From positions 544,001 through 608,000 of the forward strand of contig CBDCRW010000004.1 of NCBI GenBank assembly GCA_965221125.1: 64,000 nucleotides of DNA, written 5' to 3'. Position numbers and translations under genes: made by a program. Positions 1 through 64,000 of the stretch are shown here, piece after piece. The notes below the pieces were generated by a model that did no database searches, had not been told where the DNA came from, and saw nothing but the letters and a program-made list of their open reading frames with translations. Origin of the DNA: Alphaproteobacteria bacterium. Lineage in GTDB: Bacteria > Pseudomonadota > Alphaproteobacteria > UBA828. How positions within the stretch are numbered: the stretch's first letter is position 1; each line of letters begins with the position of its first letter.

Positions 1-193
1 CGGCCGCGCCCATGAAGCCGTCGAGCGGCGTGTAAGCTCCCATGGCGAGCATGAAGAGATCAGAAACCTCGCGGCTGGAGAGCGGCAGTTTCTTGAGGGT
101 GCGCGCCCGCTTCAGCGCCTCGCCCCGCTCCTCTTCGGGTAGAAGCAGGGGTTTCAGCGTGGCGCTGCCGTGCGGGGCGATCAGGGTCGACAT
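1..193 (-). CDS. sat: Sulfate adenylyltransferase (ATP sulfurylase), 5' part; truncated by the window edge
   Basis: Manual translation from ATG at 193: MSTLIAPHGSATLKPLLLPEEERGEALKRA...SDLFMLAMGAYTPLDGFM, a typical Sat N-terminus; lies directly downstream of aprA. Confidence 0.93.
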   Translation of the reverse strand, partial: MSTLIAPHGSATLKPLLLPEEERGEALKRARTLKKLPLSSREVSDLFMLAMGAYTPLDGFMGAA

Positions 194-251
194 GGGGCGT
201 CCCCGCCGTTGGGAGCGTCGGAGAGACGACGATCCCGGCGCGAAATCGGGG

Positions 252-2096
252 CTAATCCACGATGTGGTAGACGGGGGCCTTCTCCATCGCCCATTCCCCG
301 GATTCCCGATCGTAGCGAGACAAGGTGAAGCAGTGCCAATCGGCGTCATCTAGCTTCGGATGATCGCCCCGGTAGTAGTATCCCGGCCACCGCGTCTCCG
401 TCCTGTACAGCGTGTGATGGATCACGGCCTCCGAGGCCAACACCCGGTGGTGCAGCTCCCACGCCCGCTGCAGTTGGTGCAGGTCTTCGGCGCCGAGATG
501 GCCCAAGTCCTCCTTCAGCATGCCCATCAACTCCAGACCTCGGGCGAGCATGGGCTCGTTCGTCGTGTAGGCGGCGCTGATGCCGCCCACGTACTCGTCC
601 ATGAGCTTCTCGAGCCGCTGGAGGCCGTGGATCGGCAGCATGTAGCTCGGCGAGACCGTCCCTGCCACGATCTCGTTGCGGCCCACCCGGTAGGTCTCGA
701 GCGGCTGGTAGATGACCTTCTTGAGGTCTTCGTACTCTTTCTCGCTGACCTGCGGCTGCTCGCCCTTGAGGTCGTTCACGTAGTTGACCGCCGCTTTTCC
801 GGCAATCCGGCCTTCCGTGTACGAGCCCGACGAGAACTTGTGGGCGGAGCCGCCGATGGTGTCGCCGGCGCCGAACAGCCCGTCGACGGTCATCATCCGG
901 TTGTAGCCCCACTGGTAGTCTGCCGGCGCGCAGTCTTCCGGCCCGCTGGCCCAGGCGCCCGAGCAGGTGGCGTGCGAGCCCATGACGTAGGGCTCGGAGG
1001 TGGTGAGTTCCGGGTTGGTGTGCTTGGGATCGATGTTCTGCGACGCCCAGACCACCGCCTGGCCGATCGTCATGCCCAGAAAATTCTCCCAGCCGACCTG
1101 CTCCTTGTGGGGGTCGGCGAAGGCCTCCTTCGTCACCATGCGGATGGGCCCGCGCCCGGCCTTCACCTCCTCCAGGAAGGCGTGGTTGCGCAGGCACGTT
1201 GGCACGGGATGCATGTCGATGTAGTCGCCCACCAGCGCCTTGGTCTGGTCGTACCACTTGGACTCGTACTCCTCCCCGTAGGCGTTCTCGGTGTACGTCT
1301 TGAGGTGGAGGAAGTAGGCGCCGACCGGGCCGTAGCCGTCCTTGAAGCGGGTCAGGACGATGCGGTTCTCCATCTGCGTCATCTTGGCGCCGACGAGGAT
1401 CGGCAGCGCATAGGCCGACGCGCTGCTCCAGGGCGCGTACCAGGTGCGCCCCATCCCTTCGCCCACCGCGCGCGGCTTGAAGATGTGCGACGCACCGCCG
1501 GCGGAGACGATCACCGACTTCGCGCGGAAGACGTGAAAGTCCCCGGTGCGGACGTTGAAGCCGACCGCGCCGGCGACGCGGTTGGGCTTCGTCCGGTCCA
1601 TCAGCAGGTGGGTCACCATGATCCGGTTGTAGACTTCCGTGGCGGCCTTGCGCGCGGCCTCGGCGACGATCGGCTTGTAGCTCTCGCCGTGGATCATGAT
1701 CTGCCACTTGCCTTCGCGCTGGTAACGCCCCGTCTCCGGGTCCCGCATGATGGGGAGGCCCCACTCTTCGAACTTGTGCACCGTGGAGTCGACGTGGCGC
1801 GCGATGTCGTAGCCGAGGTCCTCCCGCACCAGGCCCATGAGGTCGTTCCGCGCGTAGCGGACGTGGTCCTCCGGCTGGTTCTCGTCCCACTGCATGCCCA
1901 TGTAGCAGTTGATCGCATAAAGGCCCTGGGCCACGGCGCCGCTGCGCTCGATGTTCGCCTTCTCGACGCAGACCACCTTCAGGTCGCGCCCCCAGTAGCC
2001 GGCCTCGTAGGTCGCCCCGCAGCCGGCCATGCCGCCGCCGACGACCAGGATGTCCGCATCCACGAACACCGTTTTCCGGCGCGAGAACAGAGCCAC
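252..2096 (-). CDS. aprA: Adenylylsulfate (APS) reductase alpha subunit
   Basis: FAD motif DILVVGGGMAGCG, RSGAVAQGL.AINCY, WQIMIHGESYKPIV, HKFSSGS.TEGR. Likely start is GTG at 2096, overlapping the aprB stop; the 2435 start in the track is an overextension. Confidence 0.97.
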   Translation of the reverse strand: MALFSRRKTVFVDADILVVGGGMAGCGATYEAGYWGRDLKVVCVEKANIERSGAVAQGLYAINCYMGMQWDENQPEDHVRYARNDLMGLVREDLGYDIARHVDSTVHKFEEWGLPIMRDPETGRYQREGKWQIMIHGESYKPIVAEAARKAATEVYNRIMVTHLLMDRTKPNRVAGAVGFNVRTGDFHVFRAKSVIVSAGGASHIFKPRAVGEGMGRTWYAPWSSASAYALPILVGAKMTQMENRIVLTRFKDGYGPVGAYFLHLKTYTENAYGEEYESKWYDQTKALVGDYIDMHPVPTCLRNHAFLEEVKAGRGPIRMVTKEAFADPHKEQVGWENFLGMTIGQAVVWASQNIDPKHTNPELTTSEPYVMGSHATCSGAWASGPEDCAPADYQWGYNRMMTVDGLFGAGDTIGGSAHKFSSGSYTEGRIAGKAAVNYVNDLKGEQPQVSEKEYEDLKKVIYQPLETYRVGRNEIVAGTVSPSYMLPIHGLQRLEKLMDEYVGGISAAYTTNEPMLARGLELMGMLKEDLGHLGAEDLHQLQRAWELHHRVLASEAVIHHTLYRTETRWPGYYYRGDHPKLDDADWHCFTLSRYDRESGEWAMEKAPVYHIVD

Positions 2097-2557
2097 TAGA
2101 GGACTCCCTGCTTGAAGCGATCCGGCGGCATCGCGGGCAGCGCATCGACGTTGAGCGCGTCCGGTTCGTGCGCGAGCTCCTGGGACTTCATCGCCTCCCC
2201 GCCAGGTGCCTCGTAGTCGCCCGGCGGGGGGATCGACCCCCATGGCGTGGTGCGGATCGGGGAGACGAAGTCTTTCTCCGTGCCGTCCCGGAACTTGATC
2301 TTCCAGGAGATGGTGCCCTTCTCCTCCTCCCGCAGCGCGCGGACGCTGTGGCCCATGGGGGCAAAGTCGGCGTAGCCGCGGCAGTCGATGGCATGCTGGG
2401 GGCACGCCTTGACGCAGGAGTAGCACTCCCAGCACATGTTGGGCTCGATGTTGTAGGCGCGCCGGTAGGTCTTATCGATGTGCATGATGTCGGACGGGCA
2501 GATGTCGACGCAGTAGCCGCAGCCGTCGCACCGGGTCATGTAGACGAAGGTCGGCAT
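2096..2557 (-). CDS. aprB: APS reductase beta subunit (2x[4Fe-4S])
   Basis: MPTFV..CDGCGYCVDICP and NIEPNMCWECYSCVKACP; RGYADF. Confidence 0.97.
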   Translation of the reverse strand: MPTFVYMTRCDGCGYCVDICPSDIMHIDKTYRRAYNIEPNMCWECYSCVKACPQHAIDCRGYADFAPMGHSVRALREEEKGTISWKIKFRDGTEKDFVSPIRTTPWGSIPPPGDYEAPGGEAMKSQELAHEPDALNVDALPAMPPDRFKQGVL

Positions 2558-2600
2558 GTGGTTCGGTTATCTCCTCTGTCGAAGAGCGCTGTGGGGCCGA

Positions 2601-3386
2601 TCAGTAGTGGCGCGGCCGTTCGCGGGTGCTGCCGAAGGTCGCGGGCTTGTCGGCAGGCGGCGGCAGGTTGCTCCTCGCGCCCGTCGCCTCGGACACGCGC
2701 TTCTCGAAGGCCGCCGCCGGCTTGAAAAACATGTGCGAAAACTTGGACCACGGAACGGAGCCGAACAGCACCGTCGTCGCGATGAGGTAGAGGCCGAGCA
2801 CCGCGTTCGTCCCCGCACTGTCAATCGACTGCAGCGCGGCCCAGATCAGCCCCAGCGACACGCTGGCGAGAAGCGAGAGGATGAACAGGTCGGCGCGCAC
2901 GATGCGGAACGGCGTATGGCCCTCGGCCGCGATGTCAACCCGGATGAAGAACCAGAACCAGTAGCCGCCGAGGCAGACCAGCAGGGCGCCGGCGATCCAG
3001 AGCTGGGGCAGGACGGCGGGCGTGGTCGTCTCGGTCGACGGGTAGCAAAACACCATGACGATGGTAGTCGCGACGTAGAGCAGGAAGCCGTACATCGTCA
3101 GCAGGTGGGCCGCCCGGCGGCGCCCGTGGCCGAACTCGGCGGACGTCGCGACCTCCGACAGGGCGGTCTGGATCGCGAGGCCAGCCACCCTCCCACCGCC
3201 GACCTGGCGCGACCCCGTGCCCCGCGCGTTCCGCCAGCTGGTGAAGAAGTAGGTGGCGCTCCCCTTGTGCCAGACGTCGAACAGGGTGCCGCCCACCACC
3301 AGCGCGATCATGACGCCGACGTAAATCTGGATTACCTCGGTCGGAATGGTCGCCGAAAGCGCGGCAAAGGGATTGCTGGTGAACAC
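2601..3386 (-). CDS. aprM: APS reductase membrane anchor AprM
   Basis: About five TM segments, RRAAHLLTMYGF and VPWSKFSHMFFKPAAA motifs; immediately upstream of aprBA. Confidence 0.9.
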   Translation of the reverse strand: MFTSNPFAALSATIPTEVIQIYVGVMIALVVGGTLFDVWHKGSATYFFTSWRNARGTGSRQVGGGRVAGLAIQTALSEVATSAEFGHGRRRAAHLLTMYGFLLYVATTIVMVFCYPSTETTTPAVLPQLWIAGALLVCLGGYWFWFFIRVDIAAEGHTPFRIVRADLFILSLLASVSLGLIWAALQSIDSAGTNAVLGLYLIATTVLFGSVPWSKFSHMFFKPAAAFEKRVSEATGARSNLPPPADKPATFGSTRERPRHY

Positions 3387-3607
3387 GTTATTTCCCCGGT
3401 CGGTCTGTTCCGTTCAACACCCGGCGCGACTGTATCGATCCGGCCCCGGGAAAGATACCACCTCTTGGCGCAATCGGTTCGGGACGCGCGGCGGAGACGG
3501 ACCCTGCCCGCGCTCGGTCGCGATACGGTTGGAAGGGGCCATGACGCGGCATTGTAACCGGTTACATCTGCCGAAGATACGGGCGCGGCACGGGGCGGTG
3601 CGCGGAA

Positions 3608-5020
3608 TCAGCGGGCTGCGTCGAGCGCCGGCACGGGCAGGCCGCTCGGCACGCTCTCGGGCACGATGAGCGCGCGACTCCCGGCCTGGTCGTCTTCCAG
3701 GCTCTGCAGGAAGGCGAGTAGGCTCGCGCGCTCGTCCTCGCCGAGCACGACGCCCCGCCTCAGCGTGCGCGAGAAGCTCGCCCGACGCGCCGCCTCGGCC
3801 TCGGTCTCGTGGGGTGACGGGTCGGGTGGGGCGAGGTGCAGGGCAATCGCCTCCTCCAGGCTCGCCACGGCACCGCTGTGGAAGTAGGGCGCGGTCAGCG
3901 TGACGTTGCGGAGCGGCGGCGTGCGGAACTGATAGAGGTGGCGGGGGATGCGCGTCGCCTCGTAGCGGCCCCGGTCGTCGCCGCTCTCGTCGTCGCCCCC
4001 GCTCACGTCGACGCCGGGGCCGATCTGTGGCACGGCAAGCGAGTGGAACTGGAAGTCGCTCAGCAGCGGGCCACTGTGGCAGGCGGCGCAGCGGGCCTTG
4101 CCGTAGAAGAGCAGCGCGCCCTCCTTTGCCGCGCGGTCGATGGCACCCCTGTCGCCGCCGAGGTAGCGGTCCCACGGCGTGTCGCGGGTCACGAAAGCCA
4201 GGGCCTGGAAGTGGCCCAAGGCGTTGGCGAGATCGCCCATGGTGACGCCGCCGAGCAGCGTATCGGGAAAGGCGTCGGCGACGAGCCGGCGATAGGCGAT
4301 CTGCCAGTCGGCGAGCGGTGTGCCGGCCTGGCCCAGCAGCCGGCGCATGAGCGCATCGTGGACCGCCACGAAGAGCTCCGGCTCGTCCTCGTCCAGGCCG
4401 GCCGCGGCGAGCGCAATCTCGTTGGGCTTGTCGCCGTGGCCGCCGGGGAGACCGGGCGCCGAGCGGTCGCCGGGCAGGCCCAGCATCTCCTCCTCGCCTG
4501 CAAGGGGGAAGAGCGCCTGGGCCGCCAGCACGCTCTCGATCCCGTCCGGCAGAAAATCCATCATCGGGGTCTGGAAGCGGCTCACCGGCGCGTCGACCTC
4601 GCTCACCCGCCCGTCCCAGAACATGTTGCGCACGCTTGCGTGGCCCCGATTCCAAAGGTCCATGGAGTTGCGCGGGTGCACACGGGGCTCGCCAAGCGGG
4701 CGGCGGTTCTCCGCAAGGCCCGCCGCGTCCACGCCCACCGCGAGATCGACTCCGTCCGACGTGCCGCGGCCCAGCAGGTGGCAGGTGGCGCAGGCCACGT
4801 CCCGCGTGCCGCTGAGGATGGGGTCGAAGAACAGCATCTGGCCGAGCCGGAACTTGGGCGAGGGCACCAGCGGCGGCATCTCCAGGGGCTCGAGCCCGCG
4901 CGCCGCGATGACGCGCTCGAGCGCGCCGTCGAGGTCGTCATCGGCCCCGTGCGCGGGCCCGGCGATCGCGCCTGCGATGCAGAACCACAGCAGCGCCCTG
5001 GCAAGCCGAAACGGCCGCAT
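3608..5020 (-). CDS. Di-haem cytochrome c peroxidase (CCP/MauG family), secreted
   Basis: Signal peptide; LG.MLFFDPILS; CATCH and CAACH haem motifs; FWDGR; FRTPPLRNV..TAPYFHSG. Confidence 0.9.
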   Translation of the reverse strand: MRPFRLARALLWFCIAGAIAGPAHGADDDLDGALERVIAARGLEPLEMPPLVPSPKFRLGQMLFFDPILSGTRDVACATCHLLGRGTSDGVDLAVGVDAAGLAENRRPLGEPRVHPRNSMDLWNRGHASVRNMFWDGRVSEVDAPVSRFQTPMMDFLPDGIESVLAAQALFPLAGEEEMLGLPGDRSAPGLPGGHGDKPNEIALAAAGLDEDEPELFVAVHDALMRRLLGQAGTPLADWQIAYRRLVADAFPDTLLGGVTMGDLANALGHFQALAFVTRDTPWDRYLGGDRGAIDRAAKEGALLFYGKARCAACHSGPLLSDFQFHSLAVPQIGPGVDVSGGDDESGDDRGRYEATRIPRHLYQFRTPPLRNVTLTAPYFHSGAVASLEEAIALHLAPPDPSPHETEAEAARRASFSRTLRRGVVLGEDERASLLAFLQSLEDDQAGSRALIVPESVPSGLPVPALDAAR

Positions 5021-5113
5021 GACGGCAGTCCTTCAACCCGTTCGGTCTGCCGGCGAGCTTAGCCCGGATTTCCGGGCATGGTCATGGTTTGCGTCAAGCC
5101 GAAGGCGCGCGGA

Positions 5114-6505
5114 CTATCGGGCGGCCGTGCCCCCCATCGCGAGCGAGCTGGAGGCGCGGAAATCCACGTCCTTCGGGTGGCCGTCGAGCGCCAGCCGGAC
5201 AGCACGGTCGAGGCGCTCGGTGAACGCCTGAATCTCCGCCTCGGTGACGGTGAGCGGCGGGCAGATGCGCAGGAAATTCTTCACGCAGATGACGATCACG
5301 CCGCCCAACGCCGCGTTGAGGCGGATACGCTCGGCCATGGCAGGGTCGGGCGTGCGGGTCTCCTTGTCGCTCACGATGTCGAGCATCTGGTAGAGGCCCT
5401 GGCCGCGCACGTCGCCGATCACGTCGTGTGCGTCGCGCAGGCGCTCCAGCGCGGCGCGCAACACCTGGCCCATGGCGGCGGCACGCTCGTCGAGCCTGTC
5501 GCGCAGCACGATCTCCAGCTGCTTGTCGGCGACCGCCGCCGGCAGCGGGTCGCCGGAATAGGTGCCGGCCCAGGGGAGCCCCGCCTTGCCGCGCGCCTCC
5601 TCCGCGATCTCGTGCGTCGTCACCGCGCCGCAGATCGCAAGGCCTGCGCTCATGCCCTTGGCGAAGGTGACGATGTCCGGTGTCACGTCATAGTGCTGGA
5701 AGCCCCAGAGCTTGCCGGTGCGGGCCGGCGCGAGCTGCGCCTCGTCCAGCACCAGCAGCGCGCCCTCCGCCTCCGCCAGCTCCTTGAGCCGGGGTAGCCA
5801 CTCTGGCGGCGGCACCACCATGCCGCCCGCGACCAGCATGGTCTCGGCTAGCACCGCCGCGATATCGCCCGAGGTCACGTGGTCGATCAGCTCGCGCGAC
5901 TGTGCGAGGCAGGCCACGTCGCAGGCCGGGTATTCAAGGTTGACCGGGCAGCGATAGCAGAAGGGCGCGTAGATCGCGGGCGCGTTGGCGGGCGCGAGCA
6001 GCGGCCCGAGATGACGCCGCCGGGCGCCGCCGATCGTGGTCACCGATTCCACCGCGAGGCTGCCGCCGTGGAGGCCTCGGATTACCGAGAGAATGTCGTG
6101 CTTGCCGGTGACCGCGAGCGCCATACGCATGGCGACCTCGTTCGCCTCCGAGCCCGTGACAGCGAAGTTCACGACCTCGAGCCCCTCCGGCAGGGTGCCG
6201 GCGATTCGCTCGGCGAAGCGCACGAGGTGGGGGTTCGAATACCAGGAATTCTCGTGCCAGAGCTTGCCGGCTTCGGCGCGCATGACCTCCACCAGTTCGG
6301 GGTGGCAGTGGCCCAGCACGTTGCACATCATGCCGGCGGTGAGATCGTAGTAGCGCTTGCCGTCGACGTCGTGGAGCCAGATGCCCTCGCCGCGCTCGAA
6401 CTGGATCGCCGGCTGGTAGCGCCAGCCGAAGACGTGGGCTGCGTCCCGCGCCATCAAGTCGGCGTGGGTGTTGGAGGGGTTGTGGCCGGGTGCGGCGTCA
6501 GCCAT
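5114..6505 (-). CDS. Class III PLP-dependent aminotransferase
   Basis: GEGIWLHDVDGKRYYD, LGHCHP, TGSEANE, PDIVTFAKG (PLP Lys), DVRGQGL; ATG at 6505 overlaps the upstream stop. Confidence 0.92.
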   Translation of the reverse strand: MADAAPGHNPSNTHADLMARDAAHVFGWRYQPAIQFERGEGIWLHDVDGKRYYDLTAGMMCNVLGHCHPELVEVMRAEAGKLWHENSWYSNPHLVRFAERIAGTLPEGLEVVNFAVTGSEANEVAMRMALAVTGKHDILSVIRGLHGGSLAVESVTTIGGARRRHLGPLLAPANAPAIYAPFCYRCPVNLEYPACDVACLAQSRELIDHVTSGDIAAVLAETMLVAGGMVVPPPEWLPRLKELAEAEGALLVLDEAQLAPARTGKLWGFQHYDVTPDIVTFAKGMSAGLAICGAVTTHEIAEEARGKAGLPWAGTYSGDPLPAAVADKQLEIVLRDRLDERAAAMGQVLRAALERLRDAHDVIGDVRGQGLYQMLDIVSDKETRTPDPAMAERIRLNAALGGVIVICVKNFLRICPPLTVTEAEIQAFTERLDRAVRLALDGHPKDVDFRASSSLAMGGTAAR

Positions 6506-8837
6506 CGGGCGCGGCCGGAAGCGCGACGGAAATGTCCCGGAGGATCGGATCGGTGGCGACCGCGATCTCGTTCTCGATCTGCGCGCCGCAGCCGGGGCAG
6601 CAGAAGAGCCGGAACTCGACGGGATCATCCACGAAGAGCGAGGGATCGCCGATCAGCGGGTTGGAGTCCGAGACCGGGCGCACGTCCTGCAGGCAGGCGT
6701 CCTTGTAGTTGGCATCAAGGGGCCCGAGGGACGCCCCGCAGTCGCCGCAGGCCCAGTAGGCGCCTTCGGCATCCTCGCGCACGTCGAGAGAATCGGTCGC
6801 GCGCAGCCGCAGATCGCCGTCGCGCTCTGTCTGCGGCGTGGCTCCATTGGTCAGGCGGGCGAGGCGGTCGGCCTTGACGGCGGCGCGGTTGCGCTCCGTG
6901 GCCTCCGCGTCGACGGTTACGTCGTTCTCGCCCAGCACGGCCCCGAAGATCGCCCGCGCCGCCTCCGGCGTGACGTTCTGGTGCAGCAGGTCGTGCTGGA
7001 TCTTCGCCGGGTCCCGCCGCATCGGGTCGCCGAAGCCGCCGCCGCCGGACCAGCGCACCGCGTAGACGTCCGAAGGGTGCTGGTCGAAGTTCTCCTGCCT
7101 GAGCTCCAGGTGCTCCGGCCGGCCCGAGACCTGCGAGTGGTCGTCGATCAGCCGGCGCTCGGCCATGCGCTCCAGGATGTCGCTCTCGCGGATGAACTGG
7201 TAGGCGTTGGTGGTGGACGGGAAGCCCCCCATCATGCCGGTGGATGTCGGCGTCGCGTTGCCGGACGACAGCGTGTCCTGGGTGATGCGTTCGGTGTTGT
7301 GGGGGATGAAGCAGGTCTCGGCGGAAAGCCCGCCGCGGTACCGGCCGGCGCCGCCCGAATCCGGCAACTCCTTGCGGTAGAGCACCAGCAGCGGGAAGTT
7401 CTGCTCGTTGTGCTCCACGTTGGGGAGCTGGCAGATCGGCGTCCGTGCCTGGCCGCCGGTGTTGATGCCGTCGGCGTGCGCGAACGCGCCGATGGAGCCG
7501 CCGATGGGGTCGATCAGCAGGTAGCCGTAGCGCTCGCCCCACTGGTCGATGCCGCGGAAGAGCGTCGCCGGCCACTGGCTGGTGCCGCCGATGCCCATGA
7601 TGTCGCCGCGCAGCTCCTCGTCCGAAAACAGCATCTTGGAGATCGCGTTGTAGGCGGGGTAGAGCGATATCTCCATCGACTGGGTGGGCGCGGTCGACAC
7701 GCTCGCCGGGAAGTCCGCGCAGTTGAGCGTGCCGGCGGTGGGGTCGAAGTCGATGTGCCGGAGCGCGCCGCCCACCGCGAAATACTGGTCCCATGCCAGC
7801 AGCTCGTTGATCGCCACCATGACCGAGCCGCGCCAACCGGAATAGGTGGCATTCATGGCGCCGTCCTGCGGCGCGGTGCCGTCGTTGTCGAAGATCAGCC
7901 GGTTGCCCTTCTTGGTCACGGTGATCTGGACCCGGTGGGTGCGTCGGTCCCCCGGCCGGCAGGCCTCGACGTAGGTGCGGTCGCTCCAGGCGCCGTCGGG
8001 CAGGCGCTCCAGCTTGGCGAGGAAGGCGGTCTCGGCATTGTCGATGATCCGCTTCATCACGCCCTTGACCGTGCGCGGCCCGTAGCGGCGGACGAGCTGC
8101 AGCAGGCGCTCGCGCGCGCTCATGTTGCCGGCGAGCTGGGCGCGGAAGTCGAGCGCCACCATCTCGGGCTTGCGGGAGGAGCGCAGGTATAGCTCCTCGA
8201 TGTCGCGGCGCACCACGTCGTTCTCGACGATCTTCACCGGCGGGATGAGGATGCCTTCGTCGAAGGCGCTCTCCGCCGCGGGGCAGAAGCTGCCGGGCGT
8301 GATGCCGCCGATGTCGTACTGGTGCAGGCAATTGGTGATCCAGCAGAAAAGCTCGCCCTCCCAGAACACCGGGCAGATCACCATCACGTCCATCTGGTGC
8401 GCGGCGCCCACCCAGGGGTCGTTGGCGAGGAACATGTCGCCCTCGCGGATGCCCGGATTGTCGCTGCGGTTCTCCAGGATCCACTTCACCTGCGTGTCGG
8501 TGACGCCCGACATGTACTGCATGTACGGGCCGAAATAGACGAACTCGGCGTCCTCGGTGAGGATCGAGGGGTTGAGGTCGAGTGCGTAGATCGCGACCGG
8601 CGAGCCTGAGATGCGCTGGATGGTGGCGCCGTGCTCCTCGTTGATGTTCCAGAGGTTGTGGCGGATCACCTCGTAGGTGACTGGGTCGATGTCCGTCTCC
8701 CAGTCCCGATGGAGGGTGAGGGAGTCGGAGATGTTGAGCTGCCTGGGCGGCACGTAGGGCTTGGCCACGCCGTCGAAGCGGGTGTCCGTCATCTCGCTGA
8801 TGCGCCGCATGGTCGTGGCCTGTGCGCCGGTATTCAT
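6498..8837 (-). CDS. Hydantoinase B/oxoprolinase-family protein with a C-terminal acetone-carboxylase-gamma-like Zn domain
   Basis: IDPVTYEVIRH, NDPWVGAAHQMD, DSGGAGRYRGG, GGGGFGDP; C-terminal CGDC...NYK...FCCPGCG..IENE. Confidence 0.88.
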   Translation of the reverse strand: MNTGAQATTMRRISEMTDTRFDGVAKPYVPPRQLNISDSLTLHRDWETDIDPVTYEVIRHNLWNINEEHGATIQRISGSPVAIYALDLNPSILTEDAEFVYFGPYMQYMSGVTDTQVKWILENRSDNPGIREGDMFLANDPWVGAAHQMDVMVICPVFWEGELFCWITNCLHQYDIGGITPGSFCPAAESAFDEGILIPPVKIVENDVVRRDIEELYLRSSRKPEMVALDFRAQLAGNMSARERLLQLVRRYGPRTVKGVMKRIIDNAETAFLAKLERLPDGAWSDRTYVEACRPGDRRTHRVQITVTKKGNRLIFDNDGTAPQDGAMNATYSGWRGSVMVAINELLAWDQYFAVGGALRHIDFDPTAGTLNCADFPASVSTAPTQSMEISLYPAYNAISKMLFSDEELRGDIMGIGGTSQWPATLFRGIDQWGERYGYLLIDPIGGSIGAFAHADGINTGGQARTPICQLPNVEHNEQNFPLLVLYRKELPDSGGAGRYRGGLSAETCFIPHNTERITQDTLSSGNATPTSTGMMGGFPSTTNAYQFIRESDILERMAERRLIDDHSQVSGRPEHLELRQENFDQHPSDVYAVRWSGGGGFGDPMRRDPAKIQHDLLHQNVTPEAARAIFGAVLGENDVTVDAEATERNRAAVKADRLARLTNGATPQTERDGDLRLRATDSLDVREDAEGAYWACGDCGASLGPLDANYKDACLQDVRPVSDSNPLIGDPSLFVDDPVEFRLFCCPGCGAQIENEIAVATDPILRDISVALPAAPDG

Positions 8838-8865
8838 GGTTCAGCCCCGTCTGCTGCTGTCCAGC

Positions 8866-10269
8866 CTAGACGTGTATCGCCCGTCCCGCCACCGAGAGCG
8901 CCGCTTCCTTCACCGCCTCGTTGAGCGAGGGGTGGGCGTGGCAGGTGCGCGCGATATCCTCGGCCGAGCCGCCGAATTCCATGACCGCGACGGCCTCGGC
9001 GATCAACGTGCCGGCGTCGTGGCCGACGATGTGGACGCCGAGAACGCGGTCGGTCTCCGCATCGGCCAGCACCTTCACGAAGCCGTCGGTCGCCGACATC
9101 GCCCGCGCGCGCCCGTTGGCGGCGAAGGGGAAGCGGCCGACGTTGTAGTCGATGTCGGCTTCCTCCAGCGCCTCTTCCGTCATGCCGACCGAGGCGGCCT
9201 CCGGGGCGGTGTAGACGACGCCCGGGATCGTCTCGTGGTTCACGTGCCCGCTGCCGCCGGCAATGTTCTCGGCGGCCGCGACGCCTTCCTCCTCGGCCTT
9301 GTGGGCGAGCATCGGCCCTGCGATCACGTCGCCGATTGCATAGACGCCGGGCGCGCTGGTCTCGAAGCGCTCGCTCACGGGGATGCGGTCCTGGCCGTCA
9401 AGCTGGATGCCCACGTTCTCCAGGCCCAGGCCCTCCGTGTTGGGCCTGCGGCCGACCGCGACCAGCACCACGTCCACGTCCAGCGTCGCGCCCTCGCCCC
9501 CCGCGACCGGCTCCATGGTGAGGCGCACGCCCTCGTTGGTGCGCTCGGCGCCGGTGACCTTGGTGCCGAGCTTGAAGGCGATCTTCTGGCGGCGCAGCAG
9601 CCGGTGCATCTGGGTCGCGACCTCGCCGTCCATGCCCGGCAGGATGCGGTCGAGGAACTCGACCACCGTGACCTTGGCGCCGAGCCTGCTCCAGACCGAG
9701 CCCATTTCGAGGCCGATGTAGCCTGCGCCGATCACCGCCATGCGGGCCGGCACCTCGGGTAGCGCCAGCGCGCCGGTGGAGGTGACGATGCGCTCCTCGT
9801 CCACCGCGACGCCGGCAAGCGGGGTGGAGACACTGCCTGTCGCGATCACGATGGCGCCGGCCGTGACGGTGCGCGTCTCCGGCCCCTCGATCTCCACCGC
9901 CCCCGGTCCCGTGAGCCGCGCGTGGCCCTTCAGGTGGGTCACGTCGTTCTTCTCCAACAGCCCGGCCACGCCCTTGGTCAGCGCGCCCACGACCTGGTCC
10001 TTGTGGGCCATCATCTTGTCGAGATCGAGGGTGACGTCCGAGACCATGACGCCGTGGCGCGCCAGCTGCTTCCTGGCGTGAGCGTATTCCTCCGAGGTGT
10101 GCAGCAGCGCCTTCGACGGGATGCAGCCAACATTGAGGCAGGTGCCGCCGAGGGTCGGCGTACGCTCGACGCAGGCCGTGCGCAGCCCGAGCTGCGCCGC
10201 GCGGATAGCCGCGACGTAGCCGCCGGGGCCGGCGCCGATCACAAGGACGTCGAAATCATGTTCGCTCAT
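8866..10269 (-). CDS. lpdA: Dihydrolipoamide dehydrogenase (E3)
   Basis: GAGPGGYVAAIRAAQLG, GGTCLNVGCIPSK, CHAHPSLNEA. Confidence 0.97.
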   Translation of the reverse strand: MSEHDFDVLVIGAGPGGYVAAIRAAQLGLRTACVERTPTLGGTCLNVGCIPSKALLHTSEEYAHARKQLARHGVMVSDVTLDLDKMMAHKDQVVGALTKGVAGLLEKNDVTHLKGHARLTGPGAVEIEGPETRTVTAGAIVIATGSVSTPLAGVAVDEERIVTSTGALALPEVPARMAVIGAGYIGLEMGSVWSRLGAKVTVVEFLDRILPGMDGEVATQMHRLLRRQKIAFKLGTKVTGAERTNEGVRLTMEPVAGGEGATLDVDVVLVAVGRRPNTEGLGLENVGIQLDGQDRIPVSERFETSAPGVYAIGDVIAGPMLAHKAEEEGVAAAENIAGGSGHVNHETIPGVVYTAPEAASVGMTEEALEEADIDYNVGRFPFAANGRARAMSATDGFVKVLADAETDRVLGVHIVGHDAGTLIAEAVAVMEFGGSAEDIARTCHAHPSLNEAVKEAALSVAGRAIHV

Positions 10270-10289
10270 GGCGGCTCCGGCTAACCAAC

Positions 10290-29059: not shown

Positions 29060-30902
29060 ATGTCAATCAAGTCTGGAATGCCGGGCCGGCTTTTCCCGGC
29101 CCGATGGAACGGGCGGCTCTCGATCACGGTCACGCTGGCGACGGCGATCTCCCTGCTCGTTCTCGTCTCGGTCGGCGGCGTGCTCGGCGTCGGCATGTGG
29201 CTCGCCAACAAGAACACCCTGGCCCTGATGAGCGCCAACGCCAATCAGAGCATCGCCAACATGGTTGACCGGATCGAGCGTCATCTGCTGCCGGCCGAGG
29301 ACCAGGCTCGCTTCATTGCCGAGCGCATCGAGAGCGGTGAATTCGACCCGCAGGACCGCGCGACGTTCGGCCGGCTTGCTCACGGGCGGCCTCGCGGGCG
29401 TGCCGCAGATCGAATCGATATCGTTCCTCGACCCCGGATTGAAGACCTTCTTCGCCGCGCGCTACGAGGGCGGCCGCATCGAGCTGGGTGACGTGGACCA
29501 CTCGGACGATCCGAGATACCGCGAATACCTTGCGTCGATACCGGAGGAGCCGCACTGGGTCCCACCGTACTGGATCGAGCGCCATGGAGGAACCTATTTC
29601 AGCCGGGTCCATCCGGTGCGGCGCGACGGCGTCTTCGTCGGCGCAGCGGCTGCGACAGCGTCGATCCGGGAACTCTCGGCCTGGGTCCGCAAGGTCGGCA
29701 AGGGCGGCCCCGGCACGCGCTTCGTCCTGTACGGGAGCGACCGCGTGCTGGCCCATCCGCTCATGGCCGAGGGCTATCCCGGCCTTTCTCTCGAAAAGCC
29801 ATTGCCCGGTCTGGCGGCGTTTCGCGATGCTGTCCTAGCTGCGATATGGCGCGAGGAAGGGCGCTCCGAGCTGGTCATTTCCCTTGTGCAGGGAACGAAC
29901 GGGCATACGGTCAGGATCGATGGAGACGATCATGTCTTCATGTATCGCCGCCTGGACGGCTTCGGGCCGGAGCCGTTGATCGTCGGCGTCTGGTTCCACG
30001 TCGAGGATGTCAGCGCCGAGTTCCGACGGATGACCGTCGCCTTCATTGTCGGGCTCGGCGCCCTGGTTCTGTCGATTTTCGCCGCCGTGATCCTCGGCCG
30101 CCGGATTGCCCGGCCGATCGTGCGGTTCTCCGATGCGGCTGCAAAGGTTCGCGAGCTCAACATCGGCGAGATCGGCGACTTGCCGGGCAGCGCCTTCCGG
30201 GAACTCGACCGGCAGGCCAGGTCGTTCAACGCCATGCTGAGCGCGCTGCGCTGGTTCGAACTCTACGTTCCGAGGAAGATCGTCGAGCGGCTGGTCAAAC
30301 GCGGTGGCATGGACGACACCATGTCGTCAGAGCGCGAAATCACCGTCATGTTCACCGACATTGCCGGATTTTCGTCGGTCGCCGAAAGCCTGTCGGCCCC
30401 GGAGGTTGCGGCCCTGGTCAATCGCCATTTCGAGATCGTCGCCGGCTGCATCGAGGCCGAGGAGGGCACGGTGGACAAGTTCATCGGCGATTCGGTGATG
30501 GCCTTCTGGGGCGCACCGGACGCCCAGCCGGACGCCGCCGAACGGGCCTGCCGCGCAGCGCTGGCCATCGCCGACGGCATCAGGGCCGAGAATGTCCGGC
30601 GGCGGGCGCAGGGCGAGGCGCCACTCGGGATCCGCATCGGCATCCACACCGGCAACGCCACGGTCGGCAACATCGGCGCGCCGGGCAGGATCAACTACAC
30701 GATCATCGGCGACGCCGTGAATGTCGGCCAGCGTCTCGAACAGCTGGGCAAGACGCTGTATCCCGGGGGCAGTGAGGTGGCGATCCTGGTCAGCGAAGCG
30801 ACGGCGGGCGGACTGGGGCCGGATTTCGATCCCAAGCCTGTCGGCAAACACCGCGTCAAGGGACGCGCTGGGGAAGTCGACGTGTTCAGTCTTGGCAACT
30901 GA
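29060..30902 (+). pseudogene. Membrane class III adenylate/guanylate cyclase (TM-sensor-TM-HAMP-cyclase), frameshifted at about 29369
   Basis: The N-terminal TM part (29060 frame) joins the catalytic part (VMFTDIAGFS, DKFIGDSVMAFWGAP, YTIIGDAVN..RLE) if one G is removed from TTCGGCCGGC. Confidence 0.85.
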
Positions 30903-31241
30903 AGGACGGGGCTCGGCCGTTTTCGGCCCAAGTCCTGCCCGTCTTCGGCAGAATGCCGCTCAACTGCGTCGGACCCGAAGATGTGGCCGTGGGGTTCAAC
31001 GCGGCGGGCAAGGAGCGGCCCCGAGGGAGGCTGCGATCTTCCGACCGTTCAGCCCGGCATCGCACCGCGCGCATCGCCCCAGCGTCAAACGGTTACTTCG
31101 GGCGCCGAACCCAAGGCCGGGTGGAGGTCGTTGCAGAAATCCGAACCCTACAGACCCGGACGTGTGCGCCTGACACTGCATGCGCATGGGCAAAGCCGCC
31201 TTCCTCCAGCCTTGCATTTGCTCTACTTGTCACCCCAAGCA

Positions 31242-32072
31242 TCATGCATCATCTTTCTCCGCATTTGCATCCGAAGACGATTGACTCCGTTTGTCACGAC
31301 AACAATCGGGTATCTCGTCATGGCATAGAATCAAAGGCTCAGGGTTCCTTCCGTAGAAAATGCACTTGCCGAAAAAACGAATAAATCGGTAGATCGCAAA
31401 TGCCCTGCAGACCATTCCTGCTTCCAGCATAGCCGCAAGCATCACTTGGTCCGCAAAAAGTCGCCTTTTGTCAGTAGCAGGAATGCCAAGTTGTTGCCAC
31501 GCGATATACAGATAATCGTGGACAATGGTGGCTTCTAGGTGCGGACCCACACGCCCAACAAATGGACGAAACAGCCGCGGTACTGATGCAAGGTCAGTTA
31601 ACATGCCACGCGGCACCTTTATGTGGTGACCTATTGTCTTATTTTCAGCATCACAAAGTTCTACGTATATGATATAGTCATTGACGACGATATATTGATC
31701 TTCTGACTTGATGTGACGGAGTCGTTCTCTTCGACGTGCAAGGCATAAGTCCGACTTGTAGCGTACCTGTACAACCCGATCCCAGTTGCAGGACGGGTAA
31801 GGAGATTCCCGGGTAGTACAATCAGAATCCCTGAGTCCTTCATCGCTAGAATTATAATCTGCTTTCCGGTGTCTTCGGTTCTGGCACCAGACACGAGCAA
31901 GTAGATATATGGTAACGAGCGTTAAGACAACACTGTCGATCCAATTTCGATACTTGAGTGCATCAGCATCTTGAATATCTTTCCAACACCAAACGCCCAC
32001 CAGCGCAACACTCGCAGTTGCCAGAACAACCATTGTAAAGATCACGGAACATAGAATTGCTGTTTTCGTCAT
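31242..32072 (-). CDS. DUF1353-domain protein with two N-terminal TM helices (low GC)
   Basis: VPRGMLTDLASVPR...ATIVHDYLY...AD..ML.AM motif of DUF1353. Confidence 0.8.
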   Translation of the reverse strand: MTKTAILCSVIFTMVVLATASVALVGVWCWKDIQDADALKYRNWIDSVVLTLVTIYLLARVWCQNRRHRKADYNSSDEGLRDSDCTTRESPYPSCNWDRVVQVRYKSDLCLARRRERLRHIKSEDQYIVVNDYIIYVELCDAENKTIGHHIKVPRGMLTDLASVPRLFRPFVGRVGPHLEATIVHDYLYIAWQQLGIPATDKRRLFADQVMLAAMLEAGMVCRAFAIYRFIRFFGKCIFYGRNPEPLILCHDEIPDCCRDKRSQSSSDANAEKDDA

Positions 32073-32336
32073 CGATCAGCACCCCTTCGGCAGCTCTCCG
32101 AATTTCCCAGCGACGCAAGGCTCTCTGCGTGTGCGTCTCTAGAGCCAAGCGTTGGTCGCACGCTGCTCGTTATAGCCACCACACGCTTCAGAGTGAAGCT
32201 CCAGAGGAGCAGCACCCGATTGTGCGGCGAGGCGCGCCGGCTGCGGATCCCGTCTTCCCCAAATGCGAAGCCGGCCGCGGCGGGAAACGGCGATCGCTGC
32301 GGTACGACAACAATCTTGTCTTCCTCGGTTGCTCTC

Positions 32337-33086
32337 CTATTGGGAAAGAAGTCTGTCCGGGAATCCAACTGCTTCGAGATCTTGATCATCGCAAACCGGT
32401 AATCTTGCATGTTCAGAAAATTGTCTCATCGGAACATCTAAATTTAGGTTGGGCATACAGTAAGCAAACGCTTTGTTGAGATTATGGGTTCTCTCTAACA
32501 TACCCGAGTTTGGATTCTTCCAAAAATTCGAAATACATACCTTGGAGTTAAATCCCATTTTCACTTTGAACGATGTCACCCCATTCGATGGACCATTGTT
32601 ATCCACTACCCTATGATATACAAAGCAGTCACTGTATTTGAAATCCAAATCTTGAAGATGTTCAACGGCCTTTCGTTTTGGCCAAACGATATCATCACAA
32701 AGATATGTTCTATCTCTCAGAGAAATGCTTATATCATCTCGACTTCCAGATGCTAGATCGCCGTCACCAATCGCTTGAGCGACTAATACTCCAACACTTC
32801 CTATGCTACATTGTGCCTCATCATATGCTTTAAATGCTAGATGGGTTCTGCACCAAGGTGAAATTGGACAAAGGTACTGATCGCTCCACAGTTTTATTTC
32901 TTCAAGTATGGGGATTAGGAACACAGAAAGTATTAAACTCGCAACGCTTCCTCCTAAAAATAGAGAAAACCTTGTTAGCATACTTCTCACTAGAGATCTA
33001 TTTTCAATGTTCTGGCAACTTACCACTTTGGTGGATTGATAGCTTTGCTTTCTCGGTTGTTTCTTTCTGACAGTCGATGGCCACAT
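32337..33086 (-). CDS. Hypothetical membrane-anchored Cys-rich protein (low GC)
   Basis: About 249-aa open frame in AT-rich DNA; one TM segment then 8 Cys; ATG 33086 follows the upstream stop by 22 nt. Confidence 0.6.
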   Translation of the reverse strand: MWPSTVRKKQPRKQSYQSTKVVSCQNIENRSLVRSMLTRFSLFLGGSVASLILSVFLIPILEEIKLWSDQYLCPISPWCRTHLAFKAYDEAQCSIGSVGVLVAQAIGDGDLASGSRDDISISLRDRTYLCDDIVWPKRKAVEHLQDLDFKYSDCFVYHRVVDNNGPSNGVTSFKVKMGFNSKVCISNFWKNPNSGMLERTHNLNKAFAYCMPNLNLDVPMRQFSEHARLPVCDDQDLEAVGFPDRLLSQ

Positions 33087-33108
33087 GGATACGCAAACCT
33101 CTATTTGG

Positions 33109-33813
33109 CTATCGTTTAGGAGGCGCGAACTGGTATGAAACACGTATGATTGGGTCGTAAATTAAATTGCCGCTGGAGGGTGAAATTACGATATGTAACC
33201 ATCCAGATGTCGTATATATGCATGAAATTCCTTCTTGCTCGTTCCTCCAAGAATCAAACCTACGGTCGACAGGTTCAATGGAGTCCTGGTGCGTAAATCC
33301 TGCCAAGCAGTCGGAAATGTCTGGCCATACCGTTCCAGAAAGCGTAGAGTTATAAACTGCTCCTAGGGCATAGACTAGGTCCGGCTTGGACTCGAAAGTG
33401 GACTTAGTGATGGAGTCTAACGCCGACCTCAGTTCCATTAGAGTCCAATTGGACTGTGCGAGAGACCCACAATTTGGGCCGGTACCATCCTGTAGACAAC
33501 GAACCTCGATTCTACAAATGGGAGTCCGTGATTCCGCATTCACGCACAAACTCGCATTTGTGATCGTGGAATATTTGGCATTTTCGGCTTCGGGATTGTC
33601 GGTAACTGGACAACTGCACTGTCCCCAGGTCGGAGGTTGGGCAGTAGCGAGCTGGACGCAACCAAGCAGGATAAGTGCTGTGATTGCAAGAGATAAGGTG
33701 GCTCGTGGAATGACGCTCGTATTGGACAATGCGGCTGATGGGATCGGTGCATATCTGCCCGGTGATCGGGACATGGCATTCGAGAGTCCTAAAAGGTGGT
33801 GGTTGTCGTTCAT
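33109..33813 (-). CDS. Hypothetical secreted Cys-rich protein (low GC)
   Basis: Signal-like segment LSLAITALILLGCVQLATA followed by an 8-Cys mature region; start uncertain. Confidence 0.6.
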   Translation of the reverse strand: MNDNHHLLGLSNAMSRSPGRYAPIPSAALSNTSVIPRATLSLAITALILLGCVQLATAQPPTWGQCSCPVTDNPEAENAKYSTITNASLCVNAESRTPICRIEVRCLQDGTGPNCGSLAQSNWTLMELRSALDSITKSTFESKPDLVYALGAVYNSTLSGTVWPDISDCLAGFTHQDSIEPVDRRFDSWRNEQEGISCIYTTSGWLHIVISPSSGNLIYDPIIRVSYQFAPPKR

Positions 33814-33932
33814 GCTCGCCTGTTCCTTGGCTCGTTTACGGACGCATCACCCAATCTTTGCTGCCCGCCTTTCGCCGTTTACGCAACACAGCGAGCGAAA
33901 GCCTTCAAGCGCCTGTGCTTTTCGGACAGGCG

Positions 33933-34259
33933 TCAATCGCGGGCGTCGTGTTCGGCGATACCGGCAAGCTCGACCGGAGGGCGGTCGGGGAAACGGGCAA
34001 TCAGCGACAGGCTGCCGCCCATCGCCTCCACCGTTCTGCGCAACGTGGATAGTAGCAGGTCGCTCCGCTGCTCCAGTCGGGAGATAGCGTCCTGACTAAT
34101 GCCGAGTTCGCGCGCGATGCTCGCTTGGGTGAGTTCGCGGGCCTTGCGCAACTCGCGCAGCGTCATTTCCTCCGCGATCAGTTCGGCGGCCATTTTTTCC
34201 ACCTTGCGGCGTTCGGCAGGGTCGAGCCCCGCGATCACATCTTCCACATCCAGTGCCAT
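33933..34259 (-). CDS. XRE-family HTH antitoxin (HigA-like)
   Basis: LRELRKARELTQASIARELGISQDAISRLEQRSDLLLSTLR..VEAMGG.L; follows the toxin gene. Confidence 0.9.
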   Translation of the reverse strand: MALDVEDVIAGLDPAERRKVEKMAAELIAEEMTLRELRKARELTQASIARELGISQDAISRLEQRSDLLLSTLRRTVEAMGGSLSLIARFPDRPPVELAGIAEHDARD

Positions 34260-34274
34260 GACGATTCTCCTTCT

Positions 34275-34631
34275 CTATTGGTCGGTGAGCCGGGCAAGAT
34301 GCCGGTCGAACCGCTCGTCGGCCTTGCGGATCAACTCGCGGTAGAACCGCCGTTCGCCGCCACCCGACTTGTCGCCCGCCACCAGCAGCAAGGCACGACA
34401 CACGGGATCGAACGCAAAGGCAACCCGCCACTCCCCGCCTGCCGCGTTGAATCGCATCTCCTTCATGTTCGCATGTCGCGAGCCGTTTAGCGTATCCACG
34501 CGTGGGCGACCAAGCTGCGGGCCGTATTCCCGAAGAAGCCGCGAATGCGCAAGGATCGCCCTGCGCACTTCCAAGGGCAACACCGACATCTCGGGCTCGA
34601 ACTCCTCGGCAATCTGAACCCGCCATGTCAT
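34275..34631 (-). CDS. RelE/ParE-superfamily toxin (HigB/Gp49-like)
   Basis: GPQLGRPRVDTLNGSRHANMKEMRF, WRVAFAFDP, LLVAGDKSG; toxin-first gene order. Confidence 0.9.
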   Translation of the reverse strand: MTWRVQIAEEFEPEMSVLPLEVRRAILAHSRLLREYGPQLGRPRVDTLNGSRHANMKEMRFNAAGGEWRVAFAFDPVCRALLLVAGDKSGGGERRFYRELIRKADERFDRHLARLTDQ

Positions 34632-34676
34632 GGCGGCAGGATGGGATCGCCGGAATATGAAGTCAAGGACATGTCC
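34632..34676 (-). promoter_or_regulatory. Toxin-antitoxin promoter (leaderless) with palindromic operator
   Basis: TTGACT-N17-CATCCT, 6 nt to ATG 34631; perfect palindrome GGACATGTCC (34667-34676) abuts the -35. Confidence 0.65.
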
Positions 34677-34780
34677 GTGTTTTTCGACGCGGTTGAACTT
34701 ATGGTGGGGTAAGCCCGTGTGTCCTTCTTATTGAAAGCGATGCTGGGCTCTCCATGTCTTCACTGTCGTGCGTAGGACCC

Positions 34781-34910
34781 TCAGGCCCGAAACCCGAGCG
34801 TCGCCGTCGCCCTCTGGCTCCCCGCCACGGGGGGAAACTTCCGAGGTCCACGGCATTTGCGGACAGGCGGCGCTTCGGCAAGATGGGTTGCCGGGAAGCA
34901 TATGGGAATC
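34781..34910 (+). repeat. Degenerate copy of the tRNA-fMet 3' half plus arm-like repeat (decayed att site)
   Basis: 34781-34830 aligns without gaps to 27443-27492 (27/50 by hand; TCAGG and CCCCGC blocks conserved); followed by GGGAAGC-AT-ATGGGAATC. Confidence 0.5.
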
Positions 34911-35288
34911 GTCGGGTCTCAAAGGGCGGACGCTCGCGGTCGGTCTCTGTCGTCGCCGACGATGGCCAGGCATGGGGGTGCGGGTTTCGAGGCGGTCGGG
35001 CGGCCGATGGCAGCAACCGCGCGGATCGCCGCGACGACGGATCGCCCGGCCGTGCGTTCACCCCTGTCCGTACCCCGGTCAGAAAAATCGCGCGGGGCTT
35101 TTATTGCCAACGGAATTGCGCTAATGATCGCAGCAGGTTGACGGGCGACGTTCGGCGGGCGGATGTGTTTGTACGCCCCGCGCTGCGGCCGGGAGCCTCG
35201 GGGGCAATGCGATGCACAAGGTGGAGGACAGGCAGGTTCCGGCCCGCGCCGCGGCGTCCGCGCTGTCGTTCGACCCGCGCGCCCGAGG

Positions 35289-35345
35289 CGGCCGAATTTT
35301 TTCGGCCGGGGGCTTGACAAGGGGCGGTGACGCTCCCGGTATAAT
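35289..35345 (+). promoter_or_regulatory. Consensus -35/-10 hexamers with a 20-bp spacer and an upstream inverted repeat
   Basis: TTGACA 35314-35319, TATAAT 35340-35345; CGGCCGAA-TTTT-TTCGGCCG at 35289-35308. Confidence 0.6.
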
Positions 35346-35462
35346 CAGCCGGTCAGCCGGTCAGCCGGTCAGCCGGTCAGCCGGTCAGCCGGTCAGCCGG
35401 TCAGCCGGTCAGCCGGTCAGCCGGTCAGCCGGTCAGCCGGTCAGCCGGTCAGCCGGTCAGCC
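35345..35462 (+). repeat. Perfect 8-bp tandem repeat (TCAGCCGG) x14 plus TCAGCC
   Basis: Read directly; no spacers or mismatches. Confidence 0.98.
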
Positions 35463-35485
35463 CCACCTGGGTCTGCGCTCCGGCC

Positions 35486-38194
35486 ATGATCGCAGCGGCA
35501 TGGCCGCGCTGCCGGAAGGGGCCACCATCCCGGCCTGACGCCTCCCCCTCCGCCGGCAGGGGAAACGCTCGCCGGCTACCTTCTTCTCCCCGAACAGTCT
35601 TCTCCGGCGCGGGCCGCGCGGCGGCGGCGCTGCTGCTGTTGGCGCTGCCCTGCGCGCCGGGCCTGGCCGCCGACGGCCCTGAGGCCGCCCGGGAAACCGC
35701 CTACCCCGAAGGCGCGGTCGCCCGCGTCTTGAGCCTGCCGGCCGATACACATTCGGGCACGCCTTCGGACGCCTGGCGTCTGTCGGGACCGGACGCGGCC
35801 CGGTTCCGGGTCGAGGCGGGGGCGCTCCGCTTCGCCGCCCCGCCGGATTTCGAGAAGCCGGAGGATGCGGACGGCGACAACCGCTACGCGGTGACGCTGC
35901 GGCGCGCCGGTGCGGACGGCACGACGATTGCCGTCACCGTTCGGGTGCAGGACCGCGACGAGCCCGGCCGGGCCGTGTTGCGGCCCTGGCGCCCCGTCGT
36001 CGGCGAGCCGGTGACGGTGAGCCTGACCGACCCTGACCGCGCCGACACCGCCCCGGCTCCGACGGTGCAATGGGAACGCTGGCGGGCTCCCGGAGAGTGG
36101 CAGGCGATCCCGCGGGCGACCGGGCTGCACTACACCCCGGCGGCCGCGGACGCGGGCCGTCCGCTCCGCGCGGTGGTCTCATATGCCGACCGCCACGGGC
36201 CGGACCGGCAGGCGGTGGCCGAGCTGCCCAACCCCGTCGTCGGCCCGATGCTGTCCGCGCTCACGGCCCGCACCGACAGCGCCCGCTCGCGCCCGGCCTC
36301 CGAAGACCCCGCCCCGCGCCCGGCCTTCGATCCCCGCATCCTGCATTACGGGGTGCGGTGCGACGAGCGCGACGTGATGACGGTCTCGTTCTCTGCCCCT
36401 CCGGGCGTCCGGGTCTCGGTCAATGGCATCCAGCCCCGGCCGGGACAGGAGGGCTCGGCGGCGGTCCCGGTCACGCCGACAAGCGACGTGGCGGTGACGG
36501 TCGCGGCACCGGACGGGGCCTGGACGACCTACACGCTCCACTGCATGCTGGCCAAACTGTGGACGATCCGCACCGGGCCCGATCCCGCCCGGCCGCTGGG
36601 GGCGCTGCTCGCACTGACCGGGGGTCCCTGGGCGGCGGTCCTCGACGGGCACGGCGTCTCGCGCGCCCATGTCCGGGCCGAGGGCGGCGGGGCGGGCTTC
36701 TTCCTGCGTCCCTTCGGCTCCGGTCCCGATCTCCGCTGGGCGCATTTCGAGCAGATGCCGGAAGCGGAGCGGAAGACGCCAGGCGAGCCACTGCTCCGCT
36801 GGCGGGTGCTCGACCGGGACCTCACGCCGTTGCGCACCGTCGCCACGGCTCTGCCGCTGACCACGACGGGGCGGCACGACTTCCGGCTGCTGGCGGACGG
36901 CTCGACGCTGCTGATGACCTACGAGCCTTCGGTGCGGGACCTGCGGGGGCTGGGGTTCCCGGACCGCGACGGCAAGCCGTACGGCGCAGGCGTCGAGATG
37001 CAGGATTCTGCGATCCAGCTGCGGGGCCCGGACGGCCGGGTGCGCTGGACCTGGAACTCCTGGGGCCGGCTGCCGCTGGAGGACTGCGCCCAGCACCGGT
37101 TCCCCGGCGACTGGGCCCATGTCAACTCCGTCGAATGGACGGAACAAGGCGTGCTGGCGTCCTTCCGGGGCTGCTCGACGGTGGTCATGATCGACCCCGC
37201 CGCGCCGCCCGGCGAGGAGATCGTCTGGCGGATCGGCGCGAGCAACCTTTCTCGCGACGACTGGCAACGCCGCGGCCTCGGGCCGCCGCCGCTCCGCATC
37301 GTCGGCGACCCCGAGGGTGAGTTCTGCGGCCAGCATGCGGCGCAATTGCTGCCTCCCCCTCCGGGCCTGCGCCTGCCGCGCCTGCTGCTGTTCGACAACG
37401 GCGTGGCCTGCGTCATCGATCCCTGGACCGGCGAACCGCTCGGGCGGACCTCCGGCATCTACAGCCGGGCGGTGGAATACGCGCTCGACCTCGAACACGG
37501 CGAGGCGGTCTTCGTGCGCGACCACGCGCTCGGGGGCGCGCGCGACATGCTCGGCCATGCCGGCGGGCATGTCGAACCCCTGCCGGACGGCGGCTGGCTG
37601 GTGAGCTGGGGCGGCCTCGGCCGCGCGTCGCCGGACCGGGTCGGCGGAAAGCGGCCCTCGGACCTGGTGACGCGGGTCGATCCCGCAACCGGCATGGAGA
37701 GTTTCCGGATTGTGGAGGCAGAAAGTGACGGAGCCCACCTGCGTCCCCTGCCGGTGAGCCCGCTCGCGACGATGCGCGCGCCGGGCCGGCTCGCCGCCGT
37801 GCTGCCCGACGTGCCGCCGGCGGGGCATGGCGGCGCGGGAGAGACTGTCGAGGTCGCGGTGGCCTTCTCGCGCCCGGTGGCGGCGTTCGGGCCCGAGACC
37901 GGCTCCGTCGCGGTCGCCGGCGGCGCGCTGGCGGAGGCCGCACCGCTCGACGGCTTCGGCCGCCCGGCTCATGCCTGGCGGCTGGTGCTGGCGCCCTCGG
38001 GCGACGGGCCGATGGAGCTGCGGTTCCGGGCCGGCGTCGCCTGCGCGGGGTCGGCGCCCGGCATCTGCACGGCGGACGGAGAGCGCCTGCGCGGCGTTCC
38101 GGATGCGTTCGCGATCCCACGAAACATCGACGAAGGCGCCGCCCGGGACCGGGCGGCGGACGCGGGACAGGCAACCCGCAGCAGACAGAATTGA
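35486..38194 (+). CDS. Secreted cadherin/Ig-like plus arylsulfotransferase (ASST) domain protein
   Basis: Signal-like segment; cadherin-like PDFEKPEDADGDNRYAVT..V.V.DRDEPG; ASST motifs HDFRLL, DWAHVNSV, LASFR, GQHAA, LFDNG, SRAVEY; C-terminal Ig-like domain. Start uncertain. Confidence 0.82.
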   Translation: MIAAAWPRCRKGPPSRPDASPSAGRGNARRLPSSPRTVFSGAGRAAAALLLLALPCAPGLAADGPEAARETAYPEGAVARVLSLPADTHSGTPSDAWRLSGPDAARFRVEAGALRFAAPPDFEKPEDADGDNRYAVTLRRAGADGTTIAVTVRVQDRDEPGRAVLRPWRPVVGEPVTVSLTDPDRADTAPAPTVQWERWRAPGEWQAIPRATGLHYTPAAADAGRPLRAVVSYADRHGPDRQAVAELPNPVVGPMLSALTARTDSARSRPASEDPAPRPAFDPRILHYGVRCDERDVMTVSFSAPPGVRVSVNGIQPRPGQEGSAAVPVTPTSDVAVTVAAPDGAWTTYTLHCMLAKLWTIRTGPDPARPLGALLALTGGPWAAVLDGHGVSRAHVRAEGGGAGFFLRPFGSGPDLRWAHFEQMPEAERKTPGEPLLRWRVLDRDLTPLRTVATALPLTTTGRHDFRLLADGSTLLMTYEPSVRDLRGLGFPDRDGKPYGAGVEMQDSAIQLRGPDGRVRWTWNSWGRLPLEDCAQHRFPGDWAHVNSVEWTEQGVLASFRGCSTVVMIDPAAPPGEEIVWRIGASNLSRDDWQRRGLGPPPLRIVGDPEGEFCGQHAAQLLPPPPGLRLPRLLLFDNGVACVIDPWTGEPLGRTSGIYSRAVEYALDLEHGEAVFVRDHALGGARDMLGHAGGHVEPLPDGGWLVSWGGLGRASPDRVGGKRPSDLVTRVDPATGMESFRIVEAESDGAHLRPLPVSPLATMRAPGRLAAVLPDVPPAGHGGAGETVEVAVAFSRPVAAFGPETGSVAVAGGALAEAAPLDGFGRPAHAWRLVLAPSGDGPMELRFRAGVACAGSAPGICTADGERLRGVPDAFAIPRNIDEGAARDRAADAGQATRSRQN

Positions 38195-38207
38195 CTGGAG
38201 TGATGCG

Positions 38208-41200
38208 ATGATGACCGATGGTAACCGGAACGCAGGAACGCCCGTATCGCACGCCGCCGCGGATGGTCAGCGGCATTGCTCCCTTGGCGGCCGGAAATGG
38301 TTCCGGTCGTGGCTTGCCCCACTGGCCGGCGCCCGATCCGGTCTGCGAGCCCTGCTGCCGGTCTTGTTCGCATTCCTGCTGCTGGCCGGATGGACGTCCG
38401 GGGCCGGGGCAGTGACGCTCACCGCAAATCCCAGCTTTGTCTGCCAGGGCCAGACGGTGGACATAACCGTTTCCGGTCTGTCCGCCGGTGCATCGGATGT
38501 CTTTTATCTCGCTGGATCCAGCGGGACCGCGACTTCAGGAACCCACTACAGGATCCTGAACTCGGACGGCACTGAAATCAGTGACTACCAGGACGTAGCG
38601 GTCACCGCGGACGAAAACGGCAGATTTACCCTGCGGGTTCAAAACATCAGTGCAGATGGGAGCGCGGATTTTGAATCAGCCAACTACAATGACTTTGAAA
38701 TCATTTTTCATCCCTCCACACATGCCGACTGCGCCACCACCTCCGACGGCGTCACGGTCTCCCCGACTTCCCTTGCCCTGACCGAGCTCGGCTCGTCCAG
38801 CACCATCGAGAAGACCTACACGGTGGTCCTCGACACCGACCCGGGCGTCGACGTCACGATCACGGCGACCAACGGCGACGCCACCGCGGTCGAGGTGGAC
38901 ACCGACGCGGGCACGTCCGGCAACCAGAACACCCTGACCTTCACCCACGGCAACAGCGGCAACTGGAACACGGCGCAGACGGTGACGGTGCGGGCGCTGA
39001 ACGACCTCGACAGTGCGAACGAGTCCTTCAGCATCACGCACGCGGCGACCGCGGCGAGCGGCCCCTACAACGGCATCACCGTCGCCCCGGTGGCGGTGAC
39101 GACGGCCGACGCCGGCCACGGGGTGGTGGTGTCGAAGTCGAGCCTGTCGGTGGCGGCGAACGACGAGACGGACACCTACACGGTGGTTCTGAAGAGCGCA
39201 CCCGGCGGCACGGTGACGATTACGCCGACCTCGGGCGCGACGACGCGGGCGACGGTCTCGCCGGCCTCGCTCAGCTTCACCAACTCGGACTGGAACACGC
39301 CGAAGACCTTCACGGTGACCGGCAAGGGCCAGGGCTCGACCTCGATCAGCCATGCGGTGAGCACGGGCACGACGGCCTATCCGACGTCCCTGACGATTCC
39401 CGCCGTGTCGGTCACGGTGACGGCGGATTCGCGGCAGGTGCTGGACCTTTCGTTCAGTTCGAACAGCAATAACGAGGGTGTCTCCGCCATCCTGACCGTC
39501 ACCGCCACCGGCGGCTCCGGCAACGTGACGGTTACGGGCGGCACGGCGCTGCTGACCTTTTCGGGCGACGGCATCGCGTCTTCGGACTATTCAGTCACTA
39601 CGGCCTCCATCCTCGTCCTGTTTGGAGGCCCGCCCCCCTCCGCCCCTGTCGGCATCGACCTCGCCAGCGACAGCGTCGACGAGCCGAACGAGACGCTGGT
39701 TGTCGGCCTGCAGAACCTGCCGGCCGGCTACCGGGCCGGCACGACCGCCTCGGTCACGATCATCGACCGGAACCCCACCACGGTGACGCTGGCGGGCGGC
39801 GGCACGGTGACGGAGGACGGCGCGAACTCCGCGGACGTCACGGTGACGCTGAGCCGCAACCTGGTGGCCGGGGAGACGGTGACCGTGCCGCTGGCGATCA
39901 CGGGCGCCGGCATCGCGGCGGGCGACTACACGATCGCGCCGGCGCCGGGATCGAGCCTCAACAGGGGCGTGACGCTGAACACCTCGAACCCGCACAGCGC
40001 GGCGCAGCCGGCGGTGGTGTTCACGGGCCACGGCACGAACACGGTGCAGGTGGCGACGCTCCGGGTGACGGCGGTGCAGGACTCCACGGACGAGGGTGCG
40101 TCGGAGGCGCTCGCCGTGGGCTTCGGCAGCGGCAACCGGGCGGTCATGAGCAATCTCGACCGGGCGTCGGGCACCGGCACGACCGGCACCACGACGGCGG
40201 GCACGGCGACGGTGACGATCACCGACGACGACACGTCGGCGGTTCCGGAGGTCTCGATGGAGCTTCAGACCGGGGAGACCTCGAATCGCAACACCGCCGG
40301 GCAGCTGGAGCTTGTCGAGAGCGGGGGCGTGGACGGGGCGGTGTTCAACCTCAGCGCCGACAGCGTGCTGGTCTCGACCCTGACGGTGTGCCTGCGCCTG
40401 ACCGAGACCGGCGGCGACCTTGTGGCCGCGGCCGCGGAGGGCATCAGGACGGCCACGCTGACCAGCAGCGGCAACACCAACGGCGCCGGCATTTACACGC
40501 TCACCTGGGCGGGCGACACGGATGACGAGCGGAACAGCGTGGTGACGGCGACGCTGTTGGCGCCGGAGACGGCGGGCTGTTCGGCCGCGAACGGGACCTA
40601 CACGGTGGCGTCGGCGATGGCGTCGGACGCGGTGTTCATCGAGGACGACGACGCCACGACGGTCGAGCTCACGAGTTCCGACACGAGCATGGCGGAGGGC
40701 GACGCCTCGCAGACGGCGACGCTGACGTTCACGCTCGGGCGCCGGCTCCATGCGGGCGAGGTCCTGGTCGTGCCGTTCACGCTGGCGACGACGACGGGCG
40801 CGAGATTGCCCGGCCATTCGACGCCGGACTTCGCGGTGACGGCGGCGGGCACGGGGGTGACGATCGCGAGGCCCAACACGGCGACCCCGTCGGTGACCTT
40901 CACCGGCCACGGCACCGACACGGTGCGGACCGCGACGGTGACGCTGACGCCGGTGGCGAACCGGGACGACGGCGACACGGCGCGCGAGGAGATCGCGGCG
41001 ACGCTGGCGACCGACAGCGTGCTGGGTTCGACCGCGGGCACCGACACGACGGTCGGCGGCGGCGCCATGCGCCACGCGACGAACTTCGCGGTCGACCTGA
41101 CGCTGGAGGACGACGACGCGCCGGCCGGCGCCACCGAGCTGACGCTCACCCTGTCCTCGGCCTCGGCCCCGGAGGGGAGCGGCGGCACGCGCGACGTCAC

Positions 41201-44200
41201 CGTGACGGTCGCCAAGCCGGCGGGGTCGGCGCGGGTCAGCTACCGGCTGTGCTTCTCCGGCACCGCGACCCTGGACGAGGACGGCGAGCGGGCGCCGGGG
41301 GAGGACTACCGGGTCATCAAGTTCAACGGCGGTCAACAGACGGTGTTCCACGGCGGTCACATGGCGCTGTTCCACACGACGGGGGGCGCGCGCTGCGTCG
41401 GCGGCGGTTCCGTCACCTTCCTTGCGGGCGTGGACAGCCACGCCTGGCGGGTCCGGGTGTTCGGCGACGCCGTCAAGGAGAACGACGAGACGGTGGTGGT
41501 GACGCTCTCCGAGAGCGGGACCCCGCTGCCGGACGGCTGGTCGATATCCTCCGCGGGCAACCCCGCGACCCACACGATCGCCAACGACGACGCGCCGCAC
41601 GTCACGCTGCACGCCGTGGACCCGGTCGCGGTGGAGGGCAGCAGCACCGACACCGCCGCCATCGAGGTGCGCCTGAGCCACGCGCTCGAGGCCGGCGAGA
41701 CCCTGACGGTCAATCTGGACACGAACACCTTTATCTGGGGGAACTCCAGCCTGGACGGATCGCCGGCGGGCGTCGCCTACTCCAGACCGTCGGGCAGAGA
41801 GCACCGGCTGGTGTTCACCGGGCCGAGCGCCCCCGACCGGGCCCGGATCGTCCTTGAAGCGAGCGCGAACAGCGTGAGCGGCGACGGCCTCCAGAGCCGC
41901 GACCACTATGCGGAACTGACCAGCGTGACGGGTTACTCCGGCGCCACCCTGGACAGCCGGCAGGCGAGCCGGCAGTTCCTGCAGGTCATCGACAGCGCGT
42001 CCGCCGCGGGCCACGGCGTGACCCTGTCGGTGCATTCGTGGCCCGACGGCTCGATACGCGAGATCGGGGAGGGCGGCAAGGCGGTGCTCAAGGTCTCCGC
42101 CGCCGGCGGCAGGCCGGTATCGGTGACCGTCGCCGTGCAGCCGGTCACCGCGGACTTCGCCGACCTCGGCCGCGCGAGCGCGGGCGGCCACGGCCCCGGC
42201 GGCCCGGCGAACGCGACGGGCTGGGTCGCCTACAAGGAACGCGACGGGCACCAGGGCCTCGACCTCTACACGGTGAGCATCTTCGAGCAGCCCGCGCCCT
42301 CCGTGTACATGCAGATCCCCATCGTCGACGACGGCCAGGCCGAAGGGCCGGAGACCTTCCGTGCGTTCATCTACCGGACGCCGCCCGGCTACAAGGCGGG
42401 CGGCGGCCTCGCGGGCACGCGGGTGTCGACCGTCGAGTTCACCATCCCGGCAAGCGACGGCGGCCTGCCCCGGAACGCGGCCGCGGTCGAGGTCCCCGAC
42501 ACGCAGGTGGCGAACCTGAAGGTGACGAGGGTCGATGCGAGCACCGCCTCGGCGCGCTGGGACGCGGTCGCGCACGCCACCGGCTACGAGGTGGAGTGGG
42601 ACGCGCTCGACGGCAACGGGCGGTCGATCGCCGCCGGCCTCCACGCCGGCGTGACCGCCACGACGCAGACGATCGAACACCAGGCGCCGGGGGCGGCGTC
42701 GCTCAGGGTGACGGTGGCGCCGGAACATGTCGACGGCAACGGCGACACGCAGGTGCTGTCCGGCCTCGCGGCCACGGCGGTGCTCGACCTGTCGACGCCG
42801 CAGTCCGCGCAGGCGGATTCGATCCAGGCGGGCGCGGCGTCCTGCGACCTGGCGTCGGTGAAGGCGGACGTGAACCGCTATATCGGGGAGACGCAGTACG
42901 GCACGGCGCATGTGGCGCGCTGGAAGAAGGCGCTGGCCGGTCTGAACCGCGAGACCGGCGGCATGACCGCGGCCGGGGCGCGGCAGATGAAGGCGAAGTA
43001 TTCGCCGGGCCGCTGGCAGCCGGTGGTGGACGGCCTCGACTGCCTGGAGAAGGCCGCAACGCCGCAGGCGGAGACGCCGGCGGCGGTCCCCGAACTGAGC
43101 CTCGCGGCCGGTCCCGCCGTGGACGAGGGCGGCAACGCGGCGTTCACCGTCCATGCCGACCCGGCGCCGGCGGCGGAGCTGACCGTGGCCTTCACCGTCG
43201 CCCAGAGCGGCGAGTATCTGGACGCGCCCGGCGCGGGCAGCCGTCAGGTGACCCTGGCGGCGGGCGCCGCGAGCGCCACGCTCGCCATCGCCACGGCGGA
43301 CGACGGCGTGGACGAGCCCGACGGCTCGGTCGGCGTCACCCTCGATGCCGGCGCGGGCTACACCCTGGCGGCCGGCAAGGCGGGCGGCACGGTCGCGGTG
43401 CGCGACAACGACACGCCGGCGGTCAGCATCGCCGCCGGGAGCGGGGTGACGGAGGGAGCCCCGGCCGCGTTCACCCTCACGGCGAACCCGGCGCCGCATG
43501 CCGACCTGACGGTGACGCTGGCGGTGACCCAGAGCGGGGACTTCGCGGCTTCCGGCCAGACCGGCGCGCGGGAGGTCACGATCCCGACCGGGGGCAGCGC
43601 GTCCTTCGAGGTCGCGACGGTGAACGACAGCGCGGACGAGCCGGACGGCTCGGTCACGGCAACCGTCGCCGCCGGAACCGGCTACGCGGTGGCGGCCTCG
43701 CCGGACGACACGGCCTCGGTGGCGGTGGCGGACGACGACGCGGCGCCGGGGGCGCCCGCACTCGCCATCGGCGATGTGAGGGCCAATGAGGGCGACGGGT
43801 TCATGTGGTTCACGGTCACGCTGAGCCCGGCCTCGGACCGTCCGGTATCGGTCGATTACCATACCCGGGAGTCGAACCCGGTGTCGGCGCGCAAGGACAG
43901 CGACTTTCTCCAGGTCGATTTCGGGGGGGTCACGTTCAGTCCGGGCGAGACGAGCAAGCGGTTCTGGGTCTACCTGTTCGACGACAACCACGACGAGGAT
44001 CCGGAGACCTTCGAGGTCGCGCTGTCGCGCCCGACGGGTGGGGCGGTCATCGCCGACGGGGTGGCGGTGGGCACCATCGTCAACGACGACCCGATGCCGG
44101 CGGCGTGGCTGGCGCGCTTCGGGCGCACGGTGGCCGAGCAGGCGCTCGACGGCATCGCAAACCGCATCGCGGCGCCGCGCGAGGCCGGCGCCCGGGGCAC

Positions 44201-45671
44201 GCTCGCCGGGCAGGCGCTGAACCTCGGATCAAGTCCGAGGGCAGGGCCTGGGACGGGTTCGGGGTCTGACGGCGCGGCCGGTGGGCCAGGCGCGGCCAAC
44301 GATAACGCCGCAATGGGCAGCTTTTCCGCCGCCGGCGGCTTCGGAACGCCGGCCGGCCGCTTCGGCACGGTCGGCTTCGGCCACGACGACCATGGCTTCG
44401 GCCAGGGCTTCGCGCAATCCCGCACCATGACGGGGCTGGAGGCGCTGCTGGGATCGAGCTTCACGGCGACGGGGGAGACCGACGCCACCGGCGGCAGCCT
44501 CGCCTTCTGGGGCCGGGCGGCGCAGTCGAGCTTCGACGGCAGGGAAGGCGCCTTCTCGCTCGACGGCGAGGCGACCACCGCCATGCTGGGCGCGGACTAT
44601 GCGCGCGGCAGGTGGCTGGTCGGGCTCGCGCTGATGCAGAGTTCCGGCGAGGGCGGCTATGCCGATACCGGCGCCGATGCGCAGCCCTGTCCCGACGACG
44701 CGGAGGAGGATCTCTGCGACGGCGCGGTGCACGCGGGCGACGGCAAGGTGGAGGCGTCGCTGACGGCCGCCGTCCCCTACGCGGCCATCCAGGCGTCCGA
44801 ACGGCTCAGGCTCTGGGGCGCGGCGGGCCATGGCACGGGCGAGGTGACGCTCAAGCCGGAGACGGACGGATCGCTCAGCTCCGACATCTCCTGGACCATG
44901 GCGGCGGCCGGCGCGCGCGGCGACCTGCTGGCGCCGCCGGGTAGCAGCGGTCCGGCGCTGGCGTTGACCGCGGACGGCCTCTGGGCGCGGACCTCGTCCG
45001 AGAAGACGCACGAGCTTGCGGCGTCGGACTCCGACGTGACCCGGCTCAGGCTCGGTCTGGAGGGCAGCTACCGCATCGCCCTGGAGGAAGGCGGCCACAT
45101 CACGCCCAAGGCGGAGGTGGGCGCGCGCCATGACGGCGGCGACGCCGAGACCGGCTTCGGGGTGGAAGTCGGCGGCGGGCTGGTCTGGAGCGATCCGGGC
45201 CTGGGGCTCAGCCTCGACCTCTCGGGCCGCACGCTGGTCTCCCACAGCTCGGACGACCTGGAGGACCGGGGCTTCGCGGTCTCGCTCGCCTTCGATCCGA
45301 ACCCGGCGACGAAGCGGGGGCCGTCCTTCAGCCTGCGCCAGGACTGGGGCGGCTCGGCCGAGGGCGGGCTCGATGCGCTGTTCCGCGCCGACCCGCTCGC
45401 CGACCGCGCGGGGAGCGCCGAGCCGGAGAGCCGCTGGCAGGCCGAAGCGGCATACGGCTTCCCGGCCTTCTCCGGACGCTTCACCGGCAGCCCGCATGTG
45501 GGGCTGGGGCTCGCCACGGGCGCGCGCGACTACACGCTCGGCTGGCGGCTCTCGCCGGCGGCCAATGCCAACGCGCCCGAGGTGTCCTTCGGCGTGAAGG
45601 CGACGCGCCGGGAGAACGAGGGGGTCGAGCCGGAGCATACGGTCGGGTTCGAGGTCAACGCGCGCTGGTGA
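38208..45671 (+). CDS. Giant adhesin/autotransporter (~2,487 aa) with Calx-beta, FN3 and Ig-like repeats and a C-terminal beta-barrel
   Basis: GGAG RBS before ATG 38208; repeated xDDD and D..DE.DET Calx-beta motifs; AWLARFGRTVA linker; barrel motifs RLRLGLEGS, RHDGGDAETGFG; terminal W. Confidence 0.88.
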   Translation: MMTDGNRNAGTPVSHAAADGQRHCSLGGRKWFRSWLAPLAGARSGLRALLPVLFAFLLLAGWTSGAGAVTLTANPSFVCQGQTVDITVSGLSAGASDVFYLAGSSGTATSGTHYRILNSDGTEISDYQDVAVTADENGRFTLRVQNISADGSADFESANYNDFEIIFHPSTHADCATTSDGVTVSPTSLALTELGSSSTIEKTYTVVLDTDPGVDVTITATNGDATAVEVDTDAGTSGNQNTLTFTHGNSGNWNTAQTVTVRALNDLDSANESFSITHAATAASGPYNGITVAPVAVTTADAGHGVVVSKSSLSVAANDETDTYTVVLKSAPGGTVTITPTSGATTRATVSPASLSFTNSDWNTPKTFTVTGKGQGSTSISHAVSTGTTAYPTSLTIPAVSVTVTADSRQVLDLSFSSNSNNEGVSAILTVTATGGSGNVTVTGGTALLTFSGDGIASSDYSVTTASILVLFGGPPPSAPVGIDLASDSVDEPNETLVVGLQNLPAGYRAGTTASVTIIDRNPTTVTLAGGGTVTEDGANSADVTVTLSRNLVAGETVTVPLAITGAGIAAGDYTIAPAPGSSLNRGVTLNTSNPHSAAQPAVVFTGHGTNTVQVATLRVTAVQDSTDEGASEALAVGFGSGNRAVMSNLDRASGTGTTGTTTAGTATVTITDDDTSAVPEVSMELQTGETSNRNTAGQLELVESGGVDGAVFNLSADSVLVSTLTVCLRLTETGGDLVAAAAEGIRTATLTSSGNTNGAGIYTLTWAGDTDDERNSVVTATLLAPETAGCSAANGTYTVASAMASDAVFIEDDDATTVELTSSDTSMAEGDASQTATLTFTLGRRLHAGEVLVVPFTLATTTGARLPGHSTPDFAVTAAGTGVTIARPNTATPSVTFTGHGTDTVRTATVTLTPVANRDDGDTAREEIAATLATDSVLGSTAGTDTTVGGGAMRHATNFAVDLTLEDDDAPAGATELTLTLSSASAPEGSGGTRDVTVTVAKPAGSARVSYRLCFSGTATLDEDGERAPGEDYRVIKFNGGQQTVFHGGHMALFHTTGGARCVGGGSVTFLAGVDSHAWRVRVFGDAVKENDETVVVTLSESGTPLPDGWSISSAGNPATHTIANDDAPHVTLHAVDPVAVEGSSTDTAAIEVRLSHALEAGETLTVNLDTNTFIWGNSSLDGSPAGVAYSRPSGREHRLVFTGPSAPDRARIVLEASANSVSGDGLQSRDHYAELTSVTGYSGATLDSRQASRQFLQVIDSASAAGHGVTLSVHSWPDGSIREIGEGGKAVLKVSAAGGRPVSVTVAVQPVTADFADLGRASAGGHGPGGPANATGWVAYKERDGHQGLDLYTVSIFEQPAPSVYMQIPIVDDGQAEGPETFRAFIYRTPPGYKAGGGLAGTRVSTVEFTIPASDGGLPRNAAAVEVPDTQVANLKVTRVDASTASARWDAVAHATGYEVEWDALDGNGRSIAAGLHAGVTATTQTIEHQAPGAASLRVTVAPEHVDGNGDTQVLSGLAATAVLDLSTPQSAQADSIQAGAASCDLASVKADVNRYIGETQYGTAHVARWKKALAGLNRETGGMTAAGARQMKAKYSPGRWQPVVDGLDCLEKAATPQAETPAAVPELSLAAGPAVDEGGNAAFTVHADPAPAAELTVAFTVAQSGEYLDAPGAGSRQVTLAAGAASATLAIATADDGVDEPDGSVGVTLDAGAGYTLAAGKAGGTVAVRDNDTPAVSIAAGSGVTEGAPAAFTLTANPAPHADLTVTLAVTQSGDFAASGQTGAREVTIPTGGSASFEVATVNDSADEPDGSVTATVAAGTGYAVAASPDDTASVAVADDDAAPGAPALAIGDVRANEGDGFMWFTVTLSPASDRPVSVDYHTRESNPVSARKDSDFLQVDFGGVTFSPGETSKRFWVYLFDDNHDEDPETFEVALSRPTGGAVIADGVAVGTIVNDDPMPAAWLARFGRTVAEQALDGIANRIAAPREAGARGTLAGQALNLGSSPRAGPGTGSGSDGAAGGPGAANDNAAMGSFSAAGGFGTPAGRFGTVGFGHDDHGFGQGFAQSRTMTGLEALLGSSFTATGETDATGGSLAFWGRAAQSSFDGREGAFSLDGEATTAMLGADYARGRWLVGLALMQSSGEGGYADTGADAQPCPDDAEEDLCDGAVHAGDGKVEASLTAAVPYAAIQASERLRLWGAAGHGTGEVTLKPETDGSLSSDISWTMAAAGARGDLLAPPGSSGPALALTADGLWARTSSEKTHELAASDSDVTRLRLGLEGSYRIALEEGGHITPKAEVGARHDGGDAETGFGVEVGGGLVWSDPGLGLSLDLSGRTLVSHSSDDLEDRGFAVSLAFDPNPATKRGPSFSLRQDWGGSAEGGLDALFRADPLADRAGSAEPESRWQAEAAYGFPAFSGRFTGSPHVGLGLATGARDYTLGWRLSPAANANAPEVSFGVKATRRENEGVEPEHTVGFEVNARW

Positions 45672-45764
45672 GGCATGGCATGGGCCGATGACCGCGCCCG
45701 GGAGCGGAGACCGTCCGATGCGGCCTCCGCTCCGGCGGCGACGCCCGATCCCGGCGGCTGAGCC

Positions 45765-46471
45765 GTGGCGCGTCGGGTCGGCGGATGGGACGCGGTGCGG
45801 GCCTGGCGCTTCATCCGCGCGAGCAAGGCGTACCGCGCGGCCTGGGCGAAGCGTCTCCCGATGCCCGGTCTGCCCGAGCGGGCGCCGTTCCCGGTGCGGC
45901 TCCAGACGTCGGTCGATCTCGCCGCCATGGCCTGGGGCATGGCGGCCTTTGAAGATCCTTATGCGGAACGGCCGCTGGCGCCCTTCTGGACGCATGCCGG
46001 GGTGATCGACGGCCGGGTGACGCGCGATGCGCCGCCGCTGGTCCGGCTCGCGGCCGAGGGCGGGGCGACGCTTGACGGGCTCCGCCTCGCCGACGGCGCG
46101 CTGATGCTCCGGATCGAGCGGCCGGGCGTGTCGGTTTCGGTCCGCCTGCCGCGGGGCGCGGCGTTTCCCGACGATGGCGGGCTGCGCCTCGTCCTGGAAC
46201 GGGAGGTGGCCGCCATCGAGGACATCTGGGCGGGGTTCCCGGCCCCTCGATCGGGGCGGGCACGGGGGACGGGGACGGTGAGCTTCTGCTGGCGCTGGAA
46301 AGCGAGGCGGAGGGGCTCACGCAGAAGGACTATGCGCTGCGGCTCTGGACGCCGGAGCGGGTCGCGGAGGAATACTACACCGGCAGCTGGATGCATGAGC
46401 GCGTCAAGCGGCGCTTCGCCAGGGCAAGGGCGGTCCTGAAGCGGTATCGGGACATGGCGACGGGCAAGTAG
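45765..46471 (+). CDS. FseA-like transcriptional activator (DUF6499 + DUF2285) split by a -1 frameshift near 46260-46275
   Basis: Frame 0: AWRFIRASKAYRAAW...WGMAAFEDP. Frame -1: ELLLALESEAEGLTQKDYALRLWTPERVAEEYYTGSWMHERVKRRFARARAVLKRYRDMATGK* (TAG 46469-46471), which resembles the DUF2285 HTH. Confidence 0.72.
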
Positions 46472-46869
46472 TCCGCAGGACTCGGCGCGCCGGCTGCCGG
46501 TAAGCGCCGCGTTTTCGTTTCCGATTGAAATCGACGCGGAATCCCCGGTTCGGATCGACGAGACCGCCGGTGACGGTCACGCCGGGTGCATTTCATCCTT
46601 GTTTGTCCGAACCCGTCGAACGTCACCGTCGCGCTCGCCCGGCCGCCGCGGACGGTCGCGACGGGCGCTGGGCATCCACCGCCGATTCTCACTGTAGCCA
46701 CCGCTTCCCGCGCGGTCGCCGGCCTGGCCGAGTAACGGAGCCGTGCGGGCCGAACCGCGCCTGCCGATATCCCCCGCGCCGGACCGCCATGCGTCTCCAT
46801 GGAGGGGCAATCCGGTCCCGGCCCGGCCGGGGACCCGCCGCGAGCACATGGACGCGAATTCGCAGTCCC

Positions 46870-46945
46870 GGCGCCGATCGGCGGCGATCGGCGCCCGCTG
46901 GCGGTCAAACTGAGGGGCGTTTTTCTGCACCCGAAAATCGCCCCT
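46870..46945. repeat. Two adjacent inverted repeats upstream of the excisionase gene
   Basis: GGCGCCGATCG-N4-CGATCGGCGCC (46870-46895, perfect) and AGGGGCGTTTTTC-N7-GAAAATCGCCCCT (46913-46945, 12/13). Confidence 0.8.
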
Positions 46946-47033
46946 ACCCCTCCCCGCCCTTCTTCGCTCCGATGCCCGCACATGCGCCCCGAGCCCCGGG
47001 GCCGGTCGGGACAGGCAGCAACGGGAGACGGCA

Positions 47034-47261
47034 ATGACGGACGGGGAGACGATCTATCTGAACACGCGACAGGCGGCGGCGCATCTGGGGCTGTCGACGC
47101 GCACGCTGGACCGCTACCGGGTGTCGGGCGAAGGGCCGGTGTTCCTGCGCTTCGGCGGCCGGGTGCGCTATCTGCGCGAGGACCTCGACGCCTGGGCGAA
47201 GACGCGCCGGCGCAAGTCCACCTCCGACGACGGCACCGCGCTCGCCGGAGCGGGCCGGTGA
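47034..47261 (+). CDS. RdfS/AlpA-like excisionase (recombination directionality factor, winged HTH)
   Basis: YLNTRQAAAHLGLSTRTLDRYR..GEGPVF.RFGGRVRY...DLDAW...STSD; GGAG RBS. Confidence 0.87.
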   Translation: MTDGETIYLNTRQAAAHLGLSTRTLDRYRVSGEGPVFLRFGGRVRYLREDLDAWAKTRRRKSTSDDGTALAGAGR

Positions 47262-47299
47262 GGGGCGCCGCCGAACGGGCGGTTGCGGCGGCAGCCGGG

Positions 47300-47608
47300 A
47301 TGAACCGCACGGTCATCGCGCTGCGCGGTATCGGAACCATCGCGCTGGTGGCGACGGTCATGACGACCGGGTCCGATCTCGCGCTGGCGACCACGGACAC
47401 GACCTTCGACGCGCCGCTCGACACGGTGCAGGACATCGTGGGCGGCACGGGCGGCCAGCTGGCGGCGGCCTTGGCCGTCGGCGCGGCGCTGGTCGGCTCC
47501 GTGCTGCGCTTCAACGCCATGCAGCTGATGGGCGCGGTCGGGGTCGGCATCGCCGCGGGCGCAGGCACCGGCATCGTCACCGGCCTCGTCGGCACGGCGA
47601 TCGTCTGA
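47300..47608 (+). CDS. traA: Conjugative pilin (TraA/VirB2-like)
   Basis: Leader plus two hydrophobic helices, immediately before traL; alternative in-frame GTG start at 47258. Confidence 0.72.
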   Translation: MNRTVIALRGIGTIALVATVMTTGSDLALATTDTTFDAPLDTVQDIVGGTGGQLAAALAVGAALVGSVLRFNAMQLMGAVGVGIAAGAGTGIVTGLVGTAIV

Positions 47609-47619
47609 CGGGGCGTGCG

Positions 47620-47913
47620 ATGAACGAGAGCGCCCGCCATGCCATCCCGCGCCGGCTCGACGATCCGGAGCGCTGGCTGTTCTGGACCGTGGACGAGGCG
47701 GCGGTGCTGATGGGCCCGGCCCTGCTCGGGCTCGCGGCCAACCAGTTCGTCACCGGGCTGGTCGCCGGCGTCGGCGGCTGGCTCGCGCTGCGCCGGGTCA
47801 AGCGCGGCGGCGGGGCGAACATCGCGCGCTACGCCCTCTACTGGTTCCTGCCGGACTTCGTGCTGCGCCTCAGGGCGACGCCGCCGAGCCACCTCCGGCG
47901 CTTCACCGGCTGA
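47620..47913 (+). CDS. traL: F-type TraL
   Basis: IPRRLDDPERWLFWT.DE...LYWFLP...PPS..R.F.G. Confidence 0.9.
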   Translation: MNESARHAIPRRLDDPERWLFWTVDEAAVLMGPALLGLAANQFVTGLVAGVGGWLALRRVKRGGGANIARYALYWFLPDFVLRLRATPPSHLRRFTG

Positions 47914-47922
47914 GGCGGGGTC

Positions 47923-48489
47923 ATGCGGCGTCTCGATCTCGACAATGCCGTGCGCCGGGTGCGGGACATCCGCCTGGCGCTCAGCCTTCTGCTGGTGCTC
48001 TCGATGACGGCCAACCTGGCGCTCACCGTGGGGCTGGCGAACCGCGAGGCGGCGACCGTGCTGCTGCCGGCGGCGGCCGGGCCGGAATGGGCGGTCGGCG
48101 GCAGCCGGATGGAGCCCGGTCCCGCGGGAACCCGCTATCTGGAGGATATGGCGCGCACGGTGGCGGTGACGCTGCTGACGCTGACGCCGGAAAACGCCGC
48201 CCATGTGCGCCTCGCGGCGGCGCGGATGAGCCACCCCTCGGCAAGGGGCGCGATCGGCGCCTGGGTCGAGGCAGAGGCGGCGCGCATGGCCGGGCGCGAC
48301 CTCGCCAGCGCCTTCTACCCCGACAGCATCGAGGCCGACCCGGAGCGTCTCACGGTGGAGATCGCGGGCGAGCTGGTGAGCTGGATCGGGCGCGAGGAGG
48401 CGGCGCGGGAGGACCGGCGCTACCGGCTCGCCTTCCGCCTCGACGCCGGCCGCATCGGCCTGCTGCGCTTCGAACAGATGGAGGATTGA
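47923..48489 (+). CDS. traE: F-type TraE
   Basis: N-terminal TM, YLEDMA...L.LTPEN, SAFYP; position after traL. Confidence 0.88.
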   Translation: MRRLDLDNAVRRVRDIRLALSLLLVLSMTANLALTVGLANREAATVLLPAAAGPEWAVGGSRMEPGPAGTRYLEDMARTVAVTLLTLTPENAAHVRLAAARMSHPSARGAIGAWVEAEAARMAGRDLASAFYPDSIEADPERLTVEIAGELVSWIGREEAAREDRRYRLAFRLDAGRIGLLRFEQMED

Positions 48490-48491
48490 GA

Positions 48492-49283
48492 ATGGCACGG
48501 ATTTATCGGCAGGTCGTCGCTGCGGCATCCCTCATGCTCGCGGGCGCGCTCGCCCAGCCCATGCCGGCCACCGCGATGCAGCTTCTGGAGGCGGTCGACC
48601 ATGCCGAGCTGTCGGCGGAGGTTTCCGCGACGGAGGTCAACCGCATCGCGCTCCTGGGCGACCGGGCGGTCCGGGTGGTGCGCGCGCCGGGCGGGTTTGC
48701 GGTCGAGCACGACGCCGCCACCGGCGATCTCTACCTGCGGTTGGTCGAGACGGGCCTCGGGACGGGCGGCCGATACGCGGAGGCGAGCCTCTTCGTCGGC
48801 ACGGAGAAGGGCTTCACCTACCGGCTGACGCTCACGCCTTCCGACCGGGACGCGGCGCAGATCCTGATCCGCAATGCCGACGCCATGCCGGGAGCGTCGG
48901 TCGCCGATGACGCCGGCGCGGCATCGACGAGCGATCCGCACATTGCCGGGCTGGTCCGGCTGGTGCGCGCGGTCGCAAGGCGGGAAGCACTGCCGGGCTA
49001 TTCCATCGAGGCTGCCGCGACCGGCGTCGGCGATCCGCTCGCTGTCGGCATGCGGCTGATCGAGACCTGGCGGGGTCCGCGCTTCCGGGCGCTCGTGTTC
49101 GAGGCTGGCCGTTCCGCGCTCTCGGGCGGGGACGGCGCCGCGGGCCTCGCCGGGACCATCGCCCGGAACATCGGAGCGGGCCGCGTTGCGGCGCTCTGGC
49201 TGGCCGGGCCCGGCAGCGGCCCGAAGGGCGGGCGGCTCGCCGTGGCGGTCATGGACACCGCCGCTTCCGGAGCGCCGCGATGA
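48492..49283 (+). CDS. traK: F-type TraK
   Basis: Signal peptide, S..EVNRI, GDLYL, LFV.TEKGFTY.L.L.P. Confidence 0.87.
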   Translation: MARIYRQVVAAASLMLAGALAQPMPATAMQLLEAVDHAELSAEVSATEVNRIALLGDRAVRVVRAPGGFAVEHDAATGDLYLRLVETGLGTGGRYAEASLFVGTEKGFTYRLTLTPSDRDAAQILIRNADAMPGASVADDAGAASTSDPHIAGLVRLVRAVARREALPGYSIEAAATGVGDPLAVGMRLIETWRGPRFRALVFEAGRSALSGGDGAAGLAGTIARNIGAGRVAALWLAGPGSGPKGGRLAVAVMDTAASGAPR

Positions 49284-50575
49284 GCGCGCGGCAGGACAAT
49301 GCCGCCGCTGCCGACTCCGGCGCGGTGCGTCGGCGCCAGCTGCTGCTGTTCTCGGTCATCGCGGCGGCGGGGCTGTTCGCGGTGGCGCTCTGGATGGGCG
49401 CGGGCGGCGGCACGGCTCCCGCACCCCGGAGCGGCATCGAGGCCGGCATCGTCGAGCCCGACATGGCCGAGAAGGTCTGGACCCGACGCTCCGAGGCCCG
49501 GCTCGGCGGCATCGAGCGCCGGCTCAACGACATGGAGCGGGAGGCGAAGGAACTCGAAGGCGAGAACGCCGAGCTCCGGGCGAGGCTGGAGCAGGACGCC
49601 GACAATGCCCGCGCGGTGATCGACAGGCAGGCCGCCACCATCGCCGATCTCGAACGGCGGTTGCAGGGCGGCGGCTCCCAAGCGGGGGCAGTTCCAGGCG
49701 ATGGCACTGCGGCGGGTGGGTATTTCAGCGTGCCGGCGGCAACGCCGTCGGCCGGCCGGAACGGACAGGCGCAATCGCCCGCGCCGGCCCTCACGATCGA
49801 GACCTTCGAGCTCGAAGGCGAACCGCACTCCTCGGCGGCAGGATCGCGCAGCGGCCCCGAACTGGTGGCCGATTCGGTGGCGAAGCCGGTCGGGGCCTGG
49901 CTGCCGGCGGGCACCCATGCCGAGGCGGTGGTGCTGGCCGGCGTCGACGCCTCGGCCGGCATCTCGTCGCAGGGCGATCCCCGCCCGGTGCTGATGCGCA
50001 TCACCGGCCCCGCATGGACGGCAGCCGAGGACGGCATGGCGCTCAAGGTCGATGTCGACGGCTGCACGGTGACGGGCGCCGCCCATGGCGACCTCTCCTC
50101 GGAGAAGGTCTATGTGCGCTTCCGGACCATGACCTGCGCCGGGCCGCGTCCGGGCACGGTGGTCGAGACGCCGGTGGCGGGGTTCGTCGCCGGTTCCGGC
50201 AAGACCGGGGTGCGCGGGCCGGTGGTGAGCCGCGAGGGCGCGCTGGTCGAGAAGGCCTTCCTCGCCGGCATGGTCTCCGGCGTCGGCCAGGGCGTCTCCC
50301 AGGCGTTCCAGCCCCAGGCGGTGGCGACGGGCGCGGGCGGCGCCGCGGTCGCCAACACCGCGCTCGGCGATATCGGCCGCGCCGGCCTCGGGGCGGGCGC
50401 GTCGTCGGCCGGGCAGAAGGTTGCCGACTACATGATCCGCCGCGCCGAGCAGTACCAGCCGGTGATCCAGCTCCAGGCCGGCACGAAGGTGACGCTGGTG
50501 TTCCTCGAAGGCGCCCGCATCGACGGCCGCGCCTTGCAGCCCCGGAAGACGCAATCCGACAACGGAGGAAAATGA
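49280..50575 (+). CDS. traB: F-type TraB (VirB10-like)
   Basis: TM plus coiled coil, LPAG...A.VL.GVDA, GDLSSEKV..R, DYMIRRAEQYQPVI. Confidence 0.92.
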   Translation: MSARQDNAAAADSGAVRRRQLLLFSVIAAAGLFAVALWMGAGGGTAPAPRSGIEAGIVEPDMAEKVWTRRSEARLGGIERRLNDMEREAKELEGENAELRARLEQDADNARAVIDRQAATIADLERRLQGGGSQAGAVPGDGTAAGGYFSVPAATPSAGRNGQAQSPAPALTIETFELEGEPHSSAAGSRSGPELVADSVAKPVGAWLPAGTHAEAVVLAGVDASAGISSQGDPRPVLMRITGPAWTAAEDGMALKVDVDGCTVTGAAHGDLSSEKVYVRFRTMTCAGPRPGTVVETPVAGFVAGSGKTGVRGPVVSREGALVEKAFLAGMVSGVGQGVSQAFQPQAVATGAGGAAVANTALGDIGRAGLGAGASSAGQKVADYMIRRAEQYQPVIQLQAGTKVTLVFLEGARIDGRALQPRKTQSDNGGK

Positions 50576-50576
50576 G

Positions 50577-51173
50577 ATGAGCAAGGGGAAGAATTGCGCG
50601 CCGCGCATGATGTCACTGCCGGCTGCCGCGATCGCAACGCTGCTGCTGGCGGGCTGCTCGTCGGGCCATGTGGGCGACGACTGGCAGTGCCCGCTGGCGG
50701 CGGGCGGGTCCTGCGCCAGCGTCGCCGCCGCCGATCCGGCGGTGCCGAAGACGGATGCCGCGCCGGCAGGGGCGCCCGGACAGCCGATCCAGCTGCTGCC
50801 GCGCGAATGGAACGCGGACGGAGTCGATACGCGACCGCCGGCGCCCCGATCCTGCCAGGCCGACTGCGGCTTCGATCCCTTCGGATGGCTCGCCCGGCTG
50901 TTCGGAGCGGAGACCGGCGGGGATCGCCCTGAAGCGAAAGACGCCGGGCCGACAGCGACGGAGGCCGCCCCTGACATTGCGGCCGCGTCCACGTCTGGTT
51001 CCCCCGTGATCGAGGAGACGCCAGCAGAGAACGACCCCGGTGCCGACGATCTGCGCACCGGGGAGACGGTGGCGCGCATCTGGATCGCGCCCTTCGTCGA
51101 TGCCGAGGGCGTCTACCGCGAGGCCTCCCATGTCCGGGTGGTGCTGGAGCCGGCCGGCTGGAGGCTGAAGTGA
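50577..51173 (+). CDS. traV: F-type TraV lipoprotein
   Basis: Lipobox LLAGC, WQC...G.CAS, R..E.V.RIWIAPFVD..G. Confidence 0.88.
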   Translation: MSKGKNCAPRMMSLPAAAIATLLLAGCSSGHVGDDWQCPLAAGGSCASVAAADPAVPKTDAAPAGAPGQPIQLLPREWNADGVDTRPPAPRSCQADCGFDPFGWLARLFGAETGGDRPEAKDAGPTATEAAPDIAAASTSGSPVIEETPAENDPGADDLRTGETVARIWIAPFVDAEGVYREASHVRVVLEPAGWRLK

Positions 51174-53740
51174 GCCCGTCCCCCGGCACGGCGCCCGGAC
51201 GCTTGCTCGAACTGTTCGAGGGCCCGGAAGCGCCGGGGCCGTGGACGCCGCCGGCGATGCCGGCCGCGCTCCATGCGCTGCTGCCCTGGCGCGCCTTCGA
51301 CGAGTCGACCGAGCTCTACATCAATGCGGACTCGGTGGGCTTCGTGCTGGAACTGCCGCCCTTCGCCGGCATCGACGCCGAGACCCTGGGCGCGCTCGCC
51401 GGCACGCTTGCCGACGCCGCGCCCGAGCGCTGCACCATCCAGGTCCTTCACTGGGCAAGCCCAAGGTTCGGCGCCGCCTTCCGCGCCTGGGCCGAACCGC
51501 GCGTCGGAACGGAAGGCGCACTCGCCCGGATGGGCCGGGGGCGCGCCGACCTGCTGGCGCCGGGCGGCTGGCGCCGGCTGCACGAAGGCGGCCCGCCCTT
51601 CACCCTCTCCGACTACCGGGTGTTCGTCACCGCCTGCCTCGCCGGCGGGCCGGGCCCGGCCGCGGAGACCGCGCTCGGCGCCTTCCGCCGCGCGCTGGAG
51701 GGGACGCTCGCCTCCGCCGGCGCAGCGGCAAGGCGGCTGGAGCCGGATGTGCTGCTGTCATTGGCGGCGGAACTCACCGCGCCCGACATTGCCGGGCGGC
51801 ACGACGGCGGCACCGAACGCCCGGCCCGGCGCTGGTCGCCCCGGGATCCCCTGCACGAACAGTGCATCGCGCCCGGCCGGGCGCTGACCGTGACCCCGCG
51901 CGGCCTCGCCTTCCACGATGCGGAAGGCGAAGACGTGGCGGTGCGGGTGCTCTCGGCGCTCGCCTTCCCCGAAGTCTGGCCGGGCTGGCGCGGCAATGCG
52001 CTGATTGGCGATTTCCACCGCGACTTCCTCCAGCCCGGCTGTCCGGTGCTGACCTGCCTCACCGTCGCCACCGGCGACGCCGCCTCGGGCGAGCGGGCCT
52101 TCCTCAAGGCGGCCAGGGCGACCCAGCAGGCCGGCACCGGCATCGCCCGCTATCTCCCCGGCCTGCCCGAGAAGGCGCGCGACTGGCAGACGGTCACCGA
52201 GCGCCTCAAGGACGGCGAGCGGCTGGTCCGCGCCTGCTACATGGCGGCGGTCTATGCGCCCCTCGATGCCCTCGACGAGGCCGAGCAGGCGGTCCGCGCG
52301 ATCTATCACGGCCAGGGCTGGCGCGTCGGGGCCGAGCGCTACATGCAGCTGCCCTCCTGGCTCGCCTGCCTGCCCATGGCGTCCGCCGGCGGCCTCGACG
52401 CCGATCTCGAACGCATGGGCCGCATGAAGACCCTGCTCACCTCCTCGGCGGTCAACCTCGCGCCGCTGCACGGCGAGTGGCGCGGACAGCCGCAGAGCCC
52501 CGACAATCCGCCCGCCCTCTTCCTGATCGGCCGCCGCGGCCAGCCCGCCGGCTGGTCGCCGTTTGCCAACGAGGCCGGCAACTACAACGTCGCGGTGACG
52601 GGCAAGTCAGGCTCGGGCAAGTCGGTCCTGATGCAGGAGCTGGTGACGGGCCTGGTCGGCGCCGGCGGCGAGGCCGTGGTGATCGACGACGGGCGCTCGT
52701 TCCAGCACACCGCCGAAGCCCTGGACGGCGCGTTCATCGCCTTCGGCAAGGACCCGGCCTGCCTCAACCCCTTCGCCATGATCGACTCAGGCACCGCCGC
52801 CCATGACGGCGACTACCGCGAGGAGTGCTTCGCCATGCTGGCCGGCGTCATCGGCCGCATGGCGCGGCGAAGGGGCTCGATCGACGATATCGAAGCCGCG
52901 CTCATTGCCGAGGCCATCGCGCAGGCCTGGGACGAGGGCGGCAACGAAGCCGATCTCGGCAGTGTCAGAAAGAACCTCCACGCCCGCGACGACCGCCGCG
53001 CCGCCGACATGGCCACCGCGCTCGGTCCCTGGTGTCCGGGCGGAGCGATGGGGCGGCTCTTCGCCGGCTCGCATACCCCGGCGCTCGACCGGGCGCTCAC
53101 CGTGTTCGAGCTGGCCGAGCTCAAGGGTCGTGGCGACCTGCAGGCGGTGGTCCTCATGCTGGTGGTCTTCCTCGCCACCCAGCGCATGTATCACGGAGAG
53201 CGCACGCGGGCGAAAGCCATCGTCATCGACGAGGCCTGGGACCTGCTCTCGGGCGAGGACAGCCGTGCCTTCCTCGAAGGCGCCGCCAGACGCGCCCGCA
53301 AATACCGCGGCGCGCTGATTACCGGCACGCAGTCGGTCAACGACTACTACGCCAACCCCGCGGCGCGCGCCGCGTGGGAGAACTCGGACTGGGTGATCTT
53401 TCTCGCCCAGAAGGACGAGTCGGTCGAGCTCCTGAAGCAGGAAAAGCGCATCCATTGCGATCCCGGCATGGAGCGGGCGCTCAAGAGCCTGACCACGGCC
53501 GACGGGCGTTATGCCGAGCTGGTGCTGCACGGCCCCGACGGCTGGCGCGTCGCGCGGCTGGTGCTCGACACCTGGTCGGTGGCGCTGTTCTCCTCGCGCG
53601 GGCCCGCCTTCGCCGCTGTCGAGCGGCTCAAGGCCAAGGGCCTTTCCACCGTCGAGGCCATCGACCGGCTTGCCGGGGACGGTACGCCTGCCCCTGCCGG
53701 CCATTCCGCAACCACCGAACGAAAGGGAGAGAACGCATGA
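51170..53740 (+). CDS. traC: F-type TraC (VirB4-like ATPase)
   Basis: NYNVAVTGKSGSGKS Walker A, IDDGRS, IDEAW, RRARKY.G...TGTQS. Confidence 0.95.
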   Translation: MSPSPGTAPGRLLELFEGPEAPGPWTPPAMPAALHALLPWRAFDESTELYINADSVGFVLELPPFAGIDAETLGALAGTLADAAPERCTIQVLHWASPRFGAAFRAWAEPRVGTEGALARMGRGRADLLAPGGWRRLHEGGPPFTLSDYRVFVTACLAGGPGPAAETALGAFRRALEGTLASAGAAARRLEPDVLLSLAAELTAPDIAGRHDGGTERPARRWSPRDPLHEQCIAPGRALTVTPRGLAFHDAEGEDVAVRVLSALAFPEVWPGWRGNALIGDFHRDFLQPGCPVLTCLTVATGDAASGERAFLKAARATQQAGTGIARYLPGLPEKARDWQTVTERLKDGERLVRACYMAAVYAPLDALDEAEQAVRAIYHGQGWRVGAERYMQLPSWLACLPMASAGGLDADLERMGRMKTLLTSSAVNLAPLHGEWRGQPQSPDNPPALFLIGRRGQPAGWSPFANEAGNYNVAVTGKSGSGKSVLMQELVTGLVGAGGEAVVIDDGRSFQHTAEALDGAFIAFGKDPACLNPFAMIDSGTAAHDGDYREECFAMLAGVIGRMARRRGSIDDIEAALIAEAIAQAWDEGGNEADLGSVRKNLHARDDRRAADMATALGPWCPGGAMGRLFAGSHTPALDRALTVFELAELKGRGDLQAVVLMLVVFLATQRMYHGERTRAKAIVIDEAWDLLSGEDSRAFLEGAARRARKYRGALITGTQSVNDYYANPAARAAWENSDWVIFLAQKDESVELLKQEKRIHCDPGMERALKSLTTADGRYAELVLHGPDGWRVARLVLDTWSVALFSSRGPAFAAVERLKAKGLSTVEAIDRLAGDGTPAPAGHSATTERKGENA

Positions 53741-54378
53741 CCGTGAACCCTGCCGGCGCGAAGCCGCGGGCGCCGCTCAACTGGCCGGGCGATCCGGAGG
53801 GCGTGACGGCCGACGACATCGACTTCGAGGCGCTGGCCCATGTGCTGGCCAATACCTGCCGCCGGGGCGGCTGCTGCCGGCAATACCACTCCATCGCCGC
53901 CCATGCGGTGATCGTCTCGGAGGAAATCGCGGCGCTCGACGGGCTCGAAGAGGAGGACCAGCGAACGCTTGCGCTGCACGCGCTGATCGCCGGCGCGGCC
54001 TCGGCCTGGCTTCGGGGGCGTCTGCCGGACTCGCAGCGCGCGGCGGAACGCACCGGGAAACTCGCCACCGGGATCGAGACCGCCGTGCGCAAGGCGGCCG
54101 GGCTCGATGCCGTGCTGGAAGAGGAACAGGCGGAACTGCTCCGGTTCGTCATGCGCATGGCAGCGGCAACCGAAAGTCGCGACCTTCTGGATGAGCCGGC
54201 GGTTGGCGCCGGCGTCGCCTTCCCGCCGCTGAAGCGCCGCATCCGCAGCATCCCGCCCGACAAGGCGGCCGCGGCCTGGCTCGCCCGCTTCCGGGCGCTG
54301 GCCGGGCCGGAGGAGGAGCGGCGCGGACGAATCTCCCGAACGGATGAGCCGGGCGAGGCGGATGCCGCGCAAGCCTGA
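53737..54378 (+). CDS. YfdR/YfbR-like HD-fold protein with a degenerate active site
   Basis: DIDFEALAHVLANTCR.GG...YHSIAAHAV.VS...ALHALIAGAASAW; AG sits where the HD dyad is expected. Confidence 0.7.
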   Translation: MTVNPAGAKPRAPLNWPGDPEGVTADDIDFEALAHVLANTCRRGGCCRQYHSIAAHAVIVSEEIAALDGLEEEDQRTLALHALIAGAASAWLRGRLPDSQRAAERTGKLATGIETAVRKAAGLDAVLEEEQAELLRFVMRMAAATESRDLLDEPAVGAGVAFPPLKRRIRSIPPDKAAAAWLARFRALAGPEEERRGRISRTDEPGEADAAQA

Positions 54379-54379
54379 C

Positions 54380-54739
54380 ATGGCTGGGCGCGACCCCGGC
54401 TGGCCGGTGCTGCTGTCCGCCGTGCTGCTCTCGGGCGCGGTGGCCGCTGCGGTCGCCGCTGCGACGTTGCGCTATGGCGTGGAGCCTGCGCCGCGCATCG
54501 CAGGCGTCCGCCTCGCGGAGATCACGGCGGATTACACCGCGCGGGCCGCGACGGAAGGGGCGACGGCGGAGGACGTGCGCGTCTGGGGCGTTGCGCTGGA
54601 GACCGCCCTCGATGCTGTGGCGCAGCGTCATGGCGCGGTGCTGCTGCCGGCGCGCGCCGTCGCCGCTGGCGCCCCCGATCTCACACCCGAGGTCGAAGCC
54701 GCAGTGGAGCGGCTGCTGGTTCCGGGAGAGGACCGTTGA
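54380..54739 (+). CDS. trbI: F-type TrbI-like protein
   Basis: N-terminal TM; AL..VA..HG.VLL...AV..GAPD.T motif. Confidence 0.75.
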   Translation: MAGRDPGWPVLLSAVLLSGAVAAAVAAATLRYGVEPAPRIAGVRLAEITADYTARAATEGATAEDVRVWGVALETALDAVAQRHGAVLLPARAVAAGAPDLTPEVEAAVERLLVPGEDR

Positions 54740-55317
54740 CCGCGGAGCGTCCGATATTCAACCGGCGGGACGACCGGCTGCGCCGCCGCAAGGCCGGTCT
54801 TGTCGTGATGGTCGCGCTGGCGATGCTCTGGCTGGCTGCGGCCTCGCGCGTGCATGTCAATGCGAGCTGGTCCGACGAAGCCTGGGGCTACGCGGCATTC
54901 CCGTTGTTCGGAACGGGACCGAAGATCGGCGACCGGGTGCTGTTTGAGCCACCCGCTTCCGTCGGGTCTCGCGTGCCGTACATGAAGACCGTGCGCGGGC
55001 TTCCCGGCATGGCCGTTACCGTCGATGCGGACAGGACGGTCCATCTCGACGGCGAGCCGGTCGGGCGCGCCAAGACCCATGCGCTGGACGGTCGGCCGCT
55101 CGCGGCGCTCGCGCCGGGCGCCATCCCGGACGGCCACTACTTCCTGTACGCCGATCATCGCGACAGCCACGACAGCCGCTATGCCGAAATCGGCCTCGTG
55201 CCGCGCGCGCGCATTCTCGGCCGCGCCGTCTCGCTGCCCGACCTGCCCTGGCTCGGCCTGAAGGGACCGCTGGTCGGGCCGGAAGATACCGGCAGCGCGC
55301 CGGAGGCAGGGCGATGA
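54736..55317 (+). CDS. S26 family conjugative signal (pilin-processing) peptidase, TrhF-like
   Basis: VNASWS, MK.V.GLPG, DSHDSRY.EIGLV. Confidence 0.87.
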   Translation: MTAERPIFNRRDDRLRRRKAGLVVMVALAMLWLAAASRVHVNASWSDEAWGYAAFPLFGTGPKIGDRVLFEPPASVGSRVPYMKTVRGLPGMAVTVDADRTVHLDGEPVGRAKTHALDGRPLAALAPGAIPDGHYFLYADHRDSHDSRYAEIGLVPRARILGRAVSLPDLPWLGLKGPLVGPEDTGSAPEAGR

Positions 55318-55934
55318 TGCGCATCGCCGCCATGGTGTTGGCCGCGGTCTTGGCGGCCCTGCCGGTATCGGCGAAGGACCTCGGCGTGCGCGGCGCGACC
55401 TGGCCGGTGGCCGAGCCCGACCTGCTGGAAGAGATCGAGGCGCGGCTCGTCGGGATGCAGCGTTCCGGCGATCTGGCGCGGATGGAAGACGAAGCCCGCA
55501 GCCGCGCCCGCCGGAAGCTTGAAGAGCCCGAACCGGTGCCGGGCATCGCACCGGCAACCGAGCGACGCAGCCGATTGTTCGATCCAGCCATCGCTGTTGC
55601 AAGGGATATCCGCACGCCCGACGGCGCTCTTATCGCGGCGGCCGGCGCAAGGGTCAACCCGCTGGAGCGCCTGCCGCTGACGCGCGACCTGATCTTCCTC
55701 GACGGAAGGCGCGCGGCCGAGATCGCCTGGGCGCTCGCCCATGAGCGGCCCGTGAAGATCGTGCTGCTCGCCGGGCGGCCTCTCGACCTGATGCGCGCGC
55801 ATCGCCGGCCCTTCTTCTTCGATGCTGGCGGCCGCATTGCGGCCCGTTTCGCCATCGCCGCAACGCCGACGCTGATCCAACAGGACGGACAGGCGCTGCG
55901 CATCACCGAGTTTCCCATCGGGCAGGAGGACTGA
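55314..55934 (+). CDS. traW: F-type TraW
   Basis: AKDLG..G.TWPVAEPDLL, FDP, G.RVNPL, FFD.GG....F.I..TP. Confidence 0.92.
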   Translation: MMRIAAMVLAAVLAALPVSAKDLGVRGATWPVAEPDLLEEIEARLVGMQRSGDLARMEDEARSRARRKLEEPEPVPGIAPATERRSRLFDPAIAVARDIRTPDGALIAAAGARVNPLERLPLTRDLIFLDGRRAAEIAWALAHERPVKIVLLAGRPLDLMRAHRRPFFFDAGGRIAARFAIAATPTLIQQDGQALRITEFPIGQED

Positions 55935-55937
55935 GCC

Positions 55938-56330
55938 ATGCTGAACATGAACCGCGCAACCCTTGTCGGCCATGCCGGACGCGATCCCGAGATCCGCGAC
56001 CTTGCGAACGGCGAGAAGGCCGCGACCTTCACGCTGGCCACCACGGAGAAATGGAAGGACCGCGAGGGCAACCCCGCCGAGGCGACCGAGTGGCATCGGG
56101 TCGTCGTGTACGGCCCCACGGTCGCGGCGGTGGAGACCATGCTCAGGAAGGGCGATGCGGTGATGGTCGAGGGCCGCATCGCGACCCGGAAATACAGCGA
56201 CCGCGACGGCATCGAGCGCAGCCTCACCGAAATCGTCGTCGCCGGACCGCAGGGCATGGTCAACATCCTCTCCGGGAGACGCACAGCAGAAGGCGAAAAC
56301 CCTGCCTCTGGAGCCGGTGCCGCGGCATGA
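55938..56330 (+). CDS. ssb: Single-stranded DNA-binding protein (short, no acidic tail)
   Basis: NRATLVG..GRDPEIR, TEWHRVV, KG..V.VEGRI.TRKY. Confidence 0.93.
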   Translation: MLNMNRATLVGHAGRDPEIRDLANGEKAATFTLATTEKWKDREGNPAEATEWHRVVVYGPTVAAVETMLRKGDAVMVEGRIATRKYSDRDGIERSLTEIVVAGPQGMVNILSGRRTAEGENPASGAGAAA

Positions 56331-57340
56331 ACCGGCACCGCCTGTCCCTGTCGGCACTGGTCCTGGCGCTGGCGTTTCCGGTCGTCCTTTGGGCCGCTCC
56401 GGCCTCGGCGCAGTCCTGCACCGGGCGGTTCGTCAACCCGATCTCGGACGTCTGCTGGGAGTGCCTGTTCCCGATCTCGATCGGCCCGCTCACCATCGGG
56501 AGTGTCGGCGGTGTGGTCGACACGCCCAACCCGTCCTCGCCGATCTGCTTCTGCGGCTCGCCCATCCCTCGCATCGGCCTCTCCCTCGGGGTGTGGGAGC
56601 CGGCACGGCTGGTCGATGTCACCCGGACCCCCTGGTGCTTCCCCAATCTCGGCGGCCTCACCATCGATCCCGGCCTGCCCGCCGCGCGCGGCCGCACCGG
56701 GTCGTCGGGCGGCGACGGCGCCAAGGGCTCGGTCTGGCACGCGCATTACTACATGTATCCGCTCTTGAGCTGGATCGGGGTGCTGCTCGATCTCGGCTGC
56801 CTGGAGGGCGGCGGGCTCGACATCGCCTGGGTCTCGGAGCTCGACCCGGCCTGGCTCGACGACGAGCTGACCTTCCTGCTGAACCCGGAAGCGGCGCTGT
56901 TCGCGGACCTGCCGGCGCAGGCGGCCTGCGCGGCCGACTGCGCGGCGGCCTCGGCCGGGCTGCCGCAGGACGGTCTGTTCTGGTGCGCGGGCTGCCAGGG
57001 CGGGATGTATCCGCTGACCGGCAACGTGGCGGCCCATGTCGGCGGGGTGCAGGCCTCGCTGCTCGCGGCCCAGCGGCTGGTCTACCGCCTCCACCGCACC
57101 GGGCTCGCCTGGGGCACGTCGGGCTCGGCCGCGCTCTGCGGGCGCTACCCGATGCCGGTGATGAAGAAGAGCCAGTACCGCTGGCAGATGACCCAGCCGG
57201 TGCCGGCGACGACGCCGGCGACCGGCTGCAACCCGACCGGGCGCTCCTCGGTGCTCTGGGAATCCCTCCGCGAGCTGCCGGTCTCCGGCGAGAGCTTCGG
57301 CTACCTGCTGTTCCGGAAACGCCACTGTTGCCTGCTCTGA
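56327..57340 (+). CDS. traU: F-type TraU
   Basis: C.GRFVNPISDVCWECLFPI, WEP.RL, SELDP.W, FWCAGCQG, C-terminal CC. Confidence 0.94.
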   Translation: MNRHRLSLSALVLALAFPVVLWAAPASAQSCTGRFVNPISDVCWECLFPISIGPLTIGSVGGVVDTPNPSSPICFCGSPIPRIGLSLGVWEPARLVDVTRTPWCFPNLGGLTIDPGLPAARGRTGSSGGDGAKGSVWHAHYYMYPLLSWIGVLLDLGCLEGGGLDIAWVSELDPAWLDDELTFLLNPEAALFADLPAQAACAADCAAASAGLPQDGLFWCAGCQGGMYPLTGNVAAHVGGVQASLLAAQRLVYRLHRTGLAWGTSGSAALCGRYPMPVMKKSQYRWQMTQPVPATTPATGCNPTGRSSVLWESLRELPVSGESFGYLLFRKRHCCLL

Positions 57341-57381
57341 ACCCGATGAAACGAAACAATCATCAAGACACTGACAAGGCC

Positions 57382-58110
57382 ATGACGATCCGCCTCTCCG
57401 CATCCCGAACCGTCCTTCTGCTCACTGCCGCGCTGCTGCTTGGCGCCTGCGCCTGTCCGGTGCGGGCAGATGAGAAACCACAGACGGGGACACCCGAAGC
57501 CGATGCATCCCGCCTGGCCGAAGAGGTTCTGCGCAAGGCCGGCAACGACGATCTTGCGGACTGGACCCGCTCGATCATGGACCGCGCGCTCGAACGCGCC
57601 GGCGAGGCCGCCAGGCGGACGGTCCCCGGACAGTCCCGACCCCTCCCGGCCGAAAGCCATGCGGAAAGCTTCGCGGCCCGACGCCCCGCCTCGGCGGAGG
57701 TGCTGATCTTCACCAGCCTGTCGGTTCCGGCGGCGAGCTGGCGGCAATGGGCGCGCGCTGCGGCAGTGCTGGACGCGCCGCTCGTGATGCGCGGCGTCGG
57801 CGCGGCGGGGCTTCCGACGACCGCCAGAGCAATCCGTGACCGCCTCGGCGACCGCAATGTCGGCATCGCCATCGACCCGCGCCTGTTCCACCTGTTCGAT
57901 ATCGAACGCGTGCCGGCGGTGGTCGTGGTGCCGGGCGGCGTGCCGGCCTGCGAGAGCCGGGGATGTTCGGATGATCCGACGCCGGATCACGATCTCGTCG
58001 CCGGCAATATCGGCCTCGTCTCCGCGCTGGAAGCCATCGCCGCCGAAGGGGAGGCCGGACGCGCGGTTGCGCAAGTCTATCTCGATCGCCTGAGGGGTGA
58101 CGCGCGATGA
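57382..58110 (+). CDS. trbC: F-type pilus assembly protein TrbC
   Basis: IF.SLSVP, V.RG, IDPRLF..F.I..VPA.V, D.V.GNI....ALE; alternative ATG at 57346. Confidence 0.88.
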   Translation: MTIRLSASRTVLLLTAALLLGACACPVRADEKPQTGTPEADASRLAEEVLRKAGNDDLADWTRSIMDRALERAGEAARRTVPGQSRPLPAESHAESFAARRPASAEVLIFTSLSVPAASWRQWARAAAVLDAPLVMRGVGAAGLPTTARAIRDRLGDRNVGIAIDPRLFHLFDIERVPAVVVVPGGVPACESRGCSDDPTPDHDLVAGNIGLVSALEAIAAEGEAGRAVAQVYLDRLRGDAR

Positions 58111-59207
58111 GGGGGTGGGCACATTGGCGGACCCGCCTGTTCGGCCTGGTCGTGCTGGCGGCGGTGTTCGGCTTCCTGCTCTGGATCGTGTTCGGCGGCG
58201 GCGCCCAAGCCGAGGACCCCAAGGCGGCCGCCCGCGCCATCGGCAATGCGGGGAGCGTAACCGCCGGCGCCATCGCGCGCGACGGCTCGAATGCAGCCAC
58301 CGTGCCGGGTTACGCCGGCACGAACCTGCCGGAACGCAGCATCGGCGCCGACGACCTGGAGGATGAAGGCCGCGCCCGGCTTGCCGATCCCGACGATCCG
58401 GGCGGTCAGGCCGGGCGCAGCGTGATCGAGGGCGTGACGGTCCGGCCCGACGTGCCTGTAACCGACAGCGATCCCGACATCGTGCGCGGCAAGACGGTCG
58501 CCGCCGATCCGCGGGCGCCGTCCCATGGCGCGGGCAACCTCGCCTCGGGCAGCATCTGGGACTGCACGGCGGACCTGGCCGACGCCGACCGCGGCGGCGC
58601 CTGCGGCGCGGTGCGCTGGTGCGTCGGCGCGGACTGCGACAGCACGCAACCGCAGGCCAATACCGGCTTTGCCGAGGCGACGACGCGGCTCAACATGGCG
58701 ATGGAGATGGGCGGCGAGGAGTTCGACCGGGAGTCCCTGCGCATTTTCACCGGCAAGCGGCGCGCCTGCCACATCCATTACGGGGGGCTGGCAAACTGCT
58801 GCAAGAACACAGGGCTGCTGGTCGGGCTCGCCAACTGCTCGGCCTCCGAACGCGAGCTGGCGAAGGAGCGCAACGCCGGCAACACCCACTATCTCGGCAA
58901 ATACTGCTCGAAGCGCATCTTCGGCGTCTGCATCCGCCGCTCGCGGGCCTGGTGCGTGTTCTCATCGAAGCTCGGGCGCATCCTGCACCAGCAGGGGCGG
59001 CCGCAGCTCGGGATCGGCTGGTCGAGCTGCCGGGGCTTCACCGTGGCGGAGATCGAGCGCATCGACTTCGCGGCCCTCGATCTTTCCGAGTTCACCCAGG
59101 ACCTGATGGACGGCTCGCGGGAACCGGCGGTGTCGCTGCCCGACGCCGGCGGCACGCAGGCGATCATGAAGGACCGGGTGCGCGACTTCTACGGGCGGCA
59201 GCCGTGA
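58107..59207 (+). CDS. traN: Mating-pair stabilisation protein TraN (unusually short, 366 aa)
   Basis: IF.G....C, NCC, C...E..LA, YLGKYCS, C.F.SKL.RI...QGR.QL, CRGFT..E...IDF..LDLSEF. Confidence 0.88.
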   Translation: MRGWAHWRTRLFGLVVLAAVFGFLLWIVFGGGAQAEDPKAAARAIGNAGSVTAGAIARDGSNAATVPGYAGTNLPERSIGADDLEDEGRARLADPDDPGGQAGRSVIEGVTVRPDVPVTDSDPDIVRGKTVAADPRAPSHGAGNLASGSIWDCTADLADADRGGACGAVRWCVGADCDSTQPQANTGFAEATTRLNMAMEMGGEEFDRESLRIFTGKRRACHIHYGGLANCCKNTGLLVGLANCSASERELAKERNAGNTHYLGKYCSKRIFGVCIRRSRAWCVFSSKLGRILHQQGRPQLGIGWSSCRGFTVAEIERIDFAALDLSEFTQDLMDGSREPAVSLPDAGGTQAIMKDRVRDFYGRQP

Positions 59208-60064
59208 TGGCGGGTGCCGCGAAACCCGCCCTCCTGCGCGGCCTGACACGCCTCCTCGCGGCGATCGGCGTCTGGGCCGCGCTCGGCGCGTCCGCGGCGG
59301 GCGGGGAATGGCGATCCTGGTGTGGGGAGGGTGGATCGGGGGAGTCTGCCTCGGCCTCTGGCGCCTCGCTCGGCTGGCATTTCTACTGCGACCGGGCGGA
59401 GGAGCAGCAAGAAGCGGAGCCGGTGCCGACGCAGCCTCCCCCTGCAGAAAACACGCAATCGGCCACGGCCCGCATCCTCGAATTACGCCGCGCTCTCGAA
59501 GAGGCCCGCGCGGAGGCGATCCTCGATCCGACGCCGGAGAGGGTGACGGCCTATCTGCGCCTCCAGCAGGAAACCTTGCGGAAGGCGGCGGCCTTCTCCG
59601 ATGCTTTCCGGCGCGCGGTCTGGGCGAGCCCCGATCTCGACTACACGCTGAAGCGCCCGGTCGGGGCGCTCGCCAAGCAGGTCTGGTCGAACGAGCGGCG
59701 CCAGGCTCGCGACGCCGCGCTCGCCCGTCTCGGGGAGCGCTACGGGCTGATCTATCTGGGCCATGCCGGCTGCGCGGCGTGCCGGGTGTTCGGGCCCCTG
59801 CTGCGCGCCTTCGCCACCCGTCACGGCCTCGACGTGCTCGCGGTCTCGCTCACCGGCGACGCGCTGGAAGGCTGGCCCGAGGCCGTCGCCGACAACGGCA
59901 GGGCCGCGAGGCTCGGCCTCGGCGACGCCCCGGTGCCGGCGCTCGTGCTGTTCGACACCGTCACCAGGCGCGTGCAGCCGGTCGGCTTCGGCGTCATGGC
60001 CGAGGACGAAATGGCCGAACGGATCTTCGCGCTGACCGCCCTGGAGCCCGGACATGACTATTGA
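59207..60064 (+). CDS. traF: F-type TraF (thioredoxin-like)
   Basis: GWHFY, AILDPT, P.LDY, YGLIY....CAAC, VPAL.L; TGATG coupling to traN. Confidence 0.9.
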   Translation: MAGAAKPALLRGLTRLLAAIGVWAALGASAAGGEWRSWCGEGGSGESASASGASLGWHFYCDRAEEQQEAEPVPTQPPPAENTQSATARILELRRALEEARAEAILDPTPERVTAYLRLQQETLRKAAAFSDAFRRAVWASPDLDYTLKRPVGALAKQVWSNERRQARDAALARLGERYGLIYLGHAGCAACRVFGPLLRAFATRHGLDVLAVSLTGDALEGWPEAVADNGRAARLGLGDAPVPALVLFDTVTRRVQPVGFGVMAEDEMAERIFALTALEPGHDY

Positions 60065-61517
60065 GCGAAATAACGGCGTGACGATCGCCCCGGCGAACAG
60101 GGCGGCGGTCTGGATGCTGTCGTCCGTCATGCTGACCGCGGCCTTGTTGACTGCCCTGCCGGCCAAGGCCGACGTGCTCTCGGAGATGAACCGCTTCTGG
60201 CAGGGCGCGGCGGTGAACGTGACGGGACCGACCGCCTTCAGCGGCCAGGCCTCGGGCCACTGGACGCTGGGCAATCTCTACCTGCGCGCGCCGGTGCGCT
60301 CCGAGCAAATCGCCACCGTCAACCTGCCGAGCTTCCGCGCCGGCTGCGGCGGCATCGACGCCTTTGCGGGCGCGTTCTCGTTCATAAACTCGGACCAGCT
60401 GATCGCCTTTGCCCGCGCGGTCGCCCAGAACGCCGCCGGCTTCGCCTTCGAGCTGGCGCTGGAGACCATCTCGCCGGTGATCGCCGAGACCATGTCCAAG
60501 CTCCGGGCGCTCGCGCAGTGGGTCAACTCCCAGAACCTCAACAGCTGCGAGACCGCCCAGGCGCTGGTCGGCGCGCTCTGGTCGAAGAACGACCGGGCGA
60601 GCGCCTCCATCTGCGCCGCCATCGGGACCAGCCAGGGGATATTCAGCGACTACGCCGCCGCGAAGCATGGCTGCGGGGCGGACGGCAAACGGAACTCGAC
60701 GCTCGCCAGCGCCTCCGGCCCGATGGCCGAGCAGGTGCCGGTGAACGTCAACTATGCCTGGAAGGCGATCCGTGCGTCGTCCTTCCTCTCCGGAGATGCG
60801 CAGCTCGCCGAGTTCGCCATGGCGGTGACCGGCACGTTGATCGTGACCGCGCCCACTTCGGACGGAGACAGCAGCGGACCCCGGGTGCGCATCCTGGAGC
60901 CGCTGGCGCTCGACCGGCGGGTGACCGAAGTGCTGATGGAGGGCGGCGGCGCGCTGCCGGTCTATGGCTGCGACACGCCCGACGCGTGCCTCAATCCCAC
61001 GCTCGGCAGCGTCAACATCCCCGCCGACCGGGGCTTCCGGGCGCGGGTGGCCGAGCTGCTGCGCGACCTGGTCGATGCGGTCAGGAACGATACCGCCCCG
61101 CCGGCCGCCGCGCTCGGGCTGGTCAATCTCACCACGCTCCCGGTCTACCGGGTCGCCAACGCGGCGGCCGCCTATCGCGGCGCGGTGGTGGACCAGGAGA
61201 TGGACGCGCTCGCCGAGGCCGTGGCGCTCGACGTCATGCAGGTCTGGCTCTCCGATCTCCACCGCACGGTCGAGGAACGCGCCGGCACCCTCGACATCGC
61301 CGACGGCGAACAGTTGCAGCGCTGGCGGGAGGGACTGCGCCGGAACCGCATCGCGCTCGCGCGGCACCGAAACGAGGGGCTCGCGCGCTTCAACACCGCG
61401 CTCGCCGTGGTCGAGAAGCTGCGCCTGATCGAGACCGAGCTCGCCGGGGCGCTCTCGGCCGATCTCCGTGCTGCCCTCGCCTTTGCCCGGGGCGGCGCCG
61501 GAGCCGGGTCACGGTGA
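60054..61517 (+). CDS. traH: F-type TraH
   Basis: NVT.P....GQ..G..TLG, PS.RAGCGGIDAF.G.FSFIN, NSCE.AQ. Confidence 0.93.
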   Translation: MTIERNNGVTIAPANRAAVWMLSSVMLTAALLTALPAKADVLSEMNRFWQGAAVNVTGPTAFSGQASGHWTLGNLYLRAPVRSEQIATVNLPSFRAGCGGIDAFAGAFSFINSDQLIAFARAVAQNAAGFAFELALETISPVIAETMSKLRALAQWVNSQNLNSCETAQALVGALWSKNDRASASICAAIGTSQGIFSDYAAAKHGCGADGKRNSTLASASGPMAEQVPVNVNYAWKAIRASSFLSGDAQLAEFAMAVTGTLIVTAPTSDGDSSGPRVRILEPLALDRRVTEVLMEGGGALPVYGCDTPDACLNPTLGSVNIPADRGFRARVAELLRDLVDAVRNDTAPPAAALGLVNLTTLPVYRVANAAAAYRGAVVDQEMDALAEAVALDVMQVWLSDLHRTVEERAGTLDIADGEQLQRWREGLRRNRIALARHRNEGLARFNTALAVVEKLRLIETELAGALSADLRAALAFARGGAGAGSR

Positions 61518-61575
61518 TGGCTGGCAAGGGCAGGCAGCCCATGAGACCCGGGTTCGCAGGGAGCCCCCATATATA

Positions 61576-64000
61576 ATGTACGAACTCTTCACCCTCGGCG
61601 GCGGCGCTTACCTGGTCGACCTGCTCAATGCGGTGGCGGCGATCACCGGCGGCGGGGCCTTTGTCGATCTCGCGCAGCTGGCCGGCATTGCCGGACTCGC
61701 CTGGGTCCTGTTCCGCACCGCCTTCGGCGGCTCGTGGAAGGACAACGCCAAGTGGATCGGCCTGTTCGTCGCCGTCTGGGGCGCGATGATCGTGCCGAAG
61801 GCGACCGTGCGGGTGGTTGACCGGCTCGATCCGGCGCTGGCGCCGGCCGTGGTCGCCAACGTCCCCATCGGCCTCGCGCTCTTCGCCTCGGTCACCAGCC
61901 AGATCGGCGACGGGCTGACAAGGCTCACCGAACAGGCATTCGCACTGCCGAACGATCTGGCCTACCGCCGCCACGGGCTGATCTTCGGCGCGCGCCTGGC
62001 CGGCAAGGCGACCCGGCTCGAAGTGACCGACGCGGTGTTCGCGAGGAACATCCGCAACTACGCCCGCCAGTGCGTCTTCCCGGCCCTGCTGCTGGGCCAC
62101 GTCTCGGCGGACGATCTGCGCGAATCCACCGATATCTGGCGGCTGGTGACGGCCACGGGCACGCCCTCGGCCGGGGCCTCGCCCGCGCGCATGGTCGAGT
62201 TCGCGACCCGGCAGCCCGCCTCGGGCACGGGGGCTACAACGGTCGACCGCCAGATCGTCACCTGCCGCGACGCGGCGGGCCGGCTCAACGCGCTGTGGAA
62301 CGCCGAGATCGCCCGCGCCGGCACGGTGTTCGGACGCCGGATCTTCCCCGACGCCCGGACCGAGGCGCTGGCCAGGGCCGAACTGCTCGCGGCCTTGCCC
62401 GCCGCGCATGACTTCCTGATCGGCGCGTCCCGAAGCGCGGGCGAGATCATGCGCCAGCAGATGGTGCTGAACGCAGTCCACGACGCCGGGGAGCAATGGG
62501 CGGCGGAGGCCGGCAACGCGGCCGCGCTCCGGGCCTACACCGAAGCCCGGGCAGAGGCGCAGACCGTCTCGGCCTACCGCGCGATCGGACGGCAGGCGGA
62601 GACCTGGGTGCCGCTCTTGAGGATCGTGTTCGAGTGCCTCTATGTCGGGGCGTTCCCGATGGCGGTGCTGCTCATGCTGACCCCGGCGGGGGCGACCATC
62701 TTCCGCTCGTATGTCACCGGCCTGGTCTGGCTCCAGTCCTGGGGCCCGCTCTACGCCGTGCTGCACCGCATCTCCATGGGCGAGGCGGCGGAAAGGATGT
62801 CTGCGGCGGCGGCGATGCCGAACGGCGATATCGGCATCTCCCTGGTGGCCCAGGCCGGGATCAGGGCGGTGGCCGCCGATGTCGCGGTGATGTCGGGATA
62901 TCTGTCGATGTCGGTGCCGTTCCTCGCCGCCGCGCTCGCCTACGGCCTCTCCAAGGCGACGGTGCTGGCCACATCGGTGCTTGCCGTGGGCCAGGACGCG
63001 GCAAGCTCGGCGGCGCATGAGGGCACGACCGGCAACCTCTCGCTCGCCAACACCGGCTACGACATCCACCGCTTCGCCACCCTGGAGGGGCGCCAGATCC
63101 GCACCTCCGCCCATGTCGATACCGACCGCTATACGGGCTATGCGCCCATGGGTGTGGCGATGACGGTGACGGGGGACGGGACGGCGGTGGCCGATGCCGG
63201 CGCCGCCACCAGCCGCCTCCCCGCCGCCGCTGTCCACCTCTCGGAGTCGCTGACGACCCGGTTCGAGCAGCGCGCCGACCATTCGCGTTCCCTCTCGCGG
63301 CACTGGTCGGCCGAGGCAGGCACGGCGCGCAATGCCGCTGTCACCGACGCCACCGCGCTGATCGAGCGCTACAGCCACGACGTCTCGACGGGCGAAGCCC
63401 ATGCCAGGGGCGTTACGGAAAGCGAGAGCAGCCAGGCGCAGGAGCTGGACACGCATCTTGAGCGGATGTCGGAGGCGGCGGGCATCTCGAAGAACCAGAT
63501 GGCGACGCTGGTGGGCGAGGCGAGGATCGGCGGCAGCTGGAACCTGATCGCAAAGATCGGCGCCGACGGCTCGGCGTCCTGGCGCGGCCAGACCATCGAG
63601 AAGGAATCCTGGGACCGCATGCGGGAGTATGCCGGAAGCCACCAGGTGCTCGACCTCTGGTCGAAGGTCTCGGAAGCCTCGCAGCGCTGGTCGACGCAGA
63701 CCGGAGACAGCGAGGTGGCGAGCCTCGACGAGAGCCTGAGCGCGAACCTCACGCGCATGCGCTCGTTCCAGGAGCGGGCGTCGCTGGCGCGCCAGGAATC
63801 GGAGAGCTGGTCGGAGCAGGCAGCGCAGACGAGCGCGAACGTCCGGGCGGTTGGCCGCGATCTGAGCCAACCCTTCTTCGCCTGGCTGTCGGAGCAGCCC
63901 GGAATGGACGGACGCCCGATCGGAATGGCTGGCGCCATGCGTATCGGCTCTCCCCAGACGGCGGAGGACGCCGAGCAGCTCCGCGAATACGCCGACGCCT
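61576..64000 (+). CDS. traG: F-type TraG, N-terminal part; truncated by the window edge
   Basis: Manual translation from ATG 61576: MYELFTLGGGAYLVDLLNAVAA...VANVPIGLA.FAS..S.IG..LT...EQAF..P...Y...G.IFG; later WLQSWGPLYAVL. Confidence 0.92.
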   Translation, partial: MYELFTLGGGAYLVDLLNAVAAITGGGAFVDLAQLAGIAGLAWVLFRTAFGGSWKDNAKWIGLFVAVWGAMIVPKATVRVVDRLDPALAPAVVANVPIGLALFASVTSQIGDGLTRLTEQAFALPNDLAYRRHGLIFGARLAGKATRLEVTDAVFARNIRNYARQCVFPALLLGHVSADDLRESTDIWRLVTATGTPSAGASPARMVEFATRQPASGTGATTVDRQIVTCRDAAGRLNALWNAEIARAGTVFGRRIFPDARTEALARAELLAALPAAHDFLIGASRSAGEIMRQQMVLNAVHDAGEQWAAEAGNAAALRAYTEARAEAQTVSAYRAIGRQAETWVPLLRIVFECLYVGAFPMAVLLMLTPAGATIFRSYVTGLVWLQSWGPLYAVLHRISMGEAAERMSAAAAMPNGDIGISLVAQAGIRAVAADVAVMSGYLSMSVPFLAAALAYGLSKATVLATSVLAVGQDAASSAAHEGTTGNLSLANTGYDIHRFATLEGRQIRTSAHVDTDRYTGYAPMGVAMTVTGDGTAVADAGAATSRLPAAAVHLSESLTTRFEQRADHSRSLSRHWSAEAGTARNAAVTDATALIERYSHDVSTGEAHARGVTESESSQAQELDTHLERMSEAAGISKNQMATLVGEARIGGSWNLIAKIGADGSASWRGQTIEKESWDRMREYAGSHQVLDLWSKVSEASQRWSTQTGDSEVASLDESLSANLTRMRSFQERASLARQESESWSEQAAQTSANVRAVGRDLSQPFFAWLSEQPGMDGRPIGMAGAMRIGSPQTAEDAEQLREYADA

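Follow-up and report, generated by a model that had tools for sequence, protein, structure and literature searches.

A candidate modular cassette of tandem-repeat array, adhesin genes and split FseA/RovC-type regulator carried in several copies by an integrative conjugative element of an uncultured alphaproteobacterium

In the FseA/RdfS system of ICEMlSymR7A (Mesorhizobium; msi172-msi171), FseA is described as binding to an inverted repeat that precedes the rdfS promoter, and a frameshift as limiting FseA translation to 4-13% (PMC10359603, PMC4755241). FseA homologues on integrative conjugative elements (ICEs) lacking quorum-sensing genes, and conjugation operons headed by rdfS, are also on record (PMC4755241 and PMC11963761, respectively), so these two traits were already known. 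A second relative is RovC, the T6SS4 activator of Yersinia (6xz5). Short repeats at adhesin genes are known from hmw1A and hmw2A of Haemophilus influenzae, where promoter or 5' arrays of 7-, 8- or 9-bp units in 12-38 copies are reported to modulate expression through their length (PMC2651432).

The window analysed here, a 64,000-nt stretch of DNA, comes from an uncultured, high-GC alphaproteobacterium with a 92% complete genome, and all features with coordinates below lie on its plus strand. It carries, in this order, a promoter-like element, an 8-bp tandem array, an ASST-like gene, an autotransporter gene, a regulator gene split over two frames, then an rdfS homologue and F-type tra genes; every feature reported in the first-pass annotation was recovered at its position when the window was re-analysed. 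The region is best explained as a modular cassette on an ICE, of which several copies exist.

The frame-0 part of the regulator gene (45765-46268) encodes a DUF6499-like N-terminal domain and a middle domain, and then runs into a non-conserved tail (frame-0 ORF, 45765-46439), while a DUF2285-type helix-turn-helix domain with profile and Pfam matches lies in the -1 frame (46253-46471). FseA has the same succession of DUF6499-like N-terminal, middle beta-sheet and DUF2285 helix-turn-helix domains, with the motif AWEFLRRN in its family instead of the AWRFIRAS found here; the published FseA survey, as its selection is described, dropped sequences without a distinct AWEFLRRN motif. The AF2 model of the N-terminal and middle part (mean pLDDT 83.4) gave a single Foldseek match at E <= 0.001, RovC 6xz5 (E 5.5e-5, TM 0.53, rmsd 2.8 A, 20% identity over the aligned part), and RovC was again the only match at this threshold for the model of a natural in-frame homologue. 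With the C-terminal profile (22 copies) matching residues 193-245 of 6xz5 (E 2.2e-6), both halves of the regulator have RovC as their sole significant match among solved structures, although RovC is encoded in a single frame and controls a secretion system, and the regulator here needs two frames. A Pfam search of the window regulator gave no call for DUF6499 (PF20109), and its call for DUF2285 (PF10074) scored just 17 bits (E 0.0093; cut-off 26.4 bits); among the distant relatives of the N-terminal profile, PF20109 was found in 26 of 62 and PF10074 in 5 of 62. The DUF6499/DUF2285 gene of the first-pass annotation is thus FseA/RovC-like by profile and fold, but the window protein itself stays below the Pfam cut-offs, and its membership of the FseA/RovC kind is supported by profile and fold matches and by transitive evidence.

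Since the -1 frame encodes the DNA-binding domain, a full-length regulator needs a rare -1 recoding event. The G-rich recoding site (46251-46270) is located in the linker before this domain, with CGGGGCGGG invariant in all 19 aligned copies, CGGGGGA in 18 of the 19 and G runs of only 4-5 nt. The frame offset was -1 in 24/26 related loci and in all 22 intact copies inspected, the loci keeping this state span about 60-93% protein identity, and a shifted tail was present in 84 of 87 assessable database homologue clusters; such conservation in loci and homologues indicates that the recoding is very probably programmed. Synonymous/non-synonymous differences were 1753/2957 in the -1 frame vs 860/4052 and 368/4163 for the two remaining frames, a pattern by which the -1 frame is judged to be under purifying selection. 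This frame stays open to a conserved stop, and half of the copies (11/22) have no start codon in it upstream of the C-terminal domain. Several loci appear from their record names to be short-read assemblies and short unitigs cross the site without gaps, so a homopolymer sequencing error is unlikely.

The frameshift proposed in the first-pass annotation is therefore real and conserved, but its direction is not that of FseA. Both genes occupy two frames, need a rare frameshift and carry a G-rich tract at the site; FseA, however, shifts +1 at UUUC, after DUF6499 and beside WGL, whereas the shift here is -1, in the linker before DUF2285, and WGM is read in frame. In dnaX and IS3-family transposases, -1 shifts yield a minority full-length product, with a G-rich Shine-Dalgarno-like stretch at or just before the site. 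Compared with these sites, the recoding site shows no slippery heptamer of the canonical X XXY YYZ form, only GGGG quadruplets permitting single-tRNA slippage, and no covarying downstream structure or other supported downstream stimulator was detected. The frameshift is most likely ribosomal.

At the upstream end, the promoter-like element (35314-35345) consists of TTGACA (35314-35319), a 20-bp spacer and TATAAT (35340-35345); it was read from the sequence, and the sigma-70 scan, which accepts only 16-18 bp spacers, does not list it. Both hexamers recur in all 24 module copies, and the spacer measures 20 bp in 21 of them and 23 bp in the other 3. As codons they would read TTG, ACA and ATA, which are rare here (28/730 Leu, 7/555 Thr and 6/238 Ile codons), and they therefore appear to be conserved as a DNA-level signal; promoter activity is predicted for the TTGACA-N20-TATAAT element. 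Similarity between modules begins at the -35 hexamer, and no inverted repeat or other common sequence was found 5' of it. The array (35345-35462; unit TCAGCCGG; TRF period 8, 14.8 copies, 100% matches) begins right at the -10 hexamer, leaves about 23 nt to the start codon, and reads as a hypermutable simple-sequence contingency tract between the two. The combination of promoter, array and leader was found again at 24 places in five genomes, a recurrence beyond chance. The 24 arrays, built of 8-bp (GCCGG+NNN in other modules) or 7-bp units, span 45-318 nt with 5.4-39.8 copies where scored, and paralogous arrays with identical flanks differ in length (29.8 units at C4:17551 vs 14.8 in the window), bearing out the suspected repeat-length variation. 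As with hmw1A/hmw2A, large secreted adhesin genes stand behind perfect short-unit arrays; in contrast to them, the units here are GC-rich and start at the -10 hexamer, a regulator gene closes the operon and the host is an uncultured, high-GC alphaproteobacterium. An effect of array length on expression is predicted here. A candidate leader ORF of 108 aa (35212-35538) spans promoter and array and ends 53 nt past the ASST start codon; array length decides in which frame it meets the main start. This reading frame stays open in all modules but would need rare codons, and it is probably not a gene.

The first gene behind the array encodes an ASST-like (arylsulfotransferase-fold) secreted protein of 902 aa (35486-38194; Arylsulfotrans PF05935, E 3.6e-14) with a long, signal-peptide-like N-terminus; it has an 87.5% identical paralogue at C4:17812-20556 and is present in only some module copies. 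The giant type-Va autotransporter (38208-45671; 2487 aa) follows, with its ATG 13 nt after the ASST stop and preceded by GGAG; it has a Calx-beta passenger (E 2.7e-23) and a C-terminal beta-barrel (PF03797, E 3.9e-11 on the last 399 aa). In an RNA run, only a few low-depth contigs with 90-95% likeness fell on the adhesin gene.

In 26 of the 31 loci that could be assessed, the regulator gene stands directly behind an autotransporter gene, whose end is no more than 150 nt away, at a gap of 14-19 nt or otherwise bridged by a small ORF. In the window, the 93-nt gap holds an ORF of 28 codons (45675-45761) starting 3 nt past the autotransporter stop and ending 3 nt before the regulator start, and such an ORF is present in all seven long-gap copies of the clade (window, L042, L001, L002, L004, L010, L011), an arrangement that suggests translational coupling. 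A sequence scan from the array to the regulator stop found no sigma-70-like promoter and no plus-strand terminator-like site, in agreement with the regulator being the last gene of the adhesin cluster, as first annotated. Because it lies so close behind the adhesin gene, the regulator is probably co-transcribed and translationally coupled with it; unlike FseA, it would be driven by a giant adhesin operon, and adhesion and transfer may thus be co-switched.

The regulator gene is separated from the rdfS homologue by 562 bp. The only plus-strand terminator-like site between array and rdfS is a weak hairpin with a T-rich run (46584-46598), 113 nt past the regulator stop, within a 210-bp block shared with an rdfS-less paralogue. 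An inverted repeat with 13-bp arms and a 7-bp centre (46913-46945) precedes the rdfS start by 89 nt. It occurs once in the genome when as many as 2 mismatches are allowed in each arm, and is kept in 7/7 rdfS-linked loci examined, including the deepest branch; two of these loci, L019 and L058, are identical and have a degenerate right arm. This repeat is a candidate operator analogous to the FseA box, although that box is published with another geometry, as hexamers spaced 15-16 bp; binding by RdfS or a role as an RNA hairpin is just as conceivable. The RdfS-like winged-HTH excisionase, or recombination directionality factor (47034-47261; HTH_17, E 2e-11), matches a single solved structure at E <= 0.01, RdfS 8dgl (E 9e-13), and heads the transfer operon. 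As in the FseA system, the regulator gene is thus followed by an inverted repeat and by an rdfS that heads conjugation genes.

A candidate pilin of 102 aa (47300-47608; TraA/TrbC-like), proposed mainly from its position before traL with a weak TrbC/VirB2 match (E 0.1), is followed by F-type T4SS genes (47620-64000; traL-E-K-B-V-C, trbI, S26 peptidase, traW, ssb, trbC, traN, traH and traG). The operon continues past the window end (64000), and a coupling protein, a TrwC relaxase and integrases are encoded further along the same contig. This F-type system with a TrwC relaxase differs from that of ICEMlSymR7A. The FseA system also has TraR/TraI and QseM; here, a search of the 92% complete genome found no LuxR autoinducer-binding domain (the first-pass annotation had seen no luxR in the window), and no QseM-like stand-alone domain was found. 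The LuxI search gave no match, with its control likewise matching nowhere.

The genome holds five complete promoter-array-adhesin-regulator modules, four of them within one ICE, and rdfS follows one of the five. In other genomes, rdfS follows the module in 5 of 22 assessable loci, to which the window adds one more; the remaining loci continue with housekeeping genes, integrases or IS elements. A general tie of the module to the rdfS junction was thus not upheld, and of the predicted gene order the adhesin-regulator part recurs widely while the rdfS step does not. The regulator may serve the adhesin module rather than transfer, because most modules abut genes other than rdfS; the reading of the window locus as an ICE transfer switch is nonetheless plausible, because rdfS-linked copies lie on both sides of the deepest split in the family tree and share the inverted repeat.

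We consider a cassette in which array and frameshift limit a regulator that turns on rdfS-tra the best explanation, at somewhat better than even confidence. Array length would set the adhesin-operon mRNA or protein output of a cell lineage, a small, frameshift-limited share of this output would become active regulator, and the regulator would bind the inverted repeat and switch on rdfS-tra, leading to excision and conjugation. A less probable but serious competitor is a regulator acting on its own or other module promoters, with the adjacency to rdfS-tra reflecting only the place of insertion. Nearly all strong-tier regulator genes follow an autotransporter gene, rdfS is not nearby in most copies, the 20-bp promoter spacer hints at a required activator, and the RovC family, as described, is not limited to ICE control (PMC10359603); nevertheless, the module promoters share no sequence or inverted repeat 5' of their -35 hexamers, the rdfS-linked order spans the deepest split and keeps its inverted repeat, and a regulator is missing behind many autotransporter genes of this type. 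It is unlikely that the array acts translationally rather than as a rheostat of transcription or in the 5'-UTR, with a leader ORF reading through it and array length modulo 3 deciding between a stop at a TGA/ATG overlap, a fusion and an overrun. In the copies analysed, an upstream ATG (preceded by GGAGG in modules AT2 and AT4) opens an uninterrupted leader frame, 22 of the 24 arrays have an ATGA overlap behind them (in one case GTGA), 7- and 8-nt units are not multiples of 3, and arrays with identical flanks comprise 14 overruns, 5 stops at the overlap, 3 fusions and 2 not assessable. These copies are paralogues, however, so the uneven split provides no valid statistical test; the hexamer codons each make up <4% of their amino acid's codons, the leader start codon would be off the mRNA if transcription begins after TATAAT, and a fusion would put >100 residues before the signal peptide.

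Restoration of the frame in DNA or RNA, either by slipped-strand mutation of a G run (a heritable ON state and a second phase-variation site) or by RNA polymerase slippage, appears improbable. It would fit the missing heptamer and stimulatory structure, the three in-frame homologues among 87 assessable ones (single-base gains in differing G runs, as inferred from protein sequences) and the distant paralogue L060, which needs +1 at the same G-rich linker. Known hypermutable tracts are, however, far longer than G runs of 4-5 nt, the -1 state in 24/26 loci is unlike the ON/OFF mixture of a mutational switch, and no indel at 46251-46270 was present among the rows listed for four runs, whose contigs drop rare variants, with 32 further indel rows outside that listing. 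That the regulator genes are decaying pseudogenes whose C-terminal domain is never made is hardly credible: clearly degraded copies exist (L016, L022, L023, L026, the third ICE copy and an IS-disrupted paralogue on contig C7), but the shared shift, the invariant recoding site and a selected -1 frame open to its stop speak against decay. With array and frameshift both limiting the regulator, as favoured here, two chance-based switches, a repeat tract and a frameshift, may stand in series before the DNA-transfer genes.

The window has a G+C content of about 72% and carries, in this order, housekeeping genes, an rRNA operon with a tRNA-Met gene, a low-GC island (31-34.7 kb) and an adhesin-regulator module on the plus strand. 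The features named in the first-pass annotation (promoter, array, ASST gene, autotransporter, split regulator, RdfS gene and F-type tra operon) were all present, as seen from the sequence and domain matches. The module opens with -35- and -10-like hexamers, TTGACA (35314-35319) and TATAAT (35340-35345), with 20 bp between them, and a perfect 8-bp array (35345-35462; 14.8 copies, 100% matches) follows directly after TATAAT. An ASST-like ORF (35486-38194; PF05935, E 3.6e-14) begins about 23 nt past the array, and the gene for a giant protein of 2487 aa with Calx-beta repeats (38208-45671) starts 13 nt past the ASST stop codon, with GGAG ahead of it. This protein is predicted to be a type Va autotransporter by its C-terminal beta-barrel (PF03797, E 3.9e-11, 43.6 bits against the Pfam cut-off of 26) and its N-terminal signal peptide, judged by eye from a long n-region and the hydrophobic core after it. 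A gap of 93 nt with a small ORF of 28 codons on the plus strand leads to the regulator, read in frame 0 from 45765 to 46439, with a conserved C-terminal domain in the -1 frame that ends at 46471.

Regulator loci are annotated by gene callers as 'hypothetical protein' of about 224 aa and the DNA-binding domain is missed, and Pfam and NCBIfam gave nothing usable on the regulator halves at default thresholds. PF10074 (formerly DUF2285) matched the -1 frame piece of the window at E 0.0093 and 17 bits, below the curated cut-off of 26.4, and scored at most 20.2 bits on the copies in this genome and 23.5 bits on P0032, a natural in-frame homologue. PF20109 (formerly DUF6499) matched neither the window protein nor anything else in the genome. 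Of the domain assignments made earlier, HTH_17 was confirmed at E 2e-11 in the rdfS-like gene, DUF2285 stayed below its cut-off and DUF6499 was not matched on the window protein itself. The proposed likeness to FseA was borne out by other means. A C-terminal profile of 22 copies had RovC, the Yersinia T6SS4 activator (PDB 6xz5, residues 193-245), as its top match (E 2.2e-6), and the P0032 model showed four C-terminal helices at pLDDT > 80; by profile and model, the domain is a predicted homologue of the RovC/FseA extended-turn HTH. The AF2 model of residues 1-165, built on 75 sequences (pLDDT 83.4, pTM 0.76), matched RovC in a Foldseek search against the PDB (E 5.5e-5, probability 1.00, TM 0.53, rmsd 2.8 A, 129 columns) as the sole significant fold match, the second one reaching only E 0.27, and the N-terminal and middle domains are accordingly modelled as sharing the overall RovC fold. 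The full-length P0032 model, which is of low confidence (pLDDT 58) and served solely for its C-terminal helices and its top match, had RovC as its only match at E <= 0.001.

The helix-2 motif is AWRFIRAS in the window regulator and AWEFLRRN in FseA, and the consensus of the 75-row N-terminal alignment is AWxFLRRxP. An exhaustive search with the N-terminal profile gave 362 clusters, and among 62 distant relatives scanned PF20109 was found at E <= 0.01 in 26 (12 of them above the cut-off) and PF10074 in five, with P0135 carrying both (PF10074 at E 4.6e-17). Because both halves and the full length match RovC and because relatives carry PF20109 and PF10074, the sequence profiles and models place the window protein as a divergent regulator of FseA/RovC type.

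In FseA, which controls ICEMlSymR7A in Mesorhizobium, 4-13% of translation events include a +1 shift at a UUUC that follows DUF6499 beside WGL, and +1 PRF at UUUC by WGL is given for about 61% of the published homologues in the text of PMC10359603 and PMC4755241. In the window regulator, in contrast, the WGM motif and the entire middle domain lie in frame 0, and the shift is -1, at 46251-46270, in the linker that leads to the DNA-binding domain; +1 PRF of the FseA type at UUUC was not seen. The frameshift suspected in the first-pass annotation is real and conserved. Of the 26 loci with both halves, 24 have the C-terminal domain in the -1 frame, and the other two are degraded; the -1 shift was found in all of the intact copies inspected (22/22), and the assessable homologue clusters have a shifted tail in 84/87 and an in-frame one in 3/87. 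The -1 frame is further singled out by its synonymous versus non-synonymous codon differences (1753/2957, against 860/4052 and 368/4163 in the other frames). The idea that the C-terminal domain is translated on its own, as a QseM-like protein, was rejected, since no ATG, GTG or TTG stands ahead of the domain in the -1 frame in 11 of 22 copies. A split at the linker between the middle domain and DUF2285 was also observed in the distant FseA-like paralogues L063, L061/L062, L059 and L060 of the same genus, with runs of G5A6C plus an immediate frame-0 stop, C5G3, the G-rich motif of the window and one +1 case; four of these require -1 with varied slippery-looking runs and one requires +1.

The shift site is G-rich, with CGGGGCGGG invariant in 19/19 copies and CGGGGGA present in 18/19. 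In our reading of the alignment, variation between the two G runs behaves as third-codon positions of the -1 frame, and slippage at the first GGGG is mildly favoured. The site holds GGGG quadruplets only and no X XXY YYZ slippery heptamer, and the hairpin that RNAalifold predicted across the shift region is built of invariant bases, its helix having 0 compensatory pairs and no support from covariation; the canonical -1 PRF combination of a slippery heptamer with a downstream stimulatory structure was thus not observed. A homopolymer sequencing error is unlikely, because some locus records have names that suggest short-read assemblies and short unitigs span the shift site gap-free. The frame change might also be overcome by slippage on DNA or RNA instead of on the ribosome. 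No indel at the G tract was present among the rows listed for public Logan contigs, which drop rare variants, and we regard such slippage as quite improbable. From the conservation of the sequences, the recoding is judged to be programmed and most likely ribosomal.

The variation in repeat length supposed for the promoter was borne out between module copies. With TRF and a pattern approach, 24 promoter-array-leader sites were found in five genomes (G003 and G014 being handles for one genome), with units of 8 bp (GCCGG+NNN) or 7 bp, spans of 45-318 nt and, where TRF or the script scored them, 5.4-39.8 copies; TRF-scored arrays were 98-100% perfect. The exact unit TCAGCCGG x3 was absent from five related genomes, a misleading result as the units differ between modules, and the arrays there were recovered by TRF and pattern search instead. 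Paralogues with identical flanks differ in array length only (L075, 139 nt; L077, 59 nt; L078, 115 nt), so that the arrays show one property of a contingency locus, a perfect array with unequal copy number between otherwise identical copies. Of the 24 sites, 21 have a promoter spacer of 20 bp and 3 have one of 23 bp, and a shared operator was looked for upstream of the module promoters and none was found. Read as codons, TTG, ACA and ATA each make up less than 4% of their codon family here, and the hexamers therefore appear to be conserved as DNA signals.

The array could instead work through a leader ORF that is read through it, its length setting the frame relative to the main start. Such an ORF is open in all copies and takes all three states (14 overrun the main start, 5 stop at an ATGA overlap, 3 are fused to it and 2 were unassessable), but it would need the rare codons TTG, ACA and ATA, and we consider this reading unlikely. 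The skew in leader frame over the 24 sites (14/5/3), whose copies are not independent, would be unexpected if array length modulo 3 were irrelevant. The arrays resemble those of the adhesin loci hmw1A/hmw2A of H. influenzae, where, as described in the text of PMC2651432, arrays of 7-, 8- or 9-bp units in the promoter region modulate expression; the arrays of the window type are alike in unit length and position.

Everything from the promoter to the regulator, with array, leader and adhesin in between and an ASST gene in some copies, makes up a repeated cassette. The genome holds a second full cassette with 29.8 units of the repeat of the window, within an integrase-flanked island, and three more adhesin-regulator pairs behind the relaxase, each with TTGACA-N20-TATAAT (TAAAAT in one copy) and with arrays built of different units. 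A 134-aa ORF (G000:C4:614298-614702, on contig C4 of the source genome; L038:6298-6702) with a weak match to NikA-like ribbon-helix-helix proteins (E 0.12) is repeated after the second and fourth regulator copies, with 83-88% DNA identity ahead of three adhesin modules in the ICE, and could belong to the cassette or to the unit in which it was duplicated. In the third regulator copy of the ICE (G000:C4:627610-629678), only the first 56 codons are recognisable, and the gene behind it, on the other strand, encodes a transposase of the IS256/Mutator family; this copy looks like a decayed module. A paralogue on contig C7 is interrupted by an IS21-type element and is uninformative.

The linkage of the regulator to the adhesin also holds across loci: among 31 assessable ones, the autotransporter 3' end lies no more than 150 nt ahead of the regulator in 26 and no more than 1 kb ahead of it in 29. 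Adhesin-regulator gaps of 14-19 nt were found, with no obvious ribosome-binding site. In the clade of the window, the gaps are 93-146 nt and are bridged in 7/7 cases by a small ORF, which starts 3-4 nt past the stop codon of the adhesin gene and leaves 2-3 nt to the start of the regulator. Neither a sigma-70-like promoter with a 16-18-bp spacer nor a plus-strand terminator-like site was found between the array and the regulator stop, and a promoter of this kind belonging to the activator was thus missing from the autotransporter 3' end; one weak terminator-like hairpin follows the regulator stop. Many adhesin genes of the window type have no regulator behind them. In public sequencing runs, searched as Logan contigs, contigs from the RNA-library run X16 matched 38520-45649 at 90-95% likeness; they were few, short and of low depth, none bridged genes, and they allow no conclusion on transcription.

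The rdfS homologue (47034-47261) lies 562 bp past the regulator on the plus strand, and RdfS (8dgl, E 9e-13) was the only solved structure that matched its product at E <= 0.01. As a winged-HTH excisionase homologue encoded at the head of a conjugation operon, with a pilin candidate (47300-47608) and traL-traC directly after it, the product is predicted to be of the RdfS type. The plus-strand transfer genes run on to the window end, and TraL, TraE, TraK, TraB, TraV, TraC (TIGR02746, E 1.4e-172), TraW, TrbC, TraN, TraH and TraG were identified in one operon by Pfam and NCBIfam matches, which by gene content indicates a conjugative T4SS of the F type (MPF-F). None of the ORFs scanned was identified as TraU or TraF, and two of them, 53737-54378 and 59308-60057, have no family match. 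An ssb gene (55938-56330) sits inside the operon between traW and trbC, and two further ssb genes lie elsewhere in the element. Past the window, the contig continues with a coupling protein, a TrwC relaxase, the three further adhesin-regulator pairs, replication/repair genes and integrases. As a whole, the ICE spans some 85 kb or more. Three stretches farther down the contig (G000:C4:727803-727869, 758442-758486 and 704412-704459) repeat, at 92-96% identity, the 3' part of the tRNA-Met gene together with about 20 nt beyond it (27416-27492), and these repeats may be attachment sites at the borders of one or several integrated elements, which would be up to about 156-187 kb long. The low-GC island just upstream of the module (31000-34700; 46-52% against 72%) encodes a DUF1353 protein, three ORFs without family match and, on the minus strand, a Gp49/HigB-like toxin (34275-34631) with an HTH antitoxin (33933-34259); homology with the second module copy begins only at about 34597. 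ARAGORN calls a 98-nt minus-strand tRNA-Gly within a long ORF (11953-12050), which is probably a false positive, since Rfam does not report it.

The gene order expected from the first-pass annotation was kept from adhesin to regulator, but rdfS comes next, within about 1.1 kb of the regulator, in the window and in only 5 of 22 assessable loci (L001, L004, L011, L019 and L021). Two additional rdfS-linked cases were observed in related genomes, and one locus has IS66 elements and then traC after the regulator; other module copies adjoin housekeeping genes, integrases or IS elements. In a tree that was midpoint-rooted for drawing only, the rdfS-linked copies, all of the long-gap type, stand on both sides of the deepest split of the family, and a well-supported short-gap clade (98/100) is nested near the group of the window. 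The region ahead of rdfS carries an inverted repeat (46913-46945; arms of 13 bp, centre of 7 bp) that is kept in 7/7 linked loci, and a search across the genome found no second copy. FseA binds an inverted repeat close ahead of the rdfS promoter and so activates it; by analogy with this FseA box, from which it differs in geometry, the repeat of the window is the best candidate for the regulator target. Direct repeats of about 10 bp in 2-3 copies lie just upstream (46869-46895), and unlike but similarly placed ones occur upstream of rdfS in the distant loci L021 and L019; they could be binding sites of a second protein, such as RdfS itself.

Taken as a whole, the earlier interpretation is partly supported: regulator family, recoding, adhesin linkage and repeat variability stand on the sequence evidence, and the co-switching of adhesion and transfer is a reasonable conjecture, weakened by the many module copies that are not next to rdfS. 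In a speculative reading, less likely than not, two stochastic devices in series would gate transfer, namely the 7/8-bp array and then the -1 frameshift in the adhesin-coupled activator. The hypermutable array would set expression of the giant adhesin operon, and the FseA/RovC-type activator would be translationally coupled to the adhesin gene, with the conserved -1 ribosomal frameshift limiting its product, so that activator enough to fire rdfS-tra would be made only in adhesin-ON cells. The adhesin would double as the cell-contact factor of the donor, and the extra cassettes of the genome would act in trans as further inputs to this switch.

Against the main-text literature, three points are new: a clade of FseA-like regulators with -1, linker-sited recoding, the fixed coupling of this clade to giant autotransporters putatively controlled by short repeats, and its use in an F-type ICE. 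Literature pairing DUF2285 with an autotransporter was not found, and among the matches listed for DUF6499/RovC/msi172, PMC10359603 was the only one on DUF6499; its main text mentions +1 PRF as the sole shift type, and its supplements may list others. The published motif filter would have discarded the clade of the window, and the reach of the FseA/RovC family is under-counted because this clade misses both the Pfam cut-offs and the published filter.

How an ICE keeps transfer rare is best worked out for FseA-RdfS control, and the clade of the window suggests a second arrival at frameshift throttling in the same regulator family, at a different site and with the shift reversed in direction. 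If this is true, recoding-based throttling arose twice in one family, as +1 after domain 1 in FseA and as -1 before domain 3 here, and a 'translation-limited activator' would then look like a selected design principle and not a quirk. Promoter-proximal repeat control of the hmw type would be extended to high-GC, uncultured Alphaproteobacteria, and tying the regulator to a repeat-variable adhesin could give host-associated bacteria a route to co-decide adhesion and donor competence cell by cell.

Follow-up and report, generated by a model that had tools for sequence, protein, structure and literature searches.

The standard example of a mobile element holding its own transfer activator in check through ribosomal frameshifting is FseA. 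In Mesorhizobium the protein is made by a +1 programmed ribosomal frameshift (PRF) at UUUC beside the WGL/UGGGGG motif (PMC4755241, PMC10359603), which agrees with what the initial annotation of the locus studied here had stated about the WG site. According to the same sources, FseA (Msi172-Msi171, ICEMlSymR7A) and its two-ORF homologues consist of a DUF6499-like domain with AW.F.R and WG motifs, a middle domain and a DUF2285 helix-turn-helix (HTH) domain; the gene is carried by a conjugative element, where an excisionase-type HTH gene follows closely downstream; and the full-length protein needs a change of frame, the unshifted product being without DNA-binding capacity (PMC10359603, PMC4755241). 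In their accessible parts, the published accounts of FseA, DUF2285 and DUF6499 frameshifting mention the +1 site only, although the 2015 PNAS paper on FseA might mention a -1 variant.

The gene described here lies in a 64-kb stretch of alphaproteobacterial DNA (the window), on whose forward strand (+) all features below are found. Judged by its sequence, it resembles FseA in its predicted domain set, in its position on a conjugative element upstream of an excisionase-type gene, and in the predicted lack of DNA-binding capacity in the unshifted product. However, the FseA shift is +1 and lies between the DUF6499 and middle domains, whereas the break in the window is -1 and falls about 100 codons further on, at the junction of the middle and HTH domains, in a C/G block. 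This -1 break may mark a second recoding site of the family, not described so far. We consider it probable that the full-length activator arises only through a programmed -1 ribosomal frameshift, located in the linker that joins the middle and HTH domains.

Reading frames, family and surroundings of the gene

The frame-0 ORF (45765-46439) begins with GTG at 45765, ends with TGA at 46437-46439 and encodes 224 amino acids, the predicted unshifted product. In translation, its residues 1 to about 160 correspond to the DUF6499-like and middle domains, and the last 58 or so result from reading the C-terminal domain out of frame and are rich in Arg. The -1 frame (codons starting at 45767+3k) is open from 46076 to a TAG at 46469-46471 and encodes ...GDGDGELLLALESEAEGLTQKDYALRLW...KRYRDMATGK; its coding part (46247-46471) comprises the linker (P)SIGAGTGDGDG followed by an HTH domain like DUF2285/RovC_DNA-bd (ELLLALESEAEGLT...KRYRDMATGK), which ends at the same TAG.

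The profile match of the N-terminal domain was confined to one frame, from 45783 to 46208. Within it, RAWRFIRAS (45798-45824, from the translation) is the counterpart of the AWEFLRRN alpha-2 motif of DUF6499, as defined in PMC10359603, and aligns with AWECLRRNPQY of RovC. The WG motif TGG GGC ATG GCG GCC TTT GAA GAT CCT (45933-45959) is read in frame 0 as W-G-M-A-A-F-E-D-P without a frame change, just as had been noted earlier for a frame-0 N-terminal domain with WG codons running into AAFEDP. The WG codons themselves (45933-45938) are the positional counterpart of the +1 PRF site of FseA and are here passed in frame, continuing into MAAFEDP.

By profile comparison, the window gene is a divergent FseA/RovC-type activator. 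The frame-0 ORF, which holds the N-terminal half, gave no Pfam match at E<=1, PF20109 (DUF6499) included, and the -1 part scored 15.2 bits (E 0.033) against PF10074 (formerly DUF2285; RovC_DNA-bd), below the cut-off of 26.4, so that, unlike in FseA, the N domain was undetected by Pfam and the C domain fell short of the threshold. The initial annotation had assigned a DUF2285-like HTH to the -1 frame; the frame was correct, and the domain label is weak for the window itself. The gene is assigned to the family through links at profile level. Against PF10074, the single-ORF relatives P0031 and P0035 scored 23.5 and 21.3 bits, and more distant single-ORF relatives 50-63 bits; among relatives found by phmmer from P0035, PF20109 scored 26.2 bits in P0126 and 39.9 bits in P0202, and distant relatives carry both domains. 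The only solved structure matched was RovC of Yersinia (PDB 6xz5), with AWECLRRNPQY, WG...DP...FW and the C-terminal HTH as shared features. P0035 alone matched it at both ends (E 6.5e-4), and a profile of P0035, P0031, P0128, P0138, P0169 and the L040 protein matched its residues 15-249 with an E value of 2.9e-23, a comparison built from natural single-ORF relatives. In contrast to the window gene, RovC is encoded by a single ORF without a frameshift and, according to the Pfam description, regulates a T6SS.

Downstream of the gene lies an HTH_17 (excisionase-type) gene (47034-47261, Pfam), followed by F-type T4SS genes, also recognised by Pfam: traL at 47620, traE at 47923, traK at 48486, traB at 49280, traC at 51170 and on to traH at 60054. 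The same order of HTH_17 and T4SS genes was found in loci L001, L004, L011, L020 and L022. About 90 nt upstream of the HTH_17 gene there is an inverted repeat, AGGGGCGTTTTTC / GAAAATCGCCCCT (46913-46945), with 13-nt arms that are 92% complementary, in a block that L001, L004 and L011 share and that L020 and L022 retain in part. By analogy with the FseA box, this repeat is a possible operator for the activator, and the HTH_17 gene with the F-type conjugation operon is its presumed target. At many other loci the gene stands beside integrases, IS elements or housekeeping genes instead of a T4SS; some gene copies may therefore be relics. A further difference from FseA is that no second DUF2285-like ORF was found in the 64-kb window at E<=1e-3 (small profile), and no QseM-like paralogue was seen there. 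Quorum-sensing genes were likewise not seen in the window, in a search that did not extend to traR/traI.

The frame break among relatives and selection on both halves

The same -1 offset of the C-terminal domain against the N-terminal domain was found by tblastn and hmmsearch in all 22 related loci with both halves, as in the window. These loci come from 17 assemblies, short-read and chromosome-level, and the relatives are all MAG contigs. At the protein level, 96 of 120 clusters represent the same frame-0 ORF with the same off-frame tail; the C-domain is in frame in 5 of the 120, with P0031 and P0035 as the only clean single ORFs, each nested among split relatives. A word search for the C-domain among proteins of 127-406 aa found only 6. 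Similarly, 92 of 98 rows with a complete N domain were not single ORFs, and the six fused rows were all isolated tips. P0031 is 98% identical to the split P0032, P0109 is 99% identical to the split P0100, and P0070 and P0067 share 100% identity over the first 150 aa with a different frame structure; P0067, P0070 and P0109 carry further frame breaks. Judged by these near-identical split relatives and by their placement at isolated tips, the single-ORF forms are derived from split ones.

N-only ORFs dominate a wider clade, and on this protein-level evidence the break is not peculiar to one lineage. The earlier idea that a different slippage site evolved in this lineage is supported, with a range wider than one lineage. 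Degenerate frame-threading of the off-frame tails yielded information only where a tail had about 80 aa or more, shorter ones doing no better than shuffles; it gave a -1 signal in six tails and a +1 signal, without explanation, in three (P0147, P0183, P0231). A plasmid DNA search with 45600-47300 returned no match, and tblastn of P0138, P0202, P0178, P0217 and P0318 against plasmids returned only two weak matches and a Skermanella single-ORF gene (L040), three of the queries being without any match.

Substitution patterns were compared in the window and the 22 related loci (23 sequences). The N part had a median dN/dS of 0.36 in frame 0 against 1.66 and 1.74 in the other frames, and the C part 0.55 in the -1 frame against 1.13 and 1.26 elsewhere (NG86, 253 pairs, which are non-independent and come from a nucleotide alignment; 0.55 is only moderately low). 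Read in frame 0, the tail region gave 1.1. Counted in frame 0, the codon position with the most variation is at first the third and later the second, which equals the third of the -1 frame; the change falls between 46230 and 46274, and from about 46260 onward the wobble phase is that of the third position of -1 codons. By these measures, both halves are under frame-specific purifying selection. The initial annotation was correct in its coordinates and frames. The comparison it had proposed, which asked whether many homologues share the break while purifying selection acts on each half, came out positive in the loci, the clusters and the dN/dS values. Close homologues with one continuous ORF, the opposite outcome, were not seen: only two of the 120 clusters are clean single ORFs, and the closest relatives of those two are split.

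These data bear on two explanations in which the break has no function. A missing G in the window, through an assembly or sequencing error, would be in keeping with the proneness of G-runs to homopolymer errors, but its probability is practically negligible, since the break is identical in loci obtained with different assemblers and read types, judging by contig naming, and is the same in most protein clusters. It is also very improbable that the gene is an inherited dead one, in which a mobile element spread a single ancestral frameshift mutation and expression of the C-terminal half has ceased. Loci without a T4SS, beside integrases or IS elements, would suit such a history, as would the truncated and multi-frame relics that exist among L024-L039 (e.g. 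L028). However, at 49-62% amino-acid identity the C part still keeps the periodicity of -1 wobble positions, its dN/dS is 0.55 in that frame compared with 1.1-1.3 in the remaining two, the -1 frame is open for 65-74 codons in 20 of the 23 sequences, and the 22 loci contain no second indel, whether compensating or disrupting. From this comparison, the frame break is neither an assembly error nor a recent pseudogene.

The C/G block and candidate slip sites

The proposed recoding signal is a near-invariant C/G block, CCG GYC CCT CGN NCG GGG CGG GNN CGG GGG (46239-46268), in the linker between the middle and HTH domains. Mean entropy over the 30 nt from 46239 is 0.266, whereas the gene as a whole averages 0.538; only one other stretch of this length in the gene has a lower value, and the block is near-invariant at synonymous positions too; the G-runs are invariant at positions that are synonymous in the -1 frame (46255, 46258, 46264 and 46267). 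The block overlaps the G-rich tract CGG GCA CGG GGG ACG GGG ACG, whose position at 46257-46277 had been given correctly in the initial annotation. No X_XXZ_ZZN (X_XXY_YYZ) heptamer was found between 46220 and 46279 in codon views of the 23 sequences. The site had been called non-canonical, which is right as regards the heptamer and less so in general, for Z_ZZN tetramers are a recognised class of -1 motif (PMC4066793). Tetramers of this type that allow cognate -1 re-pairing are present as C_CCT in 23/23 sequences, as G_GGG or G_GGA in 23/23, and as a second G_GGG in 21/23.

The first of these, C_CCU at 46244-46247 (candidate site A), reads CCCT in all 23 sequences, and tRNA-Pro would move there from CCU to CCC. 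CCT accounts for 25 of the 648 Pro codons (3.9%) in the window's ORFs, yet it is kept throughout in the block. In E. coli, six tetramers are prone to shifting, among them C_CC.U, which is active there with a stimulator 5 nt downstream (PMC4066793); in the window, a G-tract begins 5 nt downstream of C_CCU. The first G_GGG at 46253-46256 (candidate site 1) is GGGG in 21 sequences and GGGA in 2, and stands 7 residues after a conserved Trp. G_GG.G was not shift-prone in E. coli, its signal being ascribed to SD-like initiation (PMC4066793). The second G_GGG at 46265-46268 (candidate site 2) belongs to the G5 run at 46264-46268, the longest homopolymer available for transcriptional slippage, and is the least favoured of the three.

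Stops in the -1 frame of L004 and L008 require the shift to come after about 46219. The ratios of synonymous to non-synonymous changes over the block, 242/512 for a shift at C_CCU, 279/547 at the first G_GGG and 143/612 at the G5 run, favour either of the first two sites over the G5 run. In addition, changes at the variable four-fold site 46261 are all synonymous when read in the -1 frame (171 synonymous and 0 non-synonymous pairs), which argues for reading in that frame from a point upstream of the G5 run. Among the candidates, substitution patterns thus point to a likely slip at 46244-46256, slightly upstream of the tract named in the initial annotation or at its 5' edge. The G5 run was disfavoured as the main site by the worst balance of the three and by its absence from L006 and L017. 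The three sites are nevertheless not separable from one another: natural in-frame variants have their junctions at G-runs (P0070 and P0121 after ...RG, P0031 after ...GRG), and slippage on G-runs therefore fits equally well.

Several possible stimulators were examined. A hairpin at 46239-46259 could form (-12 to -16 kcal/mol, 98.7% paired), but it showed no pairs with compensatory change and was no better than shuffles (z -1.3 to +0.3), and it was left unsupported as a stimulator. No conserved structure was found downstream of the block (consensus -4.25 kcal/mol), and a G-quadruplex was rejected as a universal stimulator, its motif being present in only 10 of 23 sequences. The 16S rRNA tail is the canonical CCUCC, and the spacing of an SD-like GGCGG at 46255-46259 suits only the least favoured slip site. 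Rfam gave no family over 45600-47100, apart from sub-threshold chance matches to miRNAs, and a sigma-70 promoter scan gave 0 sites and one weak terminator-like site. Like the bacterial -1 PRF genes dnaX and the IS1 and IS3 transposases, the window gene has overlapping frames with the downstream one at -1 and a lowered synonymous variability at the site. Unlike them, it has a G/C-rich motif in place of an A/U-rich heptamer, and no supported hairpin or pseudoknot. The -1 motifs found in systematic work on E. coli were dominated by A/U, and a G/C-rich motif was linked to low efficiency (PMC4066793).

A sister subfamily, here called the KK type (e.g. P0175, P0137 and P0280), also has N-only ORFs with an off-frame tail, broken in the linker that carries the break of the window gene; threading of P0175 places its hidden C-domain in the -1 frame. 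In 49 of 92 relatives a conserved Lys-Lys follows the conserved Trp at a distance of exactly 7 residues, at the position where the window has NCG GGG, its first G_GGG. The residues before Lys-Lys can end in A, and the protein sequence suggests that this subfamily uses a classical A_AAA_AAG heptamer. In a wider reading, which we hold with even confidence for and against, FseA/RovC-type activators would have a second recoding site, a -1 shift in the linker between the middle and DUF2285 domains, as the normal state of the clade, with A_AAA_AAG in some subfamilies (KK type) and a G/C-only signal, C_CCU and/or G_GGG with invariant G-runs, in the subfamily of the window.

Alternatives and a proposed mechanism

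The frame of the HTH domain could also be restored without a ribosomal shift. If RNA polymerase added an extra G in G4 (46253-46256) or G5 (46264-46268), some mRNAs would carry the HTH in frame, one inserted base being exactly what the -1 frame needs; the invariance of the G-runs at -1-frame synonymous positions and the junctions of the in-frame variants P0070, P0121 and P0031 at G-runs agree with this. Productive transcriptional slippage usually involves A/T runs of about 7-9 nt or hairpin-assisted heteropolymers, whereas the G-runs here are merely 4-5 nt long. The break moreover persists without G5 in L006, L017, P0024, P0025, P0034, P0051 and P0053, and the pattern at 46261 puts the -1 reading upstream of that run, so that we regard transcriptional slippage as unlikely. 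At the DNA level, slipped-strand mispairing in the G tracts might let the gene alternate heritably between a split OFF state and a single-ORF ON state in a subpopulation, as the rare single-ORF variants with near-identical split relatives (P0031/P0032 and P0070/P0067) might suggest. Contingency-locus tracts are longer and variable in length, but those of the block are short and practically fixed (GGGG in 21/23 at site 1 and G_GGG in 21/23 at site 2). Since ON forms make up at most 5 of 120 clusters, and the extra breaks in P0067, P0070 and P0109 resemble sequencing or assembly errors, the chance of such phase variation appears slim.

It is similarly hard to believe that there are two separate products, a frame-0 protein working alone and an HTH domain made from a non-standard start as a QseM-like DUF2285 protein, with no fusion. 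Stand-alone DUF2285 proteins (QseM) do exist and bind the DUF6499 domain, according to PMC10359603, and the G-runs are SD-like in the presence of a canonical CCUCC tail. However, the stop at 46471 closes no ORF of at least 40 aa that begins with ATG, GTG or TTG; 14 of the 23 sequences lack all of these codons in the -1 frame over the stretch between -150 and +30 relative to the C-domain, and in the remainder they are scattered and non-conserved. The frame-0 stop lies 165 nt inside the C-domain, which excludes coupling by termination and reinitiation, and P0128, P0138 and RovC hold both parts in one collinear polypeptide.

In the favoured reading, programmed -1 ribosomal frameshifting, most ribosomes would stay in frame 0 and make the 224-aa protein without a DNA-binding domain, and a minority would slip back one base within the block at 46239-46268 and then translate the HTH domain. 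The likeliest type of slip would be that of a single tRNA on a Z_ZZN tetramer, either the rare but invariant CCU of C_CCU or the first G_GGG, with the neighbouring invariant G-runs acting as stimulator through SD-like pairing with the CCUCC of the 16S rRNA tail or through structure. For sites A, 1 and 2, the predicted junctions would read ...FPAP-SIGAGTGDGDGE..., ...PRSG-AGTGDGDGE... and ...GRARG-DGDGE..., respectively. Low output would keep the activator scarce, and the activator would act on the adjacent HTH_17 gene and F-type conjugation operon. We infer that the slip is ribosomal and inefficient and that it serves regulation, as well as where exactly it occurs and which promoter the activator targets. 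The logic would be the same as in the +1 frameshift of Mesorhizobium FseA, at another inter-domain junction and in the opposite direction.

If the wider reading above is true, frameshift gating evolved twice in the same regulator family, at two junctions and in opposite directions, and the second junction would show that selection favours low-probability synthesis of the activator and not one particular site. The G/C-only signal of the window's subfamily would then fall outside the A/U-rich rule for bacterial -1 sites, and a natural G/C-rich bacterial -1 signal would offer a new system in which to test slippage by a single tRNA and stimulation by G-runs. In current annotation these genes appear as a hypothetical protein with a nonsense tail and their DNA-binding half is unannotated, so that in these uncultured Alphaproteobacteria the regulators of conjugative elements go unrecognised.

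The split gene and conservation of its frame break

The frame-0 ORF of the FseA-like gene (45765..46471, forward strand) runs from a GTG at 45765 to a TGA at 46437-46439 and encodes 224 aa. Its translation is protein-like from residue 1 to about 160 (MARRVGGWDAVRAWRFIRAS...AWGMAAFEDPYAERPLAPFW...IEDIWAGFPAPRSG) and ends in a tail of about 58 residues which is rich in Arg, Ser and Gly and off-frame in appearance. On the same strand, the -1 frame (codons from 45767+3k) is open from 46076 to a TAG at 46469-46471, and its translation finishes in the clean HTH-like sequence GELLLALESEAEGLTQKDYALRLWTPERVAEEYYTGSWMHERVKRRFARARAVLKRYRDMATGK. No ORF of at least 40 aa with a standard start and ending at 46471 was found in the window. 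When coordinates and frames were rechecked, all elements of the split gene described in the initial annotation proved correct, including the WG codons (TGG GGC, 45933-45938) that lead in frame into MAAFEDP and the tract at 46257-46277.

When the first 168 residues were used as a protein query, 120 clusters were recovered; 96 of them aligned with the window's frame-0 ORF right through its off-frame tail, and only five had the -1-frame domain within their own reading frame. Another 17 matched the C/G-rich block between the two halves (46239-46268) only partly, or stopped at or before it, and two showed a short frame-0 read-on past the block and no more. Among the five in-frame clusters, only P0031 and P0035 were clean single ORFs; P0067, P0070 and P0109 had additional frame changes. 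A search using C-domain words returned only six proteins of 127-406 aa. At the genome level, a single scan across species-representative genomes identified 39 loci. The tBLASTn comparison of relatives proposed in the initial annotation found the same direction of break in every two-half locus: the C-domain lay one frame back from the N-domain in 22/22, with tblastn and a profile search of six-frame ORFs concordant. Because these loci come from 17 assemblies, whose contig names suggest MEGAHIT-style, SPAdes-style and chromosome-level origins, an error private to this assembly was excluded. The other 17 loci were contig-end fragments or relics, such as L024 (in-frame deletion) and L028 (multi-frame).

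The initial annotation had also considered simple pseudogenisation, for which close homologues would be continuous ORFs. A quick, midpoint-rooted tree of the N domains (98 rows by 144 columns, with SH-aLRT as its only support measure) placed each of the six single-ORF rows as a separate tip amid split relatives. Split genes at 98-99% identity stand closest to P0031 and P0109; the refuting pattern of continuous ORFs in close homologues was not seen.

In the 23 aligned genes (the window gene and the 22 two-half loci), the most variable codon position was frame-0 position 3 until about 46230-46259, beyond which the peak moved to frame-0 position 2, the third position of -1-frame codons. Median Nei-Gojobori dN/dS over 253 pairs was 0.36, 1.66 and 1.74 for the N part in frames 0, +1 and -1, and 1.13, 1.26 and 0.55 for the C part in the same order; these values are rough because the pairs are non-independent and the alignment is nucleotide-based, but their direction is clear. 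Each half is thus under purifying selection in its own frame (0.36 and 0.55), the pattern anticipated for recoding. No conserved -1-frame start was found in the 23 sequences from 150 nt upstream of the C-domain to 30 nt inside it; ATG, GTG and TTG were absent from this interval in 14/23 and scattered in the remainder. L004 and L008 have -1-frame stops that push the frame change past about 46219, and the conserved helix ELLLAL begins at 46280, so the change must fall within about 60 nt.

Family placement and a sister subfamily

PF10074 (RovC_DNA-bd, formerly DUF2285) scored 15.2 bits on the -1 part, below the Pfam cut-off of 26.4; the N part had no Pfam match, and NCBIfam gave none at all. For the natural single-ORF homologue P0035, identity to the window gene is about 74% over the N part and 71% over the C part, and its match to the Yersinia regulator RovC (6xz5), with E 6.5e-4, covers both ends. 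With P0035 as query against 1.84 billion representatives, a full scan gave 288 matches at E<=1e-3. The 138 new representatives listed comprised 62 with a complete N-domain profile only, 11 with both domains, 14 with the C-domain only and 51 partial ones. Among these 138 listed, distant ones carried PF20109 (formerly DUF6499) and PF10074 above threshold, and P0128 and P0138 were full-length single ORFs bearing both. A six-sequence profile (P0035, P0031, P0128, P0138, P0169 and the Skermanella plasmid gene L040) matched RovC residues 15-249 with E 2.9e-23. These RovC matches, with the Pfam domains in relatives, place the gene by sequence within the FseA/RovC superfamily, as a divergent representative.

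Two-ORF FseA is defined by a +1 shift on UUUC beside WGL (PMC4755241, PMC10359603), in agreement with what the initial annotation had stated about the WG site. The window gene lacks this defining shift; it is predicted to act in the manner of FseA without belonging to the same type. The available parts of the literature on the FseA frameshift, DUF2285, DUF6499 and ICE-activator frameshifting (PMC10359603, PMC4755241, PMC5009743) describe a conserved +1 site only, and an earlier mention of a -1 shift is possible elsewhere in it. The 2023 curation left out environmental WGS sequences, where the window's subfamily occurs. Compared with the frameshift-gated FseA-like activators already described, the window gene would shift by -1, at the second inter-domain linker and on a G/C-only signal.

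P0175 and its relatives (P0137, P0149 and P0263-P0347 among them) make up a sister subfamily, and 49 of 92 relatives contain a Lys-Lys dipeptide in the same linker, followed by an off-frame tail. Lys makes up only 2.5% of these proteins. The dipeptide lies seven residues past a conserved Trp (exactly in 48/49), and the preceding residue is compatible with an NNA codon in 48/49. The long tail of P0175 threads onto DUF2285 in the -1 frame with a score of 234, against 140 in the +1 frame and a shuffle maximum of 133. From protein sequence, this pattern would match what an A_AAA_AAG heptamer would give. Among the 43 relatives without Lys-Lys, 30 have a single Lys at the dipeptide position and a stop about eight residues later. 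Both groups suggest A-rich -1 slip sites at the same linker position. For P0147, P0183 and P0231 the off-frame tail threads onto DUF2285 in the +1 frame, not the -1; a break of another kind, an additional indel or an artefact could lie behind this. In the Binatia MAG locus L030, an N-domain fragment is directly preceded by a DUF2285-like ORF (3813-3995, profile E 1.6e-12) in another frame; this ORF may represent a rearranged copy or a QseM-like gene standing alone.

The C/G block and candidate slip sites

The near-invariant block CCG GYC CCT CGN NCG GGG CGG GNN CGG GGG (46239-46268, forward strand, 23-gene alignment) has a 30-nt mean entropy of 0.266, the second lowest of any window in a gene that averages 0.538. 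The block contains no X_XXZ_ZZN heptamer, in line with the initial annotation's remark on its own tract (46257-46277). Three tetramers lie in the frame-0 register: C_CCU at 46244-46247 (23/23), a first G_GGG at 46253-46256 (21/23, G_GGA in the other two) and a second at 46265-46268 (21/23, missing from L006 and L017). The CCT codon is invariant at its position in 23/23 despite being rare elsewhere (25/648 Pro codons in 24 window ORFs; 12/310 in the 23 genes, counting their first 450 nt). All 16 tetramers have been assayed in E. coli (Sharma et al. 2014, PMC4066793); when a pseudoknot followed at 5 nt, the ranking was A_AA.G >> U_UU.C > U_UU.U > C_CC.U = C_CC.C > A_AA.A, and the G_GG.G signal was put down there to SD-like initiation, not slippage. 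In the window, the invariant G-tract starts exactly 5 nt past C_CCU.

For slippage at CCU (46245-47), the first GGG (46254-56) and the second GGG (46266-68), the pairwise synonymous/non-synonymous balance was 242/512, 279/547 and 143/612, and the summed amino-acid entropy 5.49, 5.73 and 6.23, respectively. Variation at base 46261, the most variable in the block with all four bases found, is silent in the -1 frame, where the codon reads GGN (171 synonymous pairs, 0 non-synonymous); read in frame 0, it yields A, G, E or V. The two residues past P-x-P vary radically (R/W/P/Q/L/S, then P/S/R/A/L/F/Q, in 89 anchorable frame-0 peptides) through changes mostly on -1-frame third positions, an argument that is not clean because the same bases form the loop of a possible hairpin. 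The second G_GGG is absent, yet the break is kept, in L006, L017, P0024, P0025, P0034, P0051 and P0053, and P0102 keeps the break with the first G_GGG codon missing at the protein level. The window residues at the Lys-Lys position of the sister subfamily are S-G (TCG GGG, 46251-46256), and this positional homology argues for the first G_GGG. Slippage at 46244-46256 appears most likely, with the G5 run a less likely site; the slip thus probably occurs just before the tract proposed in the initial annotation (46257-46277), or at its 5' border. Two or more sites may contribute, since any junction within the flexible linker should yield a working protein.

A hairpin (46239-46246 / 46253-46259) was predicted in all sequences (-12 to -16 kcal/mol, 98.7% of cells paired); compensatory changes were found in 0 of its pairs, and dinucleotide shuffles fold as well. 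The sequence downstream of 46253 yielded no consistent fold, and a four-tract G-quadruplex motif occurs in only 10/23 sequences. The SD-like GGCGG (46255-46259) has the spacing set as a criterion in PMC4066793 only for the least favoured site. The G-runs of the block are kept beyond coding needs. Since the 16S rRNA encoded in the window (22089-23605) has a canonical 3' end (...CACCUCCUUUCU), they could pair with its tail.

Genomic context

Upstream, an autotransporter-like Calx-beta ORF of 2614 aa (37827-45671) ends next to the split gene. The last ~320 residues of this ORF are conserved directly upstream of the FseA-like gene in 33/39 loci, even where a mere regulator fragment is left, so the two genes travel as a unit. 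Downstream, a 560-nt spacer is followed by an excisionase-type HTH_17 gene (47034-47261) and an F-type T4SS (TraL, TraE, TraK, TraB/TrbI, TraC, TrbI-F, S26 peptidase, TraW, TraU, TraN, TraH). This order is repeated in L001, L004, L011, L020 and L022, and in other loci its place is taken by integrases, IS66 or IS91 elements, or housekeeping genes. A conserved inverted repeat, AGGGGCGTTTTTC-N7-GAAAATCGCCCCT (46913-46945), lies about 90 nt before the HTH_17 start and is also found in L001, L004 and L011 and, changed in form, in L020 and L022. The comparison with the FseA box, which sits upstream of PrdfS (PMC10359603), lets us infer only that it is a candidate operator or activator box.

Several assemblies hold two diverged split-gene copies (L010 and L011 in OY763326.1, L012 and L023 in CBDEUT010000009.1, L002 and L005, L001 and L008, L013 and L014), often one by a T4SS and the other by integrases or IS66/IS91 elements, suggesting that, within one genome, related elements have repeatedly arrived or decayed. 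A complete rRNA operon (22089-27492: 16S 22089-23605 with the canonical CCUCC anti-SD at its 3' end, tRNA-Ile, tRNA-Ala, 23S 24270-27011, 5S 27201-27316, tRNA-Met 27416-27492) is flanked by asd/leuB-type housekeeping genes and an element-like region. A 98-nt tRNA-Gly(tcc) called by ARAGORN at 11953-12050 (reverse strand) lies inside a long high-GC3 ORF (11588-14461, reverse strand) and is probably a false positive. The tRNA-Met of the operon could be an integration site.
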